IMG/VR virus record: IMGVR_UViG_3300022223_000001
Location: 4,805-68,804 of that record
Length of the DNA stretch: 64,000 bases
Direction: 5' to 3' (one strand)
Source: a virus
The notes under the pieces are model-generated. The model had not been told where the DNA came from. It saw only the letters and a program-made list of their open reading frames with translations, and made no database searches. The translations under genes were made by a program, and so were the position numbers. Within the stretch, counting starts at the first letter, position 1, and every line of letters begins with the position of its first letter. Below are positions 1 to 64,000 of the stretch, one piece after another.

Positions 1-1
1 G

Positions 2-1300
2 AACGATGCGGGCACGTGGATCGCCGACGCGATCAAAATCGTCCGGAGCGCCACGACCCTTACCGACATCAACCTCGGCGCCGACCTGGACCTGCAGAGC
101 AACGACATCCTGAACGCCAACAGCGTCGAGATCCACAGCAGCACGGAGGCGGCGCTGCATTTTCGTAGCGACGGAGCGGGGTTAGACCTCAAACGGTGGA
201 GGGTGCTGGCCGAAAACGACGGTAGCTTCAAACTCACCGCCGACACCGACGCAGGCGCGTTCATCGCCCATGCAATCGTAGCCCGGCGCACGGCGTCTGC
301 GGTCACCGAGATCGATGTTTACGCCGACCTCGATCTGCAAGAGAGCAACGTCAATAACGTCGGCATCCTGGATGCTGGACGCGCCACGATTCAGCACGCG
401 ACAGCGCCCCAGCTCGACATTGTCGAGGGCGACGCCGCGCTGGACGAAAAATGGTATCGGTTCGTCGCCGACGCGGGCTCGCTGCACCTGCAGACACGCA
501 CGGATTCCAACGGCGCCGGGAGCACAATCTTCACAGTCAACCGCACGTTGACGGCCGTGGACAGTCTGCAGCTGTTCGCCGGTCTGGGCATGCAGGGCAA
601 CTCGATCTCCAACGCATCGAGCGTCGAAGTTCGCGGCACGGCCCCGTCGGCGTACTTCTACGAGACCGACGCCGGCCTTGACGAGAAGTTTTGGCAGTGG
701 GTCGTTGACGGCGATCGTCTCTATCTCAGGACGCTGACTGATGGCGGCGGCGCGGGCGAAAGCCTGCTCAACATTCTGCGCACGGGCACCGCAGGCCAGA
801 GCTTGCAGTTGACCAACCTTGAGCTCGACCTGAACGGCAACGACCTGCTGAACGTCGGCACCAGCCTACAGTTCGACGCGACCGTGACGCCGACCATCGA
901 CCACGCGTCGGTGGGGGACGTGGTCGGCAAGAAGCTCACCATCCACGCCCAGGCCAACAACAGCGCGACGCTCAAGGCCGGCGACCTGGAGATCAAGCCA
1001 GGCGAGAACGCCGGGGCCGGTGCAGACGGCGATTTGATCCTGGGGCTGGGCACGACGGGGATCGAGCTAGACGGCGCAGGCAAGATCGGCATGTACGGCG
1101 CTGCCATGGTTGCGCAGGGCACTGACCCTGGGGCGCTCACGGATTCCACCGGCGGCACTGCGGACGGCACGCTCGCGGACGTGGGCGCGAGCTACTCTCA
1201 GTCAACGCTCAACAACAACTTCGCCGACCTCGCCGCGAAGATCAACGCCCTGCGCGCCCTCCTCTCGGAGGCCGCGGGCGGGATCGGGATCGCGGCATGA
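2..1300 (+). CDS. Tail fibre protein, 5'-truncated by window edge, with about 65-70 aa internal repeats
   Basis: Frame is open from nt 2, upstream of the called 203 start. Repeats of the type DAxLDEK(W/F)...DG..L.L.T.TD..G.G...RT.T....L...LDLQGN. Lies at the end of the tail module, before a lectin-like gene and the lysis genes. Confidence 0.75.
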   Translation, partial: NDAGTWIADAIKIVRSATTLTDINLGADLDLQSNDILNANSVEIHSSTEAALHFRSDGAGLDLKRWRVLAENDGSFKLTADTDAGAFIAHAIVARRTASAVTEIDVYADLDLQESNVNNVGILDAGRATIQHATAPQLDIVEGDAALDEKWYRFVADAGSLHLQTRTDSNGAGSTIFTVNRTLTAVDSLQLFAGLGMQGNSISNASSVEVRGTAPSAYFYETDAGLDEKFWQWVVDGDRLYLRTLTDGGGAGESLLNILRTGTAGQSLQLTNLELDLNGNDLLNVGTSLQFDATVTPTIDHASVGDVVGKKLTIHAQANNSATLKAGDLEIKPGENAGAGADGDLILGLGTTGIELDGAGKIGMYGAAMVAQGTDPGALTDSTGGTADGTLADVGASYSQSTLNNNFADLAAKINALRALLSEAAGGIGIAA

Positions 1301-2013
1301 GTGTGCAGTTGAGGGCGGGGCAGTTTGCCGCCGGACAGCTCGGGGGATACTGGACGCCTCAGTCCACGCCCAAGCTCAAGCTTTGGCTAAACGCCGACCT
1401 GGGCGTCATGCTTAACGGCAGCGACTGGAATGCGTGGGCGGATCAGTCCGGCCACGGGTTCGATGTGGTACAGGGGACAGCGTCGAAGCAGCCCGCCGAC
1501 TCGACGTTGAGCAACGGCAAGCGAGCGGGCCTGTGGGATGGCGTCAACACCATTCTCAAGACCACCGGTGGCGATGTCATCGACCCCGGTGATTGGACGT
1601 TTGCGGCGGTGGTCGAACCGGATATCACGCAGCCGCACTCACACCTTATCGACTCAAGCGGGGCCGGCGGCCGGCTGGTCATGGGCGTCGATGCCAACGC
1701 AAACAAGGTGGCTCACTACGATGGGGCGTGGCGCGAATACGGGGCATCGGCCGGTGGCCTACAGGCGATCACTTGGCAACTGATCGTTGGGGCAGGCGCG
1801 ACCGGCTACCGCGACGGCGCTGTCATCGGCACCAACAGCTATCCCGCCGTGAAGGGGCTCGGCTCCTCTCTATCTATTGGTGGCGATGTGTCGACAGGGG
1901 CCGGCCTCTATAAGGGCCTGGTGCGCGAGATCATCGCGTTCAGCCCAGCACTAACCACCCAGCAACTCCAAAACCTCTTCGCCTACCAACGCCGCAACTC
2001 GGGGACGCCATGA
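1297..2013 (+). CDS. LamG/concanavalin A-like jelly-roll protein, likely receptor-binding or tail-associated
   Basis: LKLWLNAD...WADQSGHG...Q.TASKQP N-terminus and IGG...YKGLVREIIAFSPALT C-terminus are typical of phage LamG-like domains. ATGA overlap with the fibre gene. Confidence 0.7.
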   Translation: MSVQLRAGQFAAGQLGGYWTPQSTPKLKLWLNADLGVMLNGSDWNAWADQSGHGFDVVQGTASKQPADSTLSNGKRAGLWDGVNTILKTTGGDVIDPGDWTFAAVVEPDITQPHSHLIDSSGAGGRLVMGVDANANKVAHYDGAWREYGASAGGLQAITWQLIVGAGATGYRDGAVIGTNSYPAVKGLGSSLSIGGDVSTGAGLYKGLVREIIAFSPALTTQQLQNLFAYQRRNSGTP

Positions 2014-2372
2014 GCCGCCACGCACTACCTCACTCTGCCGCGCAGGCCGCGCAGATCGTTGCTGCGCTCGACGTGCTCGAAGGCTATCCAAGCCGCGGCG
2101 TGCACGTCGGCGGAGGTCGACACGTCGACGCCCCGGACACATGGGACGGCACCGGCGACACCCCGTCCGGCTGGACGAAGGGCCACGAAGCCGTCGAGCG
2201 GCCCGGCGATCCAACACAACTGCGGGTCACACTGTCGCAGCAGACGCTCGCCCGGCTTGCCGACCCCGGCTACCGCGCCAACTGCAGTACCCCACAGCTC
2301 GCATTGCTCGACGGGCTCAGCCTGATCGACACGCTGCCGCCCGAGTGGGTGCCAGCGCCGGAGATTCTGTAG
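2010..2372 (+). CDS. Hypothetical protein, possible tail fibre assembly chaperone
   Basis: Translationally coupled to the upstream gene; position after fibre genes. Confidence 0.5.
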   Translation: MSRHALPHSAAQAAQIVAALDVLEGYPSRGVHVGGGRHVDAPDTWDGTGDTPSGWTKGHEAVERPGDPTQLRVTLSQQTLARLADPGYRANCSTPQLALLDGLSLIDTLPPEWVPAPEIL

Positions 2373-2440
2373 GAGACACCATGCCAGTCCCAGAGATTTT
2401 GGACGGAGAGATGTGGACGCGAGTCCCGTAGGAGAGAGAC

Positions 2441-2773
2441 ATGCCATTCACCACCAAGCTATCGGTCAACAAGGCCAACCCCCGCACCGGTGCAGTTGCC
2501 ACTGTGGCCGCGCCCTTTCATTGCCAGATCTCGATTCGGCCGAACGGCGAGGTCTTGCTTGGGATGAAGTTCCACTTCTACGCCGACGAGACGCTGGCGG
2601 CGGACCCCAACGCGGAGCCGATCGGCCAGGCGAACGTAGAGTTGACGGAGAACGACCTCAATCCCGGTCAGGTCACCGCGCTGGAGGCGATCCTCGGTCT
2701 GCTGATGGGCAAGGCGACCGAGGCCGGCGAGCAGCTCGAAGGCGCCTCGCCGCTGCCCAGTGGTGGCGGCTGA
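2441..2773 (+). CDS. Hypothetical protein
   Basis: ATG with GGAGAGAG RBS, high GC3 codon usage. Confidence 0.6.
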   Translation: MPFTTKLSVNKANPRTGAVATVAAPFHCQISIRPNGEVLLGMKFHFYADETLAADPNAEPIGQANVELTENDLNPGQVTALEAILGLLMGKATEAGEQLEGASPLPSGGG

Positions 2774-2817
2774 CGGGCAGTAGGCCCAGGACGAGCGACG
2801 AAGGCGAAGGCAGCGCG

Positions 2818-3072
2818 ATGGACGAAACTCTGCGACAGCTCTTGATGATCGGCGTGGGCATGATCACCACGCTCACGCCAATGTTGGTACTCGCCATTAT
2901 CGGTGCCGGCAAGCTGCGCGCCCAGGTCGACCATCTGATCGCATCCATCGGGCGGCTCGCCAACGCGCTCGAAAAGATCGACGCGCGCGTGGATGACACC
3001 ACGCAGCGCTTGGCGCGGGTCGAAGGTCGGCTCGCACGGATTTCGGAGATGCCAAGGGAGAAACGAACATGA
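2818..3072 (+). CDS. Putative holin or XhlA-like membrane protein (one TM segment plus coiled coil)
   Basis: MDETLRQLLMIGVGMITTLTPMLVLAIIGAG hydrophobic segment followed by a heptad region; start of the lysis cassette. Confidence 0.55.
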   Translation: MDETLRQLLMIGVGMITTLTPMLVLAIIGAGKLRAQVDHLIASIGRLANALEKIDARVDDTTQRLARVEGRLARISEMPREKRT

Positions 3073-3830
3073 GAATCCGACTCACTCTATTTCAGCAACG
3101 CGCGCTGATTGTGCTGCTCGGAGCCGGCCTGGCCGCGCTGGGCAAGCTGCTGCTCGACGACGCCAGCATGACCAACCTGGGCCTGGGCATGATTGCCACT
3201 GGCGCGGCCGCCCTGGGCGCCGCGGTGTTCAAGCGCCCGGGCGACACGCCCCCGCCGAAGCGTCGCGTCGACGGGCCGGACACCATCGTGGCGGTGCTGC
3301 TGACGCTGTCGGCCGCGAGCGCCGCGCCGGCGCCGGCCTGTGCCTCAAGCGAAACCGATGCCGTGCACCAGGCGCTCGACGAAGTGACTCGCGTAGGCAA
3401 GCCGCTGGGCAATACGATCAAGGCGGCGTGCCATGGGGCGCGCGACGTCGGGCGCATCAGCTGTCGCACGAGCTTCGTGTCCCAAGCGTGCCATGAGGAC
3501 CGAACGGAAGGCCGGCCGGCCTGCAAAGACGAAGAGTTGGCCGCCGCGCGCAACTGCTACGGGCGATTGACGACGCTGCTCGACGCAAAGTGCGACCCCG
3601 CCATCGACGCCTACGAGACCATGCGCCAACTGCAGTGGGCGACGAGACGATCGGCCAAAGCGGCCGAGACGTGCGAGCACGCCAACCGCGACCCGAGCTA
3701 CACCCTCGACTGCATGGCGACGGGCATCTCGGCGACCGGCCAGATGCTGCGCGCGCTCGATGACACGAGAGCGAAGTGGCGCAAGGCCCTGCCGCTGGTG
3801 AGACGGCTCCAGAACGGGGAGCTGCCGTGA
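3069..3830 (+). CDS. Lysis-cassette membrane protein with two N-terminal TM segments and a Cys-rich helical domain (holin/spanin candidate)
   Basis: Two TM segments, then a signal-like stretch IVAVLLTLSAASAAPAPAC and multiple Cys; ATGA coupling. Confidence 0.5.
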   Translation: MRIRLTLFQQRALIVLLGAGLAALGKLLLDDASMTNLGLGMIATGAAALGAAVFKRPGDTPPPKRRVDGPDTIVAVLLTLSAASAAPAPACASSETDAVHQALDEVTRVGKPLGNTIKAACHGARDVGRISCRTSFVSQACHEDRTEGRPACKDEELAAARNCYGRLTTLLDAKCDPAIDAYETMRQLQWATRRSAKAAETCEHANRDPSYTLDCMATGISATGQMLRALDDTRAKWRKALPLVRRLQNGELP

Positions 3831-4012
3831 GCGCTCTGGCCGTGCTGGAGTTCATCGGCGGGCTGGTGAGCCTCGGCCAGGCGGTGCTGAAGGCCGCCGG
3901 CGGCGACCCGGTGAAAGCGCAGGAAAGCCTCGAGTCGATCCGCGCGAGCTACGAGGTCGGCAAGCAGACGATCGACCAGAAGGCCGTCGAGGACTTCACG
4001 CGGGGTCGATGA
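3827..4012 (+). CDS. Small amphipathic hypothetical protein
   Basis: GTGA overlap; MSALAVLEFIGGLVSLGQAVLK. Confidence 0.5.
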   Translation: MSALAVLEFIGGLVSLGQAVLKAAGGDPVKAQESLESIRASYEVGKQTIDQKAVEDFTRGR

Positions 4013-4341
4013 TGCGATTGCTCGATCTCGAACCCCAGTTCTTGGCGGTCGAAGAGCCGGGGCGCACCTACCGGCACGTCGACACGATCGAGGAGGCAGA
4101 CGGCGTCCAGTTCCTCTGCCCGAAGTGCTTCAAGGCCAACGGCGGCGCTGTCGGAACGCACTCCGTCCAGTGCTGGTCGCCGAAGGTCTCGCCGACAGAG
4201 ACCCCCGGGCCCGGCCGATGGAACCTGCTCGGCACCGGGCTCCACGACCTTACCCTGCAGGCGGGAAGCTCGTCGGTCCTTCTCACCAGTGGCTGCAGGT
4301 GGCATGGCTTCGTGCGCAACGGTGAGGTGACCGGTGCTTAG
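4009..4341 (+). CDS. DUF6527-like Zn-binding protein
   Basis: FLCPKC...H...W...G...LTL...SV...GCRWHGFVRNG pattern. Confidence 0.65.
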   Translation: MMRLLDLEPQFLAVEEPGRTYRHVDTIEEADGVQFLCPKCFKANGGAVGTHSVQCWSPKVSPTETPGPGRWNLLGTGLHDLTLQAGSSSVLLTSGCRWHGFVRNGEVTGA

Positions 4342-4522
4342 CAGCTCGCACCCTCCGCCCGGGCCCAGCAACGGCGCGGCGCAGTGCCCCGGCTGCACGC
4401 GCCTGCTGGCGACGGTGGAACGCACATCCTGCAGCGGCAGCAAGTGCGAGGTGGAACTCTGCGCGCGGTGCGCGAAGGCGGACCCGCTGTGCCAGGGGTG
4501 TCGATTGGAGGCTTCGAGATGA
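4334..4522 (+). CDS. Small Cys-rich (Zn finger) protein
   Basis: CPGC, C..C, CARC and CQGC motifs; overlaps both neighbours. Confidence 0.45.
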   Translation: MLSSSHPPPGPSNGAAQCPGCTRLLATVERTSCSGSKCEVELCARCAKADPLCQGCRLEASR

Positions 4523-5094
4523 ACATGCTGGCCAGCGAGCAACGCGAGCTGTGGAGGGCGTTCCAGGCCCGGCAAGGCATCTCCCCTGCGACCGGACACC
4601 CCGGACCGCTGACCCTCGAAGCCGTGCTGCGCCTCGAGGGCTACGAGCCACAAGGGCCCGTGGTCGGGGAGTTCAGCTTCGGTGGACCACCGCTCCGCGC
4701 CGGCGTCGACCGCGACCCCTCGCGGCTGCTTCCGGGCTTTGCCGCTCGGGTCGAGCTGCTGTTCCAGCGCCTGCGCGCGCGCGGACTCGATCCGATGCTC
4801 TGGGAAGCGTATCGCTCTCCGGAACGCGCCGCCGCCCTTCACGCTCGTGGGTCGGGGTCCAAGCGCTCGCTGCATTGCCTGGGCGCTGCTGTCGATATCG
4901 TCCACCGCGAGGACTACTGGTCGGCCCCCGGGTCCTTCTGGAAGGCCATCGGGCAGGAGGCGAGGGCTCTCGGCCTCACATGGGGAGGGCGCTGGCGCCG
5001 GCGGGACCTGCCGCATGTCCAAGCGGTCCCCGTGTGGCGGCAGCGAGGGTTTCGCGCGATGACCGACGAGCAGCGCCGAGCAAAGGTCGCGTGA
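4519..5094 (+). CDS. Endolysin, peptidase M15 family (L-Ala-D-Glu / D-Ala-D-Ala peptidase)
   Basis: EAYRSPER...SLHCLGAAVDI...GLTWGGRW...DLPHVQ gives the M15 Zn ligands H, D, H; short PG-binding-like N-terminus (FQARQGI..TG.PGP.T). Confidence 0.85.
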   Translation: MNMLASEQRELWRAFQARQGISPATGHPGPLTLEAVLRLEGYEPQGPVVGEFSFGGPPLRAGVDRDPSRLLPGFAARVELLFQRLRARGLDPMLWEAYRSPERAAALHARGSGSKRSLHCLGAAVDIVHREDYWSAPGSFWKAIGQEARALGLTWGGRWRRRDLPHVQAVPVWRQRGFRAMTDEQRRAKVA

Positions 5095-5246
5095 CCTGCC
5101 GCGAGCTGCGCCGCGGTGCTCACATCGCCGCCCGCCTCGGCGCCGTCCTGGCCCTCGAGGGGCTGGCGCTGGGACTGGAGTGGGCCGTCGACCAGCTGCT
5201 GCACGGCGGCCAGCGCGCGACCCGGCGTCGACCGCGTTCCATCTGA
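5091..5246 (+). CDS. Small hydrophobic protein
   Basis: GTGA overlap with the endolysin stop; one hydrophobic helix. Confidence 0.4.
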   Translation: MTCRELRRGAHIAARLGAVLALEGLALGLEWAVDQLLHGGQRATRRRPRSI

Positions 5247-5402
5247 CGAGCTTTCGCTACGCCGCGCGACGACGCCCCGGCCGTCACTATGCTGCAGGTG
5301 TGACGCAAATCACGCAACGCTTGCACAGGTGACAGATCTGAGGCAATCGGCAACTATCACCGGGTCAACCGCGGCGCCATGCTGTGGGGTGGAGGTAGAC
5401 CG

Positions 5403-5783
5403 ATGCGATTCATCATCCTTGCGGCCGCGCTCGCGGCCATGGCTTGCGGCGACTCAGCGGACACGGGCCCAGACGAATCTGGCGGCGATTTTTCCAGCGC
5501 GCCGGCAGATCGCGACAGCTCCACCAGGCTGCCGATGGACGCAGGCCCGGATTCAGCGATGGACTGGTTCGGCGACTCGGACTGGGAGTGCTGCTACAGC
5601 TTCCGCTGCTCGGGCCTGTGCGACCCGGGCCAGGTGCCGACGCAGGCGCCGCACGAGCTGACCTTCTACTGCGCGCCGGACCGCGGGCAGTGCCCGGGGG
5701 AGTTCGACGGGCCACCGGATGCCGCTGTCGGTGATGCTGCGGCCGAGGACGACGCGGGCGCCGAGGACGACGCCGGCGAGTAG
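5403..5783 (+). CDS. Myxobacterial-type Cys-rich lipoprotein (moron)
   Basis: GGAGG RBS; signal MRFIILAAALAAMA|C; acidic DAG/DSA low-complexity linkers; 6-Cys core. Confidence 0.7.
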   Translation: MRFIILAAALAAMACGDSADTGPDESGGDFSSAPADRDSSTRLPMDAGPDSAMDWFGDSDWECCYSFRCSGLCDPGQVPTQAPHELTFYCAPDRGQCPGEFDGPPDAAVGDAAAEDDAGAEDDAGE

Positions 5784-6017
5784 GTGACTCAGTCGTGTAA
5801 GTTGAGCGTGGGCAAGAGGCCGCGGCGGCTCATGGCCGCCCTCGCACCACGACCGTGCTGCACCCGCAGTGCTCGCAAGGCTCAACGGCTGCCACCTCGA
5901 TCGCCCGGCGCCCGGAGTCCAGCAGTTGCCCCCACGCCCCCGGTGGTAGCTCCATGCGGCGGTGGCAGCGCTGGCAGCTTGCCTTCGGTTCCGAGTTTCC
6001 CACGCCGCTACTCTACC

Positions 6018-6239
6018 TCACGCCTCCCCAGCGTCCACCAGCCGCAGCAGCGCCCCGGTCTGCGAATAGACCCAGGCAGCGGCCTGGATCGCGCCGTCCT
6101 CGCTCAGCAGCACGATCAGCTCGGTGGCGCCGGCGCCGTCGCCGAGCTCGACGACCAGGCGGTCGGGCCAGGTCCAGATGGTGGGGGCGGCTGGGGCCGG
6201 GCGGGCCGAGGCGCGAGAGGGGATCGGTTCGGGGGTCAT
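6018..6239 (-). CDS. Hypothetical protein
   Basis: 73-aa ORF with plausible composition at the end of the leftward operon. Confidence 0.45.
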   Translation of the reverse strand: MTPEPIPSRASARPAPAAPTIWTWPDRLVVELGDGAGATELIVLLSEDGAIQAAAWVYSQTGALLRLVDAGEA

Positions 6240-6246
6240 GACCCTG

Positions 6247-7137
6247 TTATCGGCCAGTGGCGGGGTCAGTTTCGGTCTTTGTGCATTCCAGCTTCATCTG
6301 CCCTCCCTCGCTCTGAATCGCAGGGGCGGCCTCCGCTGTGACCTCCCACGGAAGGAACTTCCATCCTGCAATCAGCAGCGCACCAAGGGCTATGATGCCC
6401 AAGATCGGTGCTAGCCAAAAATCAAAGAACGAGCGTAGCTTACGGCCCGTCAGTAGGGTTCTCGCCGATGCAACCTCGGCGTTGGCGGCCTCCACCCAGA
6501 CAACCAACCGGCCCTTGAGCGTGTCCAGTGCACTGTTGTCGTCGGGGGGGATGGCGTCGACGTGCACTTTGATGGCGTCGAGCTCGTCGCGCAGTGCTTT
6601 GATCACCCTTTCGTGCCTCAAGTGGTCCGAATGCCGGTAGGAGAGATAGACGCACGCGTGAAAAATGAGAAGCCCGATTCCAAACCACACCATCGGCGCC
6701 CCAGCAGTCGCTTTCGCTCCAAGCACCTCAAGTGCTTCTGGGAGCTGAAAGTGGTTGGCGAACACTAGAGCTAGAATCGATGCCGATACGAAGTTCAGGT
6801 TGCGCTTGGCTGCGCGAGTTGCGGAGTCGAGAGGATCGGCTTCTACCTCCTGGGTCAAATCTGGATCCACGGTACCGGCAGGCAGCTCGCTGCGCTGATG
6901 GGTCTCTCGCGAGTTCTTGATGACAAGCCGATCGAGTTCTTCTTGCGTCTCAACCGTTCCATGCGTGTCCTTCGTGAGCTTGAGGACAGCAGCCAGTGTC
7001 TGATCCACGTCCTTTCCGATGGATTCCGGTGCTCTGTACTCGGGGTCGGACGCTGCGCGAGCTGCATGAACCGACACCAGCAGGCGGTACGCGCACTCGC
7101 GAAGATCCGCTGCACGGTGCCGTAGATCGTCTCCCAC
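6247..7137 (-). CDS. Membrane protein (three TM segments plus coiled coil), lower-GC moron
   Basis: 296-aa ORF with hydrophobic segments; visibly more AT-rich codons than its flanks. Confidence 0.6.
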   Translation of the reverse strand: MGDDLRHRAADLRECAYRLLVSVHAARAASDPEYRAPESIGKDVDQTLAAVLKLTKDTHGTVETQEELDRLVIKNSRETHQRSELPAGTVDPDLTQEVEADPLDSATRAAKRNLNFVSASILALVFANHFQLPEALEVLGAKATAGAPMVWFGIGLLIFHACVYLSYRHSDHLRHERVIKALRDELDAIKVHVDAIPPDDNSALDTLKGRLVVWVEAANAEVASARTLLTGRKLRSFFDFWLAPILGIIALGALLIAGWKFLPWEVTAEAAPAIQSEGGQMKLECTKTETDPATGR

Positions 7138-7177
7138 CCTTGAACGGTATCATGCACGCTGCCGACGCTTCGAGTCC

Positions 7178-8413
7178 CTAGCGCACCAGCAGCCCCAGTT
7201 GCACCGGCCCGTCGCCGCCATCCTCCCCAGGCCCGGCCTTCCCGGCGCGCTCGAGCGCCTTGGCGATGCGCGCCCGGGCCAGCTCGGCGTAGGTCTTGCT
7301 GATCTCGATGCCTACGAAGTCTCGGTCGTGGTGCACGGCCACGGCCCCGGTCGTCCCGCTGCCGGTGAAGGGGTCGAGAACGGTGCAGGGGACCGGCTCG
7401 CCGGCGTCGCAGCTGCATGTCGGGTCCCAGCCGGCCGTGCGCCGGACCCTCGAGACGTGGCCGTGGCTACCCTTCACCGCGAAGCTGTGGGGGTTGCCCA
7501 GCGAGGCCTTCGAGTACTCGCTGGGCTCGCGCCCGGCGGTGCGCTCGTTGAAGCTGAGCCCCTCGATGACGACGCGCCGGCGCCGTGGCGCTCCGCAGGC
7601 CGCACAGCACCCGGCCTCGGACGTCCCCGCCAGGATGCACGGCCGCGCCAGGTCCTCGGGGAACGTGGCGTAGTGGCCGCCGCGGTAGGGCTGCGTCGGG
7701 ATCGTCCACACCGTGCGCTTGTTGCGGTGGGTGACCAGCTCGCGCACGGCGCGGCCGAAGCTCTCGTTCTGGCGCACTCGATCGTGGGGCGTCTTGCCGG
7801 GCGGCTGGGCCTTGCCGCCGACGCCTCCCCCGCGGGTGTGCGCGCCGCCGGTGACCGGCTCTCGGATCGCATCGGCGTCGTAGAAGTAGGTCGGCGACGG
7901 CGCGAGCAGGAACAGGTGCTCGTGGCTCTTGGTCGGGCGGTCCTCGACTGCCTCGGGCATGCAGTTCGGCTTGGCCCAGATGATCTCCGATCGCAGCACC
8001 CAGCCATCGGCCTGCAGCGCGAATGCCAGGCGCCACGGCATTCCGATCATGTCCTTGCGCTGGAAGCCCGCGGGCGGTCCGCTCCAGCCGTTCAGCTTCG
8101 ACTTGCCCTTCCAGCTGGCGTCCCCGCGCTCCTGCATGAAGCTGCCGCCGCCGCCGTTGCCGCCGGCCGCGTAGGTGTCCCCCATGTTGAGCCAGAGCGT
8201 CCCGTCGGGGCGGAGCACGCGGCGCACCTCGCGGAACACCTCGACCATCGCATGGAGGAAGGCCTCGGGCGTCTCCTCGATGCCGAGCTGGCCGTCGACG
8301 CCGTAGTCGCGCAGGCACCAGTAGGGCGGGGAGGTCACGCAGGTGTGCGCGGAGGCGGCTGGCATCTCCCGCAGCCGCTCCCGGCAGTCGCCCACGAGGA
8401 CCTGGTGGGTCAC
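7178..8413 (-). CDS. DNA methyltransferase, N4-C/N6-A beta class, with Cys-rich insertion
   Basis: VTSPPYW catalytic motif, HYATFP, VLDPFTGSGTTG SAM motif; CxxC...CxC insertion; GTG start at 8413. Confidence 0.92.
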   Translation of the reverse strand: MTHQVLVGDCRERLREMPAASAHTCVTSPPYWCLRDYGVDGQLGIEETPEAFLHAMVEVFREVRRVLRPDGTLWLNMGDTYAAGGNGGGGSFMQERGDASWKGKSKLNGWSGPPAGFQRKDMIGMPWRLAFALQADGWVLRSEIIWAKPNCMPEAVEDRPTKSHEHLFLLAPSPTYFYDADAIREPVTGGAHTRGGGVGGKAQPPGKTPHDRVRQNESFGRAVRELVTHRNKRTVWTIPTQPYRGGHYATFPEDLARPCILAGTSEAGCCAACGAPRRRRVVIEGLSFNERTAGREPSEYSKASLGNPHSFAVKGSHGHVSRVRRTAGWDPTCSCDAGEPVPCTVLDPFTGSGTTGAVAVHHDRDFVGIEISKTYAELARARIAKALERAGKAGPGEDGGDGPVQLGLLVR

Positions 8414-8610
8414 GGCGTCCACCTGCCCCGGCTGCCCCACTTCAGGACGATGTAGCGGATTTGCTCCCCGGTGGCATTCCGTCCGAGGTCGCGCAGCTGC
8501 AGGGCCATTGGCCGCCTCGGTGGCTTTGGTGGCTGCCAGCGCGGCGCCAGCGCGTAGACCAGCAGGCCGGCGCCGGTGATGGCGAGGGCGGCGAGCAGGG
8601 CGGCGGTCAC
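8410..8610 (-). CDS. Small membrane protein
   Basis: VTAALLAALAITGAGLLVYAL TM segment; GTGA coupling. Confidence 0.45.
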   Translation of the reverse strand: MTAALLAALAITGAGLLVYALAPRWQPPKPPRRPMALQLRDLGRNATGEQIRYIVLKWGSRGRWTP

Positions 8611-8978
8611 GGGCGGCCTCCCGGCCGGTCCGGTACCACCTCGACCGACCCGTCTCTGTAGTGATAGAGCGCGACGCCGTCGGGCATGTAGCGGTTGGTG
8701 CGCATCTCGATGTCGCCGCGTAGGTGTGCCAGTCCAGGCGTGGCAGCGGGGCCGGCGACGACCGCGATCGGGCCCTTCCACTGCCGCCGCGTGATTGCCA
8801 CCGGGCGGCGCATGCGTCGCAGTATTGCCTCGATATCCTTCCGTATGCTCTCGCAGCTGCCGCAGCGCTCGGGAGGGTCGAAGTCACAGGGCGCGTAGCC
8901 GAGCCGCGAGACCTTGCAGACATCCCGCACAGCCTGGTCGAGCACGGCGCGGGCGTCGTCGGTGAGGTTGAGGGTCAC
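8607..8978 (-). CDS. Hypothetical protein
   Basis: Coupled ORF starting VTLNLTDDAR, contains CGSC. Confidence 0.5.
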   Translation of the reverse strand: MTLNLTDDARAVLDQAVRDVCKVSRLGYAPCDFDPPERCGSCESIRKDIEAILRRMRRPVAITRRQWKGPIAVVAGPAATPGLAHLRGDIEMRTNRYMPDGVALYHYRDGSVEVVPDRPGGRP

Positions 8979-9511
8979 CGCCGCGGCCTCGCCGTAGGCA
9001 CCCAGTACCTCCGCGGCTGCGTGTCCGCCGGCAGGTAGAGTGGGTGGCGGGGCGAGCGGTCCTTCGCCGTCCCGAGGCACCACAGCTGGCGCCGGCGCAG
9101 CACCCCGGCGACCGTGGCCGCGCGCTCTGCGATCAGGTCGCGCAGCGCTGCCGGGCCGTGGGAGCCCCATGCGCAGAGCACGGGCTGCGACAGCCCGCCG
9201 GCGGCCGCGATCGCGTCGTTGTTGCCCGGGCCCACCGGGTCGGTGGCGCTGAGCAGGTCCGCCGGCGAGGGGCTGCGCAGCGCGAACAGGTTGACGACCT
9301 CGATGCCGCCGGCGCCCCAGGCCTGCGCGAATCCAATGCAGCGGCGGATCGTCGGATCGTTGTCGACGGCATCGGCGGTCGACGGGTTCAGCATCAGCCA
9401 CACCACCAGCCGCCGGTCGCTCCACCGGCGCCACAGGCGGTAGCGGTACCGGCCGCAGTCGCTGATGTCGGCGCCGCGGTCGTCGGTTGCGGCGAGGGCG
9501 AGCTGGGTCAC
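8975..9511 (-). CDS. DUF1643 family protein
   Basis: ISDCGRYRYRLWRRW...MLNPSTADA..DPTIRRC..FA..WG...VNLFA...AWG...PRHPLY. Confidence 0.9.
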   Translation of the reverse strand: MTQLALAATDDRGADISDCGRYRYRLWRRWSDRRLVVWLMLNPSTADAVDNDPTIRRCIGFAQAWGAGGIEVVNLFALRSPSPADLLSATDPVGPGNNDAIAAAGGLSQPVLCAWGSHGPAALRDLIAERAATVAGVLRRRQLWCLGTAKDRSPRHPLYLPADTQPRRYWVPTARPRR

Positions 9512-11286
9512 GATGCGGCCCCGCTGGCTGCCACCACTTCCGCCGGCTCCTTCACCGGCTCCGGCAGCTTCTCGCCGCGCTGGAGCAGGTAGGCCTCGGC
9601 CAGGCTCTTCAGCCGATCCGTGCCGCTCTCCAGCCGCTCGAGCAGGCCGCCGTCGGGGTCGCGCACGCCCCGGGCCTGGGCCGCCTTCAGCCCCAGCATC
9701 TCGGCGACGACCGGATCCGAGCCGCTGTCGGACTGCAGGTAGTAGGCGACGACGCTGTCGCGCTGGCCGTCGCGGTGCACGCGCCCAGCGCACTGCTCGT
9801 GCACGCCTGGGCTCCAGTCGAGTTCTCCGAACACCACCGTGTTGCAGGCGCCCTGCAACCCATCGAGGCCGGCGCCGGAGCGTAGCGAGATAATCAGCAC
9901 CTGGCAGTCGCCCTTCGTGAACGCATCGACTGCGTCTCGCTTCTGCTTCGGGCTCTCGCTGCCGGTGTAGAGCTGCGGCTTCAGCGCCTTGAGCTTGTCC
10001 AGCCACACCCCGTAGACCTCGCGGTGCCAGCCGAAGAGCACGACCTTGCCGGCGCCGCCCTCCACCAGCAGCCGCACGAACTCGGCGACGTAGGGGGCCT
10101 TGGCCACGCCGGTGGCCTGGCGCAGCCGCCAGTCGAGTTCGCCGGCGGCCTGGCGCTTGGTCATGCCGTCGAGGCCCTGCTGGAGCACCATGCGCGCCAG
10201 CTCGGCCACGCCGGCCGAGAGCGCCTCGAGGGCCTTCGGGTCGCTGGAGACGTGGTGCGGGACCTTGACCAACTCGGGCAGCTCGCGGCCCACGTCCTCG
10301 CGCGTGCGCCTGATCATCATACCCTGCTCGCGCAGGTAGGAGCCGAAGGCTTTGGGGTTGCTGAGCGCCGCCTTCTCGAACTCCCCGTAGCCGCCCTTGC
10401 ACCACTCCGTTTGGAACTCGCTCTTGTTGCCGAGGGCGCCCGGGCGCAGCACCTGCATGATGTTCCACATCTCGCCGCCGAAGTTGTAGATGGGCGTCGC
10501 GCTCAGCCCGACGCGGACGTTGCAGCCCTCGGCGATGTGCTTGGCGGCGGCGTACTTCTTCGACGGCTCCTTGGGCTTGCCGGAGCGGCGCAGCTCCTGG
10601 CACTCGTCGAAGACCACCGAGCGTACCTTCCCGGCCAGCGTCTCGGCCCAGCCGGCCAGCTTGTGGTAGTTGCAGATCAGCACGTCGGGGAAGCGCGGCT
10701 CGATCAGGTCCATCTGGCCGGCGCGGCGTCGGCGCGGCGCTGCCACGTCGTAGGGCGTGCCCTTCTTGATCACGTGCTGTTCCAGCCCGGGCGCGAATCG
10801 CTCGATCTCGCGCTGCCACTGGATCGGTAGGTGGGTCAGCGTCACCACCAGCGCCGGCCGGGTCGCCGGGTCGGTCAGGGCGGCGATCGCGGTGCAGGTC
10901 TTGCCCAGGCCGACGTCGTCGGCGATCAGCAGCCCAGGCGACTGCAGGGCGAGCTCGGCGCCGATGCGCTGGTACTCGCGCGGCGGCAACGCCATCTTGA
11001 ACGCACGCGGCTCGATGGTGCCGGTCAGCACGCCAGCGAACCGCTCCGCCCGCCGATCGTAGGCCTCGGCGCGCTTTTGCAGGTGCTCGAGCGGGTCGAC
11101 CTCGAGCGGGTAGCGCTGCATGAACCACAGCAGGTCGCGGCACACCTCGTCGGTGTTGCGCAGCTTGATGGTTCCGACCTGGCCGCGCGCCGCGCCGAAG
11201 AAGCGCTTCAGGCGCAGGATCACGTGGGGCTCGGCCTGAATGTGCCAGTTCGTCTTCTTCAAGACCGCGGTGCCGAATGTCCTCAT
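9508..11286 (-). CDS. SNF2-family helicase/ATPase
   Basis: LIADDVGLGKT, VFDECQ, LSATP, GLDGLQ, WSPGVHEQCAGRVHRDGQ. Confidence 0.92.
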   Translation of the reverse strand: MRTFGTAVLKKTNWHIQAEPHVILRLKRFFGAARGQVGTIKLRNTDEVCRDLLWFMQRYPLEVDPLEHLQKRAEAYDRRAERFAGVLTGTIEPRAFKMALPPREYQRIGAELALQSPGLLIADDVGLGKTCTAIAALTDPATRPALVVTLTHLPIQWQREIERFAPGLEQHVIKKGTPYDVAAPRRRRAGQMDLIEPRFPDVLICNYHKLAGWAETLAGKVRSVVFDECQELRRSGKPKEPSKKYAAAKHIAEGCNVRVGLSATPIYNFGGEMWNIMQVLRPGALGNKSEFQTEWCKGGYGEFEKAALSNPKAFGSYLREQGMMIRRTREDVGRELPELVKVPHHVSSDPKALEALSAGVAELARMVLQQGLDGMTKRQAAGELDWRLRQATGVAKAPYVAEFVRLLVEGGAGKVVLFGWHREVYGVWLDKLKALKPQLYTGSESPKQKRDAVDAFTKGDCQVLIISLRSGAGLDGLQGACNTVVFGELDWSPGVHEQCAGRVHRDGQRDSVVAYYLQSDSGSDPVVAEMLGLKAAQARGVRDPDGGLLERLESGTDRLKSLAEAYLLQRGEKLPEPVKEPAEVVAASGAAS

Positions 11287-11287
11287 G

Positions 11288-11686
11288 TCATGTGGTCTCC
11301 AGGGTGACGACGTGCAGCGGCTTGCCGCCGAGCTCGTCGGGTAGGGTGGCGTGCCGCGCCACGATGGTGGCCAGCACCAGAGACTCGACGCGCTCGGACG
11401 CGGCGTAGCGGCTGAGCTGGCGCAGCACGGCGGTCGGCGGGCCGGCCAGCTTCACCTCGATGCCCACGCCGCCGACCAGGAAGTCGATGCGGTCGCCCGG
11501 CGCCAGGGAGACCTCGCGCTCGAAGTCGATGCCGTCGCGGCGCAGGGCCTCGGCGATGGCCTCCTGCAACTCGGCCTCGTCGTGGCAGAGGAAGCGGTAG
11601 CAGGTGAGGGTGCCCAGCACGGCAGTTGTCGCGCGGCTGTTCGATGCGGCGGGGCCGCCGGGTAACAGGTGTCGAACGGGGGTCAT
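11288..11686 (-). CDS. Small PD-(D/E)XK nuclease-like protein
   Basis: E..LQ..I...L...FEREV...RIDFLV...IEVK. Confidence 0.65.
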   Translation of the reverse strand: MTPVRHLLPGGPAASNSRATTAVLGTLTCYRFLCHDEAELQEAIAEALRRDGIDFEREVSLAPGDRIDFLVGGVGIEVKLAGPPTAVLRQLSRYAASERVESLVLATIVARHATLPDELGGKPLHVVTLETT

Positions 11687-12798
11687 GGGGAATCCCCCGG
11701 GATAGCCGCCATGATGGCCCGGCCGATCACCTCCGCGACCTGGGGAACTACGGCGTTTCCGAGGGCTCTGAGTCTGTGTGCCCGATCGGGAATCCCATGA
11801 GCCACTCGACAAACCGCGGGTTGAGCGTCAGCTTGCACTCGCCCCCATGCGTGCAGGTCGTCGGGAGCGGGCGGCCACTGCGGCAGGTCGCGTCGGTCAA
11901 CGTCGTGCCGCCCTCCGATCGCGGCCGACCCGTCGACTTGGAGATCGGGCCGTAGCCCCTCGCCCCGCTCGAGTTCGCGTCGCCGGCGGTCGCTGTTGGC
12001 CACATCGCTGACACCGCGTCCTCGAGATTCCGGCGCCCGGCGCCCAGCCGAATCTGCGCCATCGATGCCGAAGGGAACCCGCGCTTCGGATCGCCCAGTC
12101 GCGCCTTGGGCGTTGGCCACGTCCGGGCGACCGATGACAGCGGCTCGCCGCCCTGCGCGTTCCGCCCCTTCGTTGGCCCCCGCGCGTCCCTCGACAACGG
12201 CGTCGGCCATGCTCGGGCCCAGCTGAACAGGCTCGGCGTTCCAGCCGTCGGCCTCTTGTGGGACACCTGCCCCTCGTTCTGGCTGCTCCCGTACTCCGTC
12301 GCGCTCGGGGTCGGATACTCGCCACGCGACCACGAAGAGCCGGTCACGGCGGTGAGGGGCGCCAACGGCTGCAGCCGGTAGACCGTCCCAGACAGCATCA
12401 TACCCGAGCGTGGCCAGGTCACCGAGGACGCGGTCGAGTCCTCGAGTAACGAGAGCTGGGACGTTCTCCACGACGACGCAGCGTGGTCGAAGTGCGCCAA
12501 CGATTCGCGCGTACTCCGACCAGAGACCAGAGCGCGGATCTGCGAGGCCCAGCCCCTTTCCAGCGACGCTGACGCCCTGGCAGGGGAATCCTCCACAGAT
12601 GAGCCCGGGCCGTTCGGCCCGCTCGTCGACTTGCCGGACATCGTCGTACCTCGTTGCGTTCGGCCAGTGCTCCGCGAGCACCCGCTGACAAAATGGATCG
12701 CTCTCGGCCTGCCAGAGCACCGGGCCAAGGCCAGCGCGCTCCAGACCCAGCTCGAGCCCGCCGATGCCGCTGAACAGGCTGCCGATCGCGAGGGTCAC
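11683..12798 (-). CDS. DNA (cytosine-5) methyltransferase, main (alpha) frame
   Basis: SLFSGIGG (I), GGFPCQ (IV), VENV (VI), PHRRDRLF (VIII), LGNAVVPQVA (X); motif IX is not evident in this frame. Confidence 0.92.
   Translation of the reverse strand: MTLAIGSLFSGIGGLELGLERAGLGPVLWQAESDPFCQRVLAEHWPNATRYDDVRQVDERAERPGLICGGFPCQGVSVAGKGLGLADPRSGLWSEYARIVGALRPRCVVVENVPALVTRGLDRVLGDLATLGYDAVWDGLPAAAVGAPHRRDRLFVVAWRVSDPERDGVREQPERGAGVPQEADGWNAEPVQLGPSMADAVVEGRAGANEGAERAGRRAAVIGRPDVANAQGATGRSEARVPFGIDGADSAGRRAPESRGRGVSDVANSDRRRRELERGEGLRPDLQVDGSAAIGGRHDVDRRDLPQWPPAPDDLHAWGRVQADAQPAVCRVAHGIPDRAHRLRALGNAVVPQVAEVIGRAIMAAIPGDSP
11748..12641 (-). CDS. Nested alternative-frame ORF, putative beta subunit of the C5 MTase (TRD-like WPTP repeats plus motif IX)
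   Basis: About 297 aa, entirely inside the MTase gene; YPTP/WPTP/WPTP/WPTA repeats; ends LNPRFVEWLMGFPIGHTD. Confidence 0.7.
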   Translation of the reverse strand: MSGKSTSGPNGPGSSVEDSPARASASLERGWASQIRALVSGRSTRESLAHFDHAASSWRTSQLSLLEDSTASSVTWPRSGMMLSGTVYRLQPLAPLTAVTGSSWSRGEYPTPSATEYGSSQNEGQVSHKRPTAGTPSLFSWARAWPTPLSRDARGPTKGRNAQGGEPLSSVARTWPTPKARLGDPKRGFPSASMAQIRLGAGRRNLEDAVSAMWPTATAGDANSSGARGYGPISKSTGRPRSEGGTTLTDATCRSGRPLPTTCTHGGECKLTLNPRFVEWLMGFPIGHTDSEPSETP

Positions 12799-14375
12799 GC
12801 CGCGCCCTCCCGTGCCCCGCGCTCGGTCGCCGGCGCGCGCCCAAGCTCGTGGCGAACGATGGCTTCGAGCAGCCGCACCGTCAGCGAGTGGACTTCCGCT
12901 TCGGGCGCCTCGACCAGTCGGCCGGCCAGCAGCACGGGCTCGCTGAGCAGCACCGCCTTGCTGATCAGGTCGGCGTCCTCGCGCGTGAATTTCTCCCTCT
13001 GCGCGCACCGCTCGAGCAGCTCTTGTGCTACGACCAGCAGTGAACCTGTCCGCGACCTGTCCGCGCCCCCGTAACTACCCGGAATTACAAGGTTGGCTTT
13101 CCCCTCCGGAGCCAAAGGTCGGGCGTTCGAATCGCCCACCGCCTGCCCAATGATTTCAAGTAGTTGCGCCACTTGAGGATCGACAGCGCGGACAGGTTGC
13201 AGACATGTCCGCGCTGCCCGATTGCTCAGCGCGCGCGGGTCCAGGTGGGCGTAACGCTCGGTTACCGCCTCGTGGCTGTGGCCGAGGAACTTGGCGACGT
13301 CGGTCAGCGGCCAGGGATCGCCCCAGTAGCCGCTGACCAGGGCGCTGGCGCAGGTGTGGCGCAGGTCGTGGAAGCGCACCCGGCGGCGCAGCCCGACGCG
13401 GTAGCGCCAGCCCAGCAGCGTCAGCCCGCGGGCGCGGTCGGTCTGCGGCGCCCAGCCCCAGTCGTAGCCGCGAGCGTGGTGTCCTGGCTTGGCTCCCTTG
13501 CGCCGCGGGCGGCTGGGCCAGACAGGGCCGGCCTTCGGGCGCCCCTGGCCCTCCCACCAGGCGAGTAGGGCGGCCTGGCCCATCGGGGTGAGCGGCACGT
13601 CGCGCCTCGAGGTCTTCGTCTTCGTCTCGCCGTCCCAGCTGGCCAGCACGTCGATGCCCGGCCTGGGCCCGGTCAGCCGCACCCTCTCCCACGAGAGCGC
13701 GGCGAGTTCGCCCTGGCGCAGGCCCTGGTAGATGGCGACGGCGAAGGCCGAGCGCGCCTTCGCGGACAGGTCGGGGTGCTCGAGAACCTGTCCGATCTCC
13801 TCGATCGTGAGGAAGGTCCAGGGCTCCGGCGTCGCGACGAAGGTGTCCGGCAGCGACACGTCGGCCGCGGGGTTTGTGGGGATCAGCCCGTCCTCCACCG
13901 CCTCCTGCAGGCACAGCCGCAGCCTGCCGAGGGCGTGCTTGGCCGTGTCGCGGCTGATCGGGGTGCCGCGCTCGGAGATGTGCTCGGGTAGGGCGCGCGC
14001 CCAGTCCCGGACGTCGGGCATCGTGATCGCGTCGAGCGGCCAGTCGGCGAACTCGGCGGCGCAGACCGTGGTGCGCCAGACCGAGCGCCATGGCCCGATG
14101 TTCCGGCCGCCGGCCTTCTCGACCCACCGCTCGCCGTAGGCCCGGAGCGACGACGCGGCGCCGCGGAACTGGGTCTCGCGCCGGGCTTCGACCAGGGCGT
14201 TCAGCGCAGCGTGGGCCGCGTCCTCAGCCCGGACGGTGCCGACGTTGTGCATCCCGCCGGCGCCGTCCGGGAAGCGCGCCCGGAAGCGCCATGCGCCTCC
14301 CTGCCAGACGGGGGTGACGGTGCCGGTGCCGCGCGGGCGGCGGGTGACGGTGGGCTTGGGTGGGCGGTGGCTCAT
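12795..14375 (-). CDS. int: Tyrosine integrase containing attP in its 3' part
   Basis: GLRQGEL (R), TKTK (K), HDLRH, LGHS, TERYAH (Y); about 150-aa extension after the catalytic Tyr. Confidence 0.93.
   Translation of the reverse strand: MSHRPPKPTVTRRPRGTGTVTPVWQGGAWRFRARFPDGAGGMHNVGTVRAEDAAHAALNALVEARRETQFRGAASSLRAYGERWVEKAGGRNIGPWRSVWRTTVCAAEFADWPLDAITMPDVRDWARALPEHISERGTPISRDTAKHALGRLRLCLQEAVEDGLIPTNPAADVSLPDTFVATPEPWTFLTIEEIGQVLEHPDLSAKARSAFAVAIYQGLRQGELAALSWERVRLTGPRPGIDVLASWDGETKTKTSRRDVPLTPMGQAALLAWWEGQGRPKAGPVWPSRPRRKGAKPGHHARGYDWGWAPQTDRARGLTLLGWRYRVGLRRRVRFHDLRHTCASALVSGYWGDPWPLTDVAKFLGHSHEAVTERYAHLDPRALSNRAARTCLQPVRAVDPQVAQLLEIIGQAVGDSNARPLAPEGKANLVIPGSYGGADRSRTGSLLVVAQELLERCAQREKFTREDADLISKAVLLSEPVLLAGRLVEAPEAEVHSLTVRLLEAIVRHELGRAPATERGAREGAA
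13044..13213. repeat. Integrase arm-type sites flanking the attP core
   Basis: ACCTGTCCGCG at 13044-13054 and 13055-13065, inverted at 13187-13197, one-mismatch copy at 13203-13213; IHF-like TTTCAAGTAGTTG at 13154-13166. Confidence 0.75.
13102..13149 (+). other. attP core: 3' half of a tRNA-Arg(CCG)
   Basis: CTCCGGA anticodon loop, GCCAA, AGGTC, T-arm GGGCG-TTCGAAT-CGCCC, acceptor 3' strand ACCGCCT-G-CC; no D-arm or 5' half. Confidence 0.85.
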
Positions 14376-14587
14376 CGGTTCCTCAGCATCCGGAGTAGCC
14401 GCTTGGCCCGGGCGACGTCCAGGTCGGAGGGCGGCGGGCCGGGCGGCGCCGGCGGGTCGTAGACGCCAGCTCGCCGGCGGGCGCGGCGCTCCTTGCGGTC
14501 GCGCTCACGGGCCGTCAGGACGTTCAGCTGGCGCTGCAGGTCCTGCAGGATCGCCAGGGCGTCGCCGTCTTCGGCCGGGTCGCTCAC
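14372..14587 (-). CDS. Small basic protein upstream of int (possible directionality factor)
   Basis: Coupled to int by an ATGA overlap; Arg-rich. Confidence 0.45.
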   Translation of the reverse strand: MSDPAEDGDALAILQDLQRQLNVLTARERDRKERRARRRAGVYDPPAPPGPPPSDLDVARAKRLLRMLRNR

Positions 14588-14985
14588 CCCGAAAACCTCC
14601 CTACGATCACGTCGTTGTCGCCCAGGATGAGGGTCCGCATCGACAACTCGGCGATCACCATTTGGATGCTGCCGGCCACCAGCGCATCGGCGAACTCTGC
14701 GGCCGGGGTGTCATCGCGCACGAGCCGGTCGAAGCTTTCAACGATGACGACGGCCGGTCCGTTCTCTGCCGCTCGGCGCAATAGAGCGTCGAAGCCAGGG
14801 CGCGCACGGCGCCCGAGCCAGCCCGGGATAGCGCGGTCCTCGAACACCTCCGCCAGCGGGTACCCGCGCTCCTCTGCGAAGCTGCGGATGTGCTTCACCT
14901 GGCGGTCGACGCTGAGCGGCTGCTTGGCCGTGCTGGACCGTGCGTAGCCCAGGAAGATCCGGGCGCCTGCCGTCGGGTCAGCCAC
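14584..14985 (-). CDS. Serine recombinase catalytic domain only (no DNA-binding domain)
   Basis: GYARSST..Q...RQ, VFED..G...RPGF..LL, VESFDRLVRD; ends at 133 aa. Confidence 0.8.
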   Translation of the reverse strand: MADPTAGARIFLGYARSSTAKQPLSVDRQVKHIRSFAEERGYPLAEVFEDRAIPGWLGRRARPGFDALLRRAAENGPAVVIVESFDRLVRDDTPAAEFADALVAGSIQMVIAELSMRTLILGDNDVIVGRFSG

Positions 14986-15214
14986 CCCGCACCTCCTCGC
15001 CGTCCAGGTCGCCCACCGTCACCGACAGCCCCCGGCGCAGCCGCCAGCCCTGCCAGAACCGCAGCTGCTCGGGCGTCACGTGGGCGTGGCCGAGCTCGGG
15101 GTCGAGCAGCGCCTGGCCGATGCCCTCGGCGTAGGCCAGGGCGAAGCGCTCGCGAACGGCGCGCTGCTCGAAGGCGCCGAGGGCCAGGCGGGGGCGGGGG
15201 AAGCCGTCAGGCAC
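14978..15214 (-). CDS. Hypothetical protein
   Basis: Short coupled ORF in the early operon. Confidence 0.4.
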   Translation of the reverse strand: MPDGFPRPRLALGAFEQRAVRERFALAYAEGIGQALLDPELGHAHVTPEQLRFWQGWRLRRGLSVTVGDLDGEEVRGG

Positions 15215-15578
15215 CGGTCGGCTCCCAAGGCCGCTCAACGGCCTTGAGCCCCTGCCTTCTTCGGGCCACGTTCTCGTCGTACCAGCAGCGCCCCTCCGGG
15301 CACTGGCATCGCTTCCGGCCGTAGTACCGGGGGCACGCCTTGTTGGACAGCTGGACGCTGTCGTCGATGTACTGCGGCTCCTCGTCGTCGGCCTCAGCGT
15401 GCAGACCCACGGGCACGCCATCGACCGAGAGCAGCATCGGGTGGTCGCGCAGACTCAGGTCGTGGGCCCGGTTGATCCAGAGGATGCAGCCAGGCGTGTG
15501 GCATTCGCCGCCTGCGCCGTCCAGACAGAGCGAGCACAGCTGCATCTCCACGACGTGGAGCGTAGGTTCCTCACCCAT
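15207..15578 (-). CDS. Cys-rich hypothetical protein
   Basis: CSLC...CHTPGC motif. Confidence 0.55.
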   Translation of the reverse strand: MGEEPTLHVVEMQLCSLCLDGAGGECHTPGCILWINRAHDLSLRDHPMLLSVDGVPVGLHAEADDEEPQYIDDSVQLSNKACPRYYGRKRCQCPEGRCWYDENVARRRQGLKAVERPWEPTGA

Positions 15579-15580
15579 GA

Positions 15581-15958
15581 CTACCTCGCCCTCCAGAGCA
15601 GCCCCAGCGCCGACCGCGGGCCTTCGTGCTGAGCGTTCGCCGCCTCGGCCTCCTGAAACTGGAAGTCGACCGGCAGGCCCGACGCCAGGCCGAGGTGCTC
15701 CGACAGCACCATGCAGAGCATCTCCCATCGCGGGTCCATGAACGGGTCACGCGGGCTCAACCCGGGGAACATGCCGCGCCACTCGGCGTCCGACAGGATC
15801 GCGCGCACGTCAACGTCGCGGTAATCCGGCCGCTGCAAGCAGGAACCGACCAAAAAGACGCCGTAGCCGAAGGCGCGATGCAGCGGCGCACACGCCAAGT
15901 CGAGCGCCATCAGCCGGGGGCGCAGGAGATAGGTGCCGCGGCGTTCACTGTTAGTCAT
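15581..15958 (-). CDS. Minimal nucleotidyltransferase-like protein (Pol beta superfamily)
   Basis: VFLVGS......DVDVR motif and distal PVDFQFQ. Confidence 0.65.
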   Translation of the reverse strand: MTNSERRGTYLLRPRLMALDLACAPLHRAFGYGVFLVGSCLQRPDYRDVDVRAILSDAEWRGMFPGLSPRDPFMDPRWEMLCMVLSEHLGLASGLPVDFQFQEAEAANAQHEGPRSALGLLWRAR

Positions 15959-16271
15959 CCTTGGTATCCGGTTCCTTGGACTCGCGCTCCGCGGCCATGC
16001 CCTTCTCGAAGCCTTTGACGATCGTGTTGGCGATGCCGTCCCAGAGCTTCTCGAGCTTGTCGGTGCGGGCGACCTCGGCATCGAGCTCAACGCCGCACCA
16101 TGGGCAGAACGTCGCCGGCACGAGGGCGAAGCCCATGGGCTGCGTGCCCGGCGGCATCGGCGCGTGCAGCTCCCAGCCGCGGGAGTCGTTACGGACTAGC
16201 TCGATGCGCTTGGACACGTCGCAACAGCTGTGCTTGCGCGGTGGTGGTGGCAGGTGTCGAAGGTCACCCAT
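15951..16271 (-). CDS. Zn-ribbon hypothetical protein
   Basis: HSCC...FCPWCG. Confidence 0.55.
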   Translation of the reverse strand: MGDLRHLPPPPRKHSCCDVSKRIELVRNDSRGWELHAPMPPGTQPMGFALVPATFCPWCGVELDAEVARTDKLEKLWDGIANTIVKGFEKGMAAERESKEPDTKDD

Positions 16272-16273
16272 GA

Positions 16274-17155
16274 CTACCTCGTCTCCCTTCGCTCACGGTG
16301 GAGCGGGCCGCGCTTGCGCCGGCGCTCGAAGCCGGCGAGCCCGAGCGCCGTTCTGACGCCATCCACTACGTTCCGCGCGGCGACATCTCCGTTCTTGCGC
16401 GCGCACAGTGCATCGTCGTGGGCATCCATGAATCTTTCGATCGCCCAAAGTTTGCCGCGCGCGCTGCGCAACTCTTCGGCCCTGCGGTCTCGAAAACACG
16501 CGGAGCACCAGTTCGTGTCGTCAGCGAGCGCCGCGTACTCGGCACGCGCACCGCAAGCGCTGCAGTCGTCATCGACCGCTACATCGAGGAGCTGGTTGGC
16601 CCATGTCTCGGCCTGCTCGGTTCGCCATTGTAGGTCCGCCACCCTCTTGGCCAGCTCCTCGATCCGCGCCTCCCGCCGCACCAGCTCCGCCTGCATCGCG
16701 TCGATCTCCGACAGCAGCTCGGGCAGCAGGCGCACCAGTTCCACCAGGTCCTGGACGGCGAAACTGCGGCGCTCGAGGTCGAGGGCGATGCCGCGGGCGA
16801 CGGCGACTTCGGGGGAGTCGGTGGGGCGCTGGTTGGAGGCGGACGCCTCCCTTGGCTCCCAGCGAAGCTCGAACACTGGACCGTCATCGTCATCTTCTGG
16901 CGGCGGGCCAGGCACGAACGTCTCCCCACCGAACGTGACCTCGACGTCGATGGGCGCGCAGGCCACCGGCTCCTCGACCGCCATCGTCACGAACACCTTC
17001 ACATCGAACACCCGCCCAGGCCGGTCGACGTGGTTACCGCACTCAGGACACTCGCGCGTGTCGTTCGGCACCGCGCAGTCGCGCTCGCACGTGTCGCAGT
17101 AGGCGCCGCGATAGCCGGGGGAGTTGGCGGCCGGGGTGTCAGGCTCATTGCGCAT
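16274..17155 (-). CDS. Hypothetical protein with Zn ribbons and an Ead/Ea22-like coiled coil
   Basis: CDTC..CPEC, LPELLSEIDAMQAEL, CSAC motifs. Confidence 0.55.
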   Translation of the reverse strand: MRNEPDTPAANSPGYRGAYCDTCERDCAVPNDTRECPECGNHVDRPGRVFDVKVFVTMAVEEPVACAPIDVEVTFGGETFVPGPPPEDDDDGPVFELRWEPREASASNQRPTDSPEVAVARGIALDLERRSFAVQDLVELVRLLPELLSEIDAMQAELVRREARIEELAKRVADLQWRTEQAETWANQLLDVAVDDDCSACGARAEYAALADDTNWCSACFRDRRAEELRSARGKLWAIERFMDAHDDALCARKNGDVAARNVVDGVRTALGLAGFERRRKRGPLHRERRETR

Positions 17156-17381
17156 TGGTCGACCCTCTCCACTGCGCACGCTCGTGCTGCAGCCGCAGCT
17201 CCCTCGCCTTGCGCCTGGCCGCCTTGACGTCCTTCGCATCGACGGTGTACTCGATGCAGCCTCCCCACAGCGGGTTGTAGTAGAGTGAGTAGGCCGTCAC
17301 GTGACGCAGAATGGGTGCCTTGTTGGGGCGAGCCCTATCGCGGTGATAAAAAGTCCCGAAGGTGAATGAGCGGTCAGGCAT
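17145..17381 (-). CDS. Hypothetical protein
   Basis: 78-aa overlapping ORF in the operon. Confidence 0.4.
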   Translation of the reverse strand: MPDRSFTFGTFYHRDRARPNKAPILRHVTAYSLYYNPLWGGCIEYTVDAKDVKAARRKARELRLQHERAQWRGSTNAQ

Positions 17382-17625
17382 CGGCGATCTTCCTTTCGAT
17401 CTCCCATACGCAGTCGTCGCAGAGGCCCGGCGTGTCGTCGGCGCAACCCTGCTCGTAAGAGACCACCTCCCCGCACCGGTTGCAGACCCAGCGCTCGCAT
17501 CCGGAGCAATCTCGCTCGTCGAGCGTGCAGCCCGGGTGCAAATAGCGCTCCATGTCCGGCGACCAGACGACCAAGCAGAAGTCGACGCAGTCGTCTGCCG
17601 GCAAGCCGATGTGGAGTGCGCTCAC
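17374..17625 (-). CDS. Small Cys-rich protein
   Basis: Multiple CxxC motifs; GTGA coupling. Confidence 0.45.
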   Translation of the reverse strand: MSALHIGLPADDCVDFCLVVWSPDMERYLHPGCTLDERDCSGCERWVCNRCGEVVSYEQGCADDTPGLCDDCVWEIERKIADA

Positions 17626-18155
17626 GCCCACCTCCCGCTCGCCGGCATTCCGTTCGCCCGAGCCTGCTCGTAGCGGATGCGGTCGAACTGCACCCGCACC
17701 CGTTCGAAGACCTCGTCCGGCAGCCGCCACAGGCCTTGCGCGCCGCGGCAGGGCACGGGCTCGGGCAGCACGACTCGCCGTGATGCCGGCAGCTCCCAGC
17801 ACTCGGGACCGAACGCCCAGGGGTCAGAATGCACAGCGCTCTTCCCCGGCAGCGAGTAGGAGCCGGTCAGCCTGCAGAGCACCGTGATGACGCTGTCGGG
17901 ATGGTCGCCGGCCGGCGGCACCGCCTGCGCCGCAGACCCGAAGAAGCCGGCGCGCATGCGCTGCCATGCGCCATCGTCGAAGGCCTTGCCGGAGTGCAGG
18001 GCGACCCAGCCGCCGATCATCTGTCGCGGCGGCTTCCATCCGCGGTTCTCCACGCCCTTGGCTTCCGACTCGGGCAGATGCGTGAACGCCCACGGCCACG
18101 GGCGGTGCAGCGTCAGGCCGCGGATGATGCGGCCTTCGAGGGTGTGCTCAGGCAC
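17622..18155 (-). CDS. ASCH domain protein
   Basis: GLTLHRPWPWA...K.VENR.W...VALHSGK...WAFGP..W.L...PVPCRGAQGLW. Confidence 0.85.
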   Translation of the reverse strand: MPEHTLEGRIIRGLTLHRPWPWAFTHLPESEAKGVENRGWKPPRQMIGGWVALHSGKAFDDGAWQRMRAGFFGSAAQAVPPAGDHPDSVITVLCRLTGSYSLPGKSAVHSDPWAFGPECWELPASRRVVLPEPVPCRGAQGLWRLPDEVFERVRVQFDRIRYEQARANGMPASGRWA

Positions 18156-18357
18156 TGGTCACCGCCTTCGCGTAGCTCTCGGCAAGCAGTCCGATTGCCT
18201 CGGCGATTTCGACGAATTCGCACGGTGCCTCGACGCAGTTGCAGTCAGCGAAGTAGTGCTCTTTGGACCACGCGATCAGCTTCGCCAGTTGCTCTGCGCT
18301 CGGGGCGCGAGCCCTCAGCGACGCATCGATCGGTGGCTTGTTCGTGTGCTCAGTCAC
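18148..18357 (-). CDS. Hypothetical protein
   Basis: 69-aa coupled ORF. Confidence 0.4.
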   Translation of the reverse strand: MTEHTNKPPIDASLRARAPSAEQLAKLIAWSKEHYFADCNCVEAPCEFVEIAEAIGLLAESYAKAVTSA

Positions 18358-18364
18358 GTGTCGC

Positions 18365-20107
18365 CTACGCCGTTGCCTGTGATGCCGTTGCCTGCGACTT
18401 CTTCGAGGTCGTCTTACCGGCCGCGGCCTTCTTCTTCGTGGCGACTTTCTTCGCCGCGGCCATCTCCCCCTTCTTCGCCTCGGCCTTGCTGCTGGCCTTC
18501 CCGTTCTTCTTCGCCTTCGCCGCCTTGCGCTCCGCCTCGAGCGCCTTCTTGGCTGCCGCCTCGGTTTTCTTCAGGTCGACGCCGTACTCCTTGCACAGCG
18601 CCTTAAGTTCGTCCGAGGGCTTCCCTTCGCTGCCGCCCCAATGCACCTGGGTGGGCAACAGCGCCTCGAAGACCAGGCCGCGCAGCTCGCCCTCGGTCAT
18701 CTTGGCGATGTCCTTCTCCGCGTGTCCGAAAGCGTCGTTGGGCGACACATCCCCCGACCAGCCCCGGCGATCGGACATGTCGCCGCCGTAGTCGACGTCC
18801 ATGCGCGCGGCGTGTAGGGCCAGGGTGCGCCACAGCTTCGTCGTGGCCGCTCGCTTCTCGATGCGTTTCACCACCTCGCCGATGGCCAGGTCGTGCGCCT
18901 TGCGAGCGAGGTCGCGCGCGGTGATCGCCGCCGGCGCCGCTGCTTTGCCATCCGAAGCGCCGCCGTTGTCGTTGGCGGCCTGACCATCGGCGGTCTTGCC
19001 TCCGCTGCCGCCCGCGCCGGCGTTCTGCTTGCGAAAGTCGTGGCCAGCGTCGCGCAGCGCCCGGGCCAGACCCTTCGCAGTCACCAGCTCCACGATCTTC
19101 CCGCTCGGTGCCCGAGCGAGCGTTCGCGGGTGCTTCTTGCCGAGCAGGCGCGCGTAGGTGCGGTGCTTCGGGTCCTCGATGCAGTGCGACGCCATGTCGA
19201 CGTAGCCGCAGCCGACGGCGACCTGGTCGCTGCCGTAGGGAAAAATCTCTTTGAGCGCCTTCGCCGCGGTGATGACCTCCCACCCCTTCTCGCGCGCGTC
19301 GGCCTGCACGACCTTCCAGTGCGCGTCGAGCTTCGACTCGTAGCAGTTGGGCGCGGTGCACAGGTCGTCGCTGTCGACGTCGTCGAATAGCTCAGGTTGG
19401 TTGCCGGTCCGTTGCGGGCAGACCGAGCACGCGCCGGCCTTGTCGACCAGGTCGGGGTCGTCGGTCTTGAACGGCGCGTCGGCCAGCCGGAGCATGTACC
19501 GCTCGCGCACCAGCCGCGAAGCCTCGCGCGCGGTCGGCAGGTCGCCGCGAAAGTCGGGCTCCACGAGTTGCTGAACGGCCTTGTTCTGCAGCGCCTCGTC
19601 GGGGATGCGCGCCACCACGAGCGCCGAGGCCGCCGAGAGCTTGCCCCCAAGGAAGGCCTCCCGCCCGGCCTTGCTCAGCGCGCACAGCTGCAGCCGCTGG
19701 TAGATGTAGCCCGCCGGCCGGCCGACCTTCGCGGCCATGTCCGCCACGTTCACGCCACGCTCGCGCAGCCGCCGGTAGCCGTCCGCTTCGTCGAGCGGGT
19801 GCACGTCCTCGCGCTGCAGGTTTTCGACGAGCTGCGCCTCCTCGACCTCCTCGTCGGTCATCTCGGCGATGGTGACGGGTACCTCATCGAGGCCGATGGC
19901 CGTCGCCGCGCGCAGCCGCCGCGAGCCGAGCACCACCTCGTACTGCTTCGAGGAGTCGCTCTCGAGTGGACGCAGCCGCACGAGCAGCGCCTGCAGGACG
20001 CCGTGCTTCATCATGCTGTGCTGCAGCTCGCCGTCGCGCGCCTGGTCCACGATCTTCCGTGGATTGGTGAGCGACTCGTACAGCGCTTTGGTTGGCAGTT
20101 TTTCCAT
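18365..20107 (-). CDS. ParB/Spo0J-family protein (PRTRC ParB-like) with a Lys/Ala-rich tail
   Basis: NPRK, GVLQALLVR, GSRRLRAA, ENLQREDVHPLDEA, HTH, CSVCPQRTG...CTAPNCY. Confidence 0.88.
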   Translation of the reverse strand: MEKLPTKALYESLTNPRKIVDQARDGELQHSMMKHGVLQALLVRLRPLESDSSKQYEVVLGSRRLRAATAIGLDEVPVTIAEMTDEEVEEAQLVENLQREDVHPLDEADGYRRLRERGVNVADMAAKVGRPAGYIYQRLQLCALSKAGREAFLGGKLSAASALVVARIPDEALQNKAVQQLVEPDFRGDLPTAREASRLVRERYMLRLADAPFKTDDPDLVDKAGACSVCPQRTGNQPELFDDVDSDDLCTAPNCYESKLDAHWKVVQADAREKGWEVITAAKALKEIFPYGSDQVAVGCGYVDMASHCIEDPKHRTYARLLGKKHPRTLARAPSGKIVELVTAKGLARALRDAGHDFRKQNAGAGGSGGKTADGQAANDNGGASDGKAAAPAAITARDLARKAHDLAIGEVVKRIEKRAATTKLWRTLALHAARMDVDYGGDMSDRRGWSGDVSPNDAFGHAEKDIAKMTEGELRGLVFEALLPTQVHWGGSEGKPSDELKALCKEYGVDLKKTEAAAKKALEAERKAAKAKKNGKASSKAEAKKGEMAAAKKVATKKKAAAGKTTSKKSQATASQATA

Positions 20108-20124
20108 GTCTCGTTCTCCCTTTT

Positions 20125-20910
20125 CTAGGCCGCTTCGCTTTTTGTCGTGGCGCAGAACGCATCCAGCACGTCGGCTGCTGTTTCGATGTGATCGAGCACG
20201 TCGGCGAGTACGCTCTTCGCCTCGTCGGTCGACAGTTCCGCGCACTGCACGGTCCGAAGCGCGGCAGTGAAGTCGCGCAGTTTCTCTACGTCGGGCTTCA
20301 GAGCTTCGAGGCGGGCCGCCTCTTGCTTTTGGCGCTCGAGTTCTGCCAGTCGACGCGCTTCCTCGGCCTCGCGCTCACGCTCAGCGCGCTCGACGGCTTC
20401 CCGCTCTCTACGTACACGCGCGGCCTCGGCCTCCAGCGCTGCCTTCTGCTCAGCAAGCTTGCGCTGTTCTGCTTCGAGAGCTGCGCGCTCCTTCGCCAGG
20501 CGCGCCTCTTCAGCTTCGCGTTCGGCACGAAGCTTCGCCTCCTCGGCTTCACGCTCGGCACGAATACGCTCCTCAATCTCGCGTAGCCGGGCCTCTTCCT
20601 TCTCCCGCCTGATGCGGGCCCTCTCGTCGTCGACCGCTTGCTTCTTCGCCTTGAGGTCGCTTTCGATCGGCTCGATCAGCGCGACCAGCTTTTTGGCTTC
20701 GGCGTCGATCACCCGGCACAGTTCGAGCGGCTTCCGCTTCAGCTCTTTGCGCAGCGCCTCGATGCTGGTCCGAGCACCACGCCAATGAGCGATGCCCTTG
20801 CGGACCTTCTCGTAGCCTTCTGGCGTGTCAGTGGTGAGCGCCGCGTACTCGGCGCGCTTCGCCTCGATCTGTTCGGCGGTGATGTCGTACTGCACGATTT
20901 GCGTGGCCAT
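20125..20910 (-). CDS. Coiled-coil phage protein
   Basis: Long E/R/A-rich heptads; common next to phage recombination genes. Confidence 0.7.
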   Translation of the reverse strand: MATQIVQYDITAEQIEAKRAEYAALTTDTPEGYEKVRKGIAHWRGARTSIEALRKELKRKPLELCRVIDAEAKKLVALIEPIESDLKAKKQAVDDERARIRREKEEARLREIEERIRAEREAEEAKLRAEREAEEARLAKERAALEAEQRKLAEQKAALEAEAARVRREREAVERAEREREAEEARRLAELERQKQEAARLEALKPDVEKLRDFTAALRTVQCAELSTDEAKSVLADVLDHIETAADVLDAFCATTKSEAA

Positions 20911-20912
20911 CG

Positions 20913-21155
20913 CTATGCCAGTCCCTTCTTCTCCGCGATCCACTGCGTCACCACGAGCTTGCCCTCGGGCTCGTTCATCTCACCCGTCTCGGCGTCGTAG
21001 TAGAGTTCGCTGTCGTCGTGTACTTGCGAGTGCGGGATCCACATCTCGCCGCGCTCACCGAGGTCGTAGAGCGCCGCCTTTGCGCTGACGCTCAGAACCT
21101 TCACATCCTCGATCGGTACCCCCGGCTTGTCTTCGTCTCGAATCGTCCTCGGCAT
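20913..21155 (-). CDS. Conserved small phage protein
   Basis: KA.L......WIP.SQ.....G.L.V..W.A..KGL pattern. Confidence 0.6.
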   Translation of the reverse strand: MPRTIRDEDKPGVPIEDVKVLSVSAKAALYDLGERGEMWIPHSQVHDDSELYYDAETGEMNEPEGKLVVTQWIAEKKGLA

Positions 21156-21157
21156 CG

Positions 21158-22343
<1,186 letters not shown>

Positions 22344-22354
<11 letters not shown>

Positions 22355-22796
22355 GCGACCATTGCTCCCGTGATGCGATCTTCCTGACCTGCCGCGGATT
22401 GATGCCGTACCGCGCAGCGAGCTCTGCATTGGTTGCCCCCCCGACCTTTGCTTGGCGAATGTCCCTTACATCGGAGGGACGAAGCTTTGCGGCAGGGCGA
22501 GAGATCCGGCCTTTCCCACTCATGTCCCGCATGTTCTCTGCTTGAGTACCGAGGAACAGATGCCCTGGGTTGCAGCACGCCGGAACGTCGCAGTCATGAC
22601 AAACAAAGAGCCCGCCCGGGATTCGTCCGAACGTCAGCTCCCACGCCAGCCGATGAGCACGGATGAGTCCCTGGGATCGACGGCCGCGGCCGACCAAGCC
22701 GTATCCCCACGGATGTGTCGCGCCGGTCCAAAGCCAGCAGCCAGAGACCGTGTCGAATCGAAGCATGGCCCAGAAGCGCTCCGGTAGTGGTCGCAT
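22344..22796 (-). CDS. HNH homing endonuclease with C-terminal HTH
   Basis: RFW...GCWLWTG...GYG...AHRLAWE...VCHDCDVPACCNPGHLFLGTQAENMRDM. Confidence 0.9.
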
Positions 22797-22801
22797 CGCT
22801 T

Positions 22802-23725
22802 TCACGCCGCGCGCTCCTTGCCCTCGAGCAGCCGCCGCAGCGCCGCCGCACAGTCGGCCTCGGCGGTGTCGAGCTTCGACGGGTAGACCCGCCAACCCCG
22901 GCGCACTACCTGGCCCAACTTCACCGCCTCGAGTATTTGCGGCCCGATGCTGTCGGCCGGCACCTCAAGCAGTTTCGCTGCCATGTTCACCACCGCCTTG
23001 CCCGCCAGGTAGCAGTGGCCCGCCGAGCTGGCTTCGTGCAGCGTGTGCTCGACACCGGCTCGGATGCGGCTCGGTGCATCCGGCAGCACGCCCATCTTGC
23101 GAGCTACTGCGTCCGCGCGCAGGAAGCCAAAGCCGTGCACGAAGCGCGAGAGCTGGTAGGGGTCGTCGCGCAGCTGCTCGACCACCCGGTCGAGCCTCTT
23201 CCAAGCGTTCACGCACTGGCCGACCTGGTGGTCGGTGAGCCCCCAGCCGCGTAGCTTCACCATGGCGTCGCGCTCGGCCCGATGGCGCGCGTAGGCTTCG
23301 GTGATGGCCTTGAGGCGCTTTGCGTTGATGCCATCTACCTCGAGCAGGCGCTCGGGGTGTTGCTCAATGGTCTCCCACAGCGCATCGCCGAAACGCTCCA
23401 CGAGCGCCCGAGCCCGGCCCTCGCCGATGTCCGGCAAGCGCGAGGCCATCCACTTTGCCGCACCCTCGGCGCCCACCAGTTCGGCGGCCTCGCAGCGCCG
23501 AACCTTGAACTGCCGGCCGAAGCGTTGGTGGTCGGTCCAGTAACCCTCGACTGAGATGTGGTCGCCCACGTTTACGCCGAGCAGCTTGCCGACGACGGTT
23601 ACGTCGCGGTGCCTCGCTCCGGCTCGCACGCGCAGTGCACCACGGCCCCAGTGGTCGGCACCGAAGACGCGATGTGCGATCAGTTCGCCGCGCAGCGTTT
23701 CGATCTTGTGGCTGATGTCCGGCAT
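22802..23725 (-). CDS. recD2: RecD2-like N-terminal half (OB fold plus HhH)
   Basis: VVG.L...G....EG.W..H..FGRQF, IGEGRA..LV..FG, LLEVDGI..KR, DDPY.L....GFGF..AD.VA, RI.AG. Confidence 0.85.
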   Translation of the reverse strand: MPDISHKIETLRGELIAHRVFGADHWGRGALRVRAGARHRDVTVVGKLLGVNVGDHISVEGYWTDHQRFGRQFKVRRCEAAELVGAEGAAKWMASRLPDIGEGRARALVERFGDALWETIEQHPERLLEVDGINAKRLKAITEAYARHRAERDAMVKLRGWGLTDHQVGQCVNAWKRLDRVVEQLRDDPYQLSRFVHGFGFLRADAVARKMGVLPDAPSRIRAGVEHTLHEASSAGHCYLAGKAVVNMAAKLLEVPADSIGPQILEAVKLGQVVRRGWRVYPSKLDTAEADCAAALRRLLEGKERAA

Positions 23726-23886
23726 GGCGTGAGTCGGTGGGTGAGGGCGGGCGAGGGCGGGCGGGCGAAAGGAATCGGGACCAGTTCCAACGGTAGGAGG
23801 GGGTTCCGCCGCGCCGCTGGTCCCACCCAGCGCGACGGCCTCAGCGCGCACACCCGCGGCGCGCCGAAGTCTTTAGTGCGATGGCG

Positions 23887-24792
23887 CTAGATGGTGGCGG
23901 GCTCTTCGACGAAGTCCTCGCCCTCGTCCTTGGTGAAGTCGCCCGGGTCGAAGCTGGCGTCGCCGCCGCCGTTGCCGTCGCCGGTTTCGCGGCTGACCAC
24001 CTGGTCCTCGAGGCGCTGCAGCGACTCGGCCAACATCTCAGCCGCGCTCTTCGCTGCTTCATGCATTTGGTGGATGCGTTCCTTGGGCAATACAGCCACT
24101 TTCTGCAGCACTGGCAGGGCGTAGTTCTTGTGCGTCTTGGCGTCCAAGGTGATGCGGCACTCGAAAACGAAGAGCGGGTAGTCCTTCGCCACGCCCTTTA
24201 CAATGCGACGGCCGAGATGGTGCTTCTGCAAGTACAACTTGATGACGCCCTCGCTCGTCTTCTTGAAGCGGATGACGAAAGGCAGGCTCGTCTCGAACTC
24301 GATGCCCACGACGTTGTAAACGGTGCTGCAGTCGCGGCCGCGCTTGCCCTCGTCGTTTGCGGTCCACTTCGCGTGCGGACAACCATTGCAGCTGCGCGTG
24401 GAACCGTCCTCCATCTCGCCGGTTACGCGGTCCATGCTGCGGCAGCGAACCTCGGTGCGGTTTTCGTCGTTGTTGAACTCGCTCCAAAGATTTGACTTGT
24501 GGATGTGTAGCAACGCACAGTGAATTTCCTTCTGCGCGCGCTCGGCGATCGTGTCGAAGAAGGCATTGGGCGGCACGGGCTCGCCGTCCTCGTCAGTGCC
24601 CTTGAAGTTGAACACCTTCGCTGCAAGCTTGATTTCCTCGCTACCGATTTCATCGAGACCATCGACTTCAAACTCGAAATCTTCGCCGAGCCCCGCGAGT
24701 TCATCATTGGTCGGCAGCGCAAGCGCCGCGCTCGATCCGTTGTCGTCTTTGCTTGCGTTGCCGGCGCCGCCGGCGTTTTTCTTGGTTCCCAT
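23887..24792 (-). CDS. Putative ssDNA-binding or annealing protein with Zn site and acidic tail
   Basis: C.S.D...CxxCP...C motif; acidic C-terminus FDPGDF..DF; adjacent to exonuclease and RecD2. Confidence 0.55.
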   Translation of the reverse strand: MGTKKNAGGAGNASKDDNGSSAALALPTNDELAGLGEDFEFEVDGLDEIGSEEIKLAAKVFNFKGTDEDGEPVPPNAFFDTIAERAQKEIHCALLHIHKSNLWSEFNNDENRTEVRCRSMDRVTGEMEDGSTRSCNGCPHAKWTANDEGKRGRDCSTVYNVVGIEFETSLPFVIRFKKTSEGVIKLYLQKHHLGRRIVKGVAKDYPLFVFECRITLDAKTHKNYALPVLQKVAVLPKERIHQMHEAAKSAAEMLAESLQRLEDQVVSRETGDGNGGGDASFDPGDFTKDEGEDFVEEPATI

Positions 24793-24839
24793 GATTCAGT
24801 CCTCTCGGGTGTTTCGTTCGTCGTTGTCAGGGCAGGCCG

Positions 24840-26072
24840 CTACGCGACGTCGCCCAGCTCATCCAGGTCGAGGCCCTTGAGGGCCCCTTCAATCTGCTTC
24901 TTTTCCTCGCCCTTCGGCGCGTAGCCGGCGGTGAGGCACGGCGCCCTGAACGCGCAGCGCTTGCACTTCTCGCCGACCGATTCGAAGAAGCGGCCCATGC
25001 GCACCACGCCCACGACGTTGCGCACCAGGTGCTCGAGGCGCACGACGTCCCGCGCCGTGCGCCGCATCTGCCACCACGCCGGGCCGCGCCCGTCGCCCTT
25101 TTCGCAGGTGACCTCGCCCGGCTCGGTGAGACCGAAGAACTCCATTTCCTCGGGGCGATCGACGCGCTTCTTTTGCTTCCGCGTGTACGGCAGGTAGTCG
25201 CGCATGTGGACCACGTGCATCGACGAGGGGAACTCGTGGAAGCGCCGGCCGACGCTGACCTCGCCGCCGGTGTCCACCAGCTCGCGGCCCATCGCTACCA
25301 GCACCGCCTCCATGCCGGCGCGCTCCACTCGGAATCGACTCGAGCCCGTGATCTCGACACCATAGGGGCCCGTGGCTTTCCACCCGCCGACGCAGCCATC
25401 CTCGTCGACCACCTGCTCGATCTGCACCAGCTCGCGCGACAGGAAAATCCCGTCGTGCAGGGCGTTGGCGTAGAGCCCGCTCTCGAAGCCATGCTCGAGG
25501 TCGATGGGGTCGGGCCGCTGCTGCCCGGTCTTCCAGTCGCAGAAGGCGATGGTGTCCGGCGCTGACCGAGGCCGGTAGACGAGGTCCACGTGGCCTGCAG
25601 TCCAGTAGTCGCCGAGTGGCGCGATGAACCCGGCCTCAACCTCGACGACCTCGGCGACATGGTTGTGCAGGTCGTTGAGCAGCGCGACCGTCATCCACAC
25701 GGCGTCCTCGACTACCTTGTCCGGGCTGTCCTTCGGTCCCCATGTGAGCTCGCGGCCGCCGCCCGCGCGCACCATCTCCTGCTGAAACACATCGCGCACG
25801 GGCCCAGTCGCCACGGGCCTGCCGGCGAGCAGCGCTTCGCGCATCTCCGGGTTGTTCAGCGCACGCGCGATCGTCTCGTGCGAGGCGTTGCCGATGCAGG
25901 CCTTGCCCGACACCGTCTCACGCTCGGGGCGCTCCGTCTCCTGCATCGAGTAGCGAAACGCGCGCAGGCAGCCGAAATTGCCGGTGATCGACGAGAGCTG
26001 GCTTTTGTGGATGGGGTCGTCAAGCGTGCCCCAGCGTTGATGATTCCACTTTCCGTTGGTGTTGCTCGCCAT
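24840..26072 (-). CDS. PD-(D/E)XK RecB/Cas4-like exonuclease
   Basis: SQL...C.R.F, IGNASHE, GHVDLV, DWKTG, CKRCAFRAPC Fe-S-like Cys cluster. Confidence 0.85.
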   Translation of the reverse strand: MASNTNGKWNHQRWGTLDDPIHKSQLSSITGNFGCLRAFRYSMQETERPERETVSGKACIGNASHETIARALNNPEMREALLAGRPVATGPVRDVFQQEMVRAGGGRELTWGPKDSPDKVVEDAVWMTVALLNDLHNHVAEVVEVEAGFIAPLGDYWTAGHVDLVYRPRSAPDTIAFCDWKTGQQRPDPIDLEHGFESGLYANALHDGIFLSRELVQIEQVVDEDGCVGGWKATGPYGVEITGSSRFRVERAGMEAVLVAMGRELVDTGGEVSVGRRFHEFPSSMHVVHMRDYLPYTRKQKKRVDRPEEMEFFGLTEPGEVTCEKGDGRGPAWWQMRRTARDVVRLEHLVRNVVGVVRMGRFFESVGEKCKRCAFRAPCLTAGYAPKGEEKKQIEGALKGLDLDELGDVA

Positions 26073-26092
26073 GTCAGTCGCTCCGTGGGTTC

Positions 26093-26475
26093 AAAAAATG
26101 GATGGGCCAGCCGCCCGAGCCGCGCCGAGGGACAGGGATTGACGGCGCAAGGGGGCCCAGGCGGCTGGCCCAAAGTTAGGTGCCGGTCCCCGCCGCTCCC
26201 AGAAGCGGTCCAATGCGACCAGGGCGGGGGTGTGGAGCGTTAGCCTCAGACCGGCGTTCAAGCATGTGCCCGGCTCCACCAGGGGATCGCAACTAGTGGT
26301 CTCACTGCGATCGGTGTCGATTGTTTTGGGACAGCGGGCCTCGTCAGCCAATCCACCACGACACAACGTCGTTGCTGGTCTCTCCCAGCGGTCCCTGCTT
26401 TGTCCCGACCTCCCGGTATCGGCCGCTGACAGAGGGCAATGCAGGCCCCTGCAGGAAGCGCTGCCACGCTTCGGA
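26093..26475 (-). ncRNA. Candidate structured RNA or leader with several stem-loops, ending in a U-tract
   Basis: Stems 26103-26115/26160-26172, 26182-26188/26249-26255, 26285-26291/26306-26312, 26328-26333/26401-26406, 26455-26460/26467-26472; G-U pairs favour the minus strand. Confidence 0.5.
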
Positions 26476-26485
26476 CGCAAACCCA

Positions 26486-26779
26486 TCAGTGCACCCGCCC
26501 GCTGCGCGTCGACGCGCTCACCGCGCCGCCGACGGTCGCTCCGCGCACAGGCGCGTAGCCGTGTTGCTCAAGCCAGGGCGTAACCTGGTCAGACGGCAGT
26601 TCGAGTACTCCCAGGACGAGGTGCCAGCGTGCCATCTGATCCGCCGCACTTTCGAGCCCCACCACGAGCGCGACCGCGGTTGCTTGAGAAAACCGGAAGG
26701 AGTGCCCCTGCTCGAGGAGGATCGAAGCGGCGGACTTCTGCGCGCCGTCGCGGCGCTGCTGGCGCTCTTCGGGGGCCAT
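26486..26779 (-). CDS. Hypothetical protein
   Basis: MAPEERQQ ORF coupled to the upstream gene. Confidence 0.45.
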   Translation of the reverse strand: MAPEERQQRRDGAQKSAASILLEQGHSFRFSQATAVALVVGLESAADQMARWHLVLGVLELPSDQVTPWLEQHGYAPVRGATVGGAVSASTRSGRVH

Positions 26780-27231
26780 CACGCGGCCTCCGACAGCTGC
26801 TCGCCGGACCAAGCATTCAAGCCGCGAACCTCGGCCGGCACGTCCGGGTCGTCGATACCCCCATAGCCGAGCAGGTAGAGCGCGCACTCGTAGCTGCCGG
26901 CCACCACCAGCGGCTCGTAGCCGGGCGCGCCCTCGAGGACCCACACGACCCCGCGGTGCGTCTCGCACAGTTCCGGCCCGCAGGCGCTGCAGTCCGCCGG
27001 CACAGTGCCATCGCCGTCCCCGTAGCCGTCGACACAGGTTGGGCACGGCAACGAGTACTCGCGATCGCCCTCGAGGAACCACGCGACAAGGTCGCCGTCG
27101 CAGTGCGGGCACGGCTCGCGCAAGCCGCGCTCGTGAGCGTCAATGCAGGCGTGCACGGTGGCCAGCTGACCATTCCACGCGCGGAACTTGACCGAACGCA
27201 CGGGCTCGTAGATGCGGCCGAGCGCGCTCAC
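26779..27231 (-). CDS. Cys-rich (Zn finger) hypothetical protein
   Basis: CPHC, CPTC, CSAC. Confidence 0.5.
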   Translation of the reverse strand: MSALGRIYEPVRSVKFRAWNGQLATVHACIDAHERGLREPCPHCDGDLVAWFLEGDREYSLPCPTCVDGYGDGDGTVPADCSACGPELCETHRGVVWVLEGAPGYEPLVVAGSYECALYLLGYGGIDDPDVPAEVRGLNAWSGEQLSEAA

Positions 27232-27494
27232 GCGGCCCTCCGACTGCCGACGACGGCAGCGAGCTTCGGCGACAGCGCCGGCGCCGACGTGATGTTGGCG
27301 CGGGCCCAGGCCCGGAAGCCCGGCCCGCGCAGGCGAGCGATGCTTCCGCGGCCCGCACAGGCGGGACACTTGACCGCCACGATCGAACCGGCGTCGAGTT
27401 CGCCGCCGCCATCACAAGCGCGGCATTCTTCGCGGACAAGGTACTCGCGCCGGTAGCGGCGACGGGCGATGTGCTGGGTCTTGATGGAGTTCAC
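27228..27494 (-). CDS. Small DnaJ-type Zn finger protein
   Basis: CRACDGGG and CPACAGRG. Confidence 0.55.
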   Translation of the reverse strand: MNSIKTQHIARRRYRREYLVREECRACDGGGELDAGSIVAVKCPACAGRGSIARLRGPGFRAWARANITSAPALSPKLAAVVGSRRAA

Positions 27495-27802
27495 GCCGCC
27501 TCCGAGGCAAGCTCAGGGTGAGGCAGCGCGACCGAAGCAGCCGGTGGCGGCTCGAGCGGCGACGTGGGGGGGGCGGCTGTGGCCGTGGGCGTGGGCGTCG
27601 AGAAGTTGCCTAGCGCGCGGCGAAGGCGACGTCGAAGGCGAGCCGCGCAGGCCTGGCAGCAGGTGCTACCGGCCGCGGCGCCGCAGCGCAGGCACAGGGC
27701 CTCGGTCGGGTGCGGCGAGGCGGGGGCCTCGGCGAGGTGGGTGGGTGGCGCGGGATGGGTGGCCCCGGTGGATGCTGACGGCGTGGATGGCGGGTGTGCC
27801 AT
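27491..27802 (-). CDS. First gene of the leftward early operon, Pro-rich with a Zn knuckle
   Basis: AGGAGG RBS before ATG 27802; CLRC...CQAC. Confidence 0.5.
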   Translation of the reverse strand: MAHPPSTPSASTGATHPAPPTHLAEAPASPHPTEALCLRCGAAAGSTCCQACAARLRRRLRRALGNFSTPTPTATAAPPTSPLEPPPAASVALPHPELASEAA

Positions 27803-27834
27803 GGGTTCCTCCTGTCTTCGTTGGGACGAGGAGA

Positions 27835-27875
27835 AGCATGACAAACGTAATGCACAGAGTCAATACGACTGTCAT
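27835..27875 (-). promoter_or_regulatory. PL-like sigma70 promoter with two operator-like sites
   Basis: Minus strand TTGACT-N17-CATGCT; ATGACAAACGTAAT (27838-27851, +) and ATGACAGTCGTATT (27862-27875, -). Confidence 0.7.
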
Positions 27876-28452
27876 AAAAAAATTGTCCGCCGGCGCATGA
27901 TCCGCTCATATGAGTGCTAATTGAGCGCAGGACCCATGCAATGCGCAGATCACCCAAGGCCCTGCACACCGAGGCGGCCGGGGTCAGCCGGGCCGCGGGC
28001 GGACGGGCCGTAACTGTCTGGCGTGGCCGCGCTAGCGCGCTACGACGCCAGGGACCGGAAGCGTGCGCACAACGCTTCTGTCACGCGCTACGTCATCCAA
28101 CAGAAGAATTGCCTCGCGCTCATCGGCAGCGGTCGCGGGCTGTGGGTAGTGCAGGAGCCCGCCGTCGACATGGGGACGGCACACAGACTCGTCGGCCCAG
28201 ATTCCCGCCCGTGCCCGGACTAGGGCCCCCTTCAGATCACGGCTGAACTCCCTACCCCTATTTGGCATCGCAACTCACAGCCTAGCGCTGCCACAGATCT
28301 GACACAACGGCAGGTTTGCTACCCCCAAAATCTGCCGGTATGCAGAAAATGGACGGTGAGGGGCGAAGGGAAAACTACCCGAACGTTGTGGGGTGTGACC
28401 CGGCTAACAATCTGTGCCTCAAGTGTCGCCCGAAAAGAGCGAAGAGGCAGGC

Positions 28453-28776
28453 ATGAAGTACGTGATTAATTTGAGGAAATTGCGCATCGACGCGATCTCC
28501 TCTGACGACCCGGACGAACTGGAGCTGTCCATTGTCCTGCCGCTCCGCGGCCGCATCAGCGACTTGCCCGGGCCGATCACCGGTGCGCTTACGCGGCGCC
28601 AGGCGGATGTGCTGAAGCTGATCGCGTGGGGACGCACCATCGCAGAGGTGGCCGACGAACTCGACGTGGGAGAGTCGACGATCGCGAAGCACCTGAAGCT
28701 GGCCTACGCGCGCCTGGGCACACGGAATCGCTCGGAGACCCTCAGGCTGATACGCGACGCCTGGTCACGACGCTGA
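28453..28776 (+). CDS. LuxR/GerE-type HTH transcriptional regulator
   Basis: LTRRQADVLKLIAWGRTIAEVADELDVGESTIAKHLKLAYARLGTRNR. Confidence 0.85.
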   Translation: MKYVINLRKLRIDAISSDDPDELELSIVLPLRGRISDLPGPITGALTRRQADVLKLIAWGRTIAEVADELDVGESTIAKHLKLAYARLGTRNRSETLRLIRDAWSRR

Positions 28777-29403
28777 TTTTTTCGCGCGGTCCGTGAGCCA
28801 GCGCGCAAAACCCTCGATCTCGGGCATTGAGAGCACCCCCGCTCGACGCGAGATGTCCGCGTTGATCACGGCGTGCTCGCCGATTTTTGCCTCGATTCCG
28901 GACGGCAACTCGTCCCCAGACCTCAGCAGTCGGCGATAGAGCGTAAGCGCTAATTCGTAGTGCAAGCCAGACGATTTTCGCCCCAGCCCTACGCGGTCGT
29001 CCAACAGAAAGTCGTGCTCGGTCGCGAGAAGATCCTTCGCATGAAAGCGAGTAAAATCTTCCCACGCTGAGGAGAGCATGCGCACGACGGCGTGCGCGCC
29101 CAACGCGTTATCGTTGTCCGCCTCGGCCAGCAGGCGCAATTCGAGGTGGTCTTTGTAATAGGGCTCGTCGAGCGCCGCGTCGGTAAAAAACTGCGCGCTG
29201 AGCCCCAGCGCATCGATTGCCGCCTCGCACGTCTCCCACTTCGCCTTACGTTTACCTGACAGCAACAGCGAAAAATGCGGCTGGGGGATGCCGAGGCGAC
29301 GTGCTGCGGCGCTTTTGGCGCCGTGTCCGTCGTACTCCGCAACGAGCTGTCGGCAGAGAAGCTGAAATCTCGCTGCCGCAAGAGTGGGGCGCTTTCTGAT
29401 CAT
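28765..29403 (-). CDS. Immunity repressor (Cro/C1 HTH), no S24 peptidase evident
   Basis: KSAAARRLGIPQPHFSLLLSGKR HTH; divergent from a Cro-like gene. Confidence 0.75.
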   Translation of the reverse strand: MIRKRPTLAAARFQLLCRQLVAEYDGHGAKSAAARRLGIPQPHFSLLLSGKRKAKWETCEAAIDALGLSAQFFTDAALDEPYYKDHLELRLLAEADNDNALGAHAVVRMLSSAWEDFTRFHAKDLLATEHDFLLDDRVGLGRKSSGLHYELALTLYRRLLRSGDELPSGIEAKIGEHAVINADISRRAGVLSMPEIEGFARWLTDRAKKSAS

Positions 29404-29427
29404 TACACGTGTTGTACGCGCCCCGGA

Positions 29428-29467
29428 ATAACATGCGTATTGACTGGCGCATGACAAAGCGTATAGT
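29428..29467 (+). promoter_or_regulatory. PR-like sigma70 promoter with operator-like sites
   Basis: TTGACT(29440)-N16-TATAGT(29462); ATAACATGCGTATT and ATGACAAAGCGTAT overlap it. Confidence 0.7.
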
Positions 29468-29474
29468 TCTGTAT

Positions 29475-29741
29475 GTGAGTACGGTTCATCAACGGTTCGC
29501 TGCATGGGTCGACTGGCTGGGAGTGTCTCAGGCTGCGGTCGGAAAAATGATCGGCGGCACCCAGGGAGCTGTCAGTCACATCCTAAATGGCAGGCGCAAC
29601 GCCGGGAGGCTGTGCTTCGCGATTGAGGACGCCATGCGCCAGCCGCACCCGGTTACGGGCGAAACCTATTCGAAGGCGCCGATCGACCCACGGGAGTGGC
29701 GCGTGGCGCCGAAGCGTTCGCGGGCAACCAAAGCCGCATGA
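29475..29741 (+). CDS. Cro-like HTH regulator
   Basis: SQAAVGKMIGGTQGAVSHILNGRR; GTG lies about 7 nt after the -10. Confidence 0.75.
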   Translation: MSTVHQRFAAWVDWLGVSQAAVGKMIGGTQGAVSHILNGRRNAGRLCFAIEDAMRQPHPVTGETYSKAPIDPREWRVAPKRSRATKAA

Positions 29742-29784
29742 CCTCACCATACGGACGCTGCGCCACGCACTAAAGGGGACTGCG

Positions 29785-30378
29785 ATGCGAAATTCGACAC
29801 CTAAACTCACTGTCAGACGCGACTCGGCCGAAAAGACACTGTGGCGGCAAGACTACGAAGCCGCACGAAAGCACTTCGGGATTTCCTACGACGCCATCGG
29901 CGCTCACTGTGGGGTAAGCAAGAACAAGGCAGCCCTGTGGGGCAAGCCAGATAGGTTGCTGCCCAACGCGGAACACCTACGGAAAATGCCCGCAGAGATC
30001 CGCGCGTTCCTTCGCGCACGTGAAGCCGCGCGCGAAGGTCTGGCAGTGGTGCTCGCAGAAGCCGATGGGCTCGACAACCACCAGCGACAGACGGAGATGA
30101 CCGTCAAGATGTGCGACCTGATGTCGCTGCACGCCAACGTGCTCGCAGACGGCAAGCGCACGCGCAACGAAACCGTGCAGCTGATTCCGGTGCTCGACGA
30201 GGTGATCCACGCGCTCACCAGCGCTCGCACGACGCTGCAGCAGGAGCTGGACGCGTCCGAAGGCAACGTCTTTCCGTTCGTTCGCACACCAGCTCCACCG
30301 CCGCCACCGGGAGCGGGGACGGCGGTGCCAGCAGCGGCGCCAGCAGCACGCAGGTCCCTCAACCGCGAAAGCGCGTAG
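29785..30378 (+). CDS. CII-like regulatory protein
   Basis: N-terminal HTH (SYDAIGAHCGVSKNKAALW), C-terminal LADGK.T..E...L motif; position after cro. Confidence 0.6.
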   Translation: MRNSTPKLTVRRDSAEKTLWRQDYEAARKHFGISYDAIGAHCGVSKNKAALWGKPDRLLPNAEHLRKMPAEIRAFLRAREAAREGLAVVLAEADGLDNHQRQTEMTVKMCDLMSLHANVLADGKRTRNETVQLIPVLDEVIHALTSARTTLQQELDASEGNVFPFVRTPAPPPPPGAGTAVPAAAPAARRSLNRESA

Positions 30379-30398
30379 GCCGTAGGCAACTCCAGCCC

Positions 30399-30749
30399 AT
30401 GAAGGTCATCTACATCGCCGGCCCCTTCCGAGCCCCCACGGGCTGGAAAGTCGAGCAGAACGTCCGCCGCGCCGAAGAGTGCGGGTTCCGTGTCGCGCAG
30501 CTCGGCGGGATGCCTTTGATCCCGCACACCAACACCCGCTTTTTCAACGGAGAACTGACTGACCAGTTTTGGCTCGACGGAACGCTCGAGCTACTCAAGC
30601 GCTGCGACGCCGTCATGCTGGTCGACGGGTGGACCTCTTCGACAGGTGCGCGCGGCGAGTTCGACTACGCGCAGGCCAACGGCATTCCGTGCTTCGTCAG
30701 CTACACGGAACTCGAAGAGTGGCTCTCTGAGTCAGGTCAGACAGCATGA
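30399..30749 (+). CDS. DUF4406/DUF1937 nucleoside deoxyribosyltransferase-like protein
   Basis: IYIAGPF...PH.N...W....LL.RCDAV....GW..S.GA..E...A...GIP. Confidence 0.85.
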   Translation: MKVIYIAGPFRAPTGWKVEQNVRRAEECGFRVAQLGGMPLIPHTNTRFFNGELTDQFWLDGTLELLKRCDAVMLVDGWTSSTGARGEFDYAQANGIPCFVSYTELEEWLSESGQTA

Positions 30750-33304
30750 CGGCAGGCAAGCCCAAGCTCACCAAGCTGCCCGAGGGCGCGATTCGCGTGG
30801 CCGAAGTGCCCACCGAGCGCATCCTCATCAAGGACCACCTCGACAACCTCAAGACCTCGGGCCTGACCGAGGAGACGATCCGCCTGCTCGGCTGGTACAC
30901 CGAGCACGGCCCTCGCGAACTCAAGCGCCTGCTCAACTGGAAACGCGCCTGGGCGCGGACCATGGGCGCGGGCTTGGTCATCCCCTATCGCGTGCCCGGG
31001 CAGAGCGATCCGGTGTTCCATCGCGTGCGCCCCAGCAAGCCGCGCTTGGTCACCAAGAACGGCAAACAGTCGACGAGGAAATACGAGCAACCGGAAGATG
31101 TTCGTACCGCGCCCTTCTTCCCGCCGCGCAGCATCTCGACGGGCGCGCTCAAGGACGTCACCCAGCCGCTCTATTTCACAGAGGGCGAAAAGAAAGCCGC
31201 CACGCTCGACCAACTTGGTTACGCGACGGTCGGCTTCCCTGGCGTGTTCAACTACCACGACGCGACCAAATACAACTCGAGAACCAAGGAAGGGCTCGAG
31301 TTGCATCCGTTGCTGATCGAACACGTAGCCTACGCTGCGCGCCATTGCGTCATCGTCTACGACGGTGACACCCGAACGAACGACCTCAACCAGCTCGCAG
31401 CGCAACGCCTGGCGGGACTGCTGCTCGCCGCCGGCGCGCGCAGCGTCACCATGGTGCTGCCGCCCGATGCCGAGTCGAAGCAGGGCATCGACGACTACTT
31501 CGTGGCGCATGGCGAGGAGGCCACGCACACGCTGCTGCGCGAAGGCCAGCAGCCCATCGAAGCGCTGTCGCCCGAAAGCCCCCTGCCCAAGATTCACTCG
31601 ATCCGCTCCATGCGAACGGCCCCGGTGCACAAGGGAATGCGGCTGCCGCCGGGCTACGAAATCGACGGCCGGGATGCCGAGCTGTGGATCGAACCCGAAG
31701 AGGAAAAGAAGCAGCCGACACGCATCGCCTCCACCCCCATCCTGATTCGTCAGTTGCTGGTGGACCTCTACAGCGGCGAAGAGCGCGTCGAGGTCGTGTT
31801 CCTGCGCAACGGCCGTTGGATGACCGCGTGCGTCGACCGCCGGGCCATCGCCGATGCGCGCACCATGATCGGTGACCTCATTCCCCTGGGTGCGCCCGTC
31901 ACCAGCAACAATGCTTCGAAGCTGGTCGACTGGTTCGAGGCCTTCGAGCGCGTCAACGCCTCGCGCCTCGAGCGCGTGCCGTGCATCGGCCGCGCCGGGT
32001 GGCATGAGGTCCACGAGCGCGACGTCTTTGTACTCGACCAGATCGTGGGTACAAAGGAGCCGATCGAGATCGACACGCGGGGCGACCGTCGGAAGCTCTT
32101 CGGCTCGCTTGGGCGCAAGGGCAGCCCTGCGGCGCACATCGACGCGTTGCGGCGCACCTGGCAGTCGGACCTCACCGCCGCGGTGATGATCGCTGGAGCG
32201 CTGGCCGCTCCGCTGCTCAAGGGAATCTGCGCGCCGAATTTCGCCATCCACTTGCCGGGTGATTCGTCCCGCGGCAAGACCTCGATGCTGAAGGTCGCAG
32301 CGTCGGTCTACGGCGACCCGAACAACGACCAGTGGGTGGGCAACTGGAACACGACCGCCGTCGGCGCCGAGCTGCGCGCCGCTGTGCTGTCGGACTTGCC
32401 GCTGTGCTTCGACGAGGTCGGCGCCGGCGACATGAAGCAGACCGAGAAGCTGGTTTACATGCTGATCAACGGCGGCGGCAAAGCGCGCGGCCAGAAGGAC
32501 CTGCAGCTGCGCGAGACGCCGTCCTGGCGCACGGTGCTGCTCAGCACGGGAGAGCACGAACTCGCCGACGAGCGCGCCAGCACGGGCGCCCAGATCCGAG
32601 TCCTCCAGTTCCACGTCGGCGCCTTTGGTGACCTGGGCGCCGAGGGGGTGGACGAGCTACGCGAGGCGGCCTGCGCCAACTACGGCCATGTCGGGCAGCA
32701 GTGGGTGGAGGCGCTGCTCGAGATCGAGGATTGGAGAGAGTTCATCGACGTCTACCGGGAGTTCACGCGCCTGCTTCGGAGCAAGGCCACCAATCACCTG
32801 CAACAGCGCGCGGCCATCTACTTCGCCGTGCTCTGCACCGCCGAGTCGATGGCCCACAGCCTGTGTGGTCTCGGCCAGAAGAACGGCGAGACGATGCAGT
32901 GGGCGTTCAAGGACGTTGAGGGAGTGCGCGACGACGTAAAACCCCTCGGAGAGAGGGCGCTCGACCTCACCCGCGACTGGCTCGCATCCGAGCCGCTGGC
33001 ATTCCCCGCTCTGGGCCGAACGTGCATGGGCGACGAGGAGGCGAAGAGCACCCCGGTGCTGGTGCACGGGTACCGGCGTGACGACGGCTCGACGCTTTTC
33101 ATCCCGAAGCAGCTGCAGGCGTTCATGGCTAAACAGGGCCTGTCGTACCGGGAGGTGCTGCGCGGGTGGGCCGGGCAAGGGTGGGTCGACAGCGGCAGCG
33201 GGCAGTTTGCGAAGCCGGTGAGGATCGAGGGGCGGGTGCAGCGGATGGTGGTGCTCAGCGCGGCCGCGTCGTCGGGAAAGATGAGCATGGAGGCGGAAAC
33301 CTGA
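30746..33304 (+). CDS. Primase-helicase (Toprim DUF3854 plus DUF927/Cch-type helicase)
   Basis: KYEQP, FTEGEKKA, IVYDGD, GIDDY Toprim motifs; GW; GDSSRGKTS Walker A; LCFDE; W.T..LSTGE. Confidence 0.9.
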   Translation: MTAGKPKLTKLPEGAIRVAEVPTERILIKDHLDNLKTSGLTEETIRLLGWYTEHGPRELKRLLNWKRAWARTMGAGLVIPYRVPGQSDPVFHRVRPSKPRLVTKNGKQSTRKYEQPEDVRTAPFFPPRSISTGALKDVTQPLYFTEGEKKAATLDQLGYATVGFPGVFNYHDATKYNSRTKEGLELHPLLIEHVAYAARHCVIVYDGDTRTNDLNQLAAQRLAGLLLAAGARSVTMVLPPDAESKQGIDDYFVAHGEEATHTLLREGQQPIEALSPESPLPKIHSIRSMRTAPVHKGMRLPPGYEIDGRDAELWIEPEEEKKQPTRIASTPILIRQLLVDLYSGEERVEVVFLRNGRWMTACVDRRAIADARTMIGDLIPLGAPVTSNNASKLVDWFEAFERVNASRLERVPCIGRAGWHEVHERDVFVLDQIVGTKEPIEIDTRGDRRKLFGSLGRKGSPAAHIDALRRTWQSDLTAAVMIAGALAAPLLKGICAPNFAIHLPGDSSRGKTSMLKVAASVYGDPNNDQWVGNWNTTAVGAELRAAVLSDLPLCFDEVGAGDMKQTEKLVYMLINGGGKARGQKDLQLRETPSWRTVLLSTGEHELADERASTGAQIRVLQFHVGAFGDLGAEGVDELREAACANYGHVGQQWVEALLEIEDWREFIDVYREFTRLLRSKATNHLQQRAAIYFAVLCTAESMAHSLCGLGQKNGETMQWAFKDVEGVRDDVKPLGERALDLTRDWLASEPLAFPALGRTCMGDEEAKSTPVLVHGYRRDDGSTLFIPKQLQAFMAKQGLSYREVLRGWAGQGWVDSGSGQFAKPVRIEGRVQRMVVLSAAASSGKMSMEAET

Positions 33305-33318
33305 ACGATTCCGTGAAT

Positions 33319-33618
33319 GTTACTGGCTGTTACTGGTCAGTTACTGGTTTGGGTTCCGGGATTCTTCAAGGATTCCGCGGCAGTTACTGGTGTTACTGGT
33401 TGTTACTGGAAATTCGAATGCACTTAAGGAGCGAATTTGGGCGTCTTTTGGGGCGAGTGGGGAGGCTGGGGAGAAAACCCCGGGAACTCCCTATAATGCG
33501 TACTACTTGTGTAACACCAGTAACACCAGTAACTGAGGGTCTAACCCTCCGAAATCATTCGAAGTCGGTGTTACTGGTCTGTTACTGGTTTGGCGTTTTC
33601 GTCCAGAAAACCAGTAAC
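33319..33618. repeat. Iteron array, probable replication origin
   Basis: 11 exact GTTACTGG copies (8 direct, 3 inverted) in an AT-richer intergenic region directly after the primase-helicase. Confidence 0.85.
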
Positions 33619-33629
33619 ACGGGGGCGCC

Positions 33630-34388
33630 ATGGGCCGTTTGAGGGCCTCCGTCGTCGACATCGACGAGCAGCTGCCGCTCTTCGGCGGCGAGGCCGGCGC
33701 GGGCGTGGGCAAAGCCGCCAGCTCCCCGAATAGGCCCAGCAGCTCCCCGAATAGGCCGCCAGCGCCCGCCAGCGCCTCCACGCGCCCTGCAACCGCCAGC
33801 GCCGCCCCAGCGCCCCAGCCTGGGCCTGCGCGCCCCGCTGAGGCCGGTAGCGCCCCGGGAAAGCCGGTTGTCGCCCCTGCCGCCGCCCCTGCCGCCGCCC
33901 CTTCCGCCGCCGCCGTCCCGCTCCATGCCCCCGCCGCGCTTCGCATCTTCGAACTCGGCGAGCTGCCAGCACGCTTCCTCGCATCGTTGCCGGCGCCGTG
34001 GGCCGCCGTGGGCCGCCACCCGACCGCAGCCGCCCCGATTGTGCTCACTACGTCGAAGCCGGCGTACGCGGCCGCCAGGGCCCGGCGCTGGCCTGTGTTC
34101 GTGGGGCGCGAACTGCTGGCGCTGGCGCTGGCCGCCCAGCACGAGCGCCTCGTCGGCACCGACTTGCCCGACTGGTGTGCGCGTAAGGCCCAGGCGCCCG
34201 AGTGGAAGCTCACGCCCCAGGTCGCCCTCGGCCTGGGGCCGGCCGGCGCGCGCCTCGAGCTGGGCGACGTCACGGTCGCCGAGATGTTGCGGGCGGCGGA
34301 CCTCGAGCTGATCGACGCGGTGGTCGGCGACGAGGACGGGCGCGCACTGATCGAGCAGCTGCAGCAGCAGCGAGAGGAGGCCGCCTGA
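33630..34388 (+). CDS. Hypothetical protein with Pro/Ala-rich N-terminus
   Basis: 252-aa ORF coupled to the RuvC-like gene. Confidence 0.5.
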   Translation: MGRLRASVVDIDEQLPLFGGEAGAGVGKAASSPNRPSSSPNRPPAPASASTRPATASAAPAPQPGPARPAEAGSAPGKPVVAPAAAPAAAPSAAAVPLHAPAALRIFELGELPARFLASLPAPWAAVGRHPTAAAPIVLTTSKPAYAAARARRWPVFVGRELLALALAAQHERLVGTDLPDWCARKAQAPEWKLTPQVALGLGPAGARLELGDVTVAEMLRAADLELIDAVVGDEDGRALIEQLQQQREEAA

Positions 34389-34954
34389 TGTCGAGCACGA
34401 CCCCACGCAAGCGCAAGGCGTCCCGCCGCAAGCCACCGCCCCCCCCGCCGCGCCTGGTGCCCTGGCCGGTGGTCGTGTTGGCGATCGACCCGGGGCTCAC
34501 TTCGGGTTGGGCGCTGTGGGCCGCCGGCAAGTACGTCGACTCGGGCGAGGTGGATGCCCTCGACCCGGCGGCTGTGGCCAGGGTGGTGAGCGGCGCGATG
34601 CTGACGGCCGAGCTGGCCTCCATGCCCGCGGTGCTGGTCTACGAGCGGTCGTGGTCGCAGCGCTCGCTAGGCCCTACGCGGCCGATCTGGAAAGCCGCGT
34701 GGAAGGCCGGTGGCGGGGTGCAGAAGTACGTGGTCGGCTTTTACCCGGCCACGTGGCGCGCGCGCGTGCTCGAGAAGGGAATGCACGCGGCACCGACCGA
34801 TGTTGTGCGACGCGCCGAGCAGCGGACCGCCGCCCGCATTGCGCGTCGTCGCGTAGGCGTTGATGAAGCGCCCGCGGTCTGCATGGGCCAGTGCGGCTGT
34901 CACGCCGGCGAGGTGGGCGCGGTGCTGCCGCAGAAGATTCGGGAGGCGGCATGA
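34388..34954 (+). CDS. RuvC-like (RNase H fold) Holliday junction resolvase
   Basis: VLAIDPGLTSGWAL, VYE, PATWR, DEA.A. Confidence 0.7.
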   Translation: MSSTTPRKRKASRRKPPPPPPRLVPWPVVVLAIDPGLTSGWALWAAGKYVDSGEVDALDPAAVARVVSGAMLTAELASMPAVLVYERSWSQRSLGPTRPIWKAAWKAGGGVQKYVVGFYPATWRARVLEKGMHAAPTDVVRRAEQRTAARIARRRVGVDEAPAVCMGQCGCHAGEVGAVLPQKIREAA

Positions 34955-35187
34955 GCGACCTGCTGGACACCCCATGGCTCGACATGGAGCGCCCCGACCA
35001 CCGCATCGCGTGGGTGGCTGCCATGGAGCTGATGCCACGCGCACCGAGCGTGGAAACGGCCGCATTTTATCCACGTGTCGCTGCGGCCGCCCACCGAGCG
35101 GCTGCAGACATCGCAAAGGAGTTCGCAGCGACGATTGCGAACATGGCCTCGAAGCGGCGCGCGCCAGGCTGGGGGACCGATGGGTAG
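34951..35187 (+). CDS. Hypothetical protein
   Basis: GGGAGG RBS, ATGA coupling. Confidence 0.5.
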   Translation: MSDLLDTPWLDMERPDHRIAWVAAMELMPRAPSVETAAFYPRVAAAAHRAAADIAKEFAATIANMASKRRAPGWGTDG

Positions 35188-35761
35188 CTCAGCCGCCGCA
35201 CGCAAGCTGTCGGTGGTGGACACCGAGAGGTCGGCCTCCACTGAGCGGGTGCCCTATCAAACTCCGGGGCGCGGCCACCATCGCACAACGCTCCAACTCT
35301 CGCGCGAGTCGAAGCGGGCGCGCGCACGCCACCGCAGCAGCGTCACCGCCGAAGAGCTGGCCGAGCTGGAGCGACTGCGGCCGCGCACCCGAGGCGATTG
35401 CGTTGATGGTCTCCGGCCATGTCCGTTCGCCGGCTGCCGCTATCACCTCTATCTCGACGTCGACGAGGACAAGCGCAGCCGTCGTGCTCCCGACGTGGTG
35501 AACATCAACATCCCTCGCCCCGATGTGCCCATCGAGCGCATGACCGAGAGCTGTGCGCTGGACGTCGCCGAGCGCGGGGGCGGCACGCTCGAAGATCTCG
35601 GTGTGATCTACGGTGTGAGTCGAGAGCGCATTCGACAGATTGAGGCCCATGCGCTCAAGCGCGTGCGGCTGCACGAGGGCGGTCGCCTCGAGGGTATGCA
35701 AGAGGCGCTGGACGAGCTCGAAGACGAGCGCAAGCGGCGATGCCAGGGAGGCGAGGGGTGA
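35180..35761 (+). CDS. Sigma70 region-4 HTH protein with Cys/His Zn motif (myxobacterial type)
   Basis: RPRTRGDC..G.RPCPF..C.YHLYLDV...ESCALDVAERGG.TLEDLG...GVSRERIRQIE..ALK. Confidence 0.8.
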   Translation: MGSSAAARKLSVVDTERSASTERVPYQTPGRGHHRTTLQLSRESKRARARHRSSVTAEELAELERLRPRTRGDCVDGLRPCPFAGCRYHLYLDVDEDKRSRRAPDVVNINIPRPDVPIERMTESCALDVAERGGGTLEDLGVIYGVSRERIRQIEAHALKRVRLHEGGRLEGMQEALDELEDERKRRCQGGEG

Positions 35762-36498
35762 AGCAGCAGTCACTCGATATGCTATGGCATGGCGATCAGC
35801 CGTGGTTTCGCCTCGACCAGGCAGACGCCGTCGAATGGTTGCTTTCGCTTCCGCCCGAGAGCGTTGATCTGTTCGTCACGGACCCGGCCTATGAGTCGCT
35901 CGAGAAGCATCGCAAGAATGGCACGACGACGCGCCTCGCGCACAGCAAAGCATCGAGCAACGACTGGTTCGACATTTTCCCGAACGAACGCTTCGAGCAG
36001 CTGCTACCGGCGATGCACCGGGCGTTGCGCCCCGACCGCCACTGCTACGTGATGTGCGACCAAGAGACGGGGTTCTACTTGGTCGAGCTGAACCGTCGCC
36101 TCGGCATCTTCACGTTCCACAAGGCGATCATCTGGGACAAGAAGCGCATCGGGATGGGCTACCACTACCGTGCCCGCCACGAGTGGATCCTCTTCTTCGA
36201 GAAGGGCAAGCGGAAGCTGAACGATCTCGGGGTGCCGGACGTGCTCGAGTTCGAGCGCGTGGTGGGTGGCTACCCGACCGAGAAGCCGGTGGGGCTGGTC
36301 GAGACTCTGATCAAGCAGAGCACCGCGGAGGGCGAGGTCGTGGTCGATCCGTTTGTGGGCTCGGGTTCCGCCGCGGAGGCTGCGTTGCGGTGTGCGCGCC
36401 GCTTCCATGGGTGTGACGTGAGCTATCAGGCGACGCAGCTTGCGGGGCAGCGTGTCTCGCGCTGGGTGCAGGGCGTGGCCCAGGGAGGCGAGAGGTAG
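35758..36498 (+). CDS. DNA methyltransferase, N6-A/N4-C beta class
   Basis: VTDPAY, GMGYHYR, YPTEKP, VDPFVGSGS. Confidence 0.9.
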   Translation: MKQQSLDMLWHGDQPWFRLDQADAVEWLLSLPPESVDLFVTDPAYESLEKHRKNGTTTRLAHSKASSNDWFDIFPNERFEQLLPAMHRALRPDRHCYVMCDQETGFYLVELNRRLGIFTFHKAIIWDKKRIGMGYHYRARHEWILFFEKGKRKLNDLGVPDVLEFERVVGGYPTEKPVGLVETLIKQSTAEGEVVVDPFVGSGSAAEAALRCARRFHGCDVSYQATQLAGQRVSRWVQGVAQGGER

Positions 36499-36547
36499 AT
36501 GCGCGAACCGCACCTGACAAAACCTGGCGCACGGAAAGGCTCTCGCT

Positions 36548-37375
36548 ATGAAACGTAGACTCAACCGAGAGCCAACGATTGGAGACTGGGGCCCGGTGGC
36601 ACTGCTGCTGCTCGTGGCGCTGGTGCTGTGCGCCTCGGCGGTGGCCGAAGGGCAAGCAGGTCAGGAAGGGAATGGAGATGGACAGGCGAGAGAAGTGCAG
36701 GCGAATCGCGCTCCAAGTGCTGGACGATATCTCAGCCGGGGAGCAATCGGACCTCGAAGAGGCAACGAGGGAGCTGCTGCGCATCAAGTGGCGGGTCGCG
36801 GCGAAGGAAAAGGGAAGGCTCGACAAGCGGACGATCGCGGCAAACGAGGGGCCCGAGGGCGACAGGATGCTCCGGTTGTTGATGGGGGACTAACCTTAGA
36901 GCCTGCCTCGATCGACCATCTCCCGATCCCCCCAGCCGAGTTCACCCGAGCCGCCCACCACGACCTAGCGCGTGCGTGCGCCGGCGAGGCGAACTTCCGG
37001 GCGACGCGAGACCACCTGATGATCGCTTTCGCCGAGGTGCGCTGGTGGCGCTATCAGCGCCGCGGCTGGTCGTTCCACGAGACGATCCGCCGGCACACGA
37101 TGCTGAAGGACGACAACGCGCGGGCGCGGCGCATCAAGGCGCTGCCGTGGCGCCCGCTGCCCGAGCAGCTCGGATGGATGCGACTGCTCACGCGCATCTG
37201 GCAGTGGTCGCAGGGCTGGCACGAGGACCCATGCCCGGGAGCGATTACGTGGCACGGCCGCGAGCCGACCGAACGCGCACGGAAGTGGGTGGGCGAGCGG
37301 CGGCTCGTGCGGCTCGAGTGCGGGACGGTCAACGTGCCGTATGCGCTGGCGGGGCGGGCTGGAGGTGAGGCGTGA
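36548..37375 (+). CDS. Secreted protein with putative SleB/Hydrolase_2-like cell wall hydrolase domain
   Basis: Signal-like ALLLLVALVLCASAVA; LARACAGEA and DPCPGA..WH motifs. Confidence 0.5.
   Translation: MKRRLNREPTIGDWGPVALLLLVALVLCASAVAEGQAGQEGNGDGQAREVQANRAPSAGRYLSRGAIGPRRGNEGAAAHQVAGRGEGKGKARQADDRGKRGARGRQDAPVVDGGLTLEPASIDHLPIPPAEFTRAAHHDLARACAGEANFRATRDHLMIAFAEVRWWRYQRRGWSFHETIRRHTMLKDDNARARRIKALPWRPLPEQLGWMRLLTRIWQWSQGWHEDPCPGAITWHGREPTERARKWVGERRLVRLECGTVNVPYALAGRAGGEA
36672..36893 (+). CDS. Nested out-of-frame 73-aa helical protein
   Basis: GGAAGGGA RBS; MEMDRREKCRRIALQVLDDI... reads as a natural protein, while the host frame here looks like off-frame translation. Confidence 0.45.
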   Translation: MEMDRREKCRRIALQVLDDISAGEQSDLEEATRELLRIKWRVAAKEKGRLDKRTIAANEGPEGDRMLRLLMGD

Positions 37376-38703
37376 AGAAGCTCTGGCCGCATCAGGAGCG
37401 CGGGCTCACTGCAATCCGGTCTGAGGTCGAAGGCGGCTGCCGGCGCGTGTTGGCCGTCGCTCCGACCGGCGCGGGCAAAGGCACGATGGCAGCGTCTATG
37501 CTGGCGGATGCCGCTCGAGCGGGACAGCGCTGCCTGCTGCTGGTGCACCGACGCGAGATCGTGAAGGACATCGCCAAGCGTGTGAGCGCCCACGGGGTCG
37601 CCGCTGGGATGATTCTCCCGGGCTCCCCGCAAAAGCCACGAGCGAAGGTGCAAGTCGCGAGCGTTCAGACGCTGGCCCTGGCCGACGAAACGCCGCCGGC
37701 CGAGCTGGTGATTGTTGACGAGGCGCACCACTACGCGGCGGACGAATGGGGCGCCGTGCTCGCGCGGTACCCCGCGGTGACCATGGTGGGATTCACCGCG
37801 ACACCGCAGCGAGGCGACGGCCGCCCGCTTGGCGATGTGTTCGATGGGCTGGTAGTCGTGGCCCACTACAGCGAGCTGATCGAGGAAGGGCTCATCGTGT
37901 CGAGCGCGGTGCTGCGTCCGCCTGCTGCTCTCGGGAAAGACCTGGCCCAGGACCCGGTTGACGCCTATCTGCGCTACGCCCCCGGCACCCCTGCGATGCT
38001 ATTCGTGCGGAGGGTGCGGGAGGCGAAGCGCGCGGCCGAGCGCATGACTGAGGCCGGGCATCCATGCGGGTTCATCACCGCCGAGACATCAACGGGCGAG
38101 CGCGACGAGACGGTTGCGAAGCTGAAGGATGGCAGACTGACGGCGATCGCCAACGTGTTCACAATGACCGAAGGCGTCGACGTCCCTCGGGTTCAGACCA
38201 TCGTGCTCGCGAGGTCGTGCCAGCACGCGAGCACCTACGTGCAGATTTGCGGGCGGGCGCTTCGAGCCGCACCCGGCAAAGAGCGGGCGCTGCTGCTGGA
38301 CCTGTCGGGCGCGAGCTACGCACATGGGATGCCGCACGACGACCGGGTGTACACGTTGGATAGCAGGGGCATGGGTGGCGGCTCCGGCGGGCGCGAAGGT
38401 ACGGGCGAGCGAGACATGTCGCCGGGCGAAGTGCTGGGGGTCGAGCTGGAGCCCGTGGGCGGCGGCGATGCGGCGATGCGGGCCCCCGACCCGAAGCGCG
38501 AGCGGTGGGATGAACTGGCAGTCGAGATCGAGGCGGGGCGCCTGACGATCGCGGCCGGCGTCGATGTGTATCGGCGTGAGTTTGGAGAGCGGCCGGCGTG
38601 GGTGGGCGAGTTGTCGGAAGTGGCGAAGGAAAGAGAGCGGGGGAGAATGACACGGGTGCACCCGCGATTGGCCAGGCTAAAAGAGCAGGAGCTTCTGGGA
38701 TGA
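37372..38703 (+). CDS. DEAH-box SF2 helicase (YejH/Irc3-like)
   Basis: APTGAGKG, VDEAHH, FTATP.R.DG, TEGVDVP, Q.CGR.LR. Confidence 0.92.
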   Translation: MKKLWPHQERGLTAIRSEVEGGCRRVLAVAPTGAGKGTMAASMLADAARAGQRCLLLVHRREIVKDIAKRVSAHGVAAGMILPGSPQKPRAKVQVASVQTLALADETPPAELVIVDEAHHYAADEWGAVLARYPAVTMVGFTATPQRGDGRPLGDVFDGLVVVAHYSELIEEGLIVSSAVLRPPAALGKDLAQDPVDAYLRYAPGTPAMLFVRRVREAKRAAERMTEAGHPCGFITAETSTGERDETVAKLKDGRLTAIANVFTMTEGVDVPRVQTIVLARSCQHASTYVQICGRALRAAPGKERALLLDLSGASYAHGMPHDDRVYTLDSRGMGGGSGGREGTGERDMSPGEVLGVELEPVGGGDAAMRAPDPKRERWDELAVEIEAGRLTIAAGVDVYRREFGERPAWVGELSEVAKERERGRMTRVHPRLARLKEQELLG

Positions 38704-39725
38704 CACTGTCGGACCGTGACCTCGCTTCGATGAATGAGGGCTCCGCTCGATTCAAGGTTGATTTCTACACGTTCCTCCGGGTCCTTGGAGACCATCACGA
38801 CGACTTGACTCAAGGCATGGCGGCCCAGCTTGTTGCTGACCCGTCGACGGCCGCGAGTGCTACGGACATGGCCATGCACATTCGCATGTCAGCGGCGTGG
38901 AAGGTGTGTGGGTACCCTCAGATCGTTGTGTCCGAAAAACTCGCCTATCAGTTTTGCGAAACGCGGATAGGTGAAGACGTCGTGCCAGAAGAGGTTGGGC
39001 TGCCGTGGAGCACGTTCATGCTCCGCTTGCCTTTGGGCCTATTTCGTGACTTCGGGGTCACGAAGGACAAGGGCTGGCATGACCCGGCGTACTACGACTA
39101 CACGATCTTTCACACGAAGCCGGACAGCAGCCAGCTGCTCGTCTACACGGGTACGGAGTGGCTCTTCGCTGGCGGAAGCCCTGCGCACTATCGGAGTGTC
39201 GCGCACATGGCCAGTTCGAGCGCGGAAATGGGGTACATGGATGGTGACGAAGATCGGCCATCAGCACTGGCGCGTGGCTTTCTGTCACCACGGGATGCGG
39301 ACAGGCCCGTGCAAGGGGTTGCGCGGGAATCGGGAGCAAAGCTTCGCCGGTTTCAGCTGTGCTGCGTGCTGGAAATGATGTCTCCGCGACACAGTTCTGG
39401 AGTGGCGCGAATTCGTCGTCGAGGGGCAAAGAAGAAGCGTGGCTTACCGAAGTCGCACACCTACCAGATATCGAGAGACGTGTCCGTGGACCTGCGGGAG
39501 CGCGTACGCCAGGACCTCGGCCTCTGTTCGTCGAACAAAAAGTCCTCTGGTGAGCGGCCCAGGGTCCAATCCCTCGTCCGCGGCCACTGGAAGCGCCAGC
39601 GCTACGGCAAGGGCAACAAGCTCGTGAAGTACATCCACATCGAGCCGTACTGGAAGGGGCCGGAGGATGCTCCCATCGCGGTGCGGTCGCACATCCTGAA
39701 AGGCGGAAACCCGAATGACTGTTGA
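38700..39725 (+). CDS. Hypothetical protein with conserved VRGHW C-terminus
   Basis: VRGHWKRQRYG...IEPYWKGP motif; slightly lower GC. Confidence 0.65.
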   Translation: MTLSDRDLASMNEGSARFKVDFYTFLRVLGDHHDDLTQGMAAQLVADPSTAASATDMAMHIRMSAAWKVCGYPQIVVSEKLAYQFCETRIGEDVVPEEVGLPWSTFMLRLPLGLFRDFGVTKDKGWHDPAYYDYTIFHTKPDSSQLLVYTGTEWLFAGGSPAHYRSVAHMASSSAEMGYMDGDEDRPSALARGFLSPRDADRPVQGVARESGAKLRRFQLCCVLEMMSPRHSSGVARIRRRGAKKKRGLPKSHTYQISRDVSVDLRERVRQDLGLCSSNKKSSGERPRVQSLVRGHWKRQRYGKGNKLVKYIHIEPYWKGPEDAPIAVRSHILKGGNPNDC

Positions 39726-40089
39726 CGTGCTCCAGGTTGTGCCCGCCCCAGAGGGATCCGTGGCTGTATGGTGGGAGGTGGACGAGGAGCTACCGGGTGG
39801 TGGAAGGCTGTGGACGCAGCCGTTTCACTTTCTCGCGCTTGTGCGAGACCGGCCAGAGTCGACGCCGACGAAGTATGACACGCCGCATGGCTACGGTGAC
39901 CGCTTGGTGCCGATGATGCCGGGGCCGAGCTATTGCGATGTCGACGTTGAGTTGGCCCCTGAAGAGATCGACGGCGTGTTTATGGTGCTCCCAGGCAACG
40001 ACTTTGCTGCTGCCAGCGCACGCGCGCGCGAGTTCGCGGAGACAAGAGAGAAGGCGCGCGCGCCCAAAGCAAAGCCCCCCGGCACCTAA
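39715..40089 (+). CDS. Hypothetical protein
   Basis: Overlapping 124-aa ORF. Confidence 0.5.
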   Translation: MTVDVLQVVPAPEGSVAVWWEVDEELPGGGRLWTQPFHFLALVRDRPESTPTKYDTPHGYGDRLVPMMPGPSYCDVDVELAPEEIDGVFMVLPGNDFAAASARAREFAETREKARAPKAKPPGT

Positions 40090-40214
40090 CTGGTACCGAG
40101 GGGCCTCCGGGATCAGCAAGTCGCCCACCTGCTGGATCGGAGAATGAGACAGGTGACCAAACGTGTCAACACGAGCGCGAACGGCGGGCGGCCTGCTCCC
40201 GAGCGGAGGCACGT

Positions 40215-40613
40215 TTGATCCCCGTCGACTCCGACGGCCGCTTCTACTGCGAGCCGCTTCGTTGCCGGCTGTCGAAGGTCAGCTGCAAGGCGCGCTTTCA
40301 GCTGGCCATGGCCGGGAACAAGCGCCACGCCGAGGGTCCGTGCTCGCGCTGCAACGTGGGGCGCTCGCTGAACACGCGCGGCCGGATGCCGAAGAAGTTC
40401 AAGCTGAAGGTGCTGAAGGCGCCGGAGCCGGTTGCCAGCCGCGACAAGGCGTGGGGCTTCGCCAACTGCCTGCAGTGCGGCACGCGCTTCAAGAAGGGGT
40501 CGGGCAACCACCTGTACTTCTGCCGGCGCCGATGCGCCAAGCGCTACTACCGACCGTTCAAGCCGGCGCAGCCGGGGCTGAAGGAGATCGAAACCGTGAT
40601 GGAGGGCTACTGA
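40215..40613 (+). CDS. Basic Zn finger protein
   Basis: CLQCG..F......FC...C motif. Confidence 0.55.
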   Translation: MIPVDSDGRFYCEPLRCRLSKVSCKARFQLAMAGNKRHAEGPCSRCNVGRSLNTRGRMPKKFKLKVLKAPEPVASRDKAWGFANCLQCGTRFKKGSGNHLYFCRRRCAKRYYRPFKPAQPGLKEIETVMEGY

Positions 40614-40614
40614 G

Positions 40615-41886
40615 ATGAAGATCGGAGACTACGAGGTGCACGATGCTGCGAGGCTGTTCCCGTTGATGGTCGGGGCGGAGTTCGAGGCGCTGTGCGACAA
40701 CCTGCGCGATCAAGGCCTGCTTGAGGACATCGTGCTGGTGAAGACCGGCAAGTCCGAGAAGCTGCTCGACGGCCGCAACCGGCTGCGCGCGTGCGAGGCG
40801 ACGGGCATCGAGCCGCGCTTCACCCACTTCGAAGGCAAGGACCCCGTGGCCTACGTGGTGAGCCACAACCTACACCGAAGACACCTCGACGCATCGCAGC
40901 GCGCGATGGTCGCGGCGCGCATCAAGCCGCTGTTCGAGGCCGAGGCCGCGCAGCGCTTGCGCGAGGGCGGCGCCCGTGGCGGAAAGGCGTCCGGTTCGGC
41001 GCCCGGCAAGAATAAGCCTGTGGAAACATTGCCACAGGCTTCCGAGCGTCGCCCTCCAGCGCGCGACCAGGCGGCCCGCCTCGTCAACGTGAGCGGGCGC
41101 ACCGTGCAGAAGGCGCAGAAGGTGATCGAGTACGGCTCCAAGGAACTGGCGGCCGCCGTCGACGCTGGCGTCGTCAACGTCGAGCTGGCCGCCCAGATCG
41201 CCGACAAGCCGAAGGACGAGCAGAAGGAACTCGTGCGCAAGATCGCCGAGAGCCCGGGCAAGAACGCGCGTGCTGTGCTCCGGTCCCACGACCGCGACAC
41301 GGTCGTCGAGCAGATCGAAGCCGAGGCCGTCGAGATGCCCGAGGGCCCCTTCCGCGTGATCCTTGTCGACTTCCCCTGGGCCTACGCCAAGCGCGCCGGC
41401 GACGGCACCCAGCGCGGACAGACACTGTATCCCACGATGCAGCACGACGAGATCGTCGAGTTTGCGCGCGACAAGCTCGCCCCGCTGGCGCACGAGGACG
41501 CGGTGCTGTTTCTCTGCATCACCAACGCGCACCTGGTCCGAGGCGACCACGTCGCAGTGCTCGAGGCCTCCGGCTTCACCGGCAAGACGATGCTCTCGTG
41601 GGACAAGGAGCGCATGGGCACCGGTGACTGGCTGCGCGGGCAGACCGAGCACATCATCATGGCCACGCGCGGCCGCCCGATGGTGAAGCTCACCAACCAG
41701 AGCACCGTGCTGCCGATGATCTCGGAGAAGCGGCGCGAGCACAGCCGCAAGCCCGAGTCGCTCTACGGCTTCATCGAGGAGCTGTGCCCCGGCAACCGGG
41801 TGGAGCTGTTCTCGCGCACCGACCGCCCCGGCTGGACCGCGTGGGGCGCCGAGGCTGGGAGCTTCGAGGCGGAGCTGGGGTTGTGA
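40615..41886 (+). CDS. ParB-N fused to MT-A70-family adenine methyltransferase
   Basis: HDAARLFP...LLDGRNRLRAC...NLHRRHL (ParB-N); DFPW, MGTG.W.R..TEH, HSRKP, ELFSR (MT-A70). Confidence 0.9.
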   Translation: MKIGDYEVHDAARLFPLMVGAEFEALCDNLRDQGLLEDIVLVKTGKSEKLLDGRNRLRACEATGIEPRFTHFEGKDPVAYVVSHNLHRRHLDASQRAMVAARIKPLFEAEAAQRLREGGARGGKASGSAPGKNKPVETLPQASERRPPARDQAARLVNVSGRTVQKAQKVIEYGSKELAAAVDAGVVNVELAAQIADKPKDEQKELVRKIAESPGKNARAVLRSHDRDTVVEQIEAEAVEMPEGPFRVILVDFPWAYAKRAGDGTQRGQTLYPTMQHDEIVEFARDKLAPLAHEDAVLFLCITNAHLVRGDHVAVLEASGFTGKTMLSWDKERMGTGDWLRGQTEHIIMATRGRPMVKLTNQSTVLPMISEKRREHSRKPESLYGFIEELCPGNRVELFSRTDRPGWTAWGAEAGSFEAELGL

Positions 41887-42182
41887 TGGAAGCTCCCAAG
41901 CCAAACCTCGACTCTGCCGTTCAGGACCCGCCGCCGCGCCAGCCCGCCGGCCCCGGCATCCACCTGCGCAAGCCGCGCAACAACCAGGAGCAGCGCATGG
42001 TCGACAAGCTGCTGCGCGCGCTCCGCAACCGCGACAACGCGCTCAAGCAGCTGGCCCAGCTGAACCGGTCCGTGATGCGCCACCATGCGGCGCTGCGCGA
42101 TGCCGGGATGCTCGTGGGGCCGGCGCCGTCGATCGGTGAGGCGGAGGACGGAGAGGGGGTTTTGCCTCCCCCCCGCACGTAG
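41886..42182 (+). CDS. Hypothetical protein
   Basis: TGATG coupling; short coiled coil. Confidence 0.45.
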   Translation: MEAPKPNLDSAVQDPPPRQPAGPGIHLRKPRNNQEQRMVDKLLRALRNRDNALKQLAQLNRSVMRHHAALRDAGMLVGPAPSIGEAEDGEGVLPPPRT

Positions 42183-42183
42183 G

Positions 42184-42669
42184 ATGCCGCGAGCGAAGCC
42201 AAAATCGGCGCCGGGCCGCCCCACGAAGCTGACGTCGGCGCTGCGCAAGAAGTTCGTGCGGGCCGTCAAGTTCAACTACTTCGAGACGGCGGCGGCGCTC
42301 TGCGGCATCGACCCGAGGACCGCCAGGCGCTGGATGAAGCGCGGCTCCGACGAGCTCGAGCGCATCGAGGCGGGCGAGCCGCGCAGCAAGGAGAATGCGG
42401 CCTATGCGCTCTTCTGCGCCGAGGTGCGCGCGGCCGAGGCCAAGGGCGAGTCGGAGATGGTCCGGCGGCTGACGGCGCACGGCAAGGAGCACCCCTCCGC
42501 GGTGATGCAGTACCTCGAGCGCAAGTACCCGAAGCGCTGGGGCAACCGAGTGAAGATCGTGCAGGAGATCGAGGCTGAACTCGACGCGGTGTTCGCCAAG
42601 CTCGAGAAGCACCTGACGCCAGAGGAGTACGCCCGTGCCCTTGCGGCACTCGACGCGCCGGATAGTTAG
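42184..42669 (+). CDS. terS: Terminase small subunit
   Basis: GRPTKLT...AAALCGI...T.RRW...LER.YP..WG; directly precedes terL. Confidence 0.85.
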   Translation: MPRAKPKSAPGRPTKLTSALRKKFVRAVKFNYFETAAALCGIDPRTARRWMKRGSDELERIEAGEPRSKENAAYALFCAEVRAAEAKGESEMVRRLTAHGKEHPSAVMQYLERKYPKRWGNRVKIVQEIEAELDAVFAKLEKHLTPEEYARALAALDAPDS

Positions 42670-44221
42670 GCGCCGGCGTGACGCGATAGCCGGCACCCAG
42701 GCGCTCGACACCGCGGCCCTCGACGAGGAACGCGAGAGGTGCACGCAGAGCTTCGCCGCCTACATCAAGGCGGCGTGGCCGCACGTGGAGCCCAAGCGCC
42801 TGGTATGGGGATGGCACCACGACGCGATCGTGGACCACCTCGAGGCGGTCACGAGCGGCGACATCAAGTATCTGGTGATCAACGTGCCGCCCGGCAGCAC
42901 GAAGACGCTTTCGGTGCAGGTCTTTTGGCCAGCCTGGGAGTGGATCTGCGACCGGCACGCCCGGTCCGACGAGTTCCCCACCGGATTCCGGCCCGACATG
43001 AAGTACCTGTTCGCGACCTACGAGTCGGGCCTCGCGCGCCAAAAGTCGCTGCTGTGCCGCCAGCACATGGAAAGCGATTGGTACCAGTCGCTATTCGCGG
43101 GGCGGTGGCAGCCGAATCGAGCTCAGTGGGGCGTCGAGCTGTTTGGTAACCGCCAGGCCGGCTGGCGGCTCGCCACCAGCGTGGGAGGGCGCGCGACGGG
43201 CACGCACCCGAACCGCCAGATCGTGGACGACCCGACGAAGCCGCAGGACGTGCTGGCGGGCACGGGCAGCTCGACGAAAGTGGCGCTGGCGAACACCCAG
43301 ACCTGGTGGACCCAGACGATGACGACGCGCAAGGCGGACGCCAACACAGCGCGCATCGTGATCATGCAGCGCCTGCACGAGTCCGACCTCGCTGGCCACA
43401 TCATCAAGGAAGGCGACGCCGAGGTGCTGCGAATCCCGATGCACTTCGAGTCGAAGTTCCCATGCCGCACAGTGCTGCGGCGCGCGCCCAGCGGAGAGCC
43501 CGAGAAGACCTGGGAGGACCCGCGCGCCGACGAGGGGCAGCTCATGTGCCCGGAGCTTTTCGACGAGCAGGAGTGCGCCAAGCGCAAGAAGGGTCTCGGA
43601 CCGCAGGGCTATGCGGCGCAGGAGCAGCAGCGCCCGGCGCCGGCGGGCGGTGCGCTCTACAAGCAGCACTACTTCAAGCACTGGACGGCGCGCCCCATCG
43701 GCGGCGTGTGGATCATCGCCGGCGACTGCACGTTCAAGGCGCTCGACACCAGCGACTGGGTGGCGCTGCAGGTCTGGTGCGCGCAGGCGCCGCACTTCTA
43801 CCTGATCGACGAGATCCGGGAGCGCATGGGGGTGCTCGACACGTGCAAGGGGATTCTCACCCTCAAGAGCCGCTACCCGCAGGTGGGCGCGGTCTGCATC
43901 GAGGATGCCGCGAACGGGCCTGCGGTCGTGGAAATCATGAAAAAGCGGGTGCCCGGCATTCGGCTCGTGCCCACAGGTGGCGGCAAGTACGCCCGGGCGA
44001 ACGCCACGAGCGTCTACCACGCATCGGGCAACGTGTTCCTGCCGCCGCTCGAGCGTGCCCCGTGGGTCCAGGACTACATCGAGGAGCACCTGAGCTTTCC
44101 GGTGGGCGCCCACGATGACCGCGTCGATGCGCAGTCACACGCCATCGTCCACCTGTCCGAGGGCATGGCCGACTTCGAGAAGATGCTGGCGACGATGCGC
44201 GAGCTTGGTATCGAGCCGTAG
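42635..44221 (+). CDS. terL: Terminase large subunit
   Basis: INVPPGSTKT, IVDDP.K, IMQRLH..DL.G, IEDAANG, FP.GAHDD.VDA; GAGGAG RBS before GTG. Confidence 0.93.
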   Translation: MPLRHSTRRIVRRRRDAIAGTQALDTAALDEERERCTQSFAAYIKAAWPHVEPKRLVWGWHHDAIVDHLEAVTSGDIKYLVINVPPGSTKTLSVQVFWPAWEWICDRHARSDEFPTGFRPDMKYLFATYESGLARQKSLLCRQHMESDWYQSLFAGRWQPNRAQWGVELFGNRQAGWRLATSVGGRATGTHPNRQIVDDPTKPQDVLAGTGSSTKVALANTQTWWTQTMTTRKADANTARIVIMQRLHESDLAGHIIKEGDAEVLRIPMHFESKFPCRTVLRRAPSGEPEKTWEDPRADEGQLMCPELFDEQECAKRKKGLGPQGYAAQEQQRPAPAGGALYKQHYFKHWTARPIGGVWIIAGDCTFKALDTSDWVALQVWCAQAPHFYLIDEIRERMGVLDTCKGILTLKSRYPQVGAVCIEDAANGPAVVEIMKKRVPGIRLVPTGGGKYARANATSVYHASGNVFLPPLERAPWVQDYIEEHLSFPVGAHDDRVDAQSHAIVHLSEGMADFEKMLATMRELGIEP

Positions 44222-44261
44222 GGCGTGGCTCGGGCGAGGTCAGTTCAATCCGATTGTAGAT

Positions 44262-44287
44262 GGGGCCCGTTCACCGCGTCGTAGGAC
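44262..44287 (+). promoter_or_regulatory. Putative phage late promoter (portal)
   Basis: GGGGCCCGTTCA-N8-TAGGAC-N5-GTG; second box GAGGTCAGTTCA at 44236. Confidence 0.5.
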
Positions 44288-44292
44288 AAGGC

Positions 44293-45750
44293 GTGCTGCT
44301 GAATCTGCTCGATTCCGCCTTCTTGCGCCTCGACGGCTTCGCCAACGCGGTCACCGGGCTCGGCACTGAGACGCTCGACAAGACCATGTCGGCGCTGTTC
44401 CAGCGCGCCGTCCGTCGCCACGATTCCTACTACGAGAGCCTGTACGAGGAGGACCCCTTCGCGCGGAAGGTCTGCGAGAAGCTGCCCGAGGAGATGCTGC
44501 GCAACGGCTTCGACCTCTCGATGGGCGACGAGGAAGATGCGCTTGAGGTCGCCACAGCGGTGCGCGATGAACTCCGGCGGCTGAAGGCGACCGACCGCGT
44601 CAAGTCCGGCCTGGTCTGGGAGCGCGTGCTGGGCGGTTCGGCCGTCCTGATCGGCGTCGACGATGGCGCGAGCGACCCGTCCGAGCCCTTGCGCGAAGAG
44701 AGCATCAGGCGAGTGACCCACCTCAGCGTGGTGGACAAGCCGCGCATCTACGCAAAGACCTGGTACGCCTCCACGCACGAGCGTGCAGGCTGGCCGGAGC
44801 TCTACACGCTGACGCCGTTGGATGGTGGCAGCCCCGTCGATGTGCACGAGACCCGTCTGCTCGTGTTTTCCGGCGGGCGCGTGTCGCACGAGCGCAGGGT
44901 CGCGTTGCAGGGCTGGGGCCATTCGGTGCTCGCCTCGATGCACGAGGTCCTGAGCGACTACTCGATGAGCTGGCGTGGCATCGCGCACATGCTGCAGAGC
45001 GCCAACCAAGACGTCTGGTACATGAAAGACCTCCGTTCGGCGCTGACCAGCGGCACCGACGCTGCGAAAGCCTACTTCGCCGCGCGCTTCCAGCTGGCCC
45101 AGATGCGCCAGGGGCCGAACCGAGCAATCGCACTCGATTCGGACGGCGAGAAGTTCGAGCGCCATGGCTCCACGCTGACCGGCATTCCCGAGACGCTGCA
45201 GCAGATGAACCTGCGCCTGTCGGCCACGGCCGGGATGCCGGTAACCGTCCTATTCGGCATGTCCCCCGCAGGCATGAACGCCACCGGTGAGAGCGACCTG
45301 CAGATGTGGCACGGCAGCGTCAAGGCGCGCCAGCAGGACCAGGCGCAGCCGCACTTCGAGCGCTTGATTGACCTGCTGATGAAGTCCAAGGAAGGCCCGA
45401 CCAAGGGCAAGGTCATCGAAGGCTGGAGCCTGACGTGGCGCCCGCTGCTCGAGATGTCCGACGGTCAGCGCGTCGAGCTGCGGCTCAAGCAGGCGCAGGC
45501 GGACAAGGCGTATATCGACGCCCAGGTGCTGCTGCCCGAGGAGGTCGCCCGTAGCCGCTTCCGGCCGGAGGGCTACAGCATCGAGACCGGCATCGACTTC
45601 GAGGCGCGCGAAGACATCCTCGAGGCGGAGCGGCAGGAGCGCCTCGAGGCAGAGGCGCGGGCCAAGCTCGCATTCCAACAGGCGGGGCAGGGCGATCCCG
45701 AGGATCCCGACGCTGAGGACGAAGACGACCCGCCGCCGGATGACGAGTAG
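44293..45750 (+). CDS. Portal protein (DUF1073 type)
   Basis: RLDG..N..TGLG, ERVLGG, VHETRL, GWG.SVL, GMPVT.LFGMSP.G.NATGESD. Confidence 0.9.
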   Translation: MLLNLLDSAFLRLDGFANAVTGLGTETLDKTMSALFQRAVRRHDSYYESLYEEDPFARKVCEKLPEEMLRNGFDLSMGDEEDALEVATAVRDELRRLKATDRVKSGLVWERVLGGSAVLIGVDDGASDPSEPLREESIRRVTHLSVVDKPRIYAKTWYASTHERAGWPELYTLTPLDGGSPVDVHETRLLVFSGGRVSHERRVALQGWGHSVLASMHEVLSDYSMSWRGIAHMLQSANQDVWYMKDLRSALTSGTDAAKAYFAARFQLAQMRQGPNRAIALDSDGEKFERHGSTLTGIPETLQQMNLRLSATAGMPVTVLFGMSPAGMNATGESDLQMWHGSVKARQQDQAQPHFERLIDLLMKSKEGPTKGKVIEGWSLTWRPLLEMSDGQRVELRLKQAQADKAYIDAQVLLPEEVARSRFRPEGYSIETGIDFEAREDILEAERQERLEAEARAKLAFQQAGQGDPEDPDAEDEDDPPPDDE

Positions 45751-45755
45751 CCGCC

Positions 45756-48700
45756 GTGCCCACGGCTGACCAGATTGCGCAGCTGCGGGTCCGCCGGCTG
45801 GTCTCGGAGGCGGCTGGGCGGCGGGTGAGGCCGCAGGCCAACATCGCGCCCCAGCGTGAGCCTCGCGCTATCCGGATGCGCTACCTGGTGGCTCTGCGCG
45901 GCATCGTCGCGGACATCCAGCGGGCGACCAAGGCGGCGGTCGTCGACAAGCTGCCGGAGCTGTTCGCCCTGCTTCCAGCCGAGCTGAGGCTCGACGCTCC
46001 CCCGGACGATGGCGCGCGCGGACTCATGCTGGAGCTGCGCTCCGACGTCGACGGCATCCTGTCGGACAAGCCGCTGATGACGCTTTCCGAGCGCATCGCC
46101 CGGGACGTGTCGACCTTCAACCGCTCCGAGTTCAGCAAGCAGATGAAGATTGCGATCGGCATCGACCCCTTCGTTGCCGACGCGAACCTGTCCTCCTACG
46201 TCGACGGTTTCGTCGCGGAAAACGTCGCGCTGATCAAGAGCATCGGCTCAGAGCAGCTCGGACGGGTCGAGGGAATCGTGATGCGAGCGCTGCGAAACGG
46301 CACTCGCGTCGAGACCGTGCGCAAGGAGATCCAGCAGAGCTTCGGCCTGTCGAGGAAGCGCGCAGAGCTCATCGCCACCGACCAGGTGAGCAAGCTCAAC
46401 GGGCAGCTCACGCGCTCGCGACAGCAGCAGGTCGGCATCGAGAAGTACCGATGGAGCACCAGCCGCGACGAGCGTGTCCGCCGTCGTCACCGCGAACTCG
46501 AAGGGACCGTCCACAGCTGGAGCCGGCCGCCGGTGGTGGACGCGAAGACGGGACGAAGGGAGCACCCAGGCGGCGACTTTCGCTGCCGATGCGAGGCGAT
46601 TCCGGTGGTCGACGACCTGCTCGAGCAGCTGGGAATCGTGCCGCCGAGCCGACCCTCCCGGCCCGCTCCGAAGCCCGTCAAACGACCGGCGAAGACTGCG
46701 CCGGCGGCACCCGTCCCGTCCGCAGCGTCGCCGAAAGCGCCGCCCGCAACGACACCATCACCGGCTCCCCTGTCGGTGCAGGCCGCGGCGAAACTGCAGC
46801 AAGCGCGGGTCATCGAAGCTGCCAAGCAGGCGCAGGCGGCAGCGGACGCGGCCGCGCTTGAGAAGGCCCGGGCCGCGGTGGTCGTGCAGGCGGAGGCCAA
46901 GCAGGCGGCGCTCGACAAGGTCGCTACGGCGCAGGCCAAGGCCGCAGCCTACAAGGCCGAACTCGATGCGCAGAAGAAGGTGAAGGCTGCAGCAGAAAAG
47001 CAGGCCGCTGTCGAAGCCGCGGCGGCATCGCACAAAACAGCGTTCGAGGCGCTCGCTACGCACGGTGCCGACCCGGAGGTCGCGTTGAAGGCGCTCCTTG
47101 GCATTGCGCAGAAGGAGCCGGAGGCATTCGCGCAGCTCTACAATCTGATCATCAAAGGCGGGAAGGGGCTGTCACCGAAGTACCTGAAGAACCTGCCGAA
47201 ATCGAAGGGCAAGGACGCCAAAAAGATCCTAACCAAGCTTGGGTTCGAGCTCGCACCTCCGAAGCCGAAGTGGGACAAGCCTTATCCGCCCATCGAGCCG
47301 GCTCCGCTACAGCAGTTTTCCTTCCAGGTGGTCGACGGCAGCGGATTCCAGTGGCACGACGTCTACAGCGCGGATGGACAGACCAAGTTCGCGTTCATCA
47401 AGCGGATCGGCGACGAATGGGTGGTCGACCCGCCGGCGGACCTGAAGGCGAAGGGGTGGGACAAGCTGACGTGGCAGGGGACCGACGAGGGAAAGTCCTT
47501 CGCCGTCTCCTACGCGATCGATGTCTCGGAAGCGATCAAGGCCTCCAAGCTGGCGCCCGCGAAGTCTGCGGGGGCGGCGGCATTCACGCCCGCGCCCAAG
47601 GCCATTGGCTGGAGCGGCAAATGGAAGGGGCGGCGCGACGTGAAGGTCGGCGCCGATCCGGCGAAGGATCTTGCGAAGCGGTTCCGGGATGGGCGAAGCG
47701 GTACCGCCGTTGCGGGCGATGGAGAGTGGATCGAGGACTTCAATATCCAGATTCAGCAAGAAATCGTGGACGGTCGGCCCGAGTTCGTCGCGAGGTTCAA
47801 GGTCAACGAACACAAGGGCGCATCCTTTCGGAAGGCGATGGAGACTGCAGGCGGGCGCCCTGCCGCCTTCCAGTTCTCCGGCCTCGATTCGCTCGGCAGT
47901 GAACGGCTGGTGAAGGACCTGTCGAAGCTTCAGGACGCGCCGGGCTCGCACCAGGGACTGCGCGCCGTGGATGTGGAGGGCGCGCTCGTCGAGTTTCAAC
48001 GGGGGGTTGCGCGAGGAAGTCAGGTCTCTGCCATGCACAACGCTGTCGAGGTGCGGCTGCCGATGCCGGACGACCTTCAGGAGGGCTATCGCCACTTCGC
48101 TCGCGTGATGCAAAAGCTGGGTGTGGACGTCACGAAAGGGCCTAACAAACGGGCGATCGACACATGGAAGAAGGCGAAGCTGATGTCGGTCACAGAGGGC
48201 GCGCGCGAGGATCTCGCGGCGCTGAGGTCCCGGGGCCCGCTGAAGGTGAACGAACTGTGGGAACGGCACGCCACCCCCGAGCTGCGGGAGCTGCTGGAGG
48301 ACGTGCAGCTGCGCGAGGTGTCTCCGGGCAAGGTGGCGCCCTACAGTCCCAAGCTGGCTCAGCAGCTCAAGGACAGCGGCGCGACCCATCTGGTGCATCA
48401 CAGCAGCGCCGACGCGGTGGAGCTGCTGGAACAGGTCCTGGTCAAGGACGGCCAGAATGCGCTCCTGTCTAGCCGAGAGCGCTACAACCGGGGCCTATTC
48501 TTCCGCGGCATGTCCACTTCAACGGACTTCGAGACAGGAGGGGCCGACAGCGTTTTCACCAGGATGCGGCGTGGCGCGCCTGAAGCCAGCGCTGGCGTGC
48601 AGTTTGAAATCGACCCGGGCGAGCTGGGGCGCCTGGACGCCTACATGTTCAACAGCGATGAGTTCGGCCGAACGGGGCCGGACCACGTGCGGCGCCGCGA

Positions 48701-48920
48701 GACTCTACGTGGTATGATCGATCTCGCGGGGGGCAGTTCCCGCTCGCTATCCAGTAGCAACGAAATAATGTTCCGACACAGCATTCCGGTCAGCTCAGTG
48801 CGCCGCATTCAGGTGCCGAGCGGTGCGCGAGCCCGCGTGCTGCAGATGCTCGATGATGCCGGGGTCGAGCAGGTCAACGGGATCCCGGTATCGGACTTCA
48901 TACAGTCGGGCTCCTACTGA
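45756..48920 (+). CDS. MuF/SPP1 gp7 minor head protein with long extension ending in an ADP-ribosyltransferase-like toxin domain
   Basis: RA.LIA.DQ..K, Y.WSTS.DERVR..H..L.G....W, HPG.D..CRC (MuF); P/A/K linker; C-terminal H...LLS...SVFTR...NEIMF...IP. Confidence 0.85.
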   Translation: MPTADQIAQLRVRRLVSEAAGRRVRPQANIAPQREPRAIRMRYLVALRGIVADIQRATKAAVVDKLPELFALLPAELRLDAPPDDGARGLMLELRSDVDGILSDKPLMTLSERIARDVSTFNRSEFSKQMKIAIGIDPFVADANLSSYVDGFVAENVALIKSIGSEQLGRVEGIVMRALRNGTRVETVRKEIQQSFGLSRKRAELIATDQVSKLNGQLTRSRQQQVGIEKYRWSTSRDERVRRRHRELEGTVHSWSRPPVVDAKTGRREHPGGDFRCRCEAIPVVDDLLEQLGIVPPSRPSRPAPKPVKRPAKTAPAAPVPSAASPKAPPATTPSPAPLSVQAAAKLQQARVIEAAKQAQAAADAAALEKARAAVVVQAEAKQAALDKVATAQAKAAAYKAELDAQKKVKAAAEKQAAVEAAAASHKTAFEALATHGADPEVALKALLGIAQKEPEAFAQLYNLIIKGGKGLSPKYLKNLPKSKGKDAKKILTKLGFELAPPKPKWDKPYPPIEPAPLQQFSFQVVDGSGFQWHDVYSADGQTKFAFIKRIGDEWVVDPPADLKAKGWDKLTWQGTDEGKSFAVSYAIDVSEAIKASKLAPAKSAGAAAFTPAPKAIGWSGKWKGRRDVKVGADPAKDLAKRFRDGRSGTAVAGDGEWIEDFNIQIQQEIVDGRPEFVARFKVNEHKGASFRKAMETAGGRPAAFQFSGLDSLGSERLVKDLSKLQDAPGSHQGLRAVDVEGALVEFQRGVARGSQVSAMHNAVEVRLPMPDDLQEGYRHFARVMQKLGVDVTKGPNKRAIDTWKKAKLMSVTEGAREDLAALRSRGPLKVNELWERHATPELRELLEDVQLREVSPGKVAPYSPKLAQQLKDSGATHLVHHSSADAVELLEQVLVKDGQNALLSSRERYNRGLFFRGMSTSTDFETGGADSVFTRMRRGAPEASAGVQFEIDPGELGRLDAYMFNSDEFGRTGPDHVRRRETLRGMIDLAGGSSRSLSSSNEIMFRHSIPVSSVRRIQVPSGARARVLQMLDDAGVEQVNGIPVSDFIQSGSY

Positions 48921-49246
48921 TGTTTGATTGGCCCGAGGCGGTGGTGATCGACGCGCCCAATGGGGCGGCCCTGGCTGGTTTGCGTCCGCGGTACATGGCG
49001 GACGACGAGACGCAGACGCAGGTACTGGAGTGGCACGAGGGCGGGCATGTGCGAATCCGGGAGCTCGCCCGCGTGGTCGAAGACACGCCCGAGCGCTTCG
49101 TGGCAGAGACCACCAGCGGGGAGCTCTGGACGATCGAGAAGATGACGCTCGAGCGCTATCGCGAGCGGGTGCGGGAGCACACCGTCGGGAAGCCGGACTT
49201 CGAGACCGAGGCCGAGATGCTCGAGGCGATGCGAAGGGAGTGGTGA
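48920..49246 (+). CDS. Putative immunity protein of the MuF toxin
   Basis: 108-aa acidic ORF with TGATG overlaps on both sides. Confidence 0.55.
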   Translation: MFDWPEAVVIDAPNGAALAGLRPRYMADDETQTQVLEWHEGGHVRIRELARVVEDTPERFVAETTSGELWTIEKMTLERYRERVREHTVGKPDFETEAEMLEAMRREW

Positions 49247-49818
49247 TGCAGAGAGACCGTGGGGACTTATGGGATTGGCACGATGCCGGCTACCGGATCG
49301 TCGTCAGCACAAACATCGGGTACTGCCCGAAGACGTTCAGGAACAACATGGGGGCGGGCATCGCGTGGCAGGCAGCGCGCCGCTACCCGGGGCTGCCCGA
49401 TTGGTACGGCCGCCAGTGTGCGGAGCGCGGAGCCGAAACGCCGGTGCTTGAGCGCGAGGACTTGCGGCTGGTCTTCTTCCCGGTCAAGCCGTTTCGCCCG
49501 GAGGATCCCGAGCGCGGCTGGGCACAGAATGCGAGCCTCGATCTGATCGCGGACCGCGCGCGCCAGCTGGGAGTGATTGCGACAGCTGGGGCACCAATCG
49601 CGATGAGCACCGTCGGAGCTGGTCCGAAGGGGAGCGGAGGCGGCCTTGACCCGCGAGAGGTCGAGGAACTCCTGCAGCGTGAACTCGGCGAGTCGAGCGA
49701 AAGGGTTGTGCTTGTCGAGTACGACCCGCAAGCAAGCCGTGTGATTCCGGCGCTCGCAATCTCGGCTCCGGGTCGAACACGTGGCGCCAAGCCGCGCCGC
49801 GTTGCTGCGCGTCGTTGA
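49246..49818 (+). CDS. Macrodomain protein (DarG/TARG1-like ADP-ribosyl hydrolase)
   Basis: GDLW, VV..N, MGAGIA..A..RYP, FPVK...W...A.L..I, IAM..VG.G..GGL....V..LL. Confidence 0.8.
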   Translation: MQRDRGDLWDWHDAGYRIVVSTNIGYCPKTFRNNMGAGIAWQAARRYPGLPDWYGRQCAERGAETPVLEREDLRLVFFPVKPFRPEDPERGWAQNASLDLIADRARQLGVIATAGAPIAMSTVGAGPKGSGGGLDPREVEELLQRELGESSERVVLVEYDPQASRVIPALAISAPGRTRGAKPRRVAARR

Positions 49819-49843
49819 CTGAGCGTCATACGCGGTCAATAGT
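49815..49843 (+). promoter_or_regulatory. Sigma70-like leaderless promoter for the Tat-signal gene
   Basis: TTGACT-N17-AATAGT-N6-ATG(49850); TTGAC...GTCAA inverted repeat. Confidence 0.5.
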
Positions 49844-49849
49844 CGCTTC

Positions 49850-50416
49850 ATGCAGCTGAGCCGCCGCCGCTTCCTCACCAGCCTCGGGGCCGGCGCTGCC
49901 GCTGGCCTGGTGTCGCTCGCAGCCCCCGCCCCGGTACGCCGCTTCTGGCAGGTGCCGCGCGGGGCGCCGGTGAAGGGGCCAAGCGACCTCGACTGGTACG
50001 CGGTGGTGGGAGACGACGGGCGCATCGTGGCCTCGCCAGATGGCGTGAGGTGGATGGCCACCGGCATCGACGACGAGCGCGTGCGGCCGGGGCACGGCGC
50101 ACTCGATGGCTCGCCGCCGAAGTGGGGCGCGATGCCGCCGGGGCCATCCGCTCTTGTGACCGGCCACGTGCGCGTTGCCCAGCCAAGCGCGGAGGAAATC
50201 GCGCGGAAGTTGGCGATGGAGATCAGCCACGCGGTACGCGACCGGCTGGGCGATTTCCTCGGCGCTGCCCCCCTGAACTTCTCCGACAGCGACGAGGTGA
50301 AGCGGCAAGTGCTCGCTGAGCTCTACGACCGCTTGCCGCCCGTTCAGCCAAGCATCAAGGCCAGCGCCCGCGGCCGGCTGGTCGACATCAGCGTCGACTT
50401 CGACGTGACCGTCTAG
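49850..50416 (+). CDS. Twin-arginine (Tat) signal protein
   Basis: MQLSRRRFLTSLGAGAAAGLVSLAA. Confidence 0.65.
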   Translation: MQLSRRRFLTSLGAGAAAGLVSLAAPAPVRRFWQVPRGAPVKGPSDLDWYAVVGDDGRIVASPDGVRWMATGIDDERVRPGHGALDGSPPKWGAMPPGPSALVTGHVRVAQPSAEEIARKLAMEISHAVRDRLGDFLGAAPLNFSDSDEVKRQVLAELYDRLPPVQPSIKASARGRLVDISVDFDVTV

Positions 50417-50430
50417 CGGCCGACCCAGCC

Positions 50431-50456
50431 GGGGTCAGTTTACGCCTGCCTACGGT
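50431..50456 (+). promoter_or_regulatory. Putative phage late promoter (protease/capsid operon)
   Basis: GGGGTCAGTTTA-N8-TACGGT-N6-ATG. Confidence 0.6.
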
Positions 50457-50462
50457 GACGGC

Positions 50463-51998
50463 ATGACGCCGTCGGCGCAGGAAGGTCACCAGCGATTCGA
50501 CTTTGCCCAGATCGGCCAGGTCGAGGTGCTGCCCTCCGGCGCGCTCCGGATCCCGGCCACGCTCGGCCGGGTCGGCGTCCTCGAGTACCGCCGCGGCGGC
50601 CAGGTGGTGCGCGAGCTGCGGCCGCCCGACGAAGTGTTCAGGGCCGACTCGGTGGCGACGTATTCGGGCGCCTTCGCGACCGACCTGCACCCGCCCCGCG
50701 ACAAGGCCTGGATCACCACCAAGAACTGGAAGGACTGGGCGGTCGGCTACGTCAGCGACGGCGTGCGGCAGGACGGCAACCACCTGCGGGGCACCCTCAT
50801 CGTCCACGACGAGAAGATGATCGGGCTGATCCAGGGCGGCGAGCGCCGAGAGCTGTCGCCCGGCTACATCTGCCTGAAGCTCGACGAGACGCCGGGCAAG
50901 TTCAACGCCGCCACCGGCGACTACGGGCCCGATGTGGCCGAGGGCCAGCCCTACGACGTGGTGCAGCGCAGCATCGTCTACAACTCGGTGGGCATCGGCC
51001 CCCGGGGATGGGGCCGGCAGGGCAGCGAAGTTGCGCTGCGACTCGACGGCGCCGACGACGATGCAGACCTGGGCGTCCTGCGCCTGGACGGCACGGCGCT
51101 CGGCGACTTCCTCAGCTCGCGGATGCGTCAGCTCAATAAGTCGCTCGCGGACCTGGCCGCGGAGACCGGAATCCTCGCGCCCAAGCAGCCCGAGGATCAG
51201 CCGCTACTGCGCAGCGGGCCGCGCCCCAACCGCACGTACATCCTCGAAGCGATCCTCGACGGCTGGACCGACCGGCCGAGCGACGCGCAGCTCAAGGCGC
51301 TCGCCAAGGCGCTCGAGGTCGACCTCGACGAACTCATCAAGCTCATCCCCGACGAGCTCCAAAAGCTCGACGGCGGTGTCACCCCCGAACCCAAGCAAGA
51401 GAGCACGACGATGGAAATGATCGAAATCCGCCTGGACGGCCTCACGGTCTCGGTGCCCAAGCAGGCGGCCGAGATCATCAACAAGGCGATCGACGAGCGC
51501 GACTCGAAGATCAAGGCGCTCACCGACGCCGGCAGCGAGAGCAAGGCGCGGCTGGACGGACTGACCGAGCAGCTCGGCGCCGCCGAGATGCTGCTCGAGG
51601 AGTTGCCCGGCCAGCTGCGCGGAGAACTCGCCGCGCGCAGCAAGCTCGAGGACCAGGCGCACTCGGTCCTGGGCAACGACCCCGACGGTCGCCCCGTCAA
51701 CCTGGACGGCAAGAGCGACCGCAAGGTCCGCGAGATGGTGCTCGCCGCCATCGCGCAGAAGGCCGGCGGCACCGAGCTGAAGCTCGACGGCGAGGACGAC
51801 ACCTACGTGCGCGTCCGCTTCGACGTGGCGATGGAGAATTTCAAGGCGCCCGACGCCAGCGCAAAGGCCCGTGAGGCCGCGCTCGGCGGCACCAGCCCGA
51901 AGGTGCGCCAGGACGCTGGCAACGGTCCCGACCCGGTGGCCGCCCGCAACGCGATGATCGAGAAGCGCTCGAACGCCTGGAAGGGCCAGCCCAACTGA
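50463..51998 (+). CDS. Prohead protease/scaffold (DUF2213) with inserted XRE-HTH
   Basis: GRVGVLEY...ELRPPDEVF..DS, T.LHP, RELSPGY, YN.V.I..RG..G.EV.LRLD; HTH insertion; coiled-coil scaffold. Confidence 0.88.
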   Translation: MTPSAQEGHQRFDFAQIGQVEVLPSGALRIPATLGRVGVLEYRRGGQVVRELRPPDEVFRADSVATYSGAFATDLHPPRDKAWITTKNWKDWAVGYVSDGVRQDGNHLRGTLIVHDEKMIGLIQGGERRELSPGYICLKLDETPGKFNAATGDYGPDVAEGQPYDVVQRSIVYNSVGIGPRGWGRQGSEVALRLDGADDDADLGVLRLDGTALGDFLSSRMRQLNKSLADLAAETGILAPKQPEDQPLLRSGPRPNRTYILEAILDGWTDRPSDAQLKALAKALEVDLDELIKLIPDELQKLDGGVTPEPKQESTTMEMIEIRLDGLTVSVPKQAAEIINKAIDERDSKIKALTDAGSESKARLDGLTEQLGAAEMLLEELPGQLRGELAARSKLEDQAHSVLGNDPDGRPVNLDGKSDRKVREMVLAAIAQKAGGTELKLDGEDDTYVRVRFDVAMENFKAPDASAKAREAALGGTSPKVRQDAGNGPDPVAARNAMIEKRSNAWKGQPN

Positions 51999-52066
51999 GG
52001 CGCAACCCACTTCACTGCCAGACGACTCACTCAAACCGTCAACCGCCAGCCAGCTGAGATTCAACG

Positions 52067-52873
52067 ATGCCCGTACAGACCACCTACGCCACGAAGCCCG
52101 CGTCCCGCGCCGCGGGCATGGTCGCCAACGCGTTTGGCCCGCCCCAGTACGTTTCGCGTCCGCTGTCGACGCGGCAGCTCGAGGAGATCACCTTCGGTGA
52201 CGACGGCGGCGCCGAGCTCTACACCGTCACTATCGACGGGGTTGAGGTGGCCAACTACACCTCGACGGGGACCAACACCGCGACCCAGCTGCGCGACGAG
52301 ATCTACAACGACCTGGTCGCCGCCGGCATCGTGACCGAGCAGGTGAGCACCGACAAGCTGCTCATCGAGGCGCCCGGCGACGACGCGGCCGACGACTTCA
52401 CAATCGCGCTGTCGGCGGTGTCGGGCACGTTCTCGAAGACGCAGCTGGTGGCGCACGGCCAGGAAGTGCCCTTCGGCCTCGGCCTGGTGCGCGACGACCG
52501 CGCGCCGTCGGGCGGGCCGCGCAAGTGCCGACTGCCGCGCCTGGCCACCGACGTGACCGGGGGCTTGTTCCTCGGCGTCGCAGCGCAGAACGTGATGCGC
52601 GAGCCGAACGTCAACGGCTGGCCGCACCAGTCGATGCCCAACATCCTGCGCGTCGGCCACATCTACGTGGTCGTCGAAGCGCCCGCGGCCGGCGCCGGCA
52701 CCGAGGGCAAGAACCTCTTCATGCGCCACGCCTCCGGCGCTGGCGGCACCCAGCTCGGCGCGTTCCGCGAGGACGCCGACTCCGCGTCCGCCGTCGCGGT
52801 ACCGGGTCTTCGCGCGATGGAGGACTGGACCGCCGCCGGCACCGTCCTCGCCGAGTTCATCCCGCAGACCTGA
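52067..52873 (+). CDS. Head decoration/cement protein with inserted domain
   Basis: Between protease and MCP; QTTY...AG, VPFG.G.V, LRVG.IYV, G.QLGAFR. Confidence 0.75.
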   Translation: MPVQTTYATKPASRAAGMVANAFGPPQYVSRPLSTRQLEEITFGDDGGAELYTVTIDGVEVANYTSTGTNTATQLRDEIYNDLVAAGIVTEQVSTDKLLIEAPGDDAADDFTIALSAVSGTFSKTQLVAHGQEVPFGLGLVRDDRAPSGGPRKCRLPRLATDVTGGLFLGVAAQNVMREPNVNGWPHQSMPNILRVGHIYVVVEAPAAGAGTEGKNLFMRHASGAGGTQLGAFREDADSASAVAVPGLRAMEDWTAAGTVLAEFIPQT

Positions 52874-52935
52874 TCCTGACGGGGCCACGACTAGCACGCT
52901 TCTGACCAGATCCAATCAAGCTCACAGGAACACAG

Positions 52936-53940
52936 ATGAACTTCTTCGACATCGATTTCTCGACGCTCTCGCCGGCGCAGAGGCTGCAACTGGGCGCGGT
53001 CGCCAACGGGATGAACCTCGACGCCAACGAGACGGCGCTTCTCGAGCGGCAGCTGCGGCACATGGAGGCGCAGCTGTACGAGGTCGAGTACCCGGAGCTG
53101 CGCCACACGCGCTACATCCCGCAGGACACCTCGACGCCCGTTGGCGCCGAGTCGATCCTGTACCGGGTGATGGATCAGGTCCGAGCGGCCGCGCTCATCA
53201 CCGACTACGCGAACGACCTCCCGAACGTCGACGTGATCCTCAAGGAGTACCCGATCCCGATCAAGGGCTACGGCAACCACTACAAGTACTCCCTGCGCGA
53301 CCTGCAGCACGCAGCCTTCAGCGGTCAGCCGATCGACACGCTGCGCGCCCAGACCGCGCGCGACTCCATCGAACAGTCGCTCGACGAGGTCGCCTGCCTT
53401 GGCGAGCCGAGCGTGGGCATCAAGGGCTTCATCAACAACGACGCGGTGGACATCCTGACCGCCGCGACGGTCGGCGGTGACGTCACGTGGGCCGACAAGA
53501 TCAATGGCACCGGTGGTGCTGCGGCGGTGATCGCGGACATCTCGGAAATGCGGAACCACATGATCGTCGACACCGAGCAGCTCTACCGGCCCAACGCCTA
53601 CCTGCTTCCGACGGCGCTCTTCGAACTCATCAACACCACGCCGTTCAGCGCCAGCGGCGGCAGCGACCGGACCATCCTGGAGTGGTTCCGGCAGAACAAT
53701 CCCGGCGTCAGCATCGAAGGCTGGTGGAGGTTGGACAACGCCAACGCAGCGGGCACCGGCGGGCGCATCGTCGCCTACTTCCGTGACCCGCGCATCCTGG
53801 TCGAGAAGGCCGTGATGCCCTTCAATCAGCTGCCTCCGCAGGCCAAGTCGCTGGCCTTCATCATCAACTGCTGGGCGCTGACCGGCGGCACGCACATCTA
53901 CCGCCCAAAGGGCGTGGTCTTCATGGACGGCGCCAACTGA
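52936..53940 (+). CDS. Major capsid protein (DUF2184 type)
   Basis: RQL...E...YE..YP, DY.NDLP.VD, Y.YS..DL, GE....I.G.IN, TGG..IYRP. Confidence 0.9.
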   Translation: MNFFDIDFSTLSPAQRLQLGAVANGMNLDANETALLERQLRHMEAQLYEVEYPELRHTRYIPQDTSTPVGAESILYRVMDQVRAAALITDYANDLPNVDVILKEYPIPIKGYGNHYKYSLRDLQHAAFSGQPIDTLRAQTARDSIEQSLDEVACLGEPSVGIKGFINNDAVDILTAATVGGDVTWADKINGTGGAAAVIADISEMRNHMIVDTEQLYRPNAYLLPTALFELINTTPFSASGGSDRTILEWFRQNNPGVSIEGWWRLDNANAAGTGGRIVAYFRDPRILVEKAVMPFNQLPPQAKSLAFIINCWALTGGTHIYRPKGVVFMDGAN

Positions 53941-53994
53941 GGCGCTGGCCTGATCGCTCTGTTCTGCTGACCTCAAACCGCGACGAGAGACTCC

Positions 53995-54450
53995 ATGACT
54001 CGGACCATCATCAACAAGCGCAAGCACTCGCTGAAGACCGAGAACGGCGTGCTGCTACGCCCGGGCAAGAACGACCTGGGCGCGGCAAAGGTCGAGGCGC
54101 TCCGCAAGAGCGAGGCCGCCAGGACCTGGCACGAGCTCAGCTGGATCAGCGTGCAGAAGCCCCCGCCCGAGAGCCTCGGCGCGGACCTCGGCGGCGACGA
54201 GGAGAGCGACTCCCCACTGCGCAGCCTGAACGCCAAGGAAGCGATCGCCATGGTCGCGTCGGTGGAGGACGCCGAAATGCTGCTCGGCATCCTCGACGAC
54301 GAGAAGCGCAGCACGGTGCGCTCCGCCATCGAGCGACGTCTCGACGAACTTACGGCCGCCAGCGGCGAGGGCGGCGGTCAGGGCGACGAGAGCGACAGCG
54401 GCGCAGGGGCCAGCGAAGGCGGCGAGGGCTCGGCCCCTGGCGACGGCTGA
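53995..54450 (+). CDS. Post-capsid accessory protein (HeH/Rho-N-like C-terminus)
   Basis: L.PG.N, then L.A.EAI..V...EKR.TV..AI..RL. Confidence 0.6.
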   Translation: MTRTIINKRKHSLKTENGVLLRPGKNDLGAAKVEALRKSEAARTWHELSWISVQKPPPESLGADLGGDEESDSPLRSLNAKEAIAMVASVEDAEMLLGILDDEKRSTVRSAIERRLDELTAASGEGGGQGDESDSGAGASEGGEGSAPGDG

Positions 54451-54470
54451 CGCCCGTCAGGACCTAAGCC

Positions 54471-54758
54471 GTGGCCGTCACCTACGCCCAGTTCATCATC
54501 GACTTCCCTGAGTTCGCCAGCGCGCCTCAGCCGGTGGTCGAGTATGAGCTGGGCGTCGCTGCGCGCTCGGTCAACTCGGCGATGTTCGCCGAGCAGGCCA
54601 ACGACGCGATCGCGCTGCTCGCCGCGCACAAGATGGCGCTGCGCCCCGGCGGCGAGTTCGCCCGGCTCCAGACCAAGGACGGCACGGCCAAGACCACGTT
54701 CGGCGAGCAGTACAAGGAGATGCTCACGCACGTCGCGCCGGGGGACAGGGTGCCGTGA
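54471..54758 (+). CDS. Head-tail adaptor (DUF4054)
   Basis: F...FPEF, L.AAH.MAL, T.FG..Y. Confidence 0.8.
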   Translation: MAVTYAQFIIDFPEFASAPQPVVEYELGVAARSVNSAMFAEQANDAIALLAAHKMALRPGGEFARLQTKDGTAKTTFGEQYKEMLTHVAPGDRVP

Positions 54759-54759
54759 C

Positions 54760-55245
54760 GTGGGTCGCACGCGCGTCAAGGTGGTGGACCGCGACCGGGG
54801 CTTCAAGCGCATCCGGCGCGAGCTGAGGTCTCGGCGAATCGAGATCACCGTCGGGGTCCAGGGCCCGCTGGGGGCTGCCGTCCATGGCGGCAGCGGCGAC
54901 GCCACGGTGGCCGACATCGCGGCCTTCAACGAGCTGGGCCTGGGCGTGCCGGAGCGTTCGTTTCTGCGCTCCACGTTGGACGCCAACGCGAAGAAGTACC
55001 GCAAGCTGCTCGCCGGCGTCGGCCAGGCCGCCATTGATGGCCGGGTCACGCTCGAGCAGGGGGCTGGCATCGTCGGCGAGGTGGCGGTGGGTGACGCCAA
55101 GCAGGCCATCGCGGATGGCATCCCACCGCCCAACGCACCATCCACCATCGAGCGCAAGGGCAGCAGCCGCACGCTGATCGACACCGGTCAGATGCGTAGC
55201 GCCATCACGAAGCAGGTGAAGATCACCAAGGCGGGAGGGTCGTAG
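54760..55245 (+). CDS. Neck/tail completion protein (HK97 gp10-like)
   Basis: VGV, A.IA..NE.G..VPERSFLR, PPNAPSTI.RKGSS.TLIDTGQMR. Confidence 0.8.
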   Translation: MGRTRVKVVDRDRGFKRIRRELRSRRIEITVGVQGPLGAAVHGGSGDATVADIAAFNELGLGVPERSFLRSTLDANAKKYRKLLAGVGQAAIDGRVTLEQGAGIVGEVAVGDAKQAIADGIPPPNAPSTIERKGSSRTLIDTGQMRSAITKQVKITKAGGS

Positions 55246-55246
55246 C

Positions 55247-55834
55247 GTGGCAACGCCGATGGATTGGACGCCGGTGTGGAACGGTATTCGCGACTGGGTG
55301 GTGGCGGTGACGGGCCTGCAGGCGAGCGACGTCAACTGGCGCGACTGGCCGCAGAAGTTTGCCGGCCCAACGCAGGTGCGGCTGAACCCGCTCGCGGCGC
55401 CGATGGTCGACACCGAGCTGTCCTACAGCGACACCGGCACCGACCTCGAGGCGGCGCAGGAGGGGCTCACGCTGCTCACGGTCTCGATCGCCGTGCGCAG
55501 CCGCAGCCAGGACCCGGCCAAGTTCGGCCTGCGCGAGGCGAAGCTCCTCGAGGCCGCCATCGTCGATACCGAGGAGCTGGTCGCGCTCGAAGCGCTGTGC
55601 GTCTACCCGGCCCGGGTGGCGCGCGGCGTGCAGATCGGCGCCTACGAGTGGGACGGACGCATGGAGCAGCTGTGCACGCTCGACATCGAGTTCGCGGTGT
55701 CGACCACCCAGGCGATGGGGCCCGTCGGGTGGTTCGACCATGTCGAGGTCAGTTCAGACACGAGCAACGTAGACGGGTCGCCGCTACCGGCTGAACTGCA
55801 GCTCTCGAAAAAGCAGGTTGGACCGCCGCCATGA
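55247..55834 (+). CDS. Tail terminator
   Basis: Position before sheath; size and composition. Confidence 0.65.
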   Translation: MATPMDWTPVWNGIRDWVVAVTGLQASDVNWRDWPQKFAGPTQVRLNPLAAPMVDTELSYSDTGTDLEAAQEGLTLLTVSIAVRSRSQDPAKFGLREAKLLEAAIVDTEELVALEALCVYPARVARGVQIGAYEWDGRMEQLCTLDIEFAVSTTQAMGPVGWFDHVEVSSDTSNVDGSPLPAELQLSKKQVGPPP

Positions 55835-57171
55835 GCCTCGACTCCATCGTCTCCGTAACCATCGACAAGGTCGACGCGAGCCTCGAGCGCACGGCCTTCG
55901 ATGCGGTCCTGATCGCCGGCTACCACACGGTCTGGGTAGGGCCCGAGAAGACGCGGTTCTACAGCGCCTCCGGTGGCCTGGCCGCGATGGTCACCGACGG
56001 CTTCCTGGCGACCGACCCGATCTACCTGTGCGCGCAGGCCTTCCTCGCGGCCAATCCGCACGTCAGCGGCTTCAAGATCGGCAAGCTGGACTCGGCGCCA
56101 AGCTGGACCGGGCAGATCACGCCGGTCAACGTCACCGAGGGCTTCGTCTACGACTTCGACGTCATCTCGCATGCCGGGGTGAGCACCAACATCACCTACA
56201 CGAATGGGGCCGCCGAGACCGTCGCCACGGTCGTTGACGCACTGGTCGCTGCGATCACCGCCATCACCGCCATCACCGCAGCCGACGACATCACCCATGC
56301 CACGGTGACCACCGACGGCGTGGGTGAGCTGGCGGCCATCGTGAGCACGCACTCTCGCGCCGACCTCAAGGTGGAGAACCTGACCGCCGACCCCGGTCTG
56401 GCGACCGACCTCACGGCCATCGAGGCGGCCGACGACGCATGGTACGGCCTGCTGCTGGCCTCCAACAGCCCGGCCGAGGTGCTGGCGGCCATGGCCTGGG
56501 CGGAGAGCCGCACGAAGCTGCTGGGCACCACAGCGAGCGACAGCGAGTGCAAGGACGCTGCGGTCACCGACGACGTGATCAGCACCTCGCAGACCAACAG
56601 CTACTTCCGTAGCTGGATCCAGTTCTGCGAGAACGACCTCGACTACGCCGCCGCCACGCTGATGGGCGAGGAGTTTCCGTTCCAGCCCGGCTCGCGCACC
56701 TGGGAGTACAAGACGCTTCCGGGCGTCGCGGTCTCTCCGCTTACCGCGGCCGAGGTCGCCGCGCTCATCGGCAAGAACGCCGTCATCTACGTCACGGTCG
56801 CCGGCCGCAACGTCACCCGCAACGCCAAGACCCCGGGCGGCGAGTGGATCGACGTCACGCACGGCATCGATGAGATGCACGCGCGGATGCAGGAGGACGT
56901 CTTCGGCGTGCTCGTGTCCAACGGCAAGGTCCCCTACACCAAGGCCGGCGTCGCCCTGGTGGTCAATCCGGTGCAGGGCGTGCTGGACGCGCGCGCCGAC
57001 GAGTCGATCGGCTTCATCGCCAAAGACCCCGCGCCGGTCGCCAGCGGTCCGGACCCGAAGACCGTCAGCGCCGCGGACAAGGCCGTTCGCAAGCTCCCGA
57101 ACGTCAACTTCAGCTGCACGCTCGCCGGCGCCATCCACGCCGTCAACATCAACGGCAAGGTCTCGGTGTAA
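55831..57171 (+). CDS. Contractile tail sheath (DUF3383)
   Basis: IVSV.I, WYG, PGS.TW.YKTL.GV, GEWIDV..G.D, KVPYT..G, LAGAIH.V.I.G. Confidence 0.9.
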   Translation: MSLDSIVSVTIDKVDASLERTAFDAVLIAGYHTVWVGPEKTRFYSASGGLAAMVTDGFLATDPIYLCAQAFLAANPHVSGFKIGKLDSAPSWTGQITPVNVTEGFVYDFDVISHAGVSTNITYTNGAAETVATVVDALVAAITAITAITAADDITHATVTTDGVGELAAIVSTHSRADLKVENLTADPGLATDLTAIEAADDAWYGLLLASNSPAEVLAAMAWAESRTKLLGTTASDSECKDAAVTDDVISTSQTNSYFRSWIQFCENDLDYAAATLMGEEFPFQPGSRTWEYKTLPGVAVSPLTAAEVAALIGKNAVIYVTVAGRNVTRNAKTPGGEWIDVTHGIDEMHARMQEDVFGVLVSNGKVPYTKAGVALVVNPVQGVLDARADESIGFIAKDPAPVASGPDPKTVSAADKAVRKLPNVNFSCTLAGAIHAVNINGKVSV

Positions 57172-57183
57172 CGGGAGGTTATC

Positions 57184-57609
57184 GTGGGCACCAAGCGACA
57201 CAACCCCGGTCAGATCATCTTCGCCTGGGCCGGGCTGAACATCCGGGGCTACGCGGCCGAGGGTTTCATCACCATCAACCGCACCTCCGAGGCTACCCAG
57301 TCGAGCGTCGGCGCCAACGCCGAGGTCACCGTCGAGGTGATCCCCGACGACCGCAAGCGGATTACGCTGCGGCTGCAGCGATCCAGTGACGACAACAAGG
57401 CGCTGACCAAGATTTTTCAGGCCCAGCGCACCAGCGGAGACGTGTTCTTTTCGCCTCTGCTCATCGAGGACCCGAACGTGGGCGACAAGCATGTGGCGCC
57501 CACGTGCTGGATCATGGACGAGCCCGATCCGGAGTACTCGGCGCAGGTCGGCATCTCCGAGTGGGTCTTCGAAGCGGCGAACATGCAGAGCTTCCACGGC
57601 GGGGTCTAG
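57184..57609 (+). CDS. Tail tube protein (DUF3277-like)
   Basis: P..I....G..I.GYA..FI, VGA..E, I.L.L...S..N..L, EW.F. Confidence 0.85.
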   Translation: MGTKRHNPGQIIFAWAGLNIRGYAAEGFITINRTSEATQSSVGANAEVTVEVIPDDRKRITLRLQRSSDDNKALTKIFQAQRTSGDVFFSPLLIEDPNVGDKHVAPTCWIMDEPDPEYSAQVGISEWVFEAANMQSFHGGV

Positions 57610-57611
57610 CC

Positions 57612-58190
57612 GTGGCGCTACGCACCGACGACCGGTTGATCGGCAAGCACACCTACCGGGTGCGCCAGCTGCCCTATCTTGAATCGCTCGCGGTGCTGCC
57701 GTACCTGCCGCAGATGCTCGGGCCGACGCTGGCCGCGGTGCTCGAGGGCACGGCCGACGGCGAACTCGCGGCGCTCATGTCGAGTGCTGCCAAGGGCGAC
57801 GGCGAGGAGGGCAAGGGCGGGCTGCTCAATGCCGACGTGTCGGCGCTCTTTCCGCTGCTGGCTCGCATTCTGCGCGAAGCTGCGATGCTGCCCGACGAAT
57901 CGATCGCGCGCGCGCTGCAGAGCGTTGCCAAGGCGTTCGCGAAGACCACGTGCATCGTGGGCTCGAAGGAGAAGTTCGGCGTCGACGAGGCGGAGCTTGG
58001 CCCGCTCGAAGCGGAGCACTGGCCCGCGCACTGGAGCGAGTGGGCCGGCTGGATCGCGTTCTGCATCGAGGTCAACTACAGCTCTTTTTTAGGCGACAAG
58101 CTCAGCGCCGGCGTCCTGTCGGGTCTGGCAAAGGCACCGTCGTCGTCCCAATCCCCGACGGCCTCGACTGGGGGGTCTGGCGGATCCTGA
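57612..58190 (+). CDS. Tail assembly chaperone (G)
   Basis: Between tube and TMP; ends ...EVNYSSFLG at a slippery site. Confidence 0.75.
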   Translation: MALRTDDRLIGKHTYRVRQLPYLESLAVLPYLPQMLGPTLAAVLEGTADGELAALMSSAAKGDGEEGKGGLLNADVSALFPLLARILREAAMLPDESIARALQSVAKAFAKTTCIVGSKEKFGVDEAELGPLEAEHWPAHWSEWAGWIAFCIEVNYSSFLGDKLSAGVLSGLAKAPSSSQSPTASTGGSGGS

Positions 58191-58324
58191 GCTCGCCGCG
58201 AATCACGGTGAGCCTGGTCGAGCTCGAGGAGCGATGGAGCGTGGACGACTGGCTGGACGCGCACTTGGCCCTGGACGTCTGGGACGAGCTCGAGCACCAG
58301 TCCAGAGCGCGGGCGGGCGGGTGA
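58085..58324 (+). CDS. Tail assembly chaperone -1 frameshift extension (GT)
   Basis: T TTT TTA at 58085-58091 is in register; the -1 frame is open to 58324 and ends SLVELEERWSVDDWLDAHLALD. Confidence 0.75.
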   Translation, partial: FFRRQAQRRRPVGSGKGTVVVPIPDGLDWGVWRILSSPRITVSLVELEERWSVDDWLDAHLALDVWDELEHQSRARAGG

Positions 58325-58328
58325 GGCG

Positions 58329-60164
58329 ATGATCGTCCGTGAGCTCATCACGCTGCTCGGCATCGAGGTCGACGACGGCGACATGCGCAAGGTCGACACC
58401 GCGGTCACGCGGTTCGAAGACCGGATGCGCAAGGTCGGCCAGTTCATCGGCGGATCGGTCTTCATCGCAGGCTTCGCGCGCGCCGCCGGCGCCGCCGTCC
58501 AGTTCGCTTCCGACGCCGAGGAGACGCTGAACGTCCTCCGCGAGACATTCGAGTCCAACGCGGCCGAGGTCGAGGCTTGGTCGGTGCGCGTGGCTCGCGA
58601 GGTGGGGCGCAGCGAGTTCCTGATGCGCGAGATGGCGGGCACCATCGGCGCCGTGCTCACGCCCATGATGGCGGGCAACACCCAGGCCTCGGCCGAGATG
58701 AGCACGCAGCTGGCGCAGCTCGCGGTGGATCTGGCCAGCTTCTTCAACTCGACGGAGAGCGATGCGCTGAATGCCTTGCGCTCGGCCATCACCGGCGAGG
58801 TCGAGCCGATGAAGCGCTTCGGCGTGGTGCTGACCGAGGCGAATCTTCAGAACTTCGCGCTCGAGCAGGGCATCCGCAAGCAGGTCAAGGCCATGAACCA
58901 GGCCGAGAAGACCGCGCTTCGCTACCAGGCGATCATGCACTTCACCGCCAAGGCGCAGGGCGACGCCGCGCGCACCGGTGACGGCTTTGCCAACGCGTCG
59001 CGGGCGGCGGCCGACGGCGTCAAGGACCTGGCCACGCGCATCGGCGATCGGCTGTTGCCTTTCGCGACTCGGCTGCTCATCTGGACCCGTGACACGACGC
59101 GCAGCTTCATCGAGTTCACGCAGCACAGCCACATCCTCGAAGCCGGCCTGATCACGATGGGGGCGGCGATCGCGGCGCTGGCGGTGGTGATGGTGGCGCC
59201 ATTCCTGCCGTTCCTGCTCACCGGGGTGAAGGTGGCGGCTCTGGTGGGTGCGATCACACTCGCGGTCGATGACCTGATCACGTTCTTCACCGGCGGCCAG
59301 AGCGTCCTGGGCGAGTTCATCGACCAGCTCTACGGCATCGGCACGGCCCAGCAGTTCGTCGACAACCTGAAAGACGGCTGGGACATCATGACCGAGTCGA
59401 TCGACAAGGCGATGTTGTCGGTCGCCGACTGGACGCTCGAGATGATCGACGCGTTCGGCGAGGGCAAGTCGGCCATGGCGGAGTTCGAGGAAAACTTTGA
59501 CCAGGTGTTCGGCGAGGGCACCCTTGCGAAGGTCAAAGAATGGGCCTCCAACGTCGTCTCGAGCATCTTTCCGATCTTCGGGTCGATGCGCCAGCTGGCC
59601 GAGCTGATTGGACTCGACGCCGCCGCGGGCCAGGCCGAGGGCGCGCTCCCTCGCGCCGTCACCAGAGGCATCGACTCCGCGGTGGTCACGGCGCGCAAGG
59701 GCTCCACCGGCGCGGGGCTACGCCTTGGTCGGGCCCGACAGCTCGAGGCCAAGCGCGCGGCCGGCAAGCTGACCGAGCGCGAGCGCACAGAGCTTTCGAG
59801 CATCACCGACCAGACCGATGGCCGCGCCTTCGAGACCTACAACGAACGCCGGCGCCGCGAGATTCAGGAAAAGCGCGATGCGCACCGGCGCGCAATCGAG
59901 GAGCGGCAGGCGGCGAACGACCGCGGGCTCGGCACCGCGATGGACCTCGCGCGACAGCGGGCTCAGGCGCGACAGAACGCCTTCACCTATGACGTTGCCG
60001 CCGCCCCGGCTCGCCGCAGCGCGCCAGCGAGCGTCAATGTCCCCATCGAGGCGAAGATCACGATCCACCAGGCCAGCGACCCGGCAGCCGTCGAAGCGGC
60101 CGTGCGGCGCGGCCTGAGCAGCGCCGTGGAGGACGCAGGCGCCGCGCTGTCGAGGGGAGGGTAG
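58329..60164 (+). CDS. Tape measure protein
   Basis: IVREL...LG, LA.DLASFFN, AL.S..TGE.EPM.RFG, hydrophobic middle. Confidence 0.88.
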   Translation: MIVRELITLLGIEVDDGDMRKVDTAVTRFEDRMRKVGQFIGGSVFIAGFARAAGAAVQFASDAEETLNVLRETFESNAAEVEAWSVRVAREVGRSEFLMREMAGTIGAVLTPMMAGNTQASAEMSTQLAQLAVDLASFFNSTESDALNALRSAITGEVEPMKRFGVVLTEANLQNFALEQGIRKQVKAMNQAEKTALRYQAIMHFTAKAQGDAARTGDGFANASRAAADGVKDLATRIGDRLLPFATRLLIWTRDTTRSFIEFTQHSHILEAGLITMGAAIAALAVVMVAPFLPFLLTGVKVAALVGAITLAVDDLITFFTGGQSVLGEFIDQLYGIGTAQQFVDNLKDGWDIMTESIDKAMLSVADWTLEMIDAFGEGKSAMAEFEENFDQVFGEGTLAKVKEWASNVVSSIFPIFGSMRQLAELIGLDAAAGQAEGALPRAVTRGIDSAVVTARKGSTGAGLRLGRARQLEAKRAAGKLTERERTELSSITDQTDGRAFETYNERRRREIQEKRDAHRRAIEERQAANDRGLGTAMDLARQRAQARQNAFTYDVAAAPARRSAPASVNVPIEAKITIHQASDPAAVEAAVRRGLSSAVEDAGAALSRGG

Positions 60165-60167
60165 GCC

Positions 60168-60893
60168 ATGGCCTTCGACCCCCTGCAGTCGCTCGTGGGC
60201 ATCACCTCCGACGCCAACGGCGTGATCGGCGGCATCTGGCTCGATGCCGTCGTGCGCGAGCTTCACACCATGCGCAACAAGGCCACCCGTCACCCGCTCG
60301 AGAGCGGTGCGGACGTGGTCGACCACGTCATTTCGGAGCCCGACAGCGTGGTGCTCGAGTGCAAGGTCACCAACTCGCCGATCCGGGTGCCGCAGAGCCA
60401 CGCAGCCGGCGCGCAGCCGGTGGAGCGCGAGATCGATGTGCCGTCGAGCACCGTCGACGTCCTGGGCCTCCAGCTCGACGCCGACATTGCGCTCGGCTTC
60501 GGGTCCGTGGGCCTGAACGCCACGGCCAAGCGCGCGCTGGTCAAGTTCATCGATGGGGCGCGCGGCCGCGTTGATGAGGTCTACGCGGAGCTGCAGGCCA
60601 TCATGGCCGCCAAGCGCGTCGTGGACATCCGCACGAGCCTGCGCGACTACACAGACATGATCATCGAGGACGTGAGCGCCCCGGTGGGCACCGGCGAAGG
60701 CGGCCGCGTGCTCAACTTCAGCGTGACCGCCGTGTCGATTCGCACGGCATCCAGTCGCATCGTCGACGCGCCCGTGCCCACGCAGAAGCGCGCGGAAAAG
60801 AGCCAGGACGCCGGAGTGCAGCCGGCGCAGAACGCGGACGAACAGGACGTCGGCGCCGAGAAGGCGTCGGTGCTGCACGGGCTGTTTTTCTGA
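60168..60893 (+). CDS. Baseplate/tail tube initiator (Dit-like)
   Basis: LDA...E.H......T.HP.E.G..V.DH...P, Y.DM.I. Confidence 0.8.
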   Translation: MAFDPLQSLVGITSDANGVIGGIWLDAVVRELHTMRNKATRHPLESGADVVDHVISEPDSVVLECKVTNSPIRVPQSHAAGAQPVEREIDVPSSTVDVLGLQLDADIALGFGSVGLNATAKRALVKFIDGARGRVDEVYAELQAIMAAKRVVDIRTSLRDYTDMIIEDVSAPVGTGEGGRVLNFSVTAVSIRTASSRIVDAPVPTQKRAEKSQDAGVQPAQNADEQDVGAEKASVLHGLFF

Positions 60894-61231
60894 TGCCGCA
60901 GCGAATCCCACTGCAGACCAGCGTTTCGAGCTTCCGCCAGCGGACGTCGCTCGATGGCGTGCCGTTCGAACTCGAGTTCCGCTGGAATGAGCGGGACGGC
61001 GCCTGGTACATGTCGATTGCCGACACCGACGGCAATCCGCTGCGCTCCGGCATCCGGCTCGCTGTCGACTCGCCCCTGCTGCACTCGCTCGTGAGCGACA
61101 CCCGGCCGAACGGCGAACTCTACGCCATCGACATCGAGGACAGCGGCGAGGAGGCGGGCTTCGACGACCTCGGCCAGCGGGTGGTGCTCTACTACGTCAC
61201 GGCGGCCGAGCGGGCCGTGCTGGAGGCGTAG
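60893..61231 (+). CDS. Baseplate protein
   Basis: IPL, LDG....L.FRWN.R...WYM.I...G..L..G..L. Confidence 0.75.
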   Translation: MPQRIPLQTSVSSFRQRTSLDGVPFELEFRWNERDGAWYMSIADTDGNPLRSGIRLAVDSPLLHSLVSDTRPNGELYAIDIEDSGEEAGFDDLGQRVVLYYVTAAERAVLEA

Positions 61232-62104
61232 GTGGCCAAGCTCTTCGACCGGCAGGTGAGGGTGGTGATCCACCGCCTCGAGCTGACGGGGCTGCGGGTG
61301 GCCTTTCAGATCGAGAAGTCGCTGCGCAAGGCGCCGAACCGGGCCGAGATCCGGGTCTGGAACCTCAACGCCGAGCACCAGCGCCAGCTGCAGGAGCAGC
61401 GCGACATCCCCGTGCAGCTGCAGGCGGGCTACGTGCAGCCGCCGCTGTCGTCGTCCACCGAGGCGGCACTCGCCGGCATCGGCCTTGAGCGCGCCCAGCA
61501 GGGGCTGCCGACGCTCTACCAGGGCGACCTGCGACGCGCCTTCACCGGGCGCGAGGGCCCGGACTGGGTGACGACGATCAGCAGCGGCGACGGCGAGAAG
61601 GCGGGCCAGCGCCAGCGCGTGAAAATGAACTTCCGGCCCGGGCTGCGCTGGCGCAAGCTGCTGCAGGACATGGCGAGCGCCGCCGGCGTGGGGCTCGGCA
61701 ACGCGCTGTCGGCTCTCGGCGGCCTGGTCGACCTCGAGGTCACCACCGGCACCGCGCTGTCGGGCTCGGCGCTCGACCAGCTCGACCAGATGCTGCAGAG
61801 CCAGGGCTTCGAGATGAGCGTGCAGGGCGGCGAGCTGCAAGTGCTGGGGAGCACCGGGGCGCTCAAGGGCAAGGCAGTGCTGCTGTCGGAGGCTACGGGG
61901 CTCGTCGACAGCCCGGAGCCGGGCAACGACGGGAAGATCAAGGTCCGGTCGCTGCTGCAGCCAGGACTCGAGCCCGGGCGGCTGGTGCGGCTGGAGGCCA
62001 AGCGCATAGGCGGCAACTTCCGCGTGGAGCGCTGGACCGGCGTGGGCGATACGCACGGCCAGGACTGGTATGCCGAAGTCGAACTCGGGCAGGTGAGCCC
62101 GTGA
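61232..62104 (+). CDS. Baseplate hub protein
   Basis: LR..F.I.K....PN.A.I...NL, L.AGY, SGDG, TGL..SP, LL.P.L.PG, GDTHG.DW. Confidence 0.85.
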   Translation: MAKLFDRQVRVVIHRLELTGLRVAFQIEKSLRKAPNRAEIRVWNLNAEHQRQLQEQRDIPVQLQAGYVQPPLSSSTEAALAGIGLERAQQGLPTLYQGDLRRAFTGREGPDWVTTISSGDGEKAGQRQRVKMNFRPGLRWRKLLQDMASAAGVGLGNALSALGGLVDLEVTTGTALSGSALDQLDQMLQSQGFEMSVQGGELQVLGSTGALKGKAVLLSEATGLVDSPEPGNDGKIKVRSLLQPGLEPGRLVRLEAKRIGGNFRVERWTGVGDTHGQDWYAEVELGQVSP

Positions 62105-62120
62105 GGGAAGGTGGTTGCTG

Positions 62121-62882
62121 ATGGATCTGGCCTACGTCATTGAGCAGGCGATCAAGACGGCGCTTCGGTCGGCGCGGGTGGCGCTGCCCGGGCGCATCGT
62201 GACCTACGACGCCGACGAGCAGACCGCGGAGGTGGAGCTGCAGCTCGAGGCGCCGCTGATGAAGCTGGACGCCCGCGGCGAGGTCATCCGCGGCCAGCAC
62301 ACCTACGAGGAGTTGCCGCGGCTCTACGCCGTGCCTGTGGGGCATCCGCGCGGCGGCGGCTTCTTCATCCACTTCCCGATGCAGCCGGGCGACTTCGTCT
62401 GGGTGATGTTCGCCGACCACAACCTCGACGAGTTCACCCGGACCGGCAAGGTGTCGAAGCCGAAGGACATCCGAAGCCACGAGTTCTACCCCTATGCGCT
62501 GCCGGCGGCAGATCCGGCCGTGCCAAACCGGATCCCGAGTCAGGGGGAGACGTGGGCGGCTCAGCGCCTGTGGATCGGAGCGGAGGGCTCCGGCGGCAAG
62601 GGCATCTTGATGGGCACCGACGGGAGTGTGAGCATCGGCGGCGAGTCCAACTTCCACTTCATGGTGAAGGGCAACACGCTGCAGGATCACCTCGACGACA
62701 TCAAAGCCGACCTCGACGACATGAAGGCGACGTTCGACGACCATCGCCACGTTGCGCCAAGCGGAGGTGGTCCGACCGACACGCCGGTCGATGCTACGCT
62801 GCCCACGCCTGGCCCCGTCACGTTCCCGACACCAACCACGCCGCCCGACGTGCGGAGCTCGAAGCACAAGATCGATCAGTAG
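62121..62882 (+). CDS. Baseplate spike (Gp138-like)
   Basis: VALPG.I..YD, VPV..PRGGG...FP..PGD...V.FAD; terminal HRH metal-binding motif. Confidence 0.85.
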   Translation: MDLAYVIEQAIKTALRSARVALPGRIVTYDADEQTAEVELQLEAPLMKLDARGEVIRGQHTYEELPRLYAVPVGHPRGGGFFIHFPMQPGDFVWVMFADHNLDEFTRTGKVSKPKDIRSHEFYPYALPAADPAVPNRIPSQGETWAAQRLWIGAEGSGGKGILMGTDGSVSIGGESNFHFMVKGNTLQDHLDDIKADLDDMKATFDDHRHVAPSGGGPTDTPVDATLPTPGPVTFPTPTTPPDVRSSKHKIDQ

Positions 62883-62893
62883 GGCGTGGTGAG

Positions 62894-63757
62894 CTACGGC
62901 GTGGCGCAGGGCTCCCATGAGGCCGCGTCGCCGTTCGTGCCGTAGGCGCAGACCCATCCCGGGTCGCCAGCGCTGGCGGCGTCAATGGACGGCGCTTCCG
63001 GCCATTGCGCGCCGGCGTTGTCTCCGAGCGGGGTAGAAGGCGGCGAGCCCCATCTCACGTAGTCGCAGATGGTCGTCGTGTCGCCCGCTGGCACGAGGGC
63101 GAGTTCGCCGCCGTCAGCGGACCGGCTGGAAGGCGGCAGGGAGCCGGCGGTGAGCTGAGCAGTGCTTTTCGCCAGGAGGCGCGACGTCGGGCAGGCCTCG
63201 GTCAGCGGCCGACACTGCAGCGGGTCCGAGGTGGAGCAGACATCGATCTGAGCCAGGCACAGGTCGGCGTTCGCTCTGTTGAGCACATGGAACCGCTCGA
63301 GCACACCCGACTCGAAACGTAGCCCAACCAACAGCTCATTGATCGGCGCCGAGATGCACTCGTCGGTCGTCACGTCACAGCCCTCGACCGTGCACGGGTC
63401 CCCGTCGTCGGGACACGATGAGGGATCACATCCCTCCGGCACCGCGGCGTCCACAACATAGCCTGGCTCCCCCCGTGGGCCAGGCGCCCCCGCGTCACCG
63501 TCCCTTCCATCGGTGCCATCGAGGCCGTCGGCCCCGTCGACTCCGCTGACGCCATTCGCGCCGTCGGCCCCGGTCAGCCCGTTGGCTCCGTCGGCACCAT
63601 CCATGCCTCTGGTCCCATCGATCCCCGTTTCTCCCCGCGGTCCAGCGTCGCCCGCGGGGCCAGGTGCTCCACTGGGACCGGCCGGGCCTGTGCAGGCGAG
63701 TACCGCCACGGCGACCGCCACGGCAGCGATTGCTTCAAGTATCGGATTCCTGGGCAT
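62894..63757 (-). CDS. Collagen-like Cys-rich lipoprotein (antisense moron in the baseplate module)
   Basis: Lipobox VLA|C; 25 consecutive G-X-Y triplets; CPDDGDPCTVEGCD repeat; GGGAGGG RBS. Confidence 0.8.
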   Translation of the reverse strand: MPRNPILEAIAAVAVAVAVLACTGPAGPSGAPGPAGDAGPRGETGIDGTRGMDGADGANGLTGADGANGVSGVDGADGLDGTDGRDGDAGAPGPRGEPGYVVDAAVPEGCDPSSCPDDGDPCTVEGCDVTTDECISAPINELLVGLRFESGVLERFHVLNRANADLCLAQIDVCSTSDPLQCRPLTEACPTSRLLAKSTAQLTAGSLPPSSRSADGGELALVPAGDTTTICDYVRWGSPPSTPLGDNAGAQWPEAPSIDAASAGDPGWVCAYGTNGDAASWEPCATP

Positions 63758-63868
63758 CAAACCCTCCCTGTGTCCGGTCCAGCCGGAGATCGTACACGAG
63801 TGCGGCCGGCGGGGTCACATGCCGTGTCGGCTGCCTGGCGCGGGGGCTCCCCTCCGGCCGCGCCACGA

Positions 63869-63894
63869 GGGGCCAGTTCACCGCTCCCTAGCCT
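63869..63894 (+). promoter_or_regulatory. Putative phage late promoter (baseplate wedge)
   Basis: GGGGCCAGTTCA-N8-TAGCCT-N6-GTG. Confidence 0.6.
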
Positions 63895-63900
63895 CTCCCT

Positions 63901-64000
63901 GTGGCACTGGCGCTCGACACCGACGGCGACATCGCGCTCGGCAGCGCGGGCATCCCGCACTTCATCGGCGGGGCCGATGAGGCCATCCAGCGGATGGGGG
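63901..64000 (+). CDS. Baseplate wedge/gp25-like protein, N-terminal fragment
   Basis: VALALDTDGDIALG....G.DEAIQR, open to the window end; expected position after the spike. Confidence 0.55.
   Translation, partial: MALALDTDGDIALGSAGIPHFIGGADEAIQRMG

Follow-up and report, generated by a model that had tools for sequence, protein, structure and literature searches.

A temperate myovirus minor head protein with a predicted DarT-like ADP-ribosyltransferase domain, followed by a putative immunity protein and a DarG-type macrodomain protein

MuF polymorphic toxins with downstream immunity open reading frames (ORFs) are described by Jamet et al. (2017; PMC5576092), who give an ORF of <150 amino acids as following 89% of MuF toxin genes. 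Fusions of MuF to ADP-ribosyltransferase (ART) domains are also on record, among them the EFV toxin and the Alt/VIP2 and N4-type fusions (PMC5576092; Iyer et al., 2022, PMC9503650), and the ART described for phage polyvalent proteins is of the H-Y-D type, in the Tox-ART-HYD2 clade (Iyer et al., 2017, PMC5512222). Thymidine marks of the DarT2 type are reported to be reversed by DarG-type macrodomains (PMC11825919, PMC11833690), the catalytic lysine of DarG being K80 (PMC11543638). One phage protein of this kind, the DarG2-like macrodomain AdfM (phiKZ gp104), is described by Morgan et al. (2026; PMC13309987) as stripping DarT2 marks from phage DNA.

The window, meaning the whole 64,000-nucleotide stretch of DNA that was analyzed, derives from a complete 68.8-kb temperate myovirus with a Myxococcota-like host range and carries an integrase gene at positions 12798 to 14375. 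Its packaging module is ordered TerS, TerL, portal, MuF, ..., protease, and major head protein. The MuF gene and the two genes that follow it are listed in Table 1. Both the MuF/D1 and the D1/macrodomain junctions read TGATG, with the A common to the stop codon and the following start codon. An antisense ORF of 266 amino acids with an atypical GC2 of 0.60 (49267 to 50067) overlaps the macrodomain gene, and the plus-strand genes were taken as genuine over it.

Table 1. Features of the MuF fusion gene and the two genes downstream (window positions)
Feature	Coordinates	Strand	Remarks
MuF fusion (minor head protein) gene, 1054 aa	45756..48920	+	ORF; directly 3′ of the portal gene (44260-45750)
MuF/SPP1 gp7-like head domain, aa 14-290	45795..46625	+	PHROG, aa 14-290; Pfam, aa 172-282
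Ala/Pro/Lys-rich linker, aa 291-540	46626..47375	+	24% Ala, 11.2% Pro, 12.4% Lys; pI 9.8
Middle region, aa 541-849	47376..48302	+	aa ~620-650 onward co-conserved with the ART domain
Predicted DarT-like ART domain, aa 850-1054	48303..48917	+	
D1, 108-aa acidic protein, putative immunity protein	48920..49246	+	Conserved downstream partner of the ART domain
DarG/TARG1-type (AdfM-like) macrodomain protein, 190 aa	49246..49818	+	Without the DarT-binding C-terminal domain

The 1054-aa protein is a MuF/SPP1 gp7 minor head protein, as identified by family models together with its portal and terminase neighbors. Matches were obtained to Pfam Phage_Mu_F (PF04233; E value, 3.4e−18; 66.8 bits, above the cutoff of 29.6), to TIGR01641 (E value, 1.2e−17; 64.3 bits against a cutoff of 39.65), and to the head morphogenesis family phrog_324 (E value, 1.4e−67). 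A previous sequence-only reading of this DNA had placed the end of the MuF domain near residue 290, followed by a P/A/K-rich linker, and had described the TGATG overlaps and the acidic 108-aa ORF; all of these were borne out. The sole PDB profile match within the flexible linker, uL11m, was judged spurious, since the stretch is of low complexity. Searches of family, PDB, and Atlas collections with the middle region returned no match. Residues D655, E660, and K682 of this region were conserved in 21 homologues, and many ART loci aligned to query residues ~645 to 1050.

The motifs from which the C-terminal domain had been read as a DarT-like ART (HLVHH, ADSVFTR, and SNEIMFRHSIPVSSVRRIQV) are each present in its translation. 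The domain is a member of a large unnamed family, with 1046 cluster representatives retrieved at an E value of ≤1e−3, and is a new ART type. Pfam DarT (PF14487) was the sole recurrent sequence match and a weak one, found in 6 of 22 family members (best E value, 2.3e−4; best score, 21.4 bits); the window domain itself scored 12.6 bits (E value, 0.11), below the gathering cutoff of 22.5. No match was identified in a profile search of PDB sequences, and neither ADPrib_exo_Tox nor ART-PolyVal was among the Pfam families listed for it at an E value of ≤1. When hhalign was run against 20 bona fide DarTs, NEIMF..IPV..V..I.V (the Glu being E1003) aligned to QAEFLV..PW..V..IGV, which recovered the previously drawn motif parallel at the catalytic Glu, at a probability of just 22 to 39% and over the C-terminal third only.

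The predicted model of the domain (pLDDT, 94.6) had an ART fold nearest to the solved DarT structures, followed by those of SopF and CopC/OspC3 (protein directed) and Tpt1 (RNA directed). Given this fold and weak sequence similarity, the domain is predicted to be an ART whose closest known characterized relatives are DarT1 and DarT2, toxins from DarTG toxin-antitoxin systems that ADP-ribosylate DNA bases. Its conserved core comprises H881, R909, S920, D924, GGAD928-931, F934, R959, D961, D968, G971, R981, N1002, and E1003. DarT enzymes carry a conserved Arg in the NAD-binding loop (R51 in DarT2, R52 in DarT1) and a His in strand 1. H881, R909, and F934 were matched to the DarT His, Arg, and Tyr through secondary-structure order, without residue-level superposition. 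E1003 aligns to the DarT catalytic Glu, while the Gln found two residues earlier in the DarT Q-x-E is here S, G, or T and is not conserved. Among 80 family members, E1003 was present in 80/80, R909 in 77/77, F934 in 78/78, and H881 in 65/76 aligned sequences. The 11 replacements of H881 and the missing Gln could be taken to mean that the fold is catalytically dead and acts in the head purely as a structural or binding module, in which case D1 and the macrodomain would be unrelated morons. We consider this highly improbable, as E1003, R909, F934, R959, D961, and R981 are invariant across 77 to 80 diverged sequences, which is typical of an active site, and tight linkage to D1 is hard to square with a harmless domain.

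D1 is acidic (pI 4.74; 24 Asp/Glu versus 14 Lys/Arg) and matched no known family. The coupling of this protein to the ART, proposed from the window, extends to 68 further loci in which the D1 family adjoins the ART domain: homologues were identified at 53 of the 70 viral ART loci and at 15 of the 32 in bacterial genomes, in a survey with some circularity, as 30 of its loci had supplied the D1 profile. Most homologues lie on the strand of the ART ORF and start 0 to 24 nt past it; with ART sequences clustered at 50% identity, the linkage was seen in 26 of the 43 clusters. No D1 match was obtained at the other 17 viral and 17 genome ART loci, including all 12 from Chlamydiae/Verrucomicrobia, nor in six macrodomain-only loci; in five of the D1-less genome loci, the locus ends no more than 2 nt from the ART ORF. 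The linkage is kept in head-module and replication-module contexts alike, which ties D1 to the ART domain rather than to head assembly. D1 has no invariant residue and a predicted small fold of a beta-sandwich plus helices, as expected of a binder and not of an enzyme. The strict adjacency of its gene to that of the ART makes a role as cognate immunity protein the most likely one for D1.

Another explanation is a host takeover resembling that of T4 Alt, whereby the packaged ART would target a host protein or RNA (RNA polymerase, translation factors, or a defense protein), with D1 serving as a chaperone in assembly or an adaptor for packaging. The packaged phage ARTs of known target that are described in PMC9503650 and PMC5512222, T4 Alt and the Alt/VIP2 and N4-type MuF-ART fusions, hit proteins. 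With a pI of 6.6, the window's ART domain is also close to neutral, whereas a DNA binder might be basic, and in polyvalent proteins the same ART is accompanied by a NUDIX domain and another ART, of the Alt/VIP2 type. However, in the structural comparison DarT stood ~3 to 5 Z units above any protein- or RNA-directed ART, and a packaging adaptor would not be expected to trail the ART in replication modules. The chromosomal Chlamydiae/Verrucomicrobia ART loci without D1 also fit an immunity protein that is dispensable if the target lies outside the producer. Host takeover of this type thus appears doubtful. Although the structural neighbors after DarT are protein or RNA directed, single-stranded DNA would, by analogy with DarT, be the leading candidate substrate of the ART, at roughly even odds.

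The 190-aa ORF carries the MGAGIA, FPVK, and GGGL sequences that had suggested a DarG/TARG1-type macrodomain, an assignment that database comparisons confirmed. These motifs are invariant or nearly so across 23 homologues; N23 and K81 are invariant, K81 in 24 sequences and aligned to the invariant FPTK of DarG. Matches were obtained to the DarG models of PADLOC (E value, 1.8e−4) and NCBIfam (E value, 6.5e−4). The family profile identified PDB entries 5m3i (2e−5) and 5m31 (3.8e−3), structures of the DarG macrodomain from M. tuberculosis and T. aquaticus, as well as TARG1 entries (~0.025), and the family HMM picked up DarG beside DarT in 20 of 20 loci. Using hhalign, the family matched DarG at 97.1% (E value, 6.6e−11) and AdfM at 96.6% (E value, 6e−10; 111 columns) with the FPxK lysine aligned; BLASTP gave 25% identity to AdfM (E value, 5e−6). 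Judged by sequence, the protein is a DarG-type macrodomain equally close to AdfM and DarG. A full-length DarG antitoxin identity was rejected, as the DarG equivalog NF048014 scored 19.1 bits against a cutoff of 250 and the protein stops soon after the macrodomain (DarG is ~350 aa), so that the C-terminal DarT-binding domain is missing.

In other phages, macrodomain homologues adjoin genes for SSB, a UvsX-like recombinase, and DNA polymerase, in replication modules without the ART. The closest prophage relatives belong to a phylum in which 34 of 401 genomes carried DarT. The suggestion that the macrodomain could neutralize a host DarTG has a precedent in AdfM of phiKZ (PMC13309987), and by analogy it would most likely serve in counter-defense against host DarTG, freeing phage DNA of DarT2-type ADP-ribose. 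Marks left by the phage's own ART might be cleaned up by it as well.

The sequence-only reading had further described a three-gene head cassette, and an obligatory association of the three was not supported. A DarG-type macrodomain was identified anywhere in just 3 of the 50 ART-carrying viral records searched whole, all 3 in the window's clade, and NADAR in 0 of 50; among the ART records at least 90% complete, 6 of 8 had neither. Five macrodomain-homologue records, one of them a complete genome, contained no ART match. As the macrodomain is rare among ART records and is also found without the ART, the core appears to be a two-gene MuF-toxin/immunity module, with the macrodomain as a clade-specific addition. 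A standard DarT operon partner (DarG with its DarT-binding domain, or NADAR) was also rejected for this locus, given the NADAR count and a D1 unrelated to DarG (hhalign, 0.2%).

These counts likewise weigh against an integrated three-gene system, in which the ART would write on DNA, D1 would block it in the producer, and the macrodomain would be a dedicated eraser of the same mark. In its favor, all three genes are translationally coupled through the TGATG overlaps, the order ART-D1-macrodomain recurs in loci L009/L010 and L011, and P0002 and P0164, the closest homologues at the protein level, are both listed with a 66,654-bp contig; DarT2-type thymidine marks are, moreover, of the kind described as reversible by DarG-type macrodomains (PMC11825919, PMC11833690). 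The four macrodomain-linked ARTs formed one clade in a neighbor-joining tree. The macrodomain adjoins ART-D1 in three of the four members, but it lies ~8.4 kb from the ART in the fourth, and an accessory macrodomain accounts for the adjacency in the three by shared descent alone. We regard the integrated system as a minority possibility.

We favor, with a probability of about 60%, a polymorphic-toxin module of two genes, built on MuF and a new type of ART, to which a gene for an AdfM-like macrodomain has been added. MuF proteins are located at the portal and exit the capsid along with the DNA, so the ART is likely packaged and delivered. The MuF-ART fusion would be produced late, and the few copies packaged would be delivered with the genome into the next cell, where the ART could use NAD+ to modify a macromolecule of the host or of a competitor. 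In the producer cell, D1 would bind and silence the ART, shielding the phage's own replicating DNA. The macrodomain, presumably acquired in this phage's clade, would erase DarT2-type ADP-ribose from phage DNA. A bolder proposal, which we hold to be distinctly unlikely, is a virion-borne inverted DarTG: a packaged DarT-clade ART acting on DNA bases, with the antitoxin split between D1 as a binder during assembly and a DarG-type eraser after entry. If true, the targets of the injected ART would be the host chromosome, resident prophages, or co-infecting phages, whose replication it would stall, a defense-type weapon reversed.

Compared with DarT1 and DarT2 (PF14487; PDB 8baq, 7omv, 7omu, and 7yk3), the window's ART shows 7 to 15% sequence identity, has x-N-E in its family where DarT has Q-x-E, and carries its own motifs, GxS[TS]xxDxxTGGADxVFTR and RxD...DxxG...R. 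DarT stands alone, is host carried, and is paired with DarG or NADAR, whereas this ART is phage carried, occurs as a fusion with MuF or polyvalent virion proteins, and is paired with D1. As in the polyvalent proteins described in PMC5512222, the same ART ends very large virion-type proteins, which also bear ADPrib_exo_Tox, NUDIX, pentapeptide, or InPase domains. Unlike their H-Y-D ART, it has an invariant Glu in strand 5 and a predicted DarT-like fold; an ART-PolyVal/Tox-ART-HYD2 identity was rejected on this Glu and on the families listed at an E value of ≤1.

The macrodomain shares with DarG (NF048014; 5m3i and 5m31) and human TARG1 a core with MGxGIA, FPxK, and GxGxGGL, and differs from DarG in missing the ~200-aa C-terminal DarT-binding domain and in the loop from TNIG to NNMGAG, which is variable. 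Like AdfM, it is a short stand-alone phage DarG-type macrodomain without the C-terminal toxin-binding domain; unlike AdfM, it belongs to another phage group and is a candidate eraser in a head-module context, coupled with an ART that the phage itself carries and with the partner of that ART. With MuF polymorphic toxins, the locus has in common a portal-adjacent MuF N terminus, a toxin-type C-terminal domain, a small (<150 aa) ORF next to it, and carriage by a temperate phage. It differs from the known MuF toxins, which are from Firmicutes, in its Myxococcota-like host range and added macrodomain gene, and from the known MuF-ART fusions in bearing a DarT-clade ART instead of an R-S-E (Alt/VIP2) or H-Y-D (polyvalent/N4) one.

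The IMG/VR record is 68,804 bp long, carries direct terminal repeats and is rated 100% complete; the window covers its bases 4805 to 68804 at a G+C content of 67%. PHROG matches to an integrase, a tail sheath protein, a tape measure protein, several DNA methyltransferase-like genes and ParB-like genes, together with a head module of standard type, show a temperate myovirus. At least four genes are DNA methyltransferase-like, one of them with a ParB-like N terminus, and a separate ParB-like protein is present besides, which suggests heavy investment against restriction systems. The tetranucleotide CTAG is strongly depleted (observed/expected, 0.25). At its N terminus, the product of the 188-aa ORF preceding the head maturation protease resembles a TAT signal (Pfam TAT_signal; E value, 7e-4, below the cut-off); this ORF showed no conservation in related loci.

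Coordinates and strands of features discussed in the text (window numbering)
Feature	Position	Strand	Remark
DNA methyltransferase-like/ParB-like gene	7181-8923	-	PHROG
DNA methyltransferase-like/ParB-like gene	11751-12728	-	PHROG
Integrase	12798-14375	-	PHROG
DNA methyltransferase-like/ParB-like gene	18368-20245	-	PHROG
DNA methyltransferase-like/ParB-like gene	35740-36495	+	PHROG
DNA methyltransferase-like/ParB-like gene	40615-41883	+	PHROG
Small terminase	42085-42669	+	
Large terminase	42635-44221	+	
Portal	44260-45750	+	
MuF protein	45756-48920	+	1054 aa
Middle region of MuF protein	47376-48302	+	aa 541-849
D1	48920-49246	+	108 aa
Macrodomain	49246-49818	+	190 aa
Antisense ORF	49267-50067	-	266 aa; probably spurious
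188-aa ORF	49850-50416	+	between macrodomain and head protease
Head maturation protease	50463-51998	+	
Major head protein	52936-53940	+	
Tail sheath	55831-57168		PHROG
Tape measure protein			PHROG

All that the sequence-only reading had described in the MuF protein and its two downstream genes is present in the sequence: the quoted motifs were found in the translation, TGATG occurs at both gene junctions (MuF protein/D1 and D1/macrodomain), and the D1 product is acidic (pI 4.74). Pfam Phage_Mu_F was identified at aa 172 to 282 (E value, 3.4e-18), and aa 14 to 290 match PHROG head-morphogenesis families. The linker that follows (aa 291 to 540) consists of 24% Ala, 11% Pro and 12% Lys. The middle region had no family, PDB or Atlas match and no recognizable relative; it is conserved from approximately aa 620 to 650 up to aa 849, with conserved D655, E660 and K682, and is co-conserved with the terminal domain in many loci. 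This part of the protein might have a regulatory function, bind the substrate or act as a second catalytic domain. Single-sequence PDB searches with aa 460 to 1054 and with D1 gave chance-level rows only, and the sole match of the full-length family profile in PDB was to the low-complexity linker. In some MuF-ART homologues (P0009, P0010, P0015, P0019 and P0020), there is an additional insert whose motifs resemble those of kinases (GSNxGG, YVKFY, ANWD and DN..RIDNGG; columns about 860 to 1100 of the homologue alignment A1); the insert had no match in Pfam and is reminiscent of the polyvalent-protein kinases in the part of PMC5512222 consulted. An intein that contains an HNH endonuclease splits the MuF-ART gene of one viral contig (L013:1343-4645; Intein_splicing E value, 2.9e-15; Hint_2 and HNH matches weak).

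DarT-type enzymes are bacterial weapons against phage DNA, and it was to these that the C-terminal domain (aa 850 to 1054, here the ART domain) had been likened. The family libraries PHROGs, PADLOC, NCBIfam and Pfam gave it no name, and its match to Pfam DarT has an E value of 0.11 and 12.6 bits against a cut-off of 22.5. A homologue search against 1.84 billion representatives identified 1046 proteins at an E value of ≤1e-3, 267 at ≤1e-10 and 25 at ≤1e-30, with lengths from 120 to more than 2600 aa. Most of 62 homologues scanned with Pfam fell in no family, two having sub-threshold DarT and two MuF matches; 6 of 22 short members matched Pfam DarT at an E value of ≤1 (best, 2.3e-4). The family profile had zero matches among PDB sequences at an E value of ≤10. 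The fold bore out the comparison: an AlphaFold2 model built from an 80-sequence alignment (pLDDT, 94.6; pTM, 0.90) returned Escherichia coli DarT1 (8baq) as the top Foldseek match, followed by SopF and more DarT entries.

A comparison set of 20 bona fide DarT genes was drawn from genomes of the phylum holding the nearest prophage relatives, in which DarT was present in 34 of the 401 genomes searched. Using hhalign, the ART family aligned with these 20 at 39% probability (E value, 3e-4; 69 columns) or at 22% (36 columns), and both alignments set NEIMF..IPVSSVRRIQV opposite AEFLI..VPWTCVTEIAV; the pairing of NEIMF with AEFLI aligns E1003 to the catalytic Glu of DarT. Counted over 80 family sequences, E1003, R959, D961, G971 and R981 are each conserved in 80/80, N1002 in 78/80, D924 and F934 in 78/78, R909 in 77/77, S920 in 75/77 and H881 in 65/76. 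In the model, strand 1 carries H881, the helix that follows strand 2 carries R909 and the next long strand carries F934; E1003 lies where the late strand begins. By secondary-structure order, as distinct from residue-level superposition, these four positions would correspond to the DarT layout of His, loop Arg, Tyr/Ser position and Glu (PMC11543638 and PMC11281641, in part). We conclude that the C-terminal domain is a DarT-clade ART that looks active and forms a family of its own, outside Pfam DarT.

Twenty full-length homologues share the C-terminal half of the MuF protein (aa 540 to 1054; 28 to 49% identity over the aligned part), and a pattern scan located the ART domain at 70 IMG/VR loci and 32 bacterial-genome loci. 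The nearest bacterial matches were in metagenome-assembled genomes (MAGs) labelled Polyangiaceae, Myxococcales, Haliangiales and 'delta proteobacterium', which fit the G+C content of the window; further bacterial loci were from Saccharibacteria, Clostridia, Chlamydiae and Verrucomicrobia. By tblastn, 1 of 50,697 GenBank phage records matched, weakly, in the head morphogenesis protein of Pseudanabaena phage Pan1 (E value, 1e-4). The carriers are either MuF fusions or very large polyvalent-type proteins, the latter also holding an ADPrib_exo_Tox ART, NUDIX, pentapeptide repeats or InPase. Giant examples are L076:2-5596, L057:2-5614, L042:2-5272 and L060:2-4459; the first three contain a second ART of Alt/VIP2 type (ADPrib_exo_Tox), L076 and L060 contain NUDIX, and L076 contains pentapeptide repeats. 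In the portions of the surveys by Iyer et al. consulted, the polyvalent-protein ART is of H-Y-D type (PMC5512222) and the MuF-fused ARTs are of Alt/VIP2 and N4 types (PMC9503650, section 3.7.1); the ART domain of the window fits neither description. On chromosomes of Chlamydiae, Verrucomicrobia and other MAGs (L095 to L108), the domain ends proteins of ~700 aa, with a tandem pair of copies in L097; these proteins are candidate cellular effectors, as opposed to proteins of phages.

A word-based search with D1 found two homologues only. With jackhmmer over the ORFs downstream of the ART domain, followed by an HMM from the resulting 33-sequence alignment, D1 relatives were identified at 53 of the 70 viral and 15 of the 32 genome loci, in a set where 30 loci fed the profile, many loci are closely related and five genome loci stop within 2 nt of the ART ORF. 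After ART domains were collapsed at 50% identity, 26 of 43 clusters had D1. Most relatives start 0 to 24 nt past the ART ORF on the same strand, and the HMM found none at six macrodomain-seeded loci. The ART-D1 pairing was kept both where the next gene encodes an XkdF-type head protease and where it encodes a family-A DNA polymerase; thus, D1 tracks the ART domain and not the head module. Clades lacking D1 have different small ORFs in its position (for example, groups of 90 aa, 123/129 aa and 198 aa), with the exception of the Chlamydiae/Verrucomicrobia clade, where D1 was absent at 12 of 12 loci. That the family is present in these chromosomes without D1 may point to effectors whose targets lie outside the producing cell.

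The D1 alignment contains zero invariant residues, and its model (pLDDT, 96) comprises six strands followed by two helices. D1 is unrelated to DarG; searches of PHROGs, PADLOC and NCBIfam returned nothing meaningful, and the Protein Atlas gave no named neighbor. By analogy with polymorphic toxins, this linkage together with the sequence and fold pattern is characteristic of a cognate immunity or inhibitor protein, a role that Jamet et al. argued for ORFs downstream of MuF toxins (PMC5576092, in part).

The macrodomain was not recognized by Pfam and had weak matches to DarG models (PADLOC E value, 1.8e-4; NCBIfam E value, 6.5e-4). A profile of its 24-member family matched PDB entries 5m3i (E value, 2e-5), 5m31/5m3e (3.8e-3) and TARG1/OARD1 (about 0.025). 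Aligned by hhalign with the 20 DarG genes adjoining the collected DarTs (97.1%; E value, 6.6e-11; 117 columns), its MGAGIA, FPVK and GGGL motifs correspond to MGRGIA, FPTK and GLGGL of DarG. The protein ends soon after the macrodomain, so the toxin-binding half of DarG is absent. It is equally close to phiKZ gp104 (96.6%; E value, 6e-10; 25% identity by BLASTP), which is AdfM and strips DarT2 marks from phage DNA (Morgan et al., PMC13309987, in part). Related precedents are the phage orphan NADARs (AdfN) acting against DarTG1 (PMC11825919, in part) and the binder AdfB (PMC11481870, in part). The first reading of its role, by this analogy, would be AdfM-like counter-defense against host DarTG2; as a second role, it may act on marks made by the phage itself. 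The hypothesis that the phage avoids TNTC, the motif targeted by DarT2, was rejected, as its genome showed no such depletion (observed/expected, 0.89 to 1.05).

On the proposal that the three genes form one system, the evidence favors instead a two-gene core with an added macrodomain. In the 4 kb that follow the ART domain, a macrodomain was found only in the window, in the identical L009 and L010, and in L011. Among 50 ART-carrying viral records searched whole, three had one (L009/L010, L011 and L007, the last ~8.4 kb from the ART domain) and none had a NADAR; six of the eight ART records at least 90% complete had neither. A Biopython neighbor-joining tree, built without support values from 86 distinct ART domains, groups the four macrodomain-linked ARTs in one clade beside Myxococcota-MAG prophages. 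Conversely, five further viral records, one complete, carry a macrodomain homologue and no ART domain, adjoining primase/helicase, SSB, UvsX-like recombinase or DNA polymerase genes, or, in one record, following a MuF-like protein that lacks the window-type ART. In GenBank phages, four records had a weak macrodomain match. The GC3 of the macrodomain gene (0.74, against 0.82 to 0.93 in the surrounding head genes) is compatible with later acquisition. By this linkage pattern, the ART domain and D1 make up the conserved functional unit, to which the macrodomain has been added in one lineage; members of the macrodomain family also function where the ART domain is missing.

The identities of the domains, their similarity in fold, their conservation and the linkage of the genes were observed; the mechanism that follows is a proposal. 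The fusion protein would be built into the head near the portal and enter the next cell with the DNA, as suggested by MuF/SPP1 gp7 and Alt-type packaged ARTs (PMC5512222, PMC9503650 and PMC5576092, in part). There, by analogy with DarT, the ART domain would modify ssDNA bases in an NAD+-dependent manner; a protein or RNA target instead of ssDNA is a real alternative. In the producer cell, judging from synteny, D1 would bind and block the ART domain. Should the domain act on nucleic acid, phages would be employing DNA or RNA ADP-ribosylation offensively at entry, and D1 would add a new fold to the immunity proteins or inhibitors of DarT-like enzymes.

A limited literature search found no description of a MuF-DarT-like fusion or a MuF/macrodomain cassette, and none of a DarT-clade ART family on virion proteins or of a D1 partner; beyond its scope, the survey supplements on ART families and MuF C termini (PMC9503650, PMC5512222 and PMC5576092) may have the family under a different name. 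Already known are fusions of MuF with an ART that have an immunity ORF downstream, as well as phage DarG-type erasers (2026). The nearest relatives of the DarT fold here are a large family (1046 cluster representatives) ending phage MuF and polyvalent proteins, each accompanied by a small partner gene of its own. In the window, a writer lies next to a putative binder and an eraser of DarG type, making the specificity of each directly testable.
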